This document shows, in pieces, positions 1-64,000 of a stretch of DNA of 64,000 nucleotides. A model generated the notes under the pieces. That model was given only the letters and a program-made list of their open reading frames with translations, had not been told where the DNA came from and did not search any database. The number at the start of each line of letters is the position of its first letter. Position 1 is the first letter of the stretch. Origin of the DNA: Azolla caroliniana (taxonomy: Eukaryota; Plantae; Polypodiophyta); the NCBI GenBank assembly GCA_043228905.1, contig JBHGNT010000005.1:12214001-12278000 (forward strand). The letters run 5' to 3'. Position numbers and translations under genes: made by a program.

Positions 1-1301
1 GCCCTCTCTAAAAATCTCCCCGGCTTTCGTCGCCGAGGGTCTCATGGTTGCGCTCGTGGTTCGGTCACACCGTCAGAAATTGGACGGAGTGTCACCCATC
101 TTGGCTCTTCAGGCGAGCATACGCCGAACCGTTATCGAACACCGTCGTCTCCATGCGTGCTGCCGTAATGTACGGTTCTTTGAGTATCACCGGGTGTGAG
201 GATGTCTCCTGCACGAAGAAGTGATGGTCAATCTCGACATCACCGATTTTCACCCGTACATTTGGGCAGGCCCCATGTAACTCCTCCGTGGCGCACATCG
301 CCGCTCGTATCTTTCACCCATGCTTGGTGTTGATCGGCCACTTGCCCTTCTTGCAGAAATCCATAGACATCAGGTTGATCTCCGAACCGTGGTCTACCAA
401 CGCCACCATCGACTCCTGGATGTCTCTGATCCGAACCGGGGTCTCCGTAGTGGCTCTTGCCCAGTGCAGCTTTGAATAGTGGCTTTCCGCCAACTCGTCT
501 TCCAGGGCCATGTCTTCTAGGTGCGTTGTTCGCAGCTCCACCGGCTTCTCCAACTCCGGCTCCGTCGAAAGCCTTTTTCGCTTCACCAAGTCCACGATGG
601 AGTCATGGAATTCTTTCTTGGCGATCCCAAGCACTTCCCTCAGCGACAACTCCACCTTGCTGTCGAGGATTTGTTCCTCAAGGACCTTCCGTAGGTCCGT
701 CGTTCTTTCTATCTCGGTGCTCAACTCGTAACCGGCTTTCTTTGTTTTATCCGGTGCGCCGGAAGTACCGGCGTCATTCTGCTTCAGCCCGAACTGGGTC
801 TCCTACTGCTACGAGGGTCCGGCCCCTCCAGCCTTCCCCACATGCTTGTCTTCTACCAGAACCTCATAGTTCTGGCACGCGGCTTCCACGAAGCCAATCT
901 TTTCCTCAACCGGATCGCTCCACCCGGTGACCTCCCGGACTCGTCTTTCCGTGCGGTCCGCTTCCTCCTTCCTCAACCGCATGCCGGCGAGGCCTTCTAG
1001 TACCAATGGCCAGAACCCGGAGTCCTTCGTCTTCCGGCCTTCATCACTCCCAACCCGGATTCCTACCAACGTCGTGTAGTGGATGGTCTCTGCATGGCGC
1101 GCCGCCGCTTCTTCCATCAGCCTTTTCATTCCTCCGCGTCTGATGTTTAACTCTACAGCTCTACGGATCTCGCTAGCATACACCAGCCCATTCCACAGGT
1201 ACACCATGTTAGCCCTAAGCACTTCCGCAAAGTCCCCGCAATCCTTCCGGATGTGACCGACCGCGTCACACCACAAGCACCGATGCCCAGCCAGAGGCCT
1301 T

Positions 1302-1810
1302 CGGTCACGAGGCTGCTCTCCGCCGTCCCTCCTTGCCTATGCAATCTGAAGGTCTCGTACCATCTGCGTTAGCTCTTCCAGAACCGCTCCTCCGGACGGG
1401 CCATTGACCACGTTGGTCGATGTCGAGCATGTCTCGAGCCAATCCCAGGTTTCCTCCCTTCGCACCGGCGGGGGTCCCTTGAGCTTTCTTGCCGCATCCG
1501 CTCCTACCCCTGATGAGCCCTTGTCGACCCACTCACACCGTTTGTTAAAACAGCCGGTCACGAGGCTGCTCTCTGCCATCCCTCCTTGCCTGTGCAATCT
1601 GAATGTCTCGTACCATCTGCGTTAGCTCTTCTAGAACCGCTCCTCCGGACGGGCCATTGACCACGTTGGTCGATGTCGAGCATGTCTCGAGCCAATCTCG
1701 GGTTTCCTCCCTTCGCACCAACGGGGGGTCCCTCGAGCTTTCTTGCCGCAACCGCTCCTGCCCCCGATGAGCCCTTGTCGACCCACTCACACCGTTTGTT
1801 AAAACAGCCG
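1302..1810. repeat. ~254-bp tandem duplication inside gag
   Basis: cggtcacgaggctgctctc starts at 1302 and 1555; both copies end tttgttaaaacagccg. Confidence 0.9.
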
Positions 1811-2403
1811 CAGACTCTCTTTACCACGGCCCAATCGGCCGTCATCCGTCTCCAGTAGGAGACCCACCTGATCTCGATCCCGCGCATCCACGGATTTGAC
1901 AAACAACAAGATGCGGCTCGTCTCCAGCACTGCTCTGTCCAGTGCCAAGAGCTGCGCAAAGCGTTCTTCAAACTCCCGGAGAAGCGTCGATCAATTCATC
2001 CCCTTTCCGGGGGTCTCCACCCAATCCATGAAGTCCCGCTTCGATAACCGAAGCGCGTCATCAATCCCATACCGTTCGAGGAGCTGCACTTCGAATTCTC
2101 TCCAGGCCTGGCATCCAACCTGCACCTCGAGCACCTCTGCGTGGATGCCCGGTGTCGCCACCCGAGGGAACCCAGCCAGACACCTTTCCTCTGGGATGTC
2201 CCTCATCACCATTTCGGCTCGGTAGGCCACCAAATAACTCATGGTGTCCTTCCCATCCAACCGACCTATTGTGCCGACAATTGCTTCAATGGCCCTATCG
2301 AGGGCGCTCGTGCCCTCACGACCACTTACTATCCGATCGACTGTTGTCACCATGGCTTTGGCGAGCTCTGATCCCCTCATCTTCGATTCCTCTACCGCCT
2401 TGT

Positions 2404-2421
2404 TTCACGTCTAGTTCACCA
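2404..2421 (-). promoter_or_regulatory. Primer binding site, tRNA-Trp type
   Basis: Minus strand TGGTGAACTAGACGTGAA, 4 nt inside the LTR edge; matches the 3' end of plant cytosolic tRNA-Trp (...TTCACGTCGGGTTCA-CCA) with 2 mismatches; the sister copy at 34270-34287 has 1 mismatch. Confidence 0.75.
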
Positions 2422-2600
2422 AATATGTCGTGTTATTCTACACGCGCAGGAGAAACCATGGCAGGACCGCGGGGGCCCTAAACCAGGGAATAACCGAACA
2501 GAGGGAGGAGCGACACGAAACCACGACCAAGCCATGCACACAAATACACAGAGAACTCACAATCAAGATCAAACGACGAATAAGGCAATATATATATATA

Positions 2601-4093
2601 AGCACTAAGGGTCGGGGACTGCTATATCGGACCGGTACAGCATCACAATTGGTCGGCTACACTGATGTTGATTGGGCAGGCAACGCCGCTGATCGCCGAT
2701 CCACGTCTGGATACGCGTTCTCTCTTGGGAGTGTCGCGATAGCGTGGAGCAGTAAGAAGCAGCCGACAGTTGCACTGTCGAGCACCGAAGCTGAGTACCG
2801 AGGAGCGGCTGTCGCGACATGCGAAGCCATATGGTTGAAGCGGCTACTTAAGGACCTGCAAGAGGTGTCCGATCCGATGACGATCTACTGCGACAACCTT
2901 AGTAGCATCCAGCTCGCGAAGAACCCCGTTTTCCACGTACGGACCAAGCACATTGAGGTGCACTACCATTTTGTCCATGAGCGTGTCCTTTCTGGTGAAG
3001 TCGAACTTTAGTATGTTCCGACGGATCGGCAAACTGCCGACATCTTCACCAAGCCCCTTGGTCTAGACAAGTTGCGGCAATTCTTGGGTGCACTTGGGTT
3101 GCGTCACCTCGACGTGCCAAACTTGAGGGGGAGAAAAATCTCGAAAGACCGAGCAAGGGAGCAGGAAGGGAGCGGAAGAGGCCACGACACCGAGTTGGAT
3201 GACGAATTCGACTTCGGATCGGCTGAAGAAGCCGAGGGCGGATCTGCGGAAGAGAGCGAACATAAGGGGAGCAGCCAAAAGAAAGAGCCGAAGCCAATCA
3301 AGCATGGGGGAGATGACGCCGTCAAGGGCGAGAAGACCAAAGACGAGTTGGAGATAGCCAACTCAGACGAGAGCGAAAACCAATCGGAGGTAGCCGAGTC
3401 GGTTCAGATGTTTGATTCGGATACACTGAATCAACCGAGGGCCAAGCGGAAAAGAAGGCAGCAGGAGAAGCGCCAACACCGCGACAGTAAGGGAGGTGTG
3501 AAGGGTCGTGGGAGCAGACAAGCCGACCGGAAGGGTCGAAGCGCGCGGAATCGAACAGGCCGAGGAGCGCAAGCGAAGCGTGGAGTCAGGAGGAACCAGG
3601 GCGGTGATCCGGAAGATCCCGAAGAGCCTCAAGTTGAGCTTGAGGGGCAGTGTTGAGAGACAAGCTCAACATCGGCCGTATCGGTTGAGCAAGCCGAGGA
3701 CCGGATCGGTTGGGACCGATCGGTTAGGCCGGATCGGTTGGAAACCAGTACGCAGACCAGTGCGTAGGAAGGTCGGATCGGTGCAGAAATCGGGAGGCCA
3801 TCGGAAAGATATTCCGCAAGGAATATATTTGGGAGTTAGTGTAGGGGCTCCTTATGAGCATTGAAGTACTGTCAGTACTTCTGTCAGTCCGAAAAGGACT
3901 TGTATAAAAGTGTTCATTGAACACACACAATGTACAGATTGAGTATTATTTTTTAATTGAGTTCTGTGTGCTCTCTCTCTGTCTCTCCCGTGCATACTGT
4001 GCAAACCTAAGCTTTCCATTAAACCTGCGTTTTCTGTCGTTCGGTTTCCTATATTGCTTCCGCACGTCATTCTTTTCAATCGTCTATACAACA
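2601..4093 (+). mobile_element. 3' fragment of a Ty1/Copia element (RNase H, charged extension ORF, PPT, 3' LTR)
   Basis: Copia RNase H motifs GYTDVDWAG, RRSTSGY, ALSSTEAEY, YCDNLS, RTKHIEVHYHF, ADIFTK; PPT agcttgaggggcag directly before TGTTG at 3651. Confidence 0.92.
3651..4093 (+). repeat. Copia 3' LTR
   Basis: TGTTG...CAACA termini after the PPT; TATA-like tataaaa near 3903. The right end is inferred (no partner LTR). Confidence 0.7.
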
Positions 4094-4856
4094 AGCATTA
4101 ACTTGCTTTCCATCTAGTTAATCATACTTCGTTCCTGTAGCATTAACTCATCATGGTCATCATGAAGTTGATCATATCTGTGTTTAAGTTTCTCTCAGCC
4201 ATTTCCTTTTATCAGAGACTCCCCCTCATCAACTCTTCACATAGGATTCACCAAAGTATTGTCGTACACTTCATGCTTGATGCATCAAACCGTGCAATAT
4301 GAGGACAGTTCATAACAAAAGGGAGAGAGATGACACAGATAAGGGATGGAGATGATGTATGATTCAAAAAGCAAAAGTCTGATAAAAACAAGCTTTATTA
4401 TATTCAGAATACCAAATTTTAACAAAGTTCCAATTAGCAATTCATGGTAAGAATGACACATTATCTCTTCCAAATTCTAGCTTGAACCCTGGACTTCAAT
4501 CTTGAGAGACAAAATACTTCCCAAATGAGCTATCTTTTTTTCCATAAAAATTATCCTCCATTAGTATTAAGATTAAAGTAGCCAAAGGCAAGATACAAAA
4601 TAATCCAACATTACAATGAATAATGTGTAGCCAATCTTTCTAGATAAAGATAAAGGCAAGATACAAGATAATATCGGTGAACTTCTCCCTAAGTAATATT
4701 GTTGCCCTACTAGCGTCCATATCACCAAGTAATGTTGATGTCATGCCAAAGCCCCTAGCATCAATTCCATCGTATTCAACATTAATTATCCCAAATGAGT
4801 TATCTTAATTAATTGTTTGATAAATTAATTACTTGATCAATTGATCAATGCCTTGA

Positions 4857-5205
4857 TGGTTCTTTCCTTCTCTTTATATAGGTGCTCACATGCATATGAT
4901 GTATGTGAGAGTGCATGAGATGAATGCTTGCATGAAATGCTTGCGATAGGTGTTCACCATTTGGCACACATGCACCGCATGTGATGATGATAGCCATGCT
5001 GCTCTTCTGGGTCATCATGTATGGAATAACATAAGACGGTTCTTTCCTTCTATTTATATAGGTGCTCATGATGTATGTGTGAGTGCATGAGACGAATGCG
5101 TTGCATGCGATTTGTGTTTGCCATTTGGCACACATCATGCACCACATGTGATTGCATGATAGCCATGTTGCTCATCTGGTCATCATGTATGAAATAACAT
5201 AAGAC
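4857..5205. repeat. ~180-bp diverged tandem duplication
   Basis: ggttctttccttct.tttatataggtgctca at ~4857 and ~5037; both copies end gtcatcatgtatg.aataacataagac. Confidence 0.8.
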
Positions 5206-5462
5206 ATAAGTATAATGATGAGAATATAATTTGTACAATAGATTATCCTAATGGTTTATACTTTGTATTTGATATATACAAGGCTATAGATTTGTTCCTC
5301 ACATATGGAACTCGATATAATATTTGAATTTGTTTTTATATCGTGAAACAATTACTTCACGACAAGATTGCAACCCCGTTAGCCACAGAAATGTAGACGA
5401 TACCCACTCTACTTGCCATCTCGAAATATGCATAAGTTGATGTTTAAGAGGAGTGGTCGTGA

Positions 5463-5466
<4 letters not shown>

Positions 5467-5493
<27 letters not shown>
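5467..5493. repeat. (GT)n microsatellite
   Basis: Direct reading. Confidence 0.95.
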
Positions 5494-5497
<4 letters not shown>

Positions 5498-5643
5498 GGC
5501 CTACAACTTTAAAACGATGAGGGTATCCCATTGGTATGTGTCGTGCTTTCTTTTCTTTTGGGCAGCCAGCCATACTATACATATACATACAATATGTACA
5601 TACATACATAAAAGGAACCCCCCCCCCCCCCCCCCCCCCCGCC

Positions 5644-6205
5644 TATAACACATCCAATGTGTTGAGGAGTTCCATGATTGGAACCACAACACCCACCTCG
5701 ACAGATTGAGGTGAGGGCCTTTCTCGATGGATAGAGAAGGTGCCCCTTCTCAATGGATGGAGAAGACACCCAAGACCCAAGGTGTGAGGCATGGGTTGTA
5801 CATGTTCAATTGCCACGGTGCACATGGGGAATGTAACCTCTAGTGCATTGAATACCCCAAAGTACTCAAGTACCTTTGTGGGGGAAGGGAATCTCCCTAT
5901 GCATTCAAATAACCTAATGTAGTCAAGTCCTATGTGTGGGAATGGAATCTCCCTAGTGATTGTATTCAATACCATTATGATTGATATAGGGTACTCATGT
6001 ACTATATGGGAAGACTTATTCGAGAATAAAGAGGATCTTCTATATAAGTTGGACAAAGGGTGGTTGGGCGGAGGTTCAACGGATCCAAGCTCTCTCTCTT
6101 AGTCATTTATCCCCTTAGTCATTCCCCATAGTCGAAGAGTGTTGACACGCGAGTCCAAATCCGATCGGCGATCCATCCTTACCGCAAAATTTCGGTGGTG
6201 TTACA
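5644..6205 (+). repeat. 5' LTR of the Galadriel-like element
   Basis: T(A)TAACAC...GTGTTACA, aligns to 16608-17261 but is ~90 bp shorter. Confidence 0.93.
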
Positions 6206-6217
6206 TGGTATCAGAGC
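6206..6217 (+). promoter_or_regulatory. PBS (initiator tRNA-Met)
   Basis: TGGTATCAGAGC immediately after the 5' LTR. Confidence 0.95.
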
Positions 6218-9200
6218 GAACTCGCTAGGATCACGCTTGCGACTTGCGGAAATCATGAATTCGAAGGTAGTATTCGTTTAAATAGCCTTCTTAAAATACT
6301 AATTCTAGAATGGTTGTGCTAGAAAATATGGATGCACCAACCATGGAAGCGGCTCCCAATGCCTCCGCTACTTCCAACCCGGCGAATGTGTCGTCGGCCT
6401 CAGAGGAGGTTCCTAAAAATCCTCCCCGAAACCTTTGTCTACGCGTTAAGGAACTCGAGACGAGAGTTGCCTTACTCGAAAGTGAAGCCGGCAATCTTAT
6501 CACTATGGTCGGGGACCTTAGTCTCGCCTCGCCGACACGAATGCGGAGTTGGTACGTTTACTTGCCAAAGAGTCTCGTGCCAAGAATGACGTGGGAAAAG
6601 AAGCATCTCGATGCATCGACGAAACCCCACGCGTGAAGCCTCGTGAACCTGAAAGCTACAATGGGGCTCGAGATGCCCAAATTTTAGAGAACTTCATTTG
6701 GGATTGCGAGAAATTCTTCTTAGCTGCCCGTATCCTCAATGAGGCGGACCGTGTCTTCCATTGCTCCATCTTTCTTGGCCGGGGATGCTAAGCTATGGTG
6801 GCGCAACTTCGTCGATGATAGCATTCAACAAAAGGGTCCCATGCCCGTGAATACGTGGGAAGAATTGAAGGAAGCTCTCAACAAACAATTTCTTCCTTCT
6901 AATTCCGGGTGGAAGGCTCGACAACAACTTGACCTACTTCGTCACACGAGCCATATCAAGGATTATATTAAATCTTTTCGTGCTCTTATGTTACAAATCC
7001 ACTCCATGGGAGAACAAGATCATTTCTTTGCATTTACCAACCGGTTGAAGGAGTGGGCTCCAAACGAGCCCCGCCGACAAAATGTAACAACTCTTGCGGC
7101 CGCTTATGAAGCGGCGGATCGCCTCACCGATTGGCATTCTCAAGGTGGATCCTCCGATGGCAAAGGCAAAGAAAAGACGGGTCCTCCAAATTTGAAGGCA
7201 CACAATACTCGTCCCTTCAAGAAGGTGGCTTATAATTCGCAAGGAGGTGGATCTCGACCCCCCATCAATGGCCAAAATGTTGCAAAGAAGTTTCCTTCTG
7301 CAAAAACTGCGAATTTGAATTCCTTCAAGCCCAAGGATGTTACCATGAAAAGGAAGCTTGACTGCTTCATTTGTCAAGGTGACCATTTCGTAAGAGATTG
7401 CCCCTTCAAGGGCCAACTCCACTCTCTTCTTAAGGCTTCGGACGACGATGTGAACAATCGAACCATGGGCCACATCAGCGTTTGTGTGCGGTTCATGAGG
7501 TAAAGAGTAAGCATTCATTACCTTATGTTAGTGCTCTAATCAATGGTCGTTTGTGTCAAGCAATGGTGGATACGGGTGCTTCTCACGAGTTCATGACGCC
7601 GACCCTCGCCAAAGCTTGTGGGCTACGTATGAAGGTCAATTCCAAGGAACTTGGACGACCGTCAACAGGAAGGAGCATCAAGTGGGGCGGATTGCTCCTA
7701 ATGTTGGGGTTATTGTTGGAGAGGTGACTATGCATGTTGAATTTAGCATCGTCGAGATGGACAATTTTGATGTGGTTTTGGGTCAATCTTGGGCGAGATT
7801 GGCGCACGTATTACCCTACCCATTTGGGGAGCAAGTTCTATTTATGCAAGATAAACTTCATGTTGTAAAAGCTTCTTCCTCTCGCCCCAACCCCCTCCCC
7901 AAAATTCTCTCATCCATGCAACTCAAGAAGGTGGCCCGAAAGGGTTGCCTTATGATAGCCGCTATATTTAAGGATACCAATTATCACGACCATCCCATGT
8001 CCGAAAAGGGTATTCATCCCAACATGATGGTTTTGTTAGATAGGTTTTGAGACGTCATGCCCAACGCTTTACCAAAGGAGTTGCCCCCAAAAAGGGACGT
8101 TGATCATCGCATCGAGGTGGCGCCCAGGTGCACTCCTCCCGTGAAGAGTCCTTATCACTTAACCGTTGCCAAGAATGCGGAGTTAAAGCGTCAACTCAAC
8201 GAGCTACTAGAGGCGAGATTCATACACCCTTCTAGATCTCCTTATGGTGCCCCAGTGCTCTTCATCAAGAAGAAGGATGGAAGCTTGAGAATGTGCGTCG
8301 ATTATTGAGCATTGAACAAGCTCACCATCAAGAATCGCTACCCTCTTCCTAACCTCTGAGAGATGTTCGACCAACTAGGGAAGGCGCGGTACGTTACCAA
8401 GATGGATCTTCGTTCGGGATACTATCAAGTGAGGATCGCAGAAGGTGATGTGGAGAAAACCGCCATGCGAACACGCTATGGCTCGTATGAGTGGCTCGTA
8501 ATGTCGATGGGCTTAACCAATGTTGTAGCAACCTTTAGTACCCTCATGAATCAAGTTTTTGGGTCGGAGCTCGACAAATGCATTGTGGTCTACCTCGACG
8601 ACTTGCTTTTCTTTAGTCCTACTTGGGAACAACACTTGAAGGATGTTGAGATGGCTCTCCAAAGATTAAGAGAGAACCATCTCTACGTGAAGAAATCCAA
8701 GTGTGACTTTGGTGTGGAAGTAGTGTACTTCCTCGGCTTCAAAATAGCTCATGGTGAGCTACAACCCGAAGAGGAAAAGCTTCGTGCAATCAAGGAATGG
8801 CCTACACCACCTTCGGTAACGGATGTTCGTTCTTTCCTTGGTTTAGCTTCTTTCTATCGTGTGTTTATTGATGGTTTTGCTTGTCTCTCTACTCCTCTCT
8901 CTAACCTTACTAAAAGAGGGAAAAAGTGGTTTTGGTGTGACAAGTGCGCTTGTGCTTTTCATGCCTTAAAAGAGGCATTGTGCACAGCGCCATGTTTGGC
9001 ACTGCCCGACTTTGACAAGCCCTTTGAGCTTCATACAGATGCATCCGATTATGCCATGGGTGGAGTGCTCATGCAAGAAGGAAGGCCGGTGGCCTTTGAG
9101 AGCAAGAAGCTCATGGATCGAGAGACGCGATACCCCACCCATGAAAAGGAGATGGCGGCCATCGTCCATTGTCTTCGTACATGGAGACATTACTTGATGG

Positions 9201-10772
9201 GGAGGCACTTCACCGTCCACACGGATAACATCACATCAACATACTTTGCTTCACAACCAAAACTCACCGCAAAGCAAGCTCGGTGGCAAGACTTCCTTGC
9301 CGGTTATGATTTCGAACTCAAGTACAAGCCCGGAAAGCAAAATGTGGTAGCCGATGCTCTTAGTCGAAGAGCCCATTTGGTGGTCATGCATGTGGTGGTG
9401 GATTCTAATATGTTGCCAACCCTAAAGAGTGCGTATCATGGTGATGAATATGCACAAAAGTGCCTTGTTTGTTTGCTAACGGTGAAAAGGTGGCCCATCT
9501 ATCTCTCAAAGATGGGGTGATCTACTTCAAGCAACAAAGGCTCTATGTACCTCAAGTAGTGAGGAAAGAAGTAATGTATGAGTGCCATGACACATTGTGG
9601 GCCGGACACCCTGGTGGGGATAAAACCATGGAAATGTTGACTCGTAGGTACTTTTGGCCACACATGGACAAAGAAGTTCAAGCCTATGTGAGAGGATGCC
9701 AAGTGTGCCAACAAGACAAAGCCAAACGATGCAAGCCCGCGGGATTGCTGCAACCGTTAAGCATCCCGAATCAGCCATGGGAATCCCTTAGCATGGACTT
9801 CATAATAAGCTTGCCAAAAAGCCAAAACTACACGGGTATCTTCGTCGTCTTGGATCGACTTACGAAGTATGCTCACTTTGTGGCCTATGAAAGCCCCGCG
9901 GATGCCGAGTATGTGGCAAAACTTTTCTTTGCGAATGTGTTCAAATACCATGGGCTCCCACGAGAGATAATTAGCAATCGTGATAGTCGTTTCACCGGTA
10001 AATTTTGGTCCACACTTTTCGCTTTGATGGGTACTAACTTCAAGTTTAGTAATTCCTATCACCCACAAACAGATGGTCAAACGGAGAGGACTAATCAAAT
10101 CTTGGAGGACTATCTTCGCCATTATGTGAGCTCGAACCAAAAGGATTGGTCTCAATACCTCGACATAGCGGAGTTCTCCTACAACCTCCACAAGCAAGAT
10201 TCCACGGGATTTAGTCCATTTGAACTCAATTATGGGTTCCAACCTTTGTCTCCCAGAGACCTTATGGCATTACCCTTAGCTAGCATTGTCCCAAGTGCCA
10301 ATATTACAATGAATAGGTGGTCCACTCGCCTCAACCAAGCTAAGGAAGCTATGGAGAAGGCTCAAGCTAGGTACAAGAAATATGTTGACCTCAAATGTAG
10401 GCATGAAGAATATGAAGTAGGTGACTTGGTGTTCATCAAGTTGGATAGCGAACAATTTATTCTTCCAAAGGGTATCACCTGTCATGATATGGCAAGACTC
10501 GAACCCATGACCTTATGCTACATGGGTTGAGCTCTTGACCATTAGACTATACATTGGAATACATAAAATATTATTTTCATTTATGTTTTATTATAGAAAA
10601 TTGATGTATATTCCAGATTTCTCTGGAACATTCTAGAAACTTCAGGAGTATTCCTTAGAACACTATAAAAGGAGGCACAAGGCGTTATTTCGAACCAAAT
10701 CGGTTCAACGCCAATCTTAAGCCTCCTAGCTACTGTACATTTCCTTCACATAATATATATCTTTTCTTATCA

Positions 10773-10824
<52 letters not shown>

Positions 10825-11005
10825 CCTCCCTCTCACTCACTCTTTCCTTCTCTCGAGAGTTCTTCACCTCTCTTAGTACTAATACTTCTTTTAGTACTAA
10901 TTCCTTCTCTGTCTTAGTACTGTTCCTGACAGTTTGAACCGATTTTCTCTACCTTCTGTCTCTCTCATTTCCTACTAATCTCTTATTCTTCTTTTCTTTC
11001 ATCCC

Positions 11006-12157
11006 ATGGCCACTATTAGCACTGAAGAATATCAATCTGTTTTCTCGAAATTTCAATGCTTGAAAGAGAAGCTCCATGCTTTGGAACAAGAAAACCAACG
11101 GTTGCTGGGGGATCTTCAGCAAATCTCCTTAGAAAAGCAACAAACGCAACAACAACATGGGGAACTTGCGTTAGGCGTGCAACAACTTGAAGCAACCATC
11201 GTAGCGAAGCAACAACAAGGGCCCGGAACACAAGGGATTCATAAAGAACCAAAGATTGGCCTTCCCACGAAGTTCGATGGAACGCGATCGCAGTTTAGAG
11301 GGTTCCTTAACCAGGTACGATTAGTTATTCAAATGCATCCTTCCCGATATCCCATCGATGCATCATGAGTGGGTTTAGTAGGCACTTTGTTAAGTGGCTC
11401 AGCGTTGGCATGGTTCGCTCCACTATTAGAAAAGGAATCTCTGTTACTCAACAATTTTGAAGAGTTTCTAGGTGAGTTTAAAGCATGTTTCGGAGATACT
11501 GACAGCATCAGGACCGCAATCAACAAAATTCGGCGATTACGCCAAGGTGACTGTCCAACCTCCGCATACGCTGCAGATTTTCGCCTACTCGCCGCTGATA
11601 TCCCTTGGGATGATCAAGCCTTGATGGAGCAATTCCATTATGGTTTACGCAACGACGTCAAGGATTTACTCTTGACCTTCCCCGAAGAGCCAAAGTCCTT
11701 AACAGAAGCAATCAGTCGCGCGGTGAGATGTGACAACCGCCTCTTTGAGCGACGTTCGGAACGACAGCGACAGATGCCGAGGGCAAGATCAAAGCCCACC
11801 TACGCCTCAATGGTAGCAAGACCTTTTCTGAGGGAGTCATATAATGCGCCTCAAGGGAATACTCTGACTCCGATGGAGATTGACACTACACGTCGTCGAG
11901 GGCCATTATCTGAAGAAGAAAAGCAGTGACGCCGTACAAATCGACTATGTCTTTACTGCGGTGGACCAGGACATATTGCAATAAATTGCCCCCATAGGCC
12001 AAGAAGATAGGTAAACCAAATAGTCGCTAGTTCTAATTGTACTAAACCCGAGCCTATTTCAGTAGGGATATCTGATAGTCCTAATAGTACTAATAGCCCA
12101 GATCTAGTGAACAGATTTGATATCCTTAGTCAATTAGAAGAAGAGTTAAACGACTAA
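11006..12157 (+). pseudogene. gag of Tcn1-type element (premature stops)
   Basis: EPKIGLPTKFDGTRSQFRGFLNQ, PMEID, CLYCGGPGHIAINC knuckle; in-frame stops at 11366, 11927 and ~12008. Confidence 0.9.
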
Positions 12158-15100
12158 GTCCAGCCAAAATAGGAGTCGTTTGGTTGGACAGCCCTAGATC
12201 TGTGCAGCCCATTAGTGGTTCCATTCCCTCTAAGCAAGTTAGTGATGTGTTCGTAGCCCAAGTAATAGTTAGTACTAAAAGTACCCCTCCAGTACATGTC
12301 CTAGCACTCCTAGATTCTGGAGCTAACTCTTGCTTTATGGATAAGAAATTTGCTCAAGCTCATAAGATATCCCTAAGAAAACTCCAGTGTCCAGCCTCTG
12401 TAGTAGTCATTGATGGACATCCCATTGCTTCCGGAAATATCATAGAAGAGTCAGAGCCCATTAATATTGTCCTAGATAACTTAGCATGTCTAGTATCATT
12501 TAATATTATTAGTATCCCAGAACATCCCATAGTTTTAGGATTATCGTGGTTCGAGTTACATAACCCAGACATAGATTGGAGAACAAGAGAAATACGGTGT
12601 CGACAAACCCAAGGGTCAACTCAGAAGATGGCAACCATTTCGCTACGTCAGTTGCGTAAAGAAGGGCACAAGGAGGAAATGTTCCTCTTTGCAATATCAG
12701 TAAACCCCTCCAACACCATTAAAGAAGAATCCACCGTTCAACTTCCCGAGAAGTATTGTCATTACGCCGATGTGTTCAATAAAGTACAAGCCAACAAACT
12801 TCCTCATCATCGACCGTACGATTGCCCCATTGATTTACAACCGGGAAAAGAGCCGTCATGGGGACCAATCTACAATTTGTCACCAACCGAGCTGGAAGTC
12901 CTTCGGGCCTATATAGAGGAGAATTTGGAAAATGGTTTCATTCGGCATTCGAAATCTCCAGTCGGCGCAACCATTTTCTTCGTCAAGAAAAAGGATGGAT
13001 CGCTTCGTCTCGTTGTAGATTACCGTGGCCTGAATAAGGTTACAATCAGGAATAGGTATGCTCTTCCCATTATCTCAAGTCTTTTAGAACGGATCAATGG
13101 TGCCAGGTTCTTCACGAAGATCGACTTACGGGGGGGAGCATATAACCTCGTACGGATCCGACCAGGAGACGAATGGAAAACCGCGTTTCGCACCAGATAT
13201 GGGCACTTCGAGTATACGGTCATGCCATTCAGCCTCACTAATGCGCCGACAGTCTTCCAACACATGGCTAATGATATATTCCGAGATCTATTGGATGATT
13301 GTTTGATCATCTATTTGGATGATCTACTGGTTTATTCGAAGACCCAAGAAGAACATGATTCTCATGTACTATTAGTACTAAAACGACTTCGAGAACATGG
13401 TATGTATGCAAAGCTGGAAAAATGTAGTTTCGGGTGCAACCAAGTGGAATTTCTCGGCTACATCATTTCGTCAGAAGACATCTCCATGGACCCAGCTAAG
13501 GTCAAAACGGTGGTAGAATGGCAGACTTCGCGTTCGGTGCGGGATGTGCAATGCTTCCTAGGCTTTGCCAATTTTTATCGGAAGTTCATACAAGATTACT
13601 CAAAGATCGTTCTACCTCTCACACAACTTACCAGGAAGGGACAACCGTTCATCTGGTCTGAAGAAACGGACATGGCTTTCGAGAGTCTTAAAAAGGCATT
13701 TACATCGGCTCCAATTCTAGCTCATGTCGATCTGGAAAAACCATTCATTATCGAAGCTGACGCATCGGATTTTGCATTGGGGAGCATTTTGTCACAACAG
13801 GGGAATGATGAGAAGCTACATCCTGTGGCTTTTCACTCACGCAAGTTTGACGCCGCCGAAATCAACTACGAAATTCATGATAAGGAGTTATTGGCAATAG
13901 TGGATTCTTTTATGCAATGGAGGCATTTTCTAGAGGGATCCTCTCATCCGGTCACCGTATTTAGTGACCACAAGAACCTTGCCTACTTTCAGGATGCTCG
14001 TGTGTTGAATCGACGTCAAGCTCGGTGGGCCCACTTCCTCACGCGTTTCGACTTCAAAATTACATATCGTCCGGGGAAGCACCAAGGGAAGGCAAATGCA
14101 TTATCATGGCGTTTGTATCTAGCACCCTATCCTGGCGAGCCAACTTTTGATAACAAAAAACAAGTCATCTTGGGACCGGCACGACTACAAGCAACACAGA
14201 TCTTTGACATGCCCATGGATTCCCGCGTTATCAATACCATACGCGAAGACTTGAAGACAGATGCGTTCGCCCAAGCTATACTAGCACAAATTGATCCCTC
14301 TCGAGTGTCGTGTTCACAGTCGCAACCACCAGGTACGGACTATCGGCAATTCAAATACCATGATGGATTACTCTTCTTTAAAGAACTTTTGTATGTTCCT
14401 AATGGTTCTTGCCGCCTTCAAGTAGTACAAAACTGTCATGACACATATACAGCTGGGCATTTTGGTAGTACTAAAACATTACATTTAGTACAACGATCAT
14501 TCTGGTGGCCCTATATGCGACAATTTGTCGAGGATTTTGTTCGGACTTGTGATACATGCTGCAAAGCGAAAATGCCAAGGCATCATCCATATGGTTTATT
14601 AGAACCATTACCAATTCCAAGCAAGCCGTGGCAATCCATTGCTCTAGACTTCATCACAGATCTTCCAGTCTCTAAGGGGTTCAATGTGATTATAACGGTG
14701 GTCGATCGATATACGAAGATGGCTCATTTATTGCCATGTACTAAGGAGATCTCTAGTGAAGACACTGCCGAAATTGTCATGTGTGAAGTATGTCGGCATC
14801 ATGGACTTCCCGATAGTATCATCAGCGACCGTGGCCCCTAGTTCATGTCAAAATTCTGGAAGCACCTTTTTTACATGCTCAAGGTCACTTGTAACCTCTC
14901 CTCCGGCTACCACCCACAAACCGACGGCCAAACCGAACGAACCAATCAAACGTTGGAGTAGTATCTGCGGTGCTTTCTCAGTTATCATCAGGATGATTGG
15001 GCAGATATTCTCCACTTTGCCGAATTTGCCTATAACAACTCTATCCACGCATCCACTAAAGTTACACCATTTTATGCTTATACGGGATGTCACCCCTGAT

Positions 15101-15744
15101 GGTGTGTACTTGAAACCCCAGAGGTGTCCACAAATCCTTGTGCAGAGGATCATTTGGAGAGGTTACGCAAGATACAAGCGGATTTATCTACTCATCTCCA
15201 ACAAGCTCAACAAACACACAAGGTTTATGCAGACCGTCATCAACTCCCATCTAGTTTTAACATTGGAGAACGGGTATGGCTACCCCGACGACACATCAAG
15301 ACTACTCGCCCATGCGAGAAGTTGGATTATCGGCGATTAGGTCCTTTCCGTATTATAGGAAAGATTAATGATGTCGCTTTTCGTCTTGATCTACGTCCAC
15401 AACTTCAGATACATCCAGTGTTTCAGAGTTCTCTCCTCAAACCCTATCAAGAGAGCACCATCCCAGGACGTATTACACAGCCTCCACCCCCGATCGAGCT
15501 TGAAAATGGACTTGAGTACGAGGTTGCCACCATCCTTGATTCCAAGCTTGTTCGCAACAAGCTCTACTATCTAGTCGATTGGCTAGGATATAGTCCCAAC
15601 GAGCGTACTTGGGAACCGATAGAGAATGTCACCAATGCTCGTGCGCTTCTTGAAGACTTCCATCGTCAATATCCAGACAAACCGGGTCCTCAATCCAAAA
15701 CGACTCGTTACACTTGTCGTAGGGGGGATAGTGTCATGATATGA
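12145..15744 (+). pseudogene. pol (PR-RT-RH-IN-chromodomain) of Tcn1-type element, -1 frame relative to gag
   Basis: ALLDSGANSCF, IYLDDLL, IEADASDF, CHDTYTAGHFG, ALDFITDLP, LGPF, chromodomain YEVATILDSK...YLVDWLGY...TWEP; a few premature stops. Confidence 0.92.
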
Positions 15745-16024
15745 CAAGACTTGAACCCATGACCTTATGCTACATGAGTCGAGCTCTTGACCATTAGACT
15801 ATACATTGTAATACATAGAATATTATTTTCATTTATGTTTTATTATAGAAAATTGATGTATATTCCAGATTTCTTTGGAACATTCTAGAAACTTCAGGAG
15901 TATTCCTTAGAACACTATAAAAGGAGGCACAAAGCATTATTTCGAACCAAATCGGTTCAACGCTAGTCTTAAGCCTCCTAGCTACTGTACATTTCTTTCA
16001 CATAATATATATCTTTTCTTATCA

Positions 16025-16055
<31 letters not shown>

Positions 16056-16607
16056 CTCACTCTCTCTCACTCTCTCCCTCCCTCCCTCTCACTCACTCTT
16101 TCCTTCTCTCGAGAGTTCTTCACCTCTCTTAGTACTAATACTTCTTTTAGTACTAATTCCTTCTCTGCCTTAGTACTGTTCCTGACATCACCCCAAAGCT
16201 TGCTCGACGATACGATGGCCCCTTTCCCATCATCGAGAAACTATCTCCATTGACTTACAAAGTCAAGCTACTGGAACACATGGGTGTGCATCCGGTGTTC
16301 CACATTTCTTTGCTCAAGAGGAGCTACGTGGATGAAAACCATGAGGATATGACGGTTCGAAGGGGTCTCGCCTTGATGATTGACAAGGGTAGCGACTATG
16401 TCTTGGAGGCCATCCTTCGTCATCGGGATCGACCAAACCAAAATGGGCGTAATAGGCTCTACTTTTGCCAATGGAAAGGCAAACCCACAAAAGAGAATTC
16501 GTGGCAACAAGGCGCGACCTTGTGGCAAATTGAAGATGTGGTTAATGCATATAATTCCCATCACCCTTTTAAAATGAAGAGGGGACACCTTCTTCAAAGG
16601 GGGGAAT

Positions 16608-17261
16608 TGTAACACATTAGCTGTGTTGAAGGGTTCCATGATTGGAACCGCAACACCCACCTCGACGGATTGAGGTGAGGGCCTTTCTCGATGGATAGAG
16701 AAGGTGCCCATGACTCAAGGTAAGAGTCGCGTGCTTATAAGTCTTCTCGATGGATAGAGAAGACACCCATGACCCAAGGTGTGAGGCATGGGTTGTACGT
16801 GTTCAATTGCCACGGTGCACATGGGGAATGTAACCTCTAGTGCATCGAATACCCCAAAGTACTCAAGTACCTTTGTGGGGGAAGGGAATCTCCCTATGCA
16901 TTCAAATAACCTAATGCAGTCAAGTCCTATGTGTGGGAATGGAATCTCCCTAGGCATTCAATCAACTTTAGATGTAGTCAAGATCTATGTGGGGGAATGG
17001 AATCTCCCTAGTGATTGTATTCAATACTATTATGATTGATATAGGGTACTCATGTACTATATGGGGAAACTTATGAGAGAATAAAGAGGATCTTCTATAT
17101 AAGTTGGACAGAGGGTGGTTGGGCGGAGGTTCAACGGATCCAAGCTCTCTCTCTTAGTCATTTATCCCCTTAGTCATTCCCCCATAGTCGAAGAGCGTTG
17201 ACACGCGAGTCCGAATCCGATCGGCAATCCATCCTTATCGCAAAATTTCGGTGGTGTTACA
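16608..17261 (+). repeat. 3' LTR of the Galadriel-like element
   Basis: TGTAACAC...GTGTTACA, followed by TSD CCGCC. Confidence 0.93.
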
Positions 17262-17536
17262 CCGCCTCCTCCCCCCCCTCCCCCTCATCCATGGTTTATT
17301 TATTTCAATCCGATGAATCAGAGTTAACCAGGCTTAAATGAAGAGCAGGCAGGGTTAACAATTAACGAGGGTTAAAAGATAACCAGGGTTGTCCTCCAAG
17401 CCCTAAAAAGCGTATTAAGTAAAAGCAGCTACATTCCTACATGTAAAGGTTCGTTCGTAGTCTCCTTTCTTCTTCTTCTTCATCTCACCTTTTGCAGCGG
17501 CGCGGTTTCGTCTCCTCGTCCCCTTCTCTGTCTGCA

Positions 17537-17615
17537 ATGGTGAGAATTCTTTTCTCCTCTGCTAAAGCTGTCACTGATGCCATCCATCATTTCTCTTACG
17601 GACTAACATAACATC

Positions 17616-17673
<58 letters not shown>

Positions 17674-19356
17674 TAAATATCCGTTTCTTCAGCCTTTCCG
17701 GCGCTATGTAGAGATCGGATCGGACGTGTGGCCATGGTGAATTATGGACGTAGCTATGGAAAGCTCGTCGTCATCGTCGATGTTGTCGACCAAAATAGGG
17801 TAATGCCATATTTCTGTCTTCGCAAATATCTATTTGCTCTTTGAGCGAATATGTTTTTCTGCGATTTCATGGAGCTCCTCGGCTATACATTTGTATATTA
17901 TTTCAGAGCCCCAAATTTGTTCGTCTCTTTTAAGTCTCGACTTTGTTCCTTCTTTCAAGACGATTTTTTTTAATCGGAGTCTTCGGAAACTAAATGTTCT
18001 TGTTCTTTCACCCTACATACAATTCAGTGTTTTGGCTCTTTTAAAAACATACTACCTACATACCTTTGTTTCAAAGACACACCTACGTATTTGTAACGGG
18101 ATTTGACGTGTCCTTCTGCTTTCTCGTCTAGCAGAAAGTGGATTGTTCTTTGGGCATATCTTTATCTCGTTTAGCAATTTCTATTTGCATTTCTTGTTAT
18201 CGGGCACTAGTTGATTCCCCTGATCTGGTGCGTGCAGCCATGAATTTCAAGAAACTCTCCTTGACAGATATAAAAGTTGAGATACCAAGAATGCCAAAGA
18301 AAAAGCAGCTTGCTGATGCAGTCGAAGCCGCAGGTACCGATTTACACTATAAATGGCTCAATGATGTCGGTCGACATACACCCTCATAGCCTTTTAATCA
18401 TCTTTTAATTTTATTTATGCTTTTCCTCTTCACATGCGTTATCTCATACCTACATCACACGGTGTCTTGTTAACGAATTTGGATTTGTGAGTAGAATTCA
18501 GTAGGTGGACCTTTTCTCAGTCCTTGCCTGGAGAATAAGCGTGTGAAGAGCTCTGTTTTGTCCACGTGTCATACGAACTCAGTTTTGCCTGGAGAATAAT
18601 AAGCGTGTTTTTAATTTCTTACCTGCTAAACTGACAGTCTATTCCACGAACTCCGTTAGTTATAGTAGCCATTGCTTACAAAGTTTGCGTTGTGTTAAAA
18701 AATCATGTGTTAGCCTGGTAAACTAGTTTCAGGAATTTAGTAATGTTGCCAGATAACGTGCTAGTCGTATGAATGACCTCAGTTTTTATGCATAATCTAG
18801 GTAGGTAAGTTTTATTTGAAACTTGAGTTTTCTCGTAATCAAGGTGCTTAACTTGCTAATGAGTGGATGATATGTATATACATATATATACATATATGTT
18901 GATGTAGGGTCAATGATTGTTGCATTATTTTCTGGTTAAATTCATTTTATAGGTAGACTTTGATCTATGACATGATTGTACAAGTCAGTGTCTTCTTCTT
19001 TAATCATTTGCTAACCTATTTCTCCAGTCTAAGCGCATTTGTATGTGAGTGCTCCTACTTAGTATTTTTGAGAAACTATATGCATCATCTGGGGACTCAT
19101 GTTCTGAGTAGATGTCAGTGGAAAGTGGGCTAACAACTCATGGGGAAGGAAGCTTATTGTTCAGAAAAAAAGAGCTTCTTTGAATGATTTTGATCGTTTC
19201 AAGGTCATGGTTGCTAGAATCAAGGCAAGTATCTCTGCATTTTCTTCGAAATTTTTGGATTTACTTCAAAACTATCTGCTAAACAGCAATCACATTTTGC
19301 AGAGAAGTTCACTTGTGAAGAAGGAGCTAGCTAAATTGAGAAAGGAAAAAGCTTAA
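17537..19356 (+). pseudogene. RPL14: 60S ribosomal protein L14 (eL14), five-exon gene, apparently disabled
   Basis: Exons 17537-17539 (ATG), 17693-17799, 18204-18333, 19112-19224, 19303-19356 give [18 protein letters not shown]...DVVDQNRALVDSP...[52 protein letters not shown] 5-bp duplication (ATCGG x2, 17714-17723) frameshifts exon 2, the exon 3 acceptor reads CGG instead of CAG (18201-18203), and the last intron has a GC donor. Confidence 0.92.
17620..17666. repeat. (CT)n microsatellite in RPL14 intron 1
   Basis: Direct reading. Confidence 0.95.
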
Positions 19357-19646
19357 TTTGTTTACAGACTCCGAAATTTTGCCCTTTTAATGTTAGAAAC
19401 AATTTGTTAATGAGAGTTTTGTTAAGCGAATTAGATTTATCAGCCAATTTATATGGAGATCTTATACTTGAGTAGCGTTTAATCAATTCCTCGATTTTTC
19501 TTCTGTATTTTGGAGGTACATTTTCTAGTTATGTTTATTTAACAGAGAGTATACTTTTAGTATTCCTATTGCTGAACGATATTGTATTTATTTATTATAT
19601 CTTTGATAATATTATATTTGATTATATATCCTCTTCTCTCCATGTT

Positions 19647-19868
19647 AGGAGATAGATATGATAGGTGGGGTTGGTTTCTTTATCAGGAACTCAGGCTATG
19701 GTTTGTTCATAATAAGCCATAAACTGGTGATCTGTGATTCTTATAACCCTGAATATCCCACAGGTTTTCTGTGGGGTGCCATTTCATTTATCTCCTTAAA
19801 TAAATGTGGTTTCATAGTACAAGTTCTTCACGTCACTGAAGAGGTTGTCTCCAAATACCATTACATTT
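19647..19868 (+). ncRNA. Candidate box H/ACA snoRNA, copy 1 (guide for LSU rRNA helix 69 pseudouridine)
   Basis: Branched 5' domain, H box AAATAA (19798-19803), 3' hairpin with pocket TTCATAGT (19811-19818) / CTCC (19849-19852) complementary to rRNA GGAG-UA-ACUAUGA, ACA at 19863-19865 exactly 14 nt from the pocket apex. Confidence 0.78.
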
Positions 19869-20031
19869 TAGTAGTAAAAATCGTTATGTTGGACAATTGT
19901 AACAATGGGGAAGTAATTGGAGGACAAGTAATACCATTAGTATTGGTGACTGATTTAATTTTCATATCCTATGTTCATTCAATATTGATATGAAGTCTTA
20001 CAGGTTTGGATCTAGTATCCTAAAGTAACCC

Positions 20032-20187
20032 GAGAGTATGGAAAAAACAATAAAACATTTGATTGGTCATTGACTGGATGCAGATGGTGTCTCGTATTTA
20101 GTTGTGGTCAGAGAGTATGGAAAAAACAATAAAACATTTGATTGGTCATTGATTGGATGCAGATTGTGTCTCGTATTTATTTGTGGT
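20032..20187. repeat. 79-bp tandem duplication
   Basis: gagagtatggaaaaaacaataaaacatttgattgg at 20032 and 20111. Confidence 0.9.
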
Positions 20188-20188
20188 A

Positions 20189-20409
20189 GGGAGCCATGTG
20201 TGCCAGGTGGGGTTTTTTCTGAGCATAGGAGATATGAGGCCGGTCATTATTGAAAAGATAATGGCCTCATGGCCTATGCCGCATAACCCTGAATACCTCA
20301 CAGGTTCTCTGTTGGGTGCCTTATCATGTGACTCCGTAATGAAATGTGGTTTCATAGTACAAGTTCTTCCATCTCTCTGAAGAGGTTGTCTCCAAACTCC
20401 ACTACACTA
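20189..20409 (+). ncRNA. Candidate box H/ACA snoRNA, copy 2 (diverged paralog)
   Basis: Same pocket (20351-20358 / 20390-20393), ACA at 20404-20406 again 14 nt away; stems differ in sequence but still pair; the H-box position is non-canonical (AATGAA). Confidence 0.68.
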
Positions 20410-21899
20410 ATTTGGGATAGTACTTACAGTTCCTTTAACATTTCTGTAATCTGGGATAGTATATTCAGACAATTGTTGTACAAGCTTATCTTTATGCCTT
20501 TTAGAAGAATGTGATTTATCTGGAGTTTGTTTTCAACATTCAATTAGATTTTGAGAAGTGAAAATGCTTCAGACAATTCAATTAGCCAACAGAGACATTG
20601 GAAACTCAACAAATACGGTGGAGATTCTTAATTGAAGTGAAGAATGCTAATAAAAATCAACAGAAACATTGGAGTGTCAACTCATACCTTGAACTGGAAA
20701 GTATAATTTGAGATACAGGCAGTTTCATAGGCATTTGAAAGTGAATTGGTATTGCCAAAGCTTAGTTAGTTACTTACGTGAAGGAGTGTGGCAATTTTTC
20801 CATTACTTGTATTTATTTCAGTCTTTCTTTTGAAGTAGAAATCTCTTCTTATTTTCCTACAATTAATATATGCATTGTGATGGCTTGCTACAATGACCAC
20901 AACTACATCCCTATCTATGGCAGCGTCACCCATCCTCACACTTGTTACAATTCATGTCAGATTGGCTCACCACTCAATTGTTTTAACTCGTTGGCACCTC
21001 CACTTAGTGGACGATTGGCATGACCCCCAGCTTGCTAGGGCTTATGAGAAACAAAGTGTACATTCATTGGAACCTTGTTCACTATTTCCTCCCTTGGTGT
21101 TAGCCTTTGCTTGATCACCTCGACCTGAGGTTGCGTTCAACACCCTTCTTCCATCAGTCAAATTTTAAACCTAGACATCCATATACATGCCAGGTAGTCT
21201 ATTGTTTCTTGATATTATTCCTACCCTTCCAAATTTCTCATTGCAAATGAAAACAGTCTAGATGAGATAACAATTAAACCAGTAAAAAAAGTATAGCTCA
21301 ACAGGGAAGACCCTTGGTTTAGAAGGTATAGGGAACAAAAGGGAGAAAGATTATCTACAATGCAATAACGCAAAAGATAAGATGCTTCTTGAGAAGAGTA
21401 CAAAAAGGAAGGGCCCTAGAGATAGATTATTGCTAGGGATTAATGCATTTTTGTGGAATAGTAAATCAAAAGGGGGCAAGAAGGACGGACGCCTATAATA
21501 ATTCTTGATAGTAAGGTTGTCTAAGTCAACTTGTGGCAAGGAAGTAGATAGGGTCTTGTGTGGAGTTGATCAAACAATAAAAAGCAGCAAGAGAAGATTT
21601 GTGCACTACTCAAGTTTAGAGAAAGATGAACAAGATGAATACAAACATAGTTACACAGGGAGAGAGGGATTTACTCAAAGAGACTCAACGTTTCTATTAC
21701 CACTGAACCATACTTTACAAGAACAGTTACCTACTTAAATAGTTAGGTTAATTGTGTGCACACTAGAGATACAAGTTTGGGCATAGTTGGCCTTTTATGC
21801 CAACAAACTCCTCTATAAAAGGACTACTTTGTTTTACATATAATGGGGTTATCTCCCTTGTCAGCTTAAATTTTACATCTTAGTTTTAAACTATAGTTT

Positions 21900-23374
21900 A
21901 TATGTTACAAGCTGATTGGTTGGTAGCCGAATCGGTAGAGATGGAGTTGTCTTTCGGCCACCACTTGCCTTCAACTTTCATTGTTGTCGGCTAGTCCTTG
22001 TGTCTCCTTCCGAATCTGCGATCGACTTCCAGCTTCCTTGAGTCCAGCTACGTCTTTAGCCTTTCTGCTGTTTGAGCTTGTATGTTCGTGCCATTATTTG
22101 ACTCACCCTCTACTTCTTTGGATTTGGCTATGTTTTGCTTGTTGTCCACTTGTCCTATTGTGTGCCAAAGCGTTGATCTGGGAGTGGCTTTGTTAGGTTG
22201 TCGGCGATGTTCAGTTTGGTATCAACTTTCCGAACTTCGAGCTTCTTGTTGGTGACGAGCTCTTGGATTTGGTGGTACCTCACCTCAATATGCTTTGTCT
22301 TAGCATGATATGCCGGATTCTAGATGAGGTTTTTTGCAATAATTGCACGTTCGAGTGTCCCTGGACTTGCTTCGACCTCTTGCATTGTTAGGCACTCGGA
22401 AGGACTTCTTCCCCGACTATTTGGTCGGTCAGTCGAACTTTGTATTACATAGGCATCACTTCTTGACTCATGTACAAATGTTTTCCTTGAAGTGTCTTCT
22501 AATAAGATGAAGCTCGTGATCTCGGAGTACTTGACAGTCGTAGCCGACACATTATGCACGATCGTGACGAATTTTTCGCATGAAAGGGGATTCAGACTAC
22601 TGATAAATAGAAGAGCTTTCAACTCATCGTAAATTTTCATCCCCTGGGCTGAAATATGGGAATTAATGCTCTCATATTTGTTCAATTGTGCTTGGATCGA
22701 ATTGGATTGTTTCATCCAAAGATTACAAAGGCAGGTATATCTTAGTGGTGGCCACCTTTTTCGCATGTATCTAACAAGCGTCTTCCACAATTGATTAGTT
22801 GTCAAACATGATTGTGTTGTATAATAGACCGATTCGAACAGGTGCATTCAAATTGTGGCATGAGCTATATATGATGTACAATTTCGTCCACTAAGTTGGC
22901 TTGTATTCTTCTGGAGCATTTTCGTTCTTGATCGGGTAGATCTTCCCGTCTTGATCAAACTAGAAGTTGACGTTCACGTCTTGAACTTTTGAAGAGTCAT
23001 CTTTGACGAGCCGGATGTGGCATTTACCAAGGGTCGATTGGTTAAAAGTTTTGCTTGAAGTGTCTTCCTCTCACAAGATGTAGATGTGCAAGTTGCCGAA
23101 CAAAAATAAAAATAAAAATAAAATTCAATTTGATTGAAGAAACTTGGAGTTTCTGTTCAACAACAAGTTTGAAGTCTTTAGCCACCAAACTAAAAGTGCT
23201 GATGGTGTAGAAGCAAATGACAACCAGTACGAAAAAGAACATCTGGCTCTGATACCAACTATTGGAAATAAGGTCGTCTGTTTGTGGAAAGATCTACAAC
23301 ATAGCAATGTGTGCTAATAGACAACAAGTTGATGGATGAAACAATGAATAGAAGATGTAAAAGAGACAACTTAC

Positions 23375-23380
<6 letters not shown>
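21900..23380 (-). mobile_element. Degenerate Copia 5' remnant (LTR edge, PBS, gag)
   Basis: Plus strand GCTCTGATACCA at 23246-23257 (tRNA-iMet PBS on minus), LTR edge near 23260, Copia gag-like ORF 22320-22847 (DELKALLFISSL). Boundaries approximate. Confidence 0.65.

Positions 23381-23432
<52 letters not shown>
23379..23432. repeat. (GA)n microsatellite
   Basis: Direct reading. Confidence 0.95.

Positions 23433-25265
<1,833 letters not shown>

Positions 25266-25317
<52 letters not shown>
25266..25317. repeat. (AG)n microsatellite
   Basis: Direct reading. Confidence 0.95.
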
Positions 25318-25318
<1 letters not shown>

Positions 25319-26901
25319 CACAAAAATAAAACTGTATTATTCAAAGTGGCAAATACACCATCATCTTCAAACTATGTTACAATCTTGGTTATATATTAAC
25401 AAAGTTAGGGCAATTGCACTTTGTGCTTTACTAAAATATCCTATACTAGTTTGTACAATGGGTTAATGTGAATACATCCATTATATCATCGTATTCGACA
25501 TGGGGTTGTGCATGTTATGAATTTCAAGAGCACTATGCAAAGATGATCTAATGCAAGCTATTTAAGATAAACAACAAAATCACAAGAAAAGAAATGCACA
25601 ATACACCACAATTTTAGATTTGGAAGACCTTTTGAGGATAAAAACTTCGAAACTAACTCTAGAAACTATCGACTATCAATTGTTGAGAATCAAGCTCAAC
25701 TTGGTCTAGTGTTTGAACTCACCTTGAGAGTGAATAGACACTCCAACGGTCAAGAGTCACCATTATGTCACCATTTTGTATTCTAGCATTTAGTATGAGT
25801 CATAGAATCATATTGTATGACACATAACTTATGAGCTTTCACATTCCCCATGCTCCATGAGTCTTGTAGTTAATGAAGAGAGAGGGTGACTATATAAAGC
25901 ACCCTCCTCCCACCTTGTATAATGTTGAGTCTTTCTCCTTTGTTAATATACTTTACCTTGCGTATTCTTTGTGTCTTACTCCTTCTCTCTCTCTCTCTCT
26001 CTCTCTCATACACACACACAATTCATATCTATTCCACTGTACAGAATCCATCTCATGATTCTTTACATCAATAATTAAAAAAGTATGGCTACATCTTGTT
26101 AATTTAGTGTGTATGTGTTGGCATAGAAGGCCGACTCCTTTCACTTTGTATCCGTAGTGTGAACACGTCCCTTATTTAGGGCTTGAGTATATAAGCTCAA
26201 ACCTAACATTGGAAAGACTAACTTGGAGCGTAAGAGTTGCAGAGTAAGAGAATAAGAACTTCCATTGAAGCTCTGAATAAGGGTTTTATCTTCTGTTTCT
26301 TCTCTTGTTATGTTTCCGTGTTGTTTGTTGTACATCCCAAAACAGGTCCTAATACATTCTTCTGCGCACTATCCAAAACATCAAGTGGTTTTAGAGCGAC
26401 TTGTTGTTCAGCGGCAACGAAAAACAGAAAAGACTGAGAAGGGAAGCTATCCGGCTGAAAGAAAAGACTAGGATAGTAACATCTACTTCCAGTAAAAGAA
26501 TGGTGGCACAGTTCAGCACGAGTGTGGAAATCCGGAAGTTCGATGGTAAGAATTTCGCCCTCTAGAAGGAAATGATGCAGAATGTACTCATCATCCGATG
26601 GACCAACGACAAGTTGAAGCTATTAGGCACACTACCATGCCAAAAATCAATGTTTGCAAAAGAATGGCGGTCTATGGAAGAAATAACCATATCTACCAGT
26701 CGAATGCATCTGACTAAAAACGTCTATTTTAGCATGGCCAAGGAGACAACAACATTCTCTTTGTGGTAGAAGTTACGGGTAGTGTACGAGAAGAATCCTT
26801 CTCATCAAAGTTGATACTGATTCGATAGTTATTCAACATGAAGATGAGAGAGACGAATCCAACAACCTCCCACATCAACACCATTAGCCGGGTGTTATAT
26901 G

Positions 26902-27575
26902 TGTTGGGAATATGTCCCTCCAATGGGAGGAAGAGCCGACTGTTTGGAAAGCCGACTGTCGAAGGGTTGAAAATAGTGATTCGACTGTTATTACTATTAT
27001 GGTAATAGTAATGATGATGTTAGGAAACATGTCACTCCGGATGGGGAGGAAAATCTGACCGTTAGGAAAGCCGATAGTTGAGGAGCCAAGTTGATGAGGG
27101 ACTTGTCCAAGGCCGAAACCGGAATTGTGTAAATAGCCAACTCGGGAGACTATACTTGTAAATAGTCTAAGTGTGCACCCCATGTGGGCTAGGTATGTAA
27201 ATAGCTAGAAAGTTGCGTAAGTATATATATGTAACTAGGGAAAACTTTAGTGAGTGATGAACAGTGACGAACAAAGAGTGAGAGAGTGTGAGAGAAGACG
27301 GAAGAGCCGAGCCATAACTGTGTGTATGACAACAAACACGGAGAGCCCTGTGCGGCTGATGCACCCGTGAGAGAGTGTTTGTAATCTTCTCGCTATTGTA
27401 TATCCACTATTTGTATAGGGAAGAATCTGTTCCCGTGGTTTTCCCGGTTTTAGGGTTTCCACATAAATCTCTGTGTACATCTGTTTTTCTTGTCTTTTCT
27501 TGGCATATTTCTGTGATTCGTATTTTCAGCGTAGTTCATTTATTGTGATTTATATTCTGGAACGATTTCTTAACA
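26902..27575 (+). mobile_element. Solo LTR (Copia; related to the LTR at 37343-37984)
   Basis: TGTT...AACA with 5-bp TSD ATATG (26897-26901, 27576-27580); start tgttgggaatatgtccctc matches the reverse complement of 37965-37984. Confidence 0.9.
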
Positions 27576-27956
27576 ATATGAACTCTCCTCCCAAGGGATA
27601 AACTTTGAAGAAGAAGTCAAAGCCCTTGCCCTCCTTTCGAGCTTTTCGACGAGTTGGGAGGTATTCTGCACAACCTTTGCCAATAGATGTCTGAATCTAA
27701 ATCTAGATGAGACAATCAGGTAGGTTCTCACAGAGGACATTATGCGAAAATCGATGGGACTTACCATTGACAAGTTGGCAAAAGCTAACCACTCGATTGA
27801 GTTGATTGAGCGATCGAGCCGATTGACAGAACAAGTCGGAAGAACCGGTTGGAACAATAGTAGACCAAGAAAGAGGGGAGATTGACAACAGTTGAAGTCG
27901 AGGCATAGTAGATCAAGTGACTTTTGCACTCATTGCAGAAAAACTAGTCACAACGT

Positions 27957-28018
27957 AGTCGCGTTGTTACGCGCGTGCGTGTAGAAGGGGGCGGGACCAT
28001 TGGGGTCTTGGACCGAGG

Positions 28019-28067
<49 letters not shown>

Positions 28068-31000
28068 CACAGACACGCAGAAGTGAGAAGGAGAGATATA
28101 GAACGCAACACTTAATTACAATGACAAAAGATTACAAACTCCAACGGTTACAACCGTCAAGGCGGCGATGGGCCCGACTCGGGGACCCTACTCACGCACA
28201 CAGGCGGGAAACACTGGACCCAGAGAAAGCAGAAGGAAAGGCCTCTGCTGGCAGCGCACGGGCTACCCACGAAGCAGAGGCGTCGAACTCCCAAGCACCC
28301 ACACAGAATGACGGTCGGAGGAGGAGAGAGAGATCCGCCCTCGGTCCTGCAACACTTTCTCCTCCTTAACGCGTGATCCTTCCTTCTCTTCCTTCCCTCC
28401 CCTCCTTAAATAGTCCCCCAAAAAAAGGGGTGCCCCCTTTCCTATCAAATTGCTTTATTCCTTGTCCCTTCTGACAGAGATGCGCACAATCCCTCCTGAT
28501 AAATGTGCACTACTTAGTATTTACATCAGTTGATCCATTTATTAATCAACATCAAAATATCAAGTCAGGTGTCTATCCGTGTAAGAGCCGGTTCATGCGC
28601 CTTTTTGCCCGAATCCGCCTATGGCCGGTTTTCTTCACGACATCCACCCCCACCAAACCGCGCATCCACCGGCATGCGCCAGAGACGGGTTGATACCGAA
28701 GAAAACCGGCTTCAATCGGCGCTCTCTGATTCTTTGTCGGGCCCGAACTGATCGTCGTCGTCGCTCTCATCCACGCCCTCTGGGTCCGGCTCATCCTCGA
28801 ACCGCTTCTTGAACGCTTTGATCCGCTTCCCGGCCACCGGTACCGCTAGCCGTGTCCCGTCAAGTTCCGCGAGGTGGTACGTGCCGTTGTCGTTCGCGCT
28901 CATCACCGTGTAGGGCCCGAACCATCTCCTCGCGAACTTTCACACCGCCTTGTGCTGATTGTCGAGGCTGCTGTCGTACACCAAGACCCAGTCGCCTTCC
29001 TCGATCTTCTTTGGTCGCAACTGGTGCGTCTGGTTGAACCAGGTCTTGTTCCGTTCCCTTGCTGCCCGCAACTTTTCCTTTGCCTGTTTCATGTCCTCCG
29101 GCCTCCGCTCGAGTTGTCGAATCCGCGCCGCCAGCAACTCCTCCCGGCTCATTTCGTCCTTCCAATCTACCGCCGCCCATGAAGAAACCGTCCGTTCCAC
29201 CCGCATGATCGGCTTCTGTCCGTACATAAGCTCTGCCGGCATAAACCCTGTCACCGAACTGTGCGTAGTTCGGTCCGCCCATAGTGCGTAAGGAAGGAGC
29301 CGCGGCCAATTCCTGACCTGCCCTCCGCATGCACGCACCAACGCCTTTATGATCGGACCATGCCCACGTTCTACCTTACCGTTCGCCTCCGGATTGTACG
29401 CCGTAGTGAGGGAGAGTTTGACGCCTAGCCGGTCGAACAACTCCTCAGCTTCCCGCACATCCAGCTCCCCCGGTCGGCTACGATCCTCCCGACGCACCTG
29501 TACCGACACACTACCTCTTCGATCAGGAACCGGCATACCTCCGCGGTTGTCTTGTTCTGCAGTGCACGACCTTCCATCTGGTTTGTTAAGTCTTCCCGTG
29601 CAAGCACCAGGTATCGCATCTGGCCTACTCCCATCGGCATCATCACCAAGTCCACCATCCACTTGAAATGGACTGTAGGCGGGTAGGTCGGGTGTAGCTC
29701 GTCCCGGTGTCGGACTGTGGAGTGCATCTGACAGCTTTCGCAAGTCGTTACGAACCGATGCACGTCTTGGTACAGCCCCGACCACTAGTACTTCTCCTTT
29801 AGTTTCTCGAACGTGGCCCACGTTCCGCGGTGCCCGGCCCAAGGACTCTCGTGAAACGCAGCCAGAAGTTCCTCCTGTTCTTCTTTCTTTGTCACTACTC
29901 GGAGCGGGATGCCGTTTCTCTTCTTCGGGTGCCTCCATATGCACTTGTCCTGCAGGAAGAACCGGTACGCCTTCTTCCGTACCCGGCTCGCCTCTTCTCT
30001 CATCCATGCTGCGTCTGGCGTCATCGTCCGTAGGAACCTCCTGATTTGGAGCCACTCCCCGTCGTACCTGCTTTCGTCAAATTCGTTAAGCGCCGGAGTG
30101 TCCCTTTCCCTCGTTGCTACATTAGCCGACCCGAAGAAGTCCTCACCAACTTCTTCGTCATCCGAAACCATGTCGTCTTCGTCGTTGAACCTTGCTCTCG
30201 AAAGCATGTCAGCCATGGCGTTGTCCTTTTCGGAGATGTGCCGTATCTCCGGGTTCAGGGAATTAATGTATGCTATCCACCGGAGCATTGCTAGGTCCGG
30301 CGTCGCGCATCCGAAAACCATGCCGAGTATCGGCAGGCAGTCCGTCTCGATGATCACCTCCGTCCCGATTAGATAGTCCTCATCGGCTTTGACTGCCGAA
30401 ACGATACCCCAAAGCTCGCGCTTAACTTGGGCGTATCCTTGCTGCCGTTCGCTCAATACCTTTGCCCCGAACCGGATCGGGAATCGTATGCCGTCCTTGT
30501 CCTCCTAACTGATTACCCACCCGATCCCGGTCGGGCTGGTGTCCACTGTCACGCAAATGGGGACATCCTTGCCGTAAACTGCTTTACGGAGAGCCGGTGC
30601 TACCGTAAGCGCCTCCTATAGTCTCCGTACCGACTTCGTGTGCTCCGTCCTCCACTCAAAACTACGCCCCTTTTTCAATAGTCCATAGAGGGGTTCGGCG
30701 ACATGTGCGTAGTGCGGGATCGAGATGTGGTAGAATGCGCATGCTCCCAAGAATCTGCGGACCTCCGTGACCGACCCGCAATCATTCCTCATCGCGGAGA
30801 TAGCCTCTACCTTTGCCGGAGACGGTCTCCTACCATAAGGCCCGCACAAGTGTCCGACCACCAAGATCTCCGACTGCCCGAACGCCGATTTTTCTCCGGA
30901 GAAGGTGAGCCATGCGCTTTCGAGCCTCTGCAGCACCTTCTCACAGTCGTTGATGTGGTTCACAACGAACCTCCGGCATCCATCTGGCCCGACAGTCTCG

Positions 31001-34000
31001 TCCGCGTCATCCACCGAACACCCCTTTATCGGGATATTGTCCATGAATGGCATAGTGATGTCCAGGATGAAGTCCCTCAACACCTTGTTCATTGCGTTCA
31101 CCATATGCGCCACCGAATTCGTCCCGCCTTGTGGTAGGGTACACATTCGTACTAGGCCGAGAGGGGTTTGCATCATCGTGATATCCCTGCTCTCGATTGC
31201 TAGCTGGAACTGGTTGTACCCCGAGTATAAGTCATCGACCGAATAGATCGACCTTCTAGCGAAGGCCTCCGCGAACTCGTCTATGGTCGGTCCGATTCCT
31301 ATGTTACGGATGGTCACCTTGTTGACCGGTTGTAGGTCCTGAATGAAGTGCAACGTGCCGTTCTTCTTTGGCACCGTAAACCTCCGGTTCGAATACGGGG
31401 CACTCGACGGTTCGAGGATGCCCATCTCCACCCTCTGGTTTAGAAGCTCCATTAACTTTGGGATGTGAGCTCTCGGCACCGGAATTGGTTTGAGATTCCA
31501 CGATACATGCGGTACCGTGAAGATCACCATCGGTTCGACGATCGTCGGGTCCACACACCCGATCTCCTCCGGCGAGAACGCAAAGGCTTTCCCATGCCTT
31601 CTGAGCATTCTCCGAAACCTGTCCTCCTCCGCCGGCAGTAGGAAGCCACCCCCACCGACCTTGAGCTCCCGTAGTGTTATGTCGGTGAACCGGTGCCCTA
31701 TGCCAGCCGAATTCCGTAAAATTGGGTCTGACTCGACCCCTTTTATCCACTCTTCGCTGCCCTCTGGCAAGGGTGCCGCGACCGGCCTCACCTTCCGGCC
31801 TACAATCTTGTACTTTGTATCCACGTGGGCCGTCCGATCCGACCCGATCCTTTCCCCGAAGTCCGCGATGACTTCATACATTCCCATCGAACTAACCGGA
31901 ACGGTCCGGTCTTCTCTAAGGTCTTCACCAATCACCTTTTGCAATTCGCCCAAGGTGTCGTCAAAAGAGACCGCCTCCATGGCGCTGCTGATCTCTTCAT
32001 CGGGGGAGAGGACTTCGCATCCCCTGAGCCACTCCTCCGCTCGCTTCCTTTCCTGGCCGCTGACGCTGGCTATAGTACAACCTTCGTTTTCGGAAAACCA
32101 AAACTTCCTACCTACTGTACATGTGTGGGGTTCTTTTGGTTCGTCCGCACTACCACGGCCCCACGCCTTGATAGCCCTCTCTAAAAATCCCCTCGGTTGT
32201 TGCCGCCGAGGGTCTCGCGATTCCTCTCATGGTTCGGAAGTACGATCATGAATTGGACGGAATGCCGACCATCCTGGCTCTTGACGCGTGCATACGCCGA
32301 ACCATTGTCCAACACCTTCGTCTCCATGCGTGCTGCCGTAATGTATGGTTCGCCAAGAATCACTGGGTGCGAGGATCTTTCCTGCACGAAGAAATATTGA
32401 TCTATCTCGATGTCACCGACCTTTACGCGTATATTCGGGCACGCACCATGTAGCTCCTCCGTAGCACGCGTCGCCGCGCGTATCTTCCACCCATGCTTGG
32501 TGTTGATCGGCCATTTACCCCTCTTGTAGAAATCCATGGACATAAGGTTGATTTCGGATCCATGGTCTACCAAGGCCACCACCGGTTTCGGAACGTCACC
32601 GATCCGCACAAGGGTTTCCGTAGTTGCCCTGGCCTAATGCGGCTTCGCGTAGTGGCTTTCCGCCAACTGGTCTTCCAGGGCCACGTCTTCTAAGTGCGTA
32701 GTCCGCACCTCCACCGGCTTCTCCGGTTCTGGCTTTGTCGAGAGCCTCTTCTGCTTCACCAAGTCTACAATAGAGTCGTGGAATTCCCTCTTGGAGATTC
32801 CCAGCACCTCACCCAACGACAACTCCACTTTACTGTCGAGGATACGTTCCTACAGGACCTTTCGTAGGTCTGTGGTCCTTTCGATTTCGGTGCTCAACCG
32901 AAACCCCGCCTGCTTCTTCCCGTCCGGCGCGCTTGGGTTGCCGGCACGGGTCGGTTTTGGTCCGAACCGGGTCTCATACCTCTGCGGGGGACCGACCCCT
33001 CCGGCCTTTCCTGCCTGTTTGTCCTCCACTAGAACCTCATAGTTTTGGCAAGCGGCTTCTACGAAGCCCGTTTTCTCTTCGACCGGATTGTCCCAACCGG
33101 TGACCTCCTGGACCCTCTGCTCCGCGCGGTCCGCCTCTTCCTTCTTCAGTCGAACTCCGGAGAGGCCTTCTAGCACTAGCGGCCAGAATCCGGAGTCCTT
33201 CGCCTTCTGGGTCTCATTACCCCCGACCCGAATTCCCGCCGACACTGAGTAGTTATTGCCTTCAACGTGCCGTGCCGCGGCCTCTTCTATCAACCTCTTC
33301 ATTCCGTCGCGCCCCGTATTTAGTTCTAGGGCTCTCCGGGTCTCGCTCGCGTGCACCCGCCCGTTCCAGAGGTACACCACGTTGGCCCTGAGTGCGTCGG
33401 CGAAATCTGCGCAATCCTTCCGAATGTGATCGATCGCGTCACACCACATGCACCGCTGCCCAGCCGGTGGCCTCTGGTCGCGAGGTTGTTCCCTGCTGTC
33501 TCTCCAGGCCTGTGCGTCCTTCGATGCCGACCCCGACTCTAGCCAGATTCGGGTCTCTTCCTTCCTACCGGACGGCACCGATACTGGCTCCTCGAGCCTC
33601 CTCCTTGGGACCGGCCCTGACCCCGACGAGCTTCCGTCGCTCCAATCGCGCCGTTTGTCGAAACGGCTGCAGACCCGTTTTACCACGGCCCAGTCTGCCG
33701 TGAGCCCTTCGTCCGTTTCCAATAGGGGACCCACCTTTCCCCTGTCGAGCACGTCCACGAACTTGACAAACAACAGTACTCGACTTGTTTCGAGCATCAT
33801 CCGGTCCAGCGTCGATAGCCGCACGAACTGTCTTTCATACTCCTGGAAGAGCACCGACATGTTCCTCCCTTTTCCGGGGCTTTCCACCCACGGCATGAAG
33901 TCCCGCCTCGACAGCCGAAGCGAGTCGTCAAACCCGTACTTCTCAAGGAGCCGCAACTCGAACTCCTCCCAAGTCTGGCATCCGGCCAGCACCTCGAGCA

Positions 34001-34353
34001 CCTCCGCGTGGATGCCCGACGTCACCACCTGAGGGAATCCGGACAGCCGCCTGTCCACCGGGATATCCCTCATGATCATTTCGGCCTGGTAAGCCTCCAA
34101 ATAACTTGTGGCGTCTTTCCCTCCGAACCGGCCTATAGAGCCGACGATCAATTCAATGGCTCTGTCGAGGGTACCTGTCCCCTCACGAGCGCTTACCAGC
34201 CGGTCGACGGCTACCACCATTGCCTCTGCTAGCTCCAATCCCCTCATCTTTCGACTCCTTTGCCGCCCTTTCACGTTGGGTTCACCAAATATGTCGTGTT
34301 GTTACGTGCGTGCATGTAGAAGGGGGCGGGACCACTGGGGTCTTGGACCGAGG

Positions 34354-34422
<69 letters not shown>

Positions 34423-35000
34423 CACAGACACGCAGAAGTGAGAAGGAGAGATATAGAACGCAACACTTAATTACAATGACAAAAGATTACAAACTCCGAC
34501 GGTTATAACCGTCAAGGCGGCGATGGGCCCGACACGGGGACCCTATTCACGCACACAAGCAGGAAACACTGGACCCAGAGAAAGCAGAAGGAAAGGTCTT
34601 TGCTGGCAGTGCACGAGCTACCCACGAAGCAGAGGCGTCGAACGCCCAAGCACCCACACAGAATGACGATCGGAGGAGGAGAGAGAGATCCACCCTCGGT
34701 TCTGCAACACTTTCTCCTCCTTAACGCGCGATCCTTCCTTCCTTCTCTTCCTTTCCTCCCCTCCTTAAATAGTCCCCCCAAAAAAGGGGTGCCCCTTTTC
34801 CTATCAAATTGCTTTATTCCTTGTCCCTTCTGACAGAGATATGCACAATCCCTCCTAATAAATGTGCACTACTTAGTATTTACATCAATTGATCCATTTA
34901 TGAATCGACATCAAAATATCAAGTCAAGCGTCCATCCGTGTAAGAGCCGGTTCATGCGCCTTTTTCCCGAATCCGCCTATGGCCGGTTTTCTTCACGACA
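27957..35000 (-). mobile_element. Full-length non-chromovirus Ty3/Gypsy element, tRNA-Trp primed, apparent 4-bp TSD
   Basis: LTRs 34292-35000 (5') and 27957-28642 (3'), each with a (GA)n tract and TGTCGTG...CACGACA termini; ACGT at 27953-27956 and 35001-35004; PBS 34270-34287; gag 34274-32634, protease 32609-32181, RT 31980-30616 (LPQGGTNS, FMDN), RH, IN (FHESPWAGHRG, NGKVERGH, GPY). Confidence 0.93.
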
Positions 35001-37342
35001 ACGTTTCTGACTACTAATCGATCAAGATGAAGGCGGGAGGTCGGCGATTCGAGCGGAACTTAGGACGATTCGACTGAAACCATTCTCCAGACAACCAAAT
35101 CAATGGTTCCGACTCCCAATCAGGAGAAATTCTCGCTCTAGAGGATTCGATGAACTAAGTAGTCCTCCACAATGCGCAAGATGCACAAACGTGGTTACTG
35201 GAGTCCAGTGCCACATTTCACGTGACCTAGAACATTGAATGGTTTTCAAACTATTCGGTTGGCGTCAGCGACACAATTCGACTAGGCAATGGGTAGGAGT
35301 GCACAATCGCAAGTATCAGAGAGGTCCCCATCCAATTTCCGAATGACAATACTATCATCCTGCACCAAGTCTGACATGTACCCGAGCTTAAAAGAAGTCT
35401 GGTCTCTATCGACATGTTAGTCAAAGACGGGTACCAAATGACTCTCAGTGAGTCGACATGGATGATTAACTGAGGAAATTTGAGAATCGGGAATGGATAC
35501 AAGTACAACAACTTATATCCAGTAATGGCGATCAGTCCAAAAGGGACCATGAACATAGCCGAATCGCGAGACTCGAACTTGAGGCATGGCCGACTAGGCC
35601 ATATGTCTCAAGCTGGATCGGATCAACTGATGGCGATCGGTTACATCTCGAAGCTCCAGTTAAAGGTGGACTTTTGCGAGCATTGTTGTTATGGGAAGTA
35701 GACCCGAAGTCTGCAATCTCTCCACTATGAGATGGTACGACAAGCCCTAGAACTGGTCCACACAGATATACGTGGGCCAATGCCTAAAAGATCACTAGAA
35801 GGCTCTTGGTATTTCATCACATTCGTAGATGACTATACAAGAAAGGTTTGGGACTACTCGATTAGGTCAAAAGACGAAGCTCTCAAGGTCTTCTCTTGGT
35901 GGTTAGCCAAAGTTGCTGAACCGATCAGGATACAGAGTGAAAACACTCCAATCTGACAATGGAGGGGAATACACCTCCCGAGCCTTCAACCAGTACCTGT
36001 CCGGAAAGGGATCCGGCATCAAAAGACCGTTCCTTATACCCCCATGCGAAATGGAGTGGCAGAACGGATCTACTAGATGGTATAGGAGAGGGTGACGACA
36101 ATGCTCTAGCACCTTGAACTAAAACTGGAATTCTGGGTCGAGGCACTGCAGATGACAATGTATTTGATAAACCTATCACTATCGAGGGCAATACGGCTCA
36201 AAGTGCCATAGGTACCATGGTTAGGCAAACAACAGACCTATGACAGACTTCGTATATTCGGAGCGAAGCCTATGCATTCAACCCCATGGAGAAGAGGACC
36301 AAGTTGGCACCCCATGCAACAAAATGCATATTTCTCGGCTATGGAATTGATGGGGAATTCGGTTATAGGTTGTGGGACCCAGAGATGCCATAGAAGGACC
36401 GACCCACCGAACTGAATCGATGATTCGATAAACCGTCTAAGAAAGTCAAGCCAACGATTACTCTGCCGAATCAGAATCGACAAGAGGTCCACTAGTCAAA
36501 ATAGATTTGACTAAGAGACTGACAAGAGGTGAAAGAGACAAAGTTGAAACAACCAAATCACCTAAATCGACGAAGGCACCAGCCAATCCGTCAATCAATC
36601 CCAAAAAAGGGGATGATGATTCGATATCGCCGAAATCCTATTGTTGGGGTGAGTCATCCAACAGGACTCCTGAAGACGGTTCAAGTAATAAACCGATTGG
36701 CCGACCGAGCTGATTGAAGAAATCGAACCAGCAAAATTGGCACCTAGGAGATCCAAACGAGTCCCATCCATAGTAGCGACGTAGTCTTCTATCAACTGGG
36801 CCTCGACTTTGTCAACTACACGGACGTAGGAGACCCGAGCTCTTATGAGGAGGCCATAGCCATGCTAGACGCCGACACATGGCTACAAGCCATGAAATTA
36901 GAGATGGACTCGATTCATCAGAATCATACATGGGAGTTGGTTGAATTACCAGTTGGAAGGAAGTCGCTACAAATGGGTCTTTGGATACAAATATGTATCT
37001 GACGCAGAGAAACCCAAATACAAAGCTTGGCTCATCACAAAGGGATTCAAACAAGAGCATGGGGTCCACTACGACGAGATATTCTCACTAGTAGTCAAGA
37101 TCACCACCCTTTGGCTCCTACTCGGGGTTGTGGCGACTAAAGACCTAGAGCTCAAGCAACTGGACGTCAAGATGACATTCCTACACGGAGACTTGGAAGA
37201 AGACATCTACATGTCTCAACCAACAAGCTTCACAATGACGGGGGAGGAAGGTCACCTCGTATGTTGACTAAAGAAAATCCTCTACGGTTTAAAACAAGCG
37301 CTAAGGGTGTGGTACTAGAAGTTCGACTGCTACATCAGGTAG

Positions 37343-40300
37343 TGTTGAGATGGGATCGTAAATCTCTTTGAAAGATATGAAAAAATACACAACTTGGAAC
37401 GAAAAACAACAAATGGACAAAATATGCACAATACACAGGTTTTATGTGGAAACCCTAAATGGGGAAAACCATGGGAATAGATATTCCACTATACAATAGA
37501 GAATACAAAGAACAATTACAACTCCCTCTGAAACTCATAGGATAACCACTTAGGGTTCTTGGCGAGTTCGCTGAACTCTGTCGTTGCTCGCTTTCACACT
37601 CTCTCTATCGCATATCACTTTGTTATGTTCTGCTCTATTTGTTCTACACACACAACGACCTTATGTTTGCCCTACATGTATTTATACTTATACACAGTAT
37701 GGGATATTTACAATTATAGTTGTTATTATCATTATCTAATAATAATAATAGTTGTTAATTAGCTGATTGATGATCGACTAGTCGGCCTTATCATCGTCCA
37801 TCTAGTCGGCCCGACTAGTCAGTCTTGTCCTCACCTTGGATCATCTACTGTCGACTGTCTCTTAGTCGACTCTTTCATGTCTTCGACTGTCGGCTCTTAC
37901 CAACCCGAATAGTCGGCTACTCCTTGTCTTTGACTGTCGGCTCGAATAGTCGGCTCCTCCCACACGAGGGACATATTCCTAACAAAATCCCCCATCACTC
38001 CTATGGGGGGAGTTAGCTAGTCATGTCTTTTGTGAACAGACTCTAAGTCTGTCCATCGGTAGGTTCTTCGTTAGCATGTCGGATCCATTGTCATCAGTAT
38101 GGATTTTCACAAGGGTAAAGTCCCCATCATCCACTTTCTCCCTTAACCAGTGGTCCAAGAGTAGTATGCAACATTCTTGGCTAGACGTATGGAACTCTGA
38201 TTATCACAATGGAGTAGGAATTTCATTTGCTTCATTCCTAGTTCATTGAGGAAATTCTTCATCCAAATCAGTTCTTTCCCGGCCTCTACCGCTGCCATGT
38301 ACTCTGCCTATGTGGTTGACAAGGCCACAAATGTTTGCAGTCTTGATTGCCACGACACTGCCCCCCTTGCATAGGTCATCACATACCCCAACGTGGATCA
38401 ACTTGAGACTACATCCCCATTCGAGCATAGGTTTTCTGAAACCATACCTGAGGCATACCCTTGAGGTGCCCTTTAAGTACCCGAGTATCCACTTTACTGC
38501 TGCCCAATGTTCTCTTCTTGGATTACTCATGTATCGACTCACTGCTCCCACAACAAATGCTATGTTGGTTTCGTGTAGACCATAGTGTACATCAAACTGC
38601 CGAATGTCGAGGCATACAATACTTTCCTCATCTCGGCCTTGTCCTTCTCGCTCTTCGGGCATTGCTTTGCATTTAGCTTGTAGTTTTCCGGCAATGCAGA
38701 ATTGATGACTGGCTTTGCTTCTGACATGTTGAATCTTTCCAAGATCTTTGTCACATATTTCTCTTGTGACAACCATAGCACCTTCTTAGTTCTATCTCGA
38801 ACTATGTGCACGAGTATTTGTTTCGCCGGTTCAAGATCTTTCATGGCAAACAACTTGCCCAATGCTTTCTTCAAGCTCACAATCTTCTTTGTGTCTTGTC
38901 CGACTATCAACATGTCATCCACATTTAATAAGTGAATCAAGAAGTCACCTTCATTGTACCATTTGACGAACACACAATGATCTACTTGTGTTTTGTGGAA
39001 CCCATCTTCCAACATGATGGACTCGAACTTCTTGTACCATTGGCGTGGAGCTTGTTTCAGACCATACAAGATATTTTTTAGTTGACACACCAGGTTCTCT
39101 TTACCATTCTCCACAAAGCCTTCAGGCTACTACATGTAGATCTCCTCGTCTAACTCCCCATGCAAGAATGCCATCTTGGCATCCAACTATTCGATCTCCA
39201 GATTCATACTGGTGGCTATGCTCAAAACAGTTTGAATTGATGTCATCTTTACGATCGGAGCAAATATCTCATCAAAGTCGACACCCTTTTTTAGTTGAAA
39301 TACCTTCACCACAATACGGGCTTTATATTCAGGTGTATTTTCGACTTCTCCAGTCTTCACCTTGTAGACCCATTTGTTTCTGAGTGCTCTCTTACCTTTC
39401 GGTAACTCTACCAGGTCACAGGTATAGTTCTCGTGCAAAGAGTTGTCTTGCATTGCACTCAACCATTTCTCTTTGTGCTCGTCGGCTATGGCTTTATCAT
39501 AGCACCCCGGCTCACCTTCATCATTCAAGAGGATGTATTGACTGGCATATGTAGTTGGTGCTCTCCTTTCTCTTAGAGGGTATCTCCTTCCTTCTGTTGT
39601 CTGGTTATGTTCGGTTCAGGTTCGGGTTCATACATGACGATCAATTGCTCAAGGTTAGTCGATTCCGACTCGTATTCCTCGATCGACTTCAATAGGTCTG
39701 CCGACTCTGACTCATATGTATTGGTCGGTTGCTCTGATTCGACCGACTCGGATTCAGTTGTGCCGACTGTGTCGATTCGACTTGTCTTGTGTTAGCGGTA
39801 GTGGAAGTTGACTGGAAAGTCGATTCCGACTTCCATAGTTTCCAGTCCTCAATCGTCTTGTCTTCCAAGAAGACTATGTCTCGGCTCCTCAATACCATCT
39901 TGTCAACTAAGTCCCACGACCTGAAGCCGAACTCATCCTCCGAGTACCTCAGGAATATGCATGGTTTCGACTTACTATTGAGCTTGGACCTGTGATCCTT
40001 AGCCATATGCATATACACTAAGCATCCAAACACCCTTAGGTGTCAGTAGGAGACCGCTTTTCCTATCCACACCCTTTGTGGGACATCACCCTTCGATGGC
40101 ATTTAGGGATATTTGTTGATAAGCTAAACAATTGTATACATCGCCTCAACCCAATATGATTTCGACAGCTTAGCATTTGACAACATGCTCCTTACTCTTT
40201 CCATGATTGTTTGATTCATCTGAGGGGTCTTCAACACTATGTATTCGATTCGAATACCTCGGGCCTTGCAATACTCCTCGAACTGCCCTCTGTATCCACC

Positions 40301-40351
40301 ATCATTTTCAGTTCGGACAACCTTCAATTTCCAACCCGACTCTCTTTCAAC
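37343..40351 (-). mobile_element. 5'-truncated Ty1/Copia element (IN-RT-RH, PPT, 3' LTR 37343-37984)
   Basis: LYGLKQAPRQWY, NVDDML, EHWAAVKWIL, RTENDG; LTR TGTT...AACA adjoining a purine tract on minus at 37985-37999. Confidence 0.88.
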
Positions 40352-40668
40352 TTAATGTAAATTTTTTATCAAGAGCTTTGCACTTTAAATCAAAAATTAA
40401 TATTAAGAAGAAACTTGTAACCCAATTGATGATGTATCTTCTCTCTCAAATCTAAAATCAAGAGTTAAATCTTTATTTCAGTATCTCTTTCTCTCCATTT
40501 CAATTTCCCTCAATCTAAAGTCAAGCGTTTAATCTCAATTTCTCTCTCTCTCAATCTATCTTAAATACTTTCTCGCTAAAGCTTGTGCGTACTTCGAGTC
40601 CTTCCGCTTTAGAACCCCGACGGTTCCGCCTCACGACCTGCACATAGTGACGGATCTTCACAACAACA
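40352..40668 (+). repeat. Probable LTR 3'-part remnant
   Basis: CT-rich R/U5-like sequence ending CACAACAACA between two abrupt junctions; no partner copy in the window. Confidence 0.4.
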
Positions 40669-40679
40669 TACTGATTCTA

Positions 40680-43555
40680 AGGGTATACACAGGGATGGGT
40701 GTGTTTGCACTTGTGAGGTATGTAGACCAAATGGGAGTGATAATAGATGTAATGTGTGAAACATGACTTATGCATCGGTTTTTGAGTTATGGAGGTCTTT
40801 TGTTTGTGAAAAACTACCATCATCTGAGTGACATAATCGTTCATGTCTTCTAAGAACATGTAAAGTTTGCCCACAACCACCATTTTGTAGACAGGAGCTT
40901 GATGTAGATAACTGTCATATTGTGAAATGGAAATATTTAGAGTATGTGACAGAAAATATAGGTAAGGGTCTTGTTAGTAAGTGTATCAAGGAAGTATATA
41001 AGGAGACATGTATTGCTACCCTTGTCTCAGAGTTTAAGAACCAACTCGAGGAGTTCATTCCACATAACTTTAGGAGTTATTGGCAAAATTCACAGGTCAA
41101 GGAATGTATAGATAACTTACCACCAGATGTTATAGTATCTGTTATTGACTTTGCAGAGAACTATACGTTTAAAGTTCAAAACGAGGTTCAATCAATGCAT
41201 TGGTACAATGACCAATGTACAATACTTGTACATATTTGCTATTGGAGAAAAGACGATGAGTTACATAAAAAATCAATATTCTACATTTCAGATGATAAAA
41301 AGCATGATACGCTATTTGTTCAACATTGTTTTAAGCTTCACCATGCAGATTTATTATCCTTGGGTGTTAACTTTAATCGGTATTGGGTTTGGTTTGATGG
41401 TGCTGCCTTGTAATTGAAGGCGGCCCGGTTCTTCTACTTCATTGCAAGGTGAGGAAATAATCCATATGTTTGGTACTTATAAATGGAAGTCTATTTTGGT
41501 AATACTCCATAGTACTTATAAATGTTTGTATAAAATACTGAATTAGTAATTCTCCAACTACATGCACCAGTACTATCTTGGAATGTGAATCTGAACTAAT
41601 TGGCCATTTAGTTCTCTCCTCCTATATTCACTAGTATTGATTATGGTAATAACCATGTTAAGTAAACTTAACTTATAGGTTAGTACTGTCATCCTACGTG
41701 TACAAGTACTAATTAAGGTTGAGGCCTTGTAATGTATTTGTAATTTACAACATAGTATTGTCCCCAAAGGTGCACATGCACAAGTACTGACAATGGTTTA
41801 CAACTAAGTACTCGGATCCCAAATGCACAAGTACTAATTTATAACTTAGGATTGTATTCCTTCATTGGCACGAGTACTAATTTATATCTTAGCACTGCCC
41901 TCTCTTGTGCATTAGTACTAATGAATAACTTAGTACTATCCTCTTTCGTTCATTAGTACTAATTTATAACTTTGGATTGCCATTCAACAAGCACGAGCAC
42001 TAATTAATACTTACATTGCCCCCTCTCAATAATGTTTATACTAATTCATAACTTAGCTGTATTCAACTTTGTTCATTAGTACTAATTTATAACTTAGGAT
42101 TGTTCTCTCTCATTAATACTAATTATTAACTTAGTACTATCCAACCATGTTCATTAGTACTAATTATTAACTTAGTACTGTCCAACTTTGTTCATTAAGA
42201 TCAACTTATAACTTAGGATTGTCCTCTGTCATGCATTAGTACTAATTAATAACTTAGTACTATCCAACTTTGTTCATTAAGACCAACTTATAACTTAGGA
42301 CTGTCCTCTGTCATGCATTAGTACTAATTAATAACTTAGTACTCTCCAACTTTGTTCATTACGACCAACATATAACTTATGGTTGTTCTCTCTCATGCAT
42401 TAGTACTGATTAGTAACTTAGTACTATCCTTTCTCATGCATTAGTACTAATGAATAACTTACCACTTCCTTCTCTCATCTATTAGTACTAATCTCCAACT
42501 TAGTACTATCCTCTCTCGTGCATTAGTACTAATCAATAACTTAGTACTATTCTGTCTTGTTCATTTGTATTGATTCAAATATTAGTATTGTTCACTCATG
42601 CATAAGTAATAATTATGGTTTAAGTCATGCAATTAATTATGTTTGTTGGTTAACTGCCATGCAAAACACCCAGATACTTCTCATTGACAACCATTAGGAT
42701 GCAATGGAACTACTTCAAGTTTGGACATGGAAAGGGAGAGCATGATGGCGTGGGGGCTGTGATCAAGAGTGCTCTTACATCAGAGCAATTGGATAGTGAA
42801 GGTGCTAAGCTACAAAATGCACATGATGTTGTGGAGTGGTTCACATGGAAGATGTCAAATGATGGTAAGAATAGATTGTTTATTGAGGTTCGTGCTAATG
42901 AGGTGAATAGGAGTAAATCATATGGTTGTAAAACCGTAAAAGGGACGCGCAAAAACCATTGTGTTTTAGGGTTTAGTCACAAGGACACAACACAATTGTT
43001 ATTCCGCAGTTTATCGTGCTTTTGATGTGTTTAGATGAAGTTTGGGATGAATGCACCAATCTATCAATTGTGGAGCCATGGAAGCTACAAAAGCTAGAGA
43101 TAGAACACAGTGTGAATATCCAAGAAAATGAACATTCAGACAATATTGTATACTACAACCAGTGTGAGGACTTGGCAATATTATTGGAAGTTGGAGATCA
43201 TTTTGCAGTGCTCAAATCTCCTCAGAATGAAGATTTTGAAGACTACTACATTGTGGTATGCAAGCAAGGAAATACAATATTGGAAGAAGTCGTGAGGGAT
43301 GGCTGGGGCAACATGTTCAATGTTGGTGAGTCTGTCGTGTATGGCAACTACTATGCAAAGTTGCCACAATGCAAGAACACATATGCATTGTTAAAAGATG
43401 CACCCACCACAATTATCTATGTTGATGCCATTATCGCAATCAAGTTCAAAATGACTCAAGCAAAGCACAATGTTAAGGGATACAACACTGTCTACAAAGT
43501 CCCCAAAGGGGTACACGAACACATATTGGGGGAGGTCTCCCTCTTTAATGCTTAG
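40680..43555 (+). pseudogene. Sola2-like DNA transposase, two exons (..41448, 42674-43555), degenerate
   Basis: Cys-rich N-region, DFAENY, QNEVQSMHW, ISDDKKHD, WFDGAA, GHGKGEHDGVG motifs as I recall them for Sola2 transposases; GT-AG intron 41449-42673 joins in phase (IAR|YFSL); stops at 41411 and 43023. Confidence 0.75.
41680..42620. repeat. ~41-bp minisatellite in the transposase intron
   Basis: Repeated cattagtactaatt.ataacttag core with ~41-bp spacing and a local 82-bp dimer structure. Confidence 0.88.
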
Positions 43556-43716
43556 AATGGCAAGTGTTGCGTCTAATGTAACTTTTGCATGTATTCAAAC
43601 TCTGACTTACAAGTGAAAGGAAATATATCATCTTGGGTTTTATAACAATATCCCTCTTTGGTTTAGATATGTATGTTTCTTTTACATGAAGTGTCTAGTG
43701 CTTGGTAAAAAATCTC

Positions 43717-44500
43717 ATTGGTTAGTATCTGAGCCTACGTTAGTATCAAAGTTAGGAGTTCATATGTGTGCCTATAACTCTTTAGTAGTTCATATCATTG
43801 GCTAGTATCTGAGCCTACGTTAGTATCAAAGTTAGGAGTTCATATGTATCAAAGTTAGGAGTTCATATGTGTGCCTATAACTCTTTAGGAGTTCATATGT
43901 ATCAAAGTTAGTAGAATGCATATCAAGTTAGTACTAAATCTGTGTTAAGAGTTTGCTAACGTAGACATATGTAAGATAAGAGTGTTCATTCCACTCATCA
44001 CTCATCACTCATCTTTTCATTGTCACATGTGTGCATAACAAGTAAACCAGAACAATGTCACGATGAGGGTAATCAATAACTTAACATTCCTATCAATTAC
44101 AAACAACCACCCAGATACAATAAACTTATCTAGGTACTGAGTGACACTTCATCATCGGAGGTAGTAGACTACTGAGTGGCACGAGGCAGTAGTAAATTAG
44201 CTACAATGCATATCAAGTTAGTACTTAAACTATGATAAATGTTTACTAACCTAGACATATCTAAGATAGGAGTGTTCATTCCACTCATGACTTTACATTC
44301 TCACCATCACATGTGTGCATAACAAGTAAATTAAAATTGTGTCAAGATGAGGGTAATCAATGATGTAGCATTCCTATCAATAACTTTGCATCCAATTCAC
44401 ATTGTGGATATGTAAACCCCATTAGTGTCAAGAAGCAGGTAATCAATAACTTTACATTCGGTAATCAATTACATACAACGATCAAAATACAATAAACTTT
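43717..44500. repeat. Local tandem repeats between the convergent genes (~80-bp units, then ~290-bp duplication)
   Basis: tagtatctgagcctacgttagtatcaaagttaggagttcatatg repeated in 43717-43910; aatgcatatcaagttagtact at ~43915 and ~44205. Confidence 0.8.
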
Positions 44501-47036
44501 GGTTTTAGTTTTTTCTGGATCTTGTAATGCGCCTATTTTTGGTTTCATTCTTCTTAGATTTCACACGCTTCTTCATCTTAAAACCATGAGGTGGTAAACT
44601 ACTTAGTGGCAATTCATCATCGGAGGGTGAAGCCAAGCTTGAGGGAACAATGTGCTCTGTTGCAATTGCCTAAGATGCACACACTTCCAAGAAGATGCGG
44701 TCGATAGTCTTACCAGAAATCTCCTGGAGGTCATTGGACGTGTCATTCTTCAATTTTCCCGGCTCCACTGCCACATTATTAGGAGTACAAACATGTTCCT
44801 CATCTTGGGTGTTTGTCTTCATTGCAAACTCCCCGTTGATCAAGTTAGACACTTGCTCCAAGTGCAAGCCACTTGCAGTATTTTGGACAAACACCTCATT
44901 CGTAGTACCACACTCTCCTTCTTCTTGGGTAGTTGTAGGGGTCTCCTTTATACAACCTTGCCCTAGGTTAAGGCCGCTTGTGGTGTTTTGGACACACACC
45001 TCATTCTTTGTACAACCATGATCCTCTCCTTGGGTCAAATTTCACATTCTCTGCAGACTCCATTGCAAAGTTGTTTGTCACCTCATGCTTTGTCCACTCC
45101 AGCTCCTCTTTTTGGGTGATCTCACATTCCTCATATGTGATAGCATCTGAGCCTGAATAATCAAGATTGCTCCATAAACTGCCTGAATCATCTGATGGTA
45201 TTTGTAAATCTACATGCTCTTCTACTCCTAAATAACAGTAAAGTGATGCAAGAACAATATCAATTCACATTCTGAAAAAGTGAAGGCACCTAGACAAATG
45301 TTTAAGGTTAAGGGACAAAAATGTTTACCTATTGTTACATTGTCATTGTTGCTTGGGATGGTCCCAGTTTCAAGTTGGGGCTCTTCATCATGCTAATATT
45401 TCATAACACTCTCTATGTATTAATACACTTGTACATTATTGTCATGTGAAGTAATATGGTCAAAATAACAATTATATGAGAGGGCTCCCAACATGTACCT
45501 GGAAGCGAGATAAATTCTTCTTCATATTGTGGCTCTGAATCTGTATCTCCATTTCCATTACTCTTTTCTTCCTTGTCTAAAAACAAAAGTATGTAGTATT
45601 AGTCTAACTCATCAAGATGACAACAACCACAAGTTTGTGAGAATTTGTATTAGCAACCACAACAATGAACATTGCATTTCTTCCCCTTTCCATACAATTT
45701 CCTTGCAGCATTACGCTTCTTCGTAGTCTCTTTGATAGAAACATAATAAATTAGTAGTATACCAACATTTCAAAAATTAGAAAGGCAAACACAATTAACA
45801 TTACCATTCACACAGTCAGGGCGTGCTGAGCTAGGAGATTTTGTTTCAAGCATCACATCTTCAACTGTTCCAATGGCCTTTCTCATACATTCATCTTCAT
45901 CATAAACTTCATCAGGTACCACTAAGGAACGACCGTGTACTTTGGAATTTGCAGCAGACTCCTGGGGACTCCACTATACATAAGAAGGTTGTATCACGTG
46001 CATTCATGACATCATTTATAAACCCCTTATACGTATGGTTTTTACTATTTTAGTAACCCTTGTGTAGAAAAAAGATTAATAAAAATACCCCTTATTACCA
46101 ATATATTTTTTGATAACCACCCATTTTAAATACCCTTACATATAAAATATACATGCACACATAGGTTGCAATCCTAGAAGCGATCAATGACCATCTTTAC
46201 AATTGATGACTCGCAAAATTATGAATCAACATTAAACATCATATGCAAATTCTTGGAAATGCTTCATCAAGTGCCACATAGATTGAAAACACAATGTGTA
46301 AAGTACAAAGTAATGTACACACAATTAGGAAACATTACCCAAAAACCTTATAGGTATAACATATACAAGCCACATATAAGTTTTTGTTTTTAGTTTATTG
46401 AGACGTATGAAGAATATTGAGTGATAAAAAACAATGTAATTTACAATAAAAAAATCTTGAACTTAACACATACATCTCAAAGAGCACATATGGAACAATC
46501 CAAAATGCATATCAATAATGAAATTACTAACAAATTAACATTATGTTTGGTTTCATGGATGTAGACTCATATAAAGCCATAATATTATTTTTTCTCAATT
46601 ACATTGATCAAACAAATGGCAACCTACTTCATATTTCCATTTGAAATGCAAGACATCATCTATTCACATACTCTTACCCAAATCAAAATGAAATAAAATA
46701 AATCATTTTGTTATTGCAATATCTACTTAAAAAACTTATTACAATAAAGGTTACCCTTATAAAGACTGAGTATATAAAAAGAAAACCCTAAGAAGTTCAT
46801 TTTAGGCTGTAAATTTCATGTCGTTTCCATCTTCAACATTGGACCTATATCATAAAATGTAACAACAAAAGCAAGAAATCTTAATATACATGGAAGTAAA
46901 TATTATCTTAATATACATGGAAGTAAAGAAATCAGAAAATATATTTGGAATACTGTAGGTTTATATTTGGTTTCTACTCTTTTCTCCTTTTCCTGTTAAA
47001 ATAAAAAGCATAAATATTAAGTTACTTTAATATATA

Positions 47037-50000
47037 TTATATATGTACATGTATGCAAGTATATAATTCAAAACAACTTATATATACATACCGGGATTTC
47101 ATTTCCAAAAGAAAATCGTTGAAAACTTTACAATTGCTTTCATCTAACAGATAGTTATCACATTTTGCATTATATGTGAGGTTCGCTAATCCAATAATTG
47201 ACTCAAAGTCAACCATTTTAATATTTGTCAAATCATATGCAAATAATCTACTCCCCTTAATCTTCCTATACCAACCAAGTTGTAATTGAACATCTTCAAG
47301 TCTATCCATCAAGTCAATTCCTCTCTTATACTCCACAAATTTATTTCCAATCTTTCTTCGCATCCTTTATACTCGTCCTAAGTACCAAACAACATTTTTA
47401 TTTGATATTCCTTTTCTTTTCGGTCTTGTTGAATTAACATCTTCTTAAGTAAAGAATACAACACAATCTGAACCAATCCCAATTAGGTTCCCATTTCCAT
47501 TTAGGAAATCATTTGCATTCTCACATGAGTAGAAGACCTCTTCTCTTACACGTGTGAGTCTATCCTTTGACAATGTTGGATTACCATTTAGATGACTCAC
47601 ACGTGTCAATTTAAATATAATCTTATCATCCACTTGAACAAATGAAGAGACTTTAGTGTTCACATTGTTGTCATCTAATATAGCATCCAATTCATGGCGA
47701 ATGTCACAAAATGTGAATATCAAGGTTTGAACTTGTGACCTTCAAACAATGGTCTTACACTTCAACCATTGCACCAACTCATTTTTATTAATAAATACAT
47801 TTTCATATTATTATTATTCAAGAACTCTAGAGCACTAGACACATTAAATGACCGCCAAATGACATGCACCCTGTACGCCAAGTGGCGCACAACATGTATG
47901 CCAAATGGCGATCATGCACATTCTGATGTACAATATATAAGTTGAAGATCTACTTAGTGTTGAACCATTCCGGTTCAACACCAGTCTTCAGCAACCTTGT
48001 AATCTCGGTTTCCGGTAATAGAAATTCTTGTATTTTTGTATTGTAAACGTCTTCTCGTTTCTTATTATCTTCTTTTCTTCCAAATCGACCTTGTCTTCGA
48101 AGCTTGGGTCACGACAGTTTGAACTAGAATCCCACTTTTTTTTTCTCGAGTATCTAGTGAAGTTTTTCCGCCACAATGGAGACCGTCAGTAAACAAGAGT
48201 ATATGCATATTCTCTCAGAACTTGACCTCCTAACAACAAAATTTGTTGCATTGGAACAAGAGAATCATAAACTTCTTGGCGACTTGCAACAAGTGAGCGT
48301 TGAAAAGGCACAACAACATGAGGAACTCTCGAAACGTGTCCAACAACTTGAAGCTATTGTGTTATCTCTTCGACAACAAGCTTCAAACTCTCAAAGTTTG
48401 TTGAACGAACCCAAAATTAGTTTACCAACAAAATTTGATGGTACAAGGTCTCAATTCCGAGGATTCTTAAATCAGGTACGCCTTATAATTCATATGCATC
48501 CCAATCGATATCCAACTGACGCAACTCGAGTGGGGTTAGTTGGAACATTATTGATAGGAACCGCACTAGCATGGTTTGCACCATTGCTAGAGAAGAAATC
48601 CCCAATACTAGAAAACTTTGATACCTTTATCAACAAATTCCAAGCTAGTTTTGGTGATACTGATAGTGCAAGAACAACAATAAACAAGATACGTAGGTTG
48701 CGCCAAGGAGATCGGCCAGCCTCAGCTTACACAACTGATTTTCGCCTACTTGCTTGTGATATCCCTTATGATGAAACAGTGATGATGGACTTGTTTCGGC
48801 ATGGTTTGCGTAATGATGTTAAAGACTTGCTCTTAACATTTCATGATGAACCCAAATCACTGCCAGAAGCTATTAGTCGTGCAGTTCGATATGACAATCG
48901 TTTATTCGAAAGACGTTCTAAGCGCCAACAAACGTCGACACGCCTTAGATCTGAGCAAACATATGCCTCAGCATTAGCCTCACCACCTTTAGGACCAGTG
49001 CAAGTTCCTAATCCTAATTCTTTTAATGGACCTACTCCAATGGAGATTGATGCAACACGTCAACATATAGCAATACATTGTCCACATCGACCAAAGAGAC
49101 AATTAAATCAATTAAGTGCTATTGAGAATTTTGATTCATGCTCTCCAGTCAAAGCCAATAAACCAAGAACTCTTTTCAACAACCCTCAATCCAATAGTTT
49201 TGATGTTCTAAGCCAACTAGATGAGCTGTTAAACAAGTAAGTCCAGCCAAAATCGGAGCCATTTGGTTGGACCAACCAAAGCATGTAGAACTTGTTCCGA
49301 GCTTAGGTTCCATTTCATCGAACCGAGTCAGTGAAGTTTTCACAGCGCAAGTGCAACTCAGCACATCAAGATGTCATCAAGTTCTTGCATTTGCGCTCTT
49401 GGATTCAGGAGCCAACTCATGTTTCATGGATCGGGATTTTGCCACAACACAAGAAATTCTACTCTATAAGCTTCCTCGTCCAGCATCAGTAGCAGTAATT
49501 GATGGACGTTCTATTGCATCATGAGATATTATTGAAGAATCAGAGCCTATTTGTGTAGTTCTTGGTAATTTAGCTACTGTAATATCTTTTAATATCATAA
49601 GCAGTCCCGAACATCCAATTGTTCTTGGGTTGCCGTGGTTTGAACTTCATAATCCAAAGATTGATTCGAAGAAGCGGGAAATCATAGACTCATGAGACAA
49701 CAATTTAAGGCTCATCACCACATCAACCTCAAAGCTAACACCAAGACATATATCAACTATCTCTCTCAAAAGATTACATAAAGAAGCTACAATAGAAGAT
49801 ATGTTTGTGTTTGCAGTGGTCATAACCCCATTCTCAAACCCACAAGATTTAGAGGTCCATTTGCCATCAAAGTATCAAGAATTTTCCGATGTGTTTGATA
49901 AGGTAAAGGCCACAACACTTCTTGATCATCGCCCATATGATTGTCCCATTGATTTGCATGCTAAGAAGGAACCACCATGGGGACCAATTTATAACCTTTC

Positions 50001-53000
50001 GCCGTGAGAAGTGAAAGTTCTTCGAGAATATATTGATGAGAATCTTGCAAATGGCTTTATTCGGCATTCCCGATCTCTTGCTGGCGCTCCTTTTTTTTTT
50101 GTTAAGAAGAAAGATGGCTCTTTACGTTTGGTCGTAGACTATCGAGGCTTGAACAAGGTTATGATTCGAAATCGATATGCTCTACCATTGATTCCAAATC
50201 TCTTGGAATCTCTCAATGGGGCCAAATACTTCACAAGGCTAGACTTACGAGGAGCTTACAACCTTGTTCGTATTCGACCTGGTGATGAATGGAAAACTGC
50301 TTTTCGCACACGATATGGTCACTTTGAGTACACAGTAATGCCATTTGGGCTTACAAATTCTCCAACAGTTTTCCAACATATGGCAAATGATATCTTTCGA
50401 GATTTCCTCGATATCTTCACGATAATTTACTTGGATGACATACTAATCTACTCAAAGACACAAGAGGAGCATAATAATCATGTTCGACAAGTTCTACAAC
50501 GATTACGGGAATTTGGTCTTTATGCCAAACTAGAGAAGTGTTGCTTTGACCGCAATCAAGTCGAGTTTCTAGGGTATATGGTCTCTCCAGAAGGTATTTT
50601 TATGGATCCAAAGAAAGTACAAACAATTCTAGATTGGAAGACACCAAGCTCAGTTCGTGATCTGCAATGTTTCTTGGGATTTGCGAATTTCTACCGCAAG
50701 TTCATCAAGAGTTACTCAAAAGTTGTTTTGCCCCTCACGGAACTAACACAGAAGAACCGACCATTTGTATGGACATCAAGCGCAGCTGATGCATTTGATA
50801 GCTTGAAGCAAGCATTTACATCTGCTCCCATTTTGGTCCACGTTAACCTTAAAAAGCCGTTTATCATAGAAGCGGATGCATCTGATTTTGCACTAGGAAG
50901 TGTTCTATCACAAGTAGTGGATGATGAGAAATTACATCCAGTTGCATTTCATTCAAGAAAGTTTGAGCCTATAGAAATCAATTATGAAATCCATGACAAA
51001 GAATTGTTGGCAATTGTTGATTCTTTCGAACAATGGCGTCACTTCTTGGAAGGTTCTCCCCACCAAATTATTGTTTACAACGATCATAAAAACCTCACAT
51101 ACTTTCAAAATGCTCGAGTTCTAAATCGACGACAAGCTCGGTGGGCACAATTTCTAACACGGTTCAATTTTGTGATAACATATCGACCAGGAACACAACA
51201 AGGTAAAGTTGATGCCTTATCAAGACGCTCTTATTTTGCACCAAAACCGGGGGACCCAACTTACGATAATCAAGAACAAGTCCTTTTGAGCCCTAGTCGT
51301 CTACAATTAATGGTGACAAATGTTGCTGAGACAACTTTGGATTCAAAATTTCTTGATTCTATTCGCTCGAGCATTGGTTCAGATGATTTTGCACAAGATA
51401 TTTTAGACCACATTGTTCCAGATCGTGCTTCTTGTTCACGCTCCAAGTTTTCTCGCATGGATTATGGGAACTTCAGTTGGCATGATGGGTTGCTTTTTCG
51501 AAACAACCGTACTTATATTCTCGATGGACCTTTTCAACTTGAAGTCTTGCATCACTGCCAAGATTCACCGCTAGCTGGACATTTCGGAGTTTTGAAAACA
51601 TTAGAGCTAGTTACCCGAAACTATTGGTGGCCTTAGGTTCGTCAATTTGTCATAGACTATGTTTCTACTTGTGATGTATGTTGTCGATCAAAGATGCCTC
51701 GACATCGGCCATATGGTTTGTTGCACCCATTGCCCATTCCAAATGGTCCGTGGAAATCCATTTCTATCGATTTCATCACAGATCTCCCATCTTCCCAAGG
51801 CTATGATGCAATTCTTACAGTGGTGGATCACTTTACGAAAATGGCACATTTTCTTCCATGTAGAAAAACTTTTACTAGTCAAGAATTGACAAGTCTTGTT
51901 ATGCGAGAAGTTTTCAAGCACCATGGCCTTCCAGATGAAATCATTAGTGATCGTGGACCACAATTTATTGCAAAGTTTTGGACACACTTACTTGAGAGCC
52001 TTGGAATTTCTCGTAAACTATCTGCAAGCTACCATCCTCAAACCGATGGGCAAACGGAACACACAAATCAAACATTAGAACAATATATCCGTTGCTTTAT
52101 CAACTATCAACATTGGATCATTTGGCAGAATTTGCTTACAATAATTCAATCCATTCTTCTACGGGATTCACTCCGTTCTTTGCAAACACAAGATATCATC
52201 CTCGATGGATGATGCTCGAATGTCCAAAAGTCTCAAAAAATCCCACGGTCAAAGATCGTGTAGAAAAACTCAAAGAAATTCAAACCAACCTTTCTCACAA
52301 TTTGCTTCATGCTCAAGCCAAGTACAAGAAGGTGGCAGATAAACATCGATTAGATTCTTCACTTGAAGACCCTAAGTTTAAAGTTGGTGATCGTGTCTGG
52401 TTATTGCGTCGTAATGTGAAAACTACTCGACCAAGTGCCAAATTGGATTTCCAACATCTAGGTCCATTTGTAATCTTTCATCAAGTCAATGATGTTGCAT
52501 TTCGTCTGAACCTACCTTCACATATGCGTCTTCATCCAGTATTTCATGTTTCATTATTAGAACCATGGACATCAAGTTCTATTCCAAATCGGGTTATCCC
52601 ACCACCACCTCCGGTTCAACTTGCTGAAGGACCTGAATATGAAGTAGAAGCTATTTTAGACTCTAAGGTCATCCGCAATAAGTTATATTATCTAGTAGAT
52701 TGGCTGGGATACACGCCTGCGGATCAGACATGGGAACCTGCAATGAACGAGTTTCATCTTCGTTATCCCCATAAACCAAAACCTAGTTCATGCATTGCGA
52801 CTCATGGAACTCGTCGTCAAAGGAGGGGATGATGTCACAAAATGTGAATATCACTTCAACCATTGCACCAACTCATTTTCATTAATAAATACATTTTCAT
52901 ATTATTATTATTCAAGAACTCTAGAGCACTAGACACATTAAATGACCGCCAAATGGCATGCACCCTGTACGCCAAGTGGCGCACAACATGTATACCAAAT

Positions 53001-54780
53001 GGCGATCATGCACATTCTGATGTACAGTATATAAGTCGAAGATCTACTTGGTGTTGAACCATTCCGGTTCAACACCAGTCTTCAGCAACCTTGTAATCTT
53101 GGTTTCCGGTAATAGAAATTCTTGTATTTTTGTCTTGTAAACGTCTTCTCGTTTGTTATTATCTTCTTTTCTTCCAAATCGACCTTGTCTTCGAAGCTTT
53201 GGTCACGACAGTGAATTTCACTTATTGCAATCTCATCATCATTCTCCACACATTCATGCATTGTGAAGTTTTTATTGTGTTCAACACATTCTTCATCATC
53301 TTTCTCTCCATATATATAACTCAAGGATTGTTTTGTCTCAATCCCGGGATAATTCCACCATTGCCCATTGTGTTTAGGCTTCATATTTAACGACTCACAT
53401 AAAATTTGGGCTTCTTTTAAACCTTCTTTAAGTGCAAAAACAAGTTGATCATCATTTGAGATATCAATGTAGTCTTTTAAGTTTGCAAGAGGCTTGTCAT
53501 GCATGAAATTGAGTTTAGACCATATTGATTCTTGCTTCTTATGAGCTCTTGGAAAAACCAATCCATTATCAATGCACTCAAATTTGGCAAGCTTGTTTAC
53601 ATTTCTGCTACAATGCAAAACATCTGATATATCAAACGCACACTCCATACCAATCATTCCCCCTATTTTACTAAAAAATATCTCAGCTCCATCAGACACT
53701 GTGAGATGCAATGGACATTCTAGTTGTGGATAAAAGTCACGAAACATTTTTATAAGTAAAACTACAAAGTGACAAGATATTTGTACATCCAAAAATGTTT
53801 CTCGACTAATGAAATTACTTTTTACGTTATAAATTGGATTATCTAGAATCCATAATTCCATATTTGAAAGAAGAATGCAACTTTAGATGCAAGTACCACA
53901 CGTTTGAATAAGCTCTCATGAGGGGATAGAAAAATATCAATATAGTCACCTAATATATGCAAGTATACATGTGTTCCCAAAGCGCCTCTTTCTCTTACTT
54001 TGACACCTTCTCCACCTTGGTATAACATCTTTAAACAATTAGTAACATTTCTACTTGTAATTCTTTGAGCTCCATCCCAATTTTGTCTATCTTCTCTCGT
54101 AATATCACATTCCCTTAAGCCATGTGCATCAATAGAGAAGTTATTATATACCAAAGACACATGATTCAATGTGATCCCTACATCCCCAATTACTAATTGT
54201 CTTGAGGGATTATCTAGTGCATTCACAAGTTTCTTTCCATTATGGATGAAATCTTGATCTTGATCTTGACCATATCATTATGCATTTGACCTGTGAAGAT
54301 CCAACCATCCCAAGGCAATTTATATCTTTAGCATATGCTTGGGGTTAAGTAATCTTGAAGCATAATCTTTCTTCTCCTACTATCTCCATCCGATGCATGT
54401 CCAACAATTGGCCCAATACTTGTGGAGAGGTGTTTTTCCCATAAAGTTTCCACTTCATTCCATTGGCATTTTACAAAATCTGCATCAAAGCAATTACATG
54501 TACATTGTACAACCAATACTAATCGTGGAAGTTTAGGGTGAAGAGGATTCGCAATTAACACCCTAGCATAGTGTCCAACCACATAGTCTTTAAAGGAGCT
54601 AACAATGGTTTCATAACCAGCATTAGAGTCACCCACCTTTATCATACATGATGAGACACATTGATGATTGAATGACTTCAGCCCACAAAAACCCAAAAGT
54701 AAATCATTTGAGCTATCCCACTTAACATTCCGCTTAATCACAGTCTCATCCTCAACAATAACGAAAGGAACCTTTGTTAT
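47037..54780 (-). pseudogene. P-element-like DDE transposase (54780-53211 joined to 47696-47037), N-terminus missing
   Basis: Motif order EDET...GFCG, GHASDGDSRRRK, DFIHNGKKLVN (D-x2-H-x2-K), DRQNW..A, SDGAEIFFSKIGG parallels the P transposase motifs DEM, SD, DxxHxxK, D..E..F; frameshifts and a nested Gypsy. Confidence 0.62.
47702..53210 (+). mobile_element. Full-length Tcn1-type Ty3/Gypsy chromovirus nested in the P-like transposase
   Basis: LTRs 47702-48116 and 52833-53210; TSD GCGAA/GTGAA (47697-47701, 53211-53215); gag 48176-49240; pol 49228-52832 (LLDSGANSCF, IYLDDIL, chromodomain YEVEAILDSK...TWEP); PPT aggaggggatga. Confidence 0.94.
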
Positions 54781-54784
54781 AATG

Positions 54785-54796
54785 CACATATTGTAT

Positions 54797-54837
<41 letters not shown>

Positions 54838-54927
54838 ATGTATGTGTGCAACTATTGTATTGTATGTATGTGTTATATGTGTATATAGGTATGTGTGTAT
54901 GTATGTTCCATACAACATATATGTGTG

Positions 54928-54958
<31 letters not shown>

Positions 54959-57900
54959 TTATGTATGTATTGTTTGTATTCCATGTGTATGTATGAATGT
55001 GTGTACATATTGTATTGTATGTATGTGTTATATGTGTAAATGTGTATGTATGTGTATATAGGTACGTGTGTATATATGTACATATTGTATTGTAATGTAT
55101 TAATTTCGTTTATTGTATGTATGGCCCGTGTGTGTGTGTGTTTATGTATGTATGTATGTATGTATGTGCGTGTGTGTGTGTGGCTAAGAATTTATGTGTT
55201 GGTTTATGTTTGTACTTATGTGTACCTGTAAAATATTTGTAGAGTAGTTGTGGCAGCCCCACAGAGAATAATGGTGAGCAAAAGCGGCACGACAAGGCGA
55301 GCGGTGGCGGCGGCAAAACGAGAACAGAGGCGGCGGCAAAACGAGGACAAAAAGAAGGGGAAAAGAAGCAATCGCAGAAATGAGCAGAAGAAGAGGAGGG
55401 AGCAAAGGAGGAGGCGGCAAATATCTAAATAAAAAAACATGAATGTTTGAATGTATGTTTAGTATGAATGTATGTTATGTATGTATGTGCACATAATGTA
55501 TGCATGAATGAATGAATGAATATATATATATATATATGTAATGTATGCATAAAATATGTATGCTTCAATGAATAAACATGAATGAATGAATATATGAATG
55601 TACATATGTAATATGTAATGTATATATATTTGTATGTGTGTGTGTGTGTGGATATTTGTTTGTAATATGTATGTACATGTAGCAATGTATAAAAGACTGT
55701 ATGTATGTGTATGCATATGCAAATGTACATGATTCAATGTGTATGGATGTGTGATTGTAATATGTGCATAATATCTATGTATATATATGTGTATGTATAT
55801 GTAGCAATGTATAAATGAATATATGTATGTCCATGTACGAATGTACATATGTGTATGCATATATCCATATGTAATGTGTGTGTATGTATAGAAGACTATA
55901 TGTAGGTGTATATATATATATATATATATACGTATGTGTGTATATATCTAATATATGTATGTATGTACGTATGTGTATGTACATGTAGCAATGTATAAAA
56001 GACTATATTTATGTCCATGTACGAATGTATATATGTGTATGCATATATGCATATGCAAATGTACATGATTCAATGTATATTGATGTGTGATTGTAATATA
56101 TGGATAATATCTATGTAGATATATGATGTATATATGTGTATGTATGTGTAGCAATGTATAAATGAAGATATGTATGTCCATATACGAATGTACATATGTG
56201 TATGCATATATCCATATCTAATGTATGTATGTATACATACACGTATGTATGGATGTGTATGCATATATCCATATGACAATGTACACGATTCAATGTGTAT
56301 GGATGTGTGATTGTAATATTTATGTATATATCTAATTTATGTATATGTAGACAGTAGCAATATATAAATGAATATAGGTATGTCCATGTATGAATGTACA
56401 TATGTGTATGCATATATATGACAATGTACATGATTCAATGTATATGAATGTGATTGTAATATATGCATATGCAATGTATGTATGTACACGCATGAATGTA
56501 CATGTATGCATGTACATATGTATATATATGTAATATGCAATGCATGTATGTTTGTATGTGTAATAGTGTACTATGCATACATGAGTGTTTTCATAATATT
56601 TATGTATGTGTAAGTATACATGTATGTATTGTAGTATGTGATGAAATGTATGTATGTATGTATGTGAATGTAACATATTTATGTGTATGCATGTATGTAA
56701 TGTATGTATATATGTGTATGGATGTATGTTTGTAAAGCTTTTAACATTGTAGGCATATGTACAAATATATATGGTGATATGTGGAATATGTATGTACATA
56801 TGTAATGTATGTATGTGTATGCATATATATATATATGTCAATATACATGATTTAATGAGTATGAATATGTTTGTAATATGTGCATATATATCTAATGTAT
56901 GTATGTATGTGTGTGTATGTGGTCATATATATGTAAATGTATGAATGCATGTACATGTATATATGTAATGTATTTATGTATGTATATTTTTGGGATATTT
57001 TCATGTTTAGTACATATGTATATGGCTTGTATATGGATGTATGTTTGTAATATGTACGTAATATGCATGTATATATCCAATGTATGTGTAAGTATACATA
57101 TATCTAATGTGTGTGTGTGTGTGTGTGTATGTAAGTATTGTGGTTTGTATGGTCTAGTATGATCTATACATATGGTGATATGTAGAATATGTATGTACAT
57201 ATGTAATATATCTATGTATGTATATATGTAATTTATGCATGTGTAAATTTGTATATTGTGTAATAGGTATGGATTATGTGCTATGTAATATCTAATTTAT
57301 TTATGTGTATGTATATGTATACATATCTAATGTGTGTGTAAGTATACATATATGTATCTAATGTGTGTGTGTGTAGTATGTATATATATATAAGTATTGT
57401 GGTTTGTATGGTCCCGTATAATCTATACATATATATATGGTGATATGTGGAATATGTATGTACATATGTAATATGTATATCTATGTATGTATCTATATAT
57501 GTATATATGTAATTTATGTATGTGTAAATTTGAATATTGTGTAATATATGCTATGTAATATCTAATTTATTTATGTGTGTGCACGTGTATATATATGTAA
57601 TATATGTAACTTGTTTGTAAGTATGAAGATTTGTATATATATAGTATGTAATCTTAGCCTTTAGGTGTTAATATGTATGTGTATGTGTAATATGTAATTT
57701 ATTTTTGTGTGTTTTGTATGTATATATGCATTTGTGTATGTATATATGTATGTAATATGTAATTTTATTGTATGTATTATGTACATATTTACATATGGTA
57801 ATATATATTTGTACATATATTTATGTTTAGTTAATATGTATGTATAAATGAGTGTAATGTATGTATATACATATTCATGGATGTAGGTATATATGCATGT

Positions 57901-58035
57901 GTGATGTGTGATATATGAATGTAGCCTGTAGGTATATGTGCATGTATATGATATGCATGTGTGATGTGTGTTATGTTTGTGTGTGTATGTATGTACATAT
58001 TGTATTGTATTGTATGTATGGAATGTGTGTATGTG

Positions 58036-58082
<47 letters not shown>

Positions 58083-58625
58083 TTTTATTTTTTGTGTGTT
58101 TGGTTTGTATATTTGCATTTGTATATAATTGTGTGTAAAATAATAAATGTGTGTAATATGTAATATATAAAATATGTTTGTAAGGAAGTGTATGTATAAA
58201 CGTAATATGTAATTTTTATGTATGTATGTCAATATATATGGCCAATTCTAATATGTATGTAATATGTAATGCATGCATGTATGTGTATGTACATATTTAC
58301 ATATGGTAATATATATTTGTACATATGTAATATATAGAATATGTTTGTAAGGAAGTGTATGTATAAATGTAATATGTAATTTTTATGTATGTATGTATTA
58401 TCTATATATGTATATCAATATATATGGCCAATTCTAATATGTATGTAGTATGTAATGCATGCATGTATGTGTATGTACATATTTACATATGGTAATATAT
58501 ATTTATGTTTAGTCAACATGCATGTATAAATGAGTGTAATGTATGTATGTATATACATATTCATGGATGTAATGTTTGAATGTAGGTATATATGGATGCA
58601 TGCATGTATATGTATGTATGTCATT
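54785..58625. repeat. ~3.8-kb (TA/TG/TATG) low-complexity satellite with internal block duplications
   Basis: Direct reading; repeated blocks e.g. ~55670-55870 vs ~55975-56220 and ~58150-58325 vs ~58325-58505; GC-rich island at 55250-55420. Confidence 0.92.
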
Positions 58626-60577
58626 GAAATATCTAATATTTCATGAGCTTATGTAATTTTTTTTTCAGCATAATTGATAATACCCTTATGTAAAAATATT
58701 TTCAAATCTTTATTAATACCCTTATGTATATATATTCTGTATCTCACTGATTAATTAAAACCCCTTTTGATGAACTCACGTGCTATCATACAAGTTTTGA
58801 CAGTGAAGTCCCCGGGAGCAGACTCTATACGTAGTATCAATTGACCCTTTGTACTAAATAATCTGCACTAAATCGACTGATCATCTTGGATCCAATTATA
58901 AGAATAGAACCAAAAGTAAAATTATAAAATCATAGTATAAAAATTGCATAATGCTTAATCACATACCATATGAGTGTACTTTCAAACCCCAAGCTAGGTA
59001 CCATTCGACTCCAACTGTACTTTTTTAGTCCAAACATATATTTTATTTCTCGAAATGGTACTTAGCACATAACAAATGATATGTGTGCAAGCATGGTGTA
59101 ATGATAACATCCATAGACTCAAGCTTGAATCCAAGGCCACAGAATAAACACCTTCAGTAACGAGACACAACATACACTATATTAGTACCAATGATATTTT
59201 ATACCTAGAAGGTCAAAAAGGAGAAATATAAACCAATACCTTTTTCTTTTAGACCCTTCATCAAACATGTTAGATTCTCTGAATGCAGCTTTAAGGTTGA
59301 TAATTGCTCATTAATTTCATTACGAGAAGACCACCATGTCTCTAGATCTTTCTTCTGTGCTTCCAGATGAGTACCCATAGTTGTGAGCTCCTTCTTCAAC
59401 TCCTCTTTTAACATATCACTTTCTGAATTTTGGATTGTTGATGCAATCCATTTGTATGTATTCGACATAGATGTGAATTGTTTCTTTGTTGCCATCTCAC
59501 CAGATGAAACTTCTTCCAAATCAGCCAATAGTGCTTGCATTTTTGTTTGCATGGAAGCTATACAGTGCAACAATCGCTCTTCATGTTTTTTTGTCAGTGT
59601 GGCTTTCTGTTTTGCAATTTGTTGAGTCAACATAGATGTCCGAGTTGGGATTTCAATATGAGAGGTACCCTCAGACTTCATGGTAGTGTTGGTATTTGAG
59701 GACCCTCTATAATGTGATGATCGGTGATGAGCAAAATCTTCTCAATCAGCTTCAATGCCACCATGGAGTTCATATGCAAATGCACGTGCAAAGACAAATC
59801 CTACCTCATTGTTTAGGATATGTTTCGTATCATAAACTTGTTCATATCATGACTTTAGTTCAATGATATAATCCTTCTTCAATTGAGTGAGGTGGAAACC
59901 TCTCCGTGTCTCGGGTTGTGATGAGCCCCAAGTTTTCATCATCCACATGTCTAGGTCTTCATAAGTGTCAGGTCATGCACGAAGGAAATAACCCCATCCC
60001 AATTTTGTACCTCGAAGGATGTTTGTGGGAACCTTTTTGCCCTGAGTTGCTGAAAACTTCGACCTCCCTTTGGTGGGGGTCATCTTACTTTCTTTGATGG
60101 GGGTCCTTTTTCTTTCCTTGCATAGTGTGATGACATTTTCGGTGACCATTTTCTTCTTTGTGGGTGTCTTCCTTGTCATGTGAATCCTGTCTCTCTTCTT
60201 CGCATCACATGCACAACAATAGTAAACAATATTAAATAATATACAATTCAAGGAGATGTCAGATATGAAACATAATGTTAACTACCGATACTTAACATAT
60301 ACACATGTTGACCGACTCTCAAATTCAAGCATATGCATGTACAAAGCTCTCAAATGATCAAGGGAGAACAACAACAACAACAAAACCCTAAACAATAATA
60401 AAAGATAGAATCAAACATACAGATAAACATGTCCCAAACATCGTTATGGTTGCAAATGTAAAAAAACAGATAGAAAGTGACAAAAACAAATAGAATCAAA
60501 CATACAAACATATAGTAAAACAAGTACTAAATGTCGTTGTTGAAGACTTTGAAGAGGGGACGCGTTTGAAACACACT

Positions 60578-60660
60578 AGGTAGAGGGAACCAGGTATAGG
60601 GAACACACCAGGTAGAGGGAACACACCAAGTAGAGGGAACACTTGGAGGTAGAGGGAACA
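60578..60660. repeat. 18-bp minisatellite (ggtagagggaacacacca variants)
   Basis: Five imperfect copies of gtagagggaac. Confidence 0.8.
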
Positions 60661-61091
60661 TGACCAGCAAAGTAGAGACCGATGCGAAGAGGACTTGGTG
60701 TGCAGACCACACTTCAGAGAACGCTTGAGAGAGAGAACGTGGCCAACAGAGGAAAGCTCAATGTAACAAGGACACAGTACAATGGTTGAGAGAGAGAATA
60801 CCTGAGGGAGAGGGGACGATGAGGACACAGTTGAAGACCTGATGTCAATGCAATGAGGACACAATACAACACCTGAGCGTATTGTTGTTGCAAAATGGAC
60901 ATGACAAGCAGGGAATGGGTTTAGGGTTTGCACAGTGAGCAGAGAACGTGGAGAAACCTGTGCAGAAGTTGGAAGAGAGAGATAGAGGGAGGGAGGGAGG
61001 GGGTACGAACGTAGTGAATAAACGAGTAGAAGGGGGAAGGAAAGAGTGTGAGAGAGAGGAGGTACGAACCTAGGGAATTATCAAGTGTAAA

Positions 61092-61125
<34 letters not shown>

Positions 61126-61429
61126 AACTGACAGTTCGAGATAAACTTGTTATTTGCCAAGAGAGACAGAGTGGAAAAGAGACAGGCTGACTATCTTCAT
61201 GATTGACTGACGACTCGAGATCTTATATAGTTAAGACCTCCTTACAACATTACCTAGGATTTTGACACAAGTGATGATTATTCATATTTGAAATCTATAT
61301 TCATTGAATGTGACTTTTAATTTTAAGACAAGTGATCAACTTTTTAAACCCAAATATTGGATTTATTTTTACATTTTTAAGTTTTTCCTCCACATGGAAT
61401 TAGTACTAAAGTTTTGGCCAAAAGTTGGT

Positions 61430-64000
61430 ACACCATAGTGTGCTTTCACCCAAGTCACATTGTTTCCAGAATTCGTAAGCATCCTTCTTTGTTGTGGGCC
61501 ACCACAACCCACTTTGCCAAATTTTCCGAGCCGTGGTATCGCCGGCATAGTGACCACCAGCTATCCTGTGATGTGCTTCTAGTAGGATCGCATCCTTTTC
61601 GAATTGGCGTACCGCACGACGCCAGATGCCGTCCGAGCCTTTGTGGTACAAGATGTGTGTGAGAAGGCAAATTTTCGACTGCGAACTGCCAACAGTTTCT
61701 TGGCATCTAGGGTCAAATTTTCACGTGGGAGGCTAGTGCTGAGGAAGTGTGTCCTCTCGTTTATCCAGTCATCCTCGCTATTGGCCGATGGTGTGGTTTT
61801 GTCTAACCCGAAAAAGTTGGCGTCGAGTAGTTCATCGTATTCCATTGTGGCTGGTTCCCCCGATTCGAGCTGGCTCAAGTAATCTGCGATCGCATGTTAT
61901 ACCCCAGGTCAATGTTGTATGTCGAATTCAAATTCTTGGAGAAGCAACATCCATCGTGCTAATCAACCGGTTAGTGCCTGCTTATTTACTAGATAGAGTA
62001 GCATCGAGTGATCCACGTGGAATGTAAATTTTCGGCCGAGCAAATAATGCCGAAAATTCATGATGTTGTAGATCATGCCGAATGCATCCCATTCTGTTCT
62101 AGAGTAGTTCTTTTTGGTTGTCAAGAGCCGACGGCTAGCATAGTAGACTAGTCAATACCAGTTCAGAGGCATCTTTTGCATGACGACACTCCCAATGGCC
62201 ACGTCTGATGTGTCAATGAAAACATGGAAGGGTTGCGACCAATCCAGTGGTTGCACCACCGGTGCGTGTGAGAGCATTACCTTAAGGGAACGATATGTGT
62301 CGTCTTTTGTTGCAATTGAACGAAACGGAACCCGATGTATAGTCGCGTCTAATGGTGTCGCGAACTCAGTCAGGTAACGCAACATTATACTATGCCACCT
62401 AATTTGACCCAAAAACCGGCGGAGGGCTTTTGTTGTGGTCGAGGCCGGTGCACTCAGGATGGCATGCACTTTGTTCGGATCCATTGCTATTCTGTCGCAG
62501 CTGACAATGTGGCCGAGTAAGGCTCCACTGGACACGTAAAAAGCACACTTGGCTGGGTTTAGGCTTAGCCGACCTTGCTAACATCGCTTTAGACAAAGGC
62601 GTAAGTGCTTGAGGTGCTTGTTCTTCCGACCATACACGACAAAGTCATTGAGAAAGAATTGCAAATAGGTCAGAATGTAATCGCTGAAAATGTTGGCGAT
62701 AATTCATTGGAAAGTGGTCAGAGCTATCTTTAATCCTAACATCATCACAACTACCACGAGCACGCCCCATTCAGTGACAAATGTTGTTTTCTCTTGGTCA
62801 TCGGGGTGCATTTGCATTTGATTATAGCCGCTGAAGCTATAACATTCATGGCTAGCCACCACGTTGAGGACGCGATCTGTGAACAGAAGTGGAAAGGCAT
62901 CCGTAACAGTTCCGGTAGTCGACGCAAACTTGGATTTTCCCGTTCTTTTTTGGAACTATGATGATAAGGTTTAACCATGTTGCCCGTTTGACCGGCTGAA
63001 TGAACCCTACTCAGAGGAGTTTGTCGATTTCCTCCTTTTCTTTAGCCGCATAATTGGGATTCATCTAGTAGCGGTGTTGTTGCACGGGTCGTGCATCGCA
63101 CTGGAGGTGAATATGGTGCTGGTACTATTGGGGATCTAGCCCTTTCATGTCATTGTACGACTAGGCTAACACATCTTGGTAATCGCTCAACAACCCAACC
63201 ATGGATAGCCAATTCCCGATCAAGCGCGTCGCGGGCATGTCGTAATTCTTCGATGGACTACGGGTCAGGTTTGTGCGGGTCTTTGTTCTCCTCAGGGGCC
63301 AGCTCGGATACGTATGGTTCAACCATCGTGAGAACATCGATTTCAAACAAAGGAACGATTGTGGGGTGTTCCTCGAGGAAGTGGGGTCCATTTGTTCGTC
63401 CACAAGGCCGTCGAGCATGTGGACTCCTTCAGCATATAACGGGCTAGTATCGGGAGGCGTCGCGATCCGTTCCTCCGTGACGACACAAATCTTGTTTTTT
63501 CCGTGGCGGAAGGAGATCATAATCCACTACCAATGCTGCTTAATGTTGGTCGTGGGCAACCATGGACGACCGAGCAACATTGGGTACACAGCGGGAGCAT
63601 CGAGGCTTAACACCACCGCTGACATGGTGAAAGTGTGGCTTCCAAGGATGAAGTTCAGGTGGAGGATTAATCCCATTGGTCGAATGGAACGGGTGTCCGC
63701 CATTCGGAGCCTAAACGGAAATGGCTCCCATTGGGTGATGCCAAGGTCATGACATGTAGCCTCACTAATGAGTTAACACCCGAACCTCCATTAATAATGC
63801 AACCGTGAACATTGCGGTCTTTGATGATGAGGTTGACCACGGGATTTTGGGAATCCATTAATGGTGGGCCGGTGCCCGGCTTTGCCAGGTGTACCGGCAA
63901 GGTGGTTTGGCTCTTTGCCGGTGGTGAGAGATGCTACCATGTCCTTGAAACATGGAAGCAGTTGCAGTAGCTTATGCAAGGGCATGGAGATTTGGCAGCT
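61430..64000 (-). mobile_element. Degenerate non-chromovirus Ty3/Gypsy pol fragment (PR-RT-RH-IN start)
   Basis: CIINGGSGVN (protease), LLGHIVS and RFLGQIRWH (RT), FHVFIDTSDVAIG (RH), EAHHRIAGGHYAG...GLWWP (IN zinc finger); many stops and frameshifts. Confidence 0.82.

What the first reader, a model, noticed from the sequence alone, without database searches (positions are those of the whole stretch)
19647..20409. Tandem pair of large, branched H/ACA snoRNA candidates targeting rRNA helix 69
Seen: two ~220-nt paralogs whose stems diverge in sequence but still pair (aggagatagat/atttatctcct vs ggagccatgtg/catgtgactcc; ggggtt/aaccct closing unrelated long hairpins; cccacag/ctgtggg), with G-U pairs favouring the plus strand. 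The 3' pocket TTCATAGT / CTCC is invariant and lies 14 nt from ACA in both. Established: H/ACA pockets sit 14-16 nt from ACA, and the conserved LSU helix 69 sequence is GGGAGUAACUAUGAC, whose first U corresponds to E. coli pseudouridine 1911 (assigned, from memory, to ACA23/SNORA23 in human). The three-way-junction 5' domain is atypical and may have an additional function.
Basis: partly seen in the sequence, partly recalled or inferred. Interest (0 to 1): 0.75.

Follow-up and report, generated by a model that had tools for sequence, protein, structure and literature searches.

The report
Twin fern snoR92 ribosome-guide RNAs
Two side-by-side copies of a roughly 220-base RNA gene in what is likely a fern are relatives of the known Arabidopsis guide RNA snoR92 and are predicted to direct a chemical edit (pseudouridine) in the ribosome's helix 69; this is an ordinary kind of gene, but it shows that snoR92 likely has a conserved branched front half missing from its published sequence.

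Summary
Two paralogs (19647-19868, 20189-20409, + strand) fold into a three-way-junction 5' domain plus a 3' hairpin. The 3' pocket pairs 4+7 bases around the first U of LSU helix 69, 14 nt from ACA. They are orthologs of Arabidopsis snoR92, the listed guide of 25S U2244 (human U3737, SNORA23). A model built from fern copies alone finds the Arabidopsis locus end to end (58 bits, E 3e-14; unrelated pattern hits at most 9.9 bits). That site is pseudouridylated in Arabidopsis (fraction 0.49-0.81, published BID-seq). What is added: snoR92 is listed as a 98-nt 3' fragment in two eudicots only, but the Arabidopsis locus folds the same branched 5' domain, and it weakly matches Rfam SNORA23 end to end (14 bits; cut-off 45). 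No shared rRNA target was found for the 5' domain. Copy 2 lacks a canonical H box. The pair lies about 170 nt past the poly(A) site of an RPL14 copy that is doubly broken yet spliced. Mature RNA ends, Cbf5 binding and fern pseudouridine are untested. Verdict: new members of a known family; modest interest.

The parts
19647..19868 (+). snoR92 paralog 1, predicted H/ACA snoRNA (222 nt; ends inferred from P1 start and ACA+3)
19647..19796 (+). Copy 1 branched 5' domain: P1 19648-58/19785-95, junction helix 19663-66/19778-81, P2 19667-72/19745-50 closing a variable long hairpin, linker GAATA 19751-55, P3 19756-76 with GTTTT loop
19798..19803 (+). Copy 1 H box AAATAA (fits ANANNA)
19811..19852 (+). 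Copy 1 guide pocket: 5' strand 19811-19818, upper stem 19819-19848, 3' strand CTCC 19849-19852
19863..19865 (+). Copy 1 ACA box, 14 nt after the upper stem
20189..20409 (+). snoR92 paralog 2 (221 nt), same fold, different P2 hairpin
   Evidence: similarity to a distant relative stops at 20409 (X17)
20338..20343 (+). Copy 2 hinge at the H-box position, AATGAA: does not fit ANANNA; same in the relative L002
20351..20393 (+). Copy 2 guide pocket: 5' strand 20351-20358, 3' strand CTCC 20390-20393
20404..20406 (+). Copy 2 ACA box
20032..20187 (+). 79-bp tandem duplication in the spacer (2 copies, 96%); single in the relative L002
17537..19479 (+). Upstream RPL14 (eL14) gene copy, exons 17537-39, 17693-17799, 18238-18333, 19112-19224, 19303-19356, poly(A) near 19479; broken by a 5-nt duplication in exon 2 and a lost exon-3 acceptor

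Best explanation
The two repeats are tandem genes, in what is likely a fern, for the plant H/ACA snoRNA snoR92, predicted to guide pseudouridylation of the first uridine of LSU rRNA helix 69 (Arabidopsis U2244, human U3737). Shown: sequence, fold, pocket complementarity, orthology to the Arabidopsis locus, and conservation in a relative. Inferred from H/ACA biology: both copies are cut from one longer precursor and trimmed; Cbf5, Nop10, Nhp2 and Gar1 assemble on ACA (and on the H box of copy 1); CUCC pairs with GGAG upstream of the target and UCAUAGU with ACUAUGA downstream, leaving UA unpaired 14 nt from ACA, and Cbf5 isomerises the U. The 5' domain most likely acts as a non-guiding scaffold: an H-box hairpin whose tip is branched and whose pocket has degenerated, needed for RNP assembly and stability. 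The precursor likely comes from read-through of the upstream RPL14 promoter (about 55%) rather than from its own promoter (about 45%).
For: Pocket: 4+7 Watson-Crick pairs at helix 69 in all three guides tested; next best site scores 6.5; 13 of 2000 shuffled guides reach 11 with WC pairs only, 60 of 2000 with G-U allowed. Orthology: of 16 metagenome loci found with the pocket pattern, L006 and L013 carry, by eye, the published 98-nt Arabidopsis snoR92. A covariance model from 4 fern copies scores them 58.0 bits, E 3.4e-14, end to end, while the 12 non-plant pattern hits reach at most 9.9 bits. All 5 sequences fold independently into the same three-way junction (Arabidopsis z -3.02). 14 of 45 pairs change on both sides, 92% of cells pair, 0 of 500 shuffles reach this, slid controls give 1-5 pairs. 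Selection: 293 of 300 aligned core positions match the relative L002, against 1486 of 1702 in introns and flanks (p 2e-9). Target: snoR92 is the listed guide of U2244; BID-seq fraction 0.49-0.81 in 9 Arabidopsis tissues, and 0.89-0.95 in the rice row mapped to it. Transcription: run X8 (RNA by guess; spliced joints, A-tail, introns almost empty) has contigs over both copies that run past the predicted ends. Lineage: intact RPL14 of L002 is 119 of 133 identical to Adiantum, 105 of 128 to Ceratopteris, 104 of 133 or less to 5 angiosperms.
Against: Copy 2 fails the H-box consensus, and its lower 3' stem is only 4 bp. No Rfam family reaches its cut-off, and none of relevance appears at E up to 10 for the fern copies. 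The covariation count rests on 5 sequences, in effect 3 lineages, in an alignment fitted to the structure. The Arabidopsis locus was picked by the pocket pattern, which inflates its score; the 5' domain alone finds the right place as top hit but only at E 0.022 in 281 kb, with a chance hit at 0.03. The rRNA used for target scans is a non-plant eukaryote (L039), not the fern. The fern call is not clean: a liverwort (109 of 133) is as close as Ceratopteris. Contigs give no ends, strand or level, and no silent control stretch was laid on X8.
Confidence: 0.92

Rival explanations
1. Only copy 1 is a working snoRNA; copy 2, with AATGAA at the H-box position, is a decaying duplicate or an unstable RNA.
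For: H-box consensus not met in the window or in L002; weaker folding (z -2.35); mismatches in P1, P3 and the lower 3' stem.
Against: Its 3' core is 123 of 125 identical to the relative while flanks are 76-89%; similarity to a distant relative ends exactly at ACA+3; its P2 hairpin differs in sequence yet still folds; X8 has a contig over it.
Confidence: 0.12
2. The RNAs guide helix 69, but the branched 5' domain has its own job: a second guide, an RNA chaperone for pre-rRNA, or a protein-binding module.
For: Invariant letters cluster in the junction and P3 (CTGAA, AGGTT.TCT, GGGTGCC) across fern and Arabidopsis. P3 with its GUUUU loop aligns to a GUUUU-capped hairpin of the Rfam SNORA23 consensus. 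The junction helix sits 15-16 nt from the H box, the canonical pocket distance (read). Human SNORA23 has a second listed target, U4331.
Against: The internal loop at the pocket position is small and not conserved; in 5 registers no U in 90 kb of 17 rDNA-bearing loci was predicted for all five guides. The best shared antisense match (SSU, score 8.6) is reached by 2 of 40 column shuffles and would need P3 to melt. The Arabidopsis equivalent of U4331 (U2773) is assigned to snoR93 and was not detected by BID-seq.
Confidence: 0.25
3. The pair is a repeat fragment or chance local duplication with no RNA function.
For: The window is rich in retrotransposon ORFs and local duplications occur beside the pair; genome-wide copy number is untested.
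Against: Orthology to an expressed Arabidopsis snoRNA, purifying selection, same position behind RPL14 in a relative, two copies only in the window.
Confidence: 0.01

Closest known systems
Arabidopsis snoR92 (H/ACA; snOPY; predicted guide of 25S U2244)
   Same: Same pocket, same 14-nt spacing, near-identical 3' end, and, at the genomic locus L006, the same branched 5' domain with compensatory changes in P1 and P3.
   Different: Published entry is a 98-nt 3' fragment that lacks the 5' pocket strand and the 5' domain. Arabidopsis has one copy, listed as monocistronic, with site II, telo-box and TATA motifs upstream, short P2 and long 3' upper stem; the fern has two tandem copies behind RPL14, long P2 and short 3' stem.
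Vertebrate SNORA23 / ACA23 (Rfam RF00319; guide of 28S U3737 and U4331; intron of IPO7)
   Same: Same pocket letters and flanks, 14 nt from ACA (human sequence read by eye; Rfam consensus); similar length (189 nt); a GUUUU-capped hairpin before the H-proximal stem. Arabidopsis snoR92 matches the model end to end.
   Different: Score 14.2 bits (E 0.98) against a cut-off of 45; fern copies give no hit. Rfam draws the 5' half unbranched; a first short hairpin is visible only by eye. No support for the second target in plants.
U19 / snoR79 / SNORA74 / yeast snR191
   Same: Long H/ACA RNAs (snoR79 is 194-199 nt) that guide helix 69.
   Different: They guide U2248 and U2250, 4 and 6 nt downstream; the pocket here fits only U2244.

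Membership tests
Box H/ACA snoRNA | Hairpin-hinge-hairpin-tail fold | tested here: met
   All 5 sequences fold so, with a branched 5' hairpin; covariation
Box H/ACA snoRNA | H box ANANNA in the hinge, copy 1 and Arabidopsis | tested here: met
   AAATAA at 19798-19803; ATACCA in L006
Box H/ACA snoRNA | H box ANANNA in the hinge, copy 2 | tested here: not met
   AATGAA at 20338-20343, same in L002; copy 2 is filed as a paralog that likely works like one, not as a strict member
Box H/ACA snoRNA | ACA box 3 nt from the mature 3' end | tested here: inconclusive
   ACA present in all 5 sequences; mature ends not observable with contigs; similarity to X17 stops at ACA+3 of copy 2
Box H/ACA snoRNA | Bipartite pocket leaving UN unpaired, 14-16 nt from the box | tested here: met
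   4+7 pairs, 14 nt, 3' hairpin; no shared target for the 5' domain
Box H/ACA snoRNA | Cbf5/Nop10/Nhp2/Gar1 binding, nucleolar accumulation, guided modification | not testable with these tools
   Target is modified in Arabidopsis; no fern data
Plant snoR92 | Sequence and structure homology to Arabidopsis snoR92 | tested here: met
   58.0 bits, E 3.4e-14, full model length; locus matches the published fragment by eye
Plant snoR92 | Predicted target 25S U2244 | tested here: met
   Same site predicted for both fern copies and Arabidopsis; modified-site spacing 0, +4, +6, +10, +12 fits the helix 69 uridines
Rfam SNORA23 (RF00319) | Gathering score 45 bits | tested here: not met
   No hit for fern copies; Arabidopsis 14.2 bits. 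Likely homolog, not filed as a member
Rfam SNORA23 (RF00319) | Second target U4331 | tested here: inconclusive
   No shared 5' target, but on non-plant rRNA; the plant site is assigned to snoR93
U19 / snoR79 / SNORA74 | Pockets for U2248 and U2250 | tested here: not met
   Only U2244 is predicted; no Rfam hit
U17 / snR30 processing snoRNA | m1/m2 motifs pairing with 18S rRNA (recalled) | not tested
   Motifs not searched; no Rfam hit

The most novel reading that the evidence does not exclude
snoR92 and SNORA23 are one ancient family, kept in plants and vertebrates and lost in budding yeast, whose branched 5' domain with a GUUUU-capped hairpin is a functional module of its own (a protein dock or a chaperone that helps open helix 69 in the pre-60S particle). 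In this fern lineage the pair is released by read-through of an RPL14 copy that has lost coding capacity and survives as a non-coding carrier, like an animal SNHG host gene but with the cargo behind the poly(A) site instead of in an intron.
Probability: 0.2. Interest if true: 0.6.

Novelty: new member of a known kind. Interest (0 to 1): 0.3.

Why it matters
It completes and extends a poorly annotated guide family. The published snoR92 is a half molecule recorded in 2 of 25 plant and algal genomes and has no Rfam model; these copies give the likely full structure, carry the family to a probable fern, and tie it to SNORA23. The single Arabidopsis copy makes the role of this helix 69 pseudouridine, absent in yeast, and of the branched domain directly testable by knockout and domain swap. 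It is not a new class of RNA.

Tried and rejected
Rfam gathering scan of the window: 0 hits. E-value scans of the fern copies: chance hits only. Helix 69 pattern in viral contigs: 0. No plant rDNA was identified among the 33 rDNA-bearing loci, so L039 (complete SSU, 5.8S, LSU of another eukaryote) served as target; that all 33 carry the target 13-mer is by construction and is no evidence. One search had fern pocket coordinates one base off; repeated. Exon borders were partly off; corrected. Search for a 5'-domain target: none shared. C/D-box reading: CTGA is conserved in the junction but no conserved C box. Plant promoter motifs (recalled patterns) in the 289 nt between RPL14 and copy 1: no telo-box, no site II, one TATATA at 19622 that L002 lacks; a telo-like box lies upstream of RPL14 in both. 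No listed holder is on record as RNA. None of 4 RNA-guess or unlabelled runs covers 19506-19622 while 3 of 3 DNA runs do; the stretch is 27% GC, so this does not decide between read-through and a separate promoter. Earlier findings of the scan: 3 look-ups, nothing. Paper searches: snoR92 in main texts 0; fern + snoRNA terms 0; one search listed 20 of 63, all unrelated; PMC6984369 has no SNORA23 mention.

Full report
Observation. The two copies lie at 19647-19868 and 20189-20409 on the plus strand, with 87-nt and 33-nt blocks at 86-88% identity (alignment). Both fold into a closed 5' domain with a three-way junction, a hinge, a 3' hairpin and an ACA tail; copy 1 beats all 200 shuffles (z -5.25), copy 2 all but 6 (z -2.35). 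Minus-strand folds are weaker in energy but, for copy 2, not in z. Rfam 15 has no match at gathering level in the window and only chance matches at E up to 10. A model of the pair finds 2 copies in 64 kb.

Target. Scanned against a complete eukaryotic rRNA set (L039; not a plant), the 3' pocket of each copy pairs 4 bases upstream and 7 downstream of one uridine, the first U of helix 69, leaving UA unpaired, 14 nt from ACA. The next best site scores 6.5 against 11. Of 2000 shuffled guides, 13 reach 11 with Watson-Crick pairs only and 60 with G-U allowed. In PMC8351944 (passages and Suppl. Table 2 rows) this position is Arabidopsis U2244, predicted guide snoR92, human U3737, no yeast counterpart; U2248 and U2250 belong to snoR79 and U19. 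PMC6466398 (table passage) gives U3737 and U4331 to SNORA23. PMC12273003 (passages and source-data rows) measures the site at 0.49-0.81 in 9 Arabidopsis tissues; neighbouring sites at +4, +6, +10 and +12 fit the helix 69 uridines, and the rice row mapped to it reads 0.89-0.95. U2773, the counterpart of human U4331, was not detected there.

Family. PMC5122169 (supplement rows; several files were cut when stored) lists snoR92 in 2 of 25 genomes, Arabidopsis and Citrus, as about 98 nt. PMC7464842 (Table S1 row and passages) also gives 98 nt, monocistronic, with reads in nuclear fractions. One metagenome scan with a gapped pocket pattern returned 16 loci. L006 and L013 hold the published Arabidopsis fragment, by eye letter for letter, and show that it starts inside the 3' hairpin, just after the 5' pocket strand. 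L002 and L008 are a relative of the window's plant with both copies. The other 12 look like chance. A covariance model from the 4 fern copies scores L006 and L013 at 58.0 bits, E 3.4e-14, over the full model; the 12 others reach at most 9.9 (L002 left out because it trained the model). The Arabidopsis sequence folds on its own into the same junction. On the 5-row fitted alignment 14 of 45 pairs change on both sides, including 5 in P1 and 2 in P3; 0 of 500 shuffles match this and slid controls give 1-5 (RNAalifold recovers the junction). This leans towards the model and rests on about 3 independent lineages. The 5' domain alone finds the right place in L006 as best hit, but only at E 0.022. Full-length Arabidopsis snoR92 matches Rfam SNORA23 end to end at 14.2 bits, E 0.98 over 4227 families, the only H/ACA family among 5 hits; the 3' hairpin aligns almost letter for letter around the pocket, and P3 falls on a GUUUU-capped hairpin of the consensus. 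The human sequence in PMC4914119 (one supplement row; two files not searched) has the same pocket 14 nt from ACA. Homology to SNORA23 is likely (about 75%), but convergence on one target cannot be excluded. I did not see the original snoR92 description or the snOPY, RNAcentral and Araport records, so a full-length annotation may exist.

Selection and context. Against L002, 293 of 300 aligned core positions are identical, against 1486 of 1702 in introns, gap and spacer (indels ignored). The P2 hairpins vary more (83-93%) yet still fold. The upstream gene is RPL14. The intact L002 copy (133 codons) is closest to Adiantum among 11 named proteins tried (119 of 133), so the plant is probably a fern. 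The window's copy has a 5-nt duplication in exon 2 (stop at codon 17) and CAG to CGG at the exon-3 acceptor; spliced contigs without differences carry the duplication and use a cryptic acceptor 34 nt downstream, while a second, closely related copy in runs X4, X12 and X13 lacks both lesions. An A-tail marks 19479 in X8. X8 also has contigs at 19664-19955, 20135-20426 and 20604-20787, which run past the predicted mature ends and suggest a precursor. X8 is RNA by guess only, and contigs show presence, not ends or strand. Arabidopsis snoR92 has site II, telo-box and TATA motifs upstream; the fern gap has neither site II nor telo-box, while the RPL14 promoter has a telo-like box (motifs recalled). 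Read-through is thus slightly favoured, untested. A plant snoRNA in a 3' UTR has precedent (snoR164, PMC2875012 passage).

Mechanism. Standard H/ACA guiding by the 3' hairpin is inferred with high confidence. The 5' domain keeps the H-box geometry, but its loop at the pocket position is small and unconserved, and no target is shared by the five guides; a scaffold role is most likely, with a separate function at about 25%. Copy 2 fails ANANNA and also the ANANA and ANANNNA variants named in PMC12218528 (passage), yet is conserved, so it likely works through its ACA hairpin.

Verdict. Real, correctly interpreted, and a new member of a known kind. The gain is the probable full-length structure of snoR92, its extension to a fern and a link to SNORA23. 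Interest 0.3.

Noticed in passing
window 17537-19479: RPL14 copy with two coding lesions (5-nt duplication near 17713; exon-3 acceptor lost at 18202, cryptic AG at 18236-37) that is still spliced and polyadenylated; contigs of a lesion-free close copy and of a more distant RPL14 paralog are in the same runs.
   Followed up: partly
window 19225-19302 and L002: The last RPL14 intron is GC-AG in both plants; in the window it is 78 nt and open in frame.
   Followed up: partly
L006 2894-3106: Arabidopsis snoR92 appears to be about 213 nt, twice the 98 nt listed, with site II, TATA and telo-box motifs upstream.
   Followed up: yes
window 20032-20187: Recent 79-bp tandem duplication in the spacer between the two snoRNA copies; contigs break there.
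   Followed up: partly
window 19745-19770 and 20285-20310: The conserved P2 3' strand and P3 are each complementary, largely through G-U pairs, to two neighbouring stretches near SSU positions 368 and 387 of L039; not beyond shuffles (2 of 40).
   Followed up: partly
window 12130-15744, 28940-34301, 48161-52832: Ty3/gypsy-type gag and pol ORFs (12130-14841, 48161-51636) and a further reverse-transcriptase ORF on the minus strand (30616-32226).
   Followed up: no
window 55000-59000: Low-GC stretch (25-32%) with strong positive GC skew (up to 0.6), probably a satellite or simple repeat.
   Followed up: no
L002 reverse strand, about 5360-5484: Long near-perfect inverted repeat at the contig end (hairpin or assembly artefact).
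   Followed up: no
L017-L049: Many prokaryotic genome assemblies carry eukaryotic rDNA contigs (for example L039, a full SSU-5.8S-LSU unit in a bacterial MAG).
   Followed up: no
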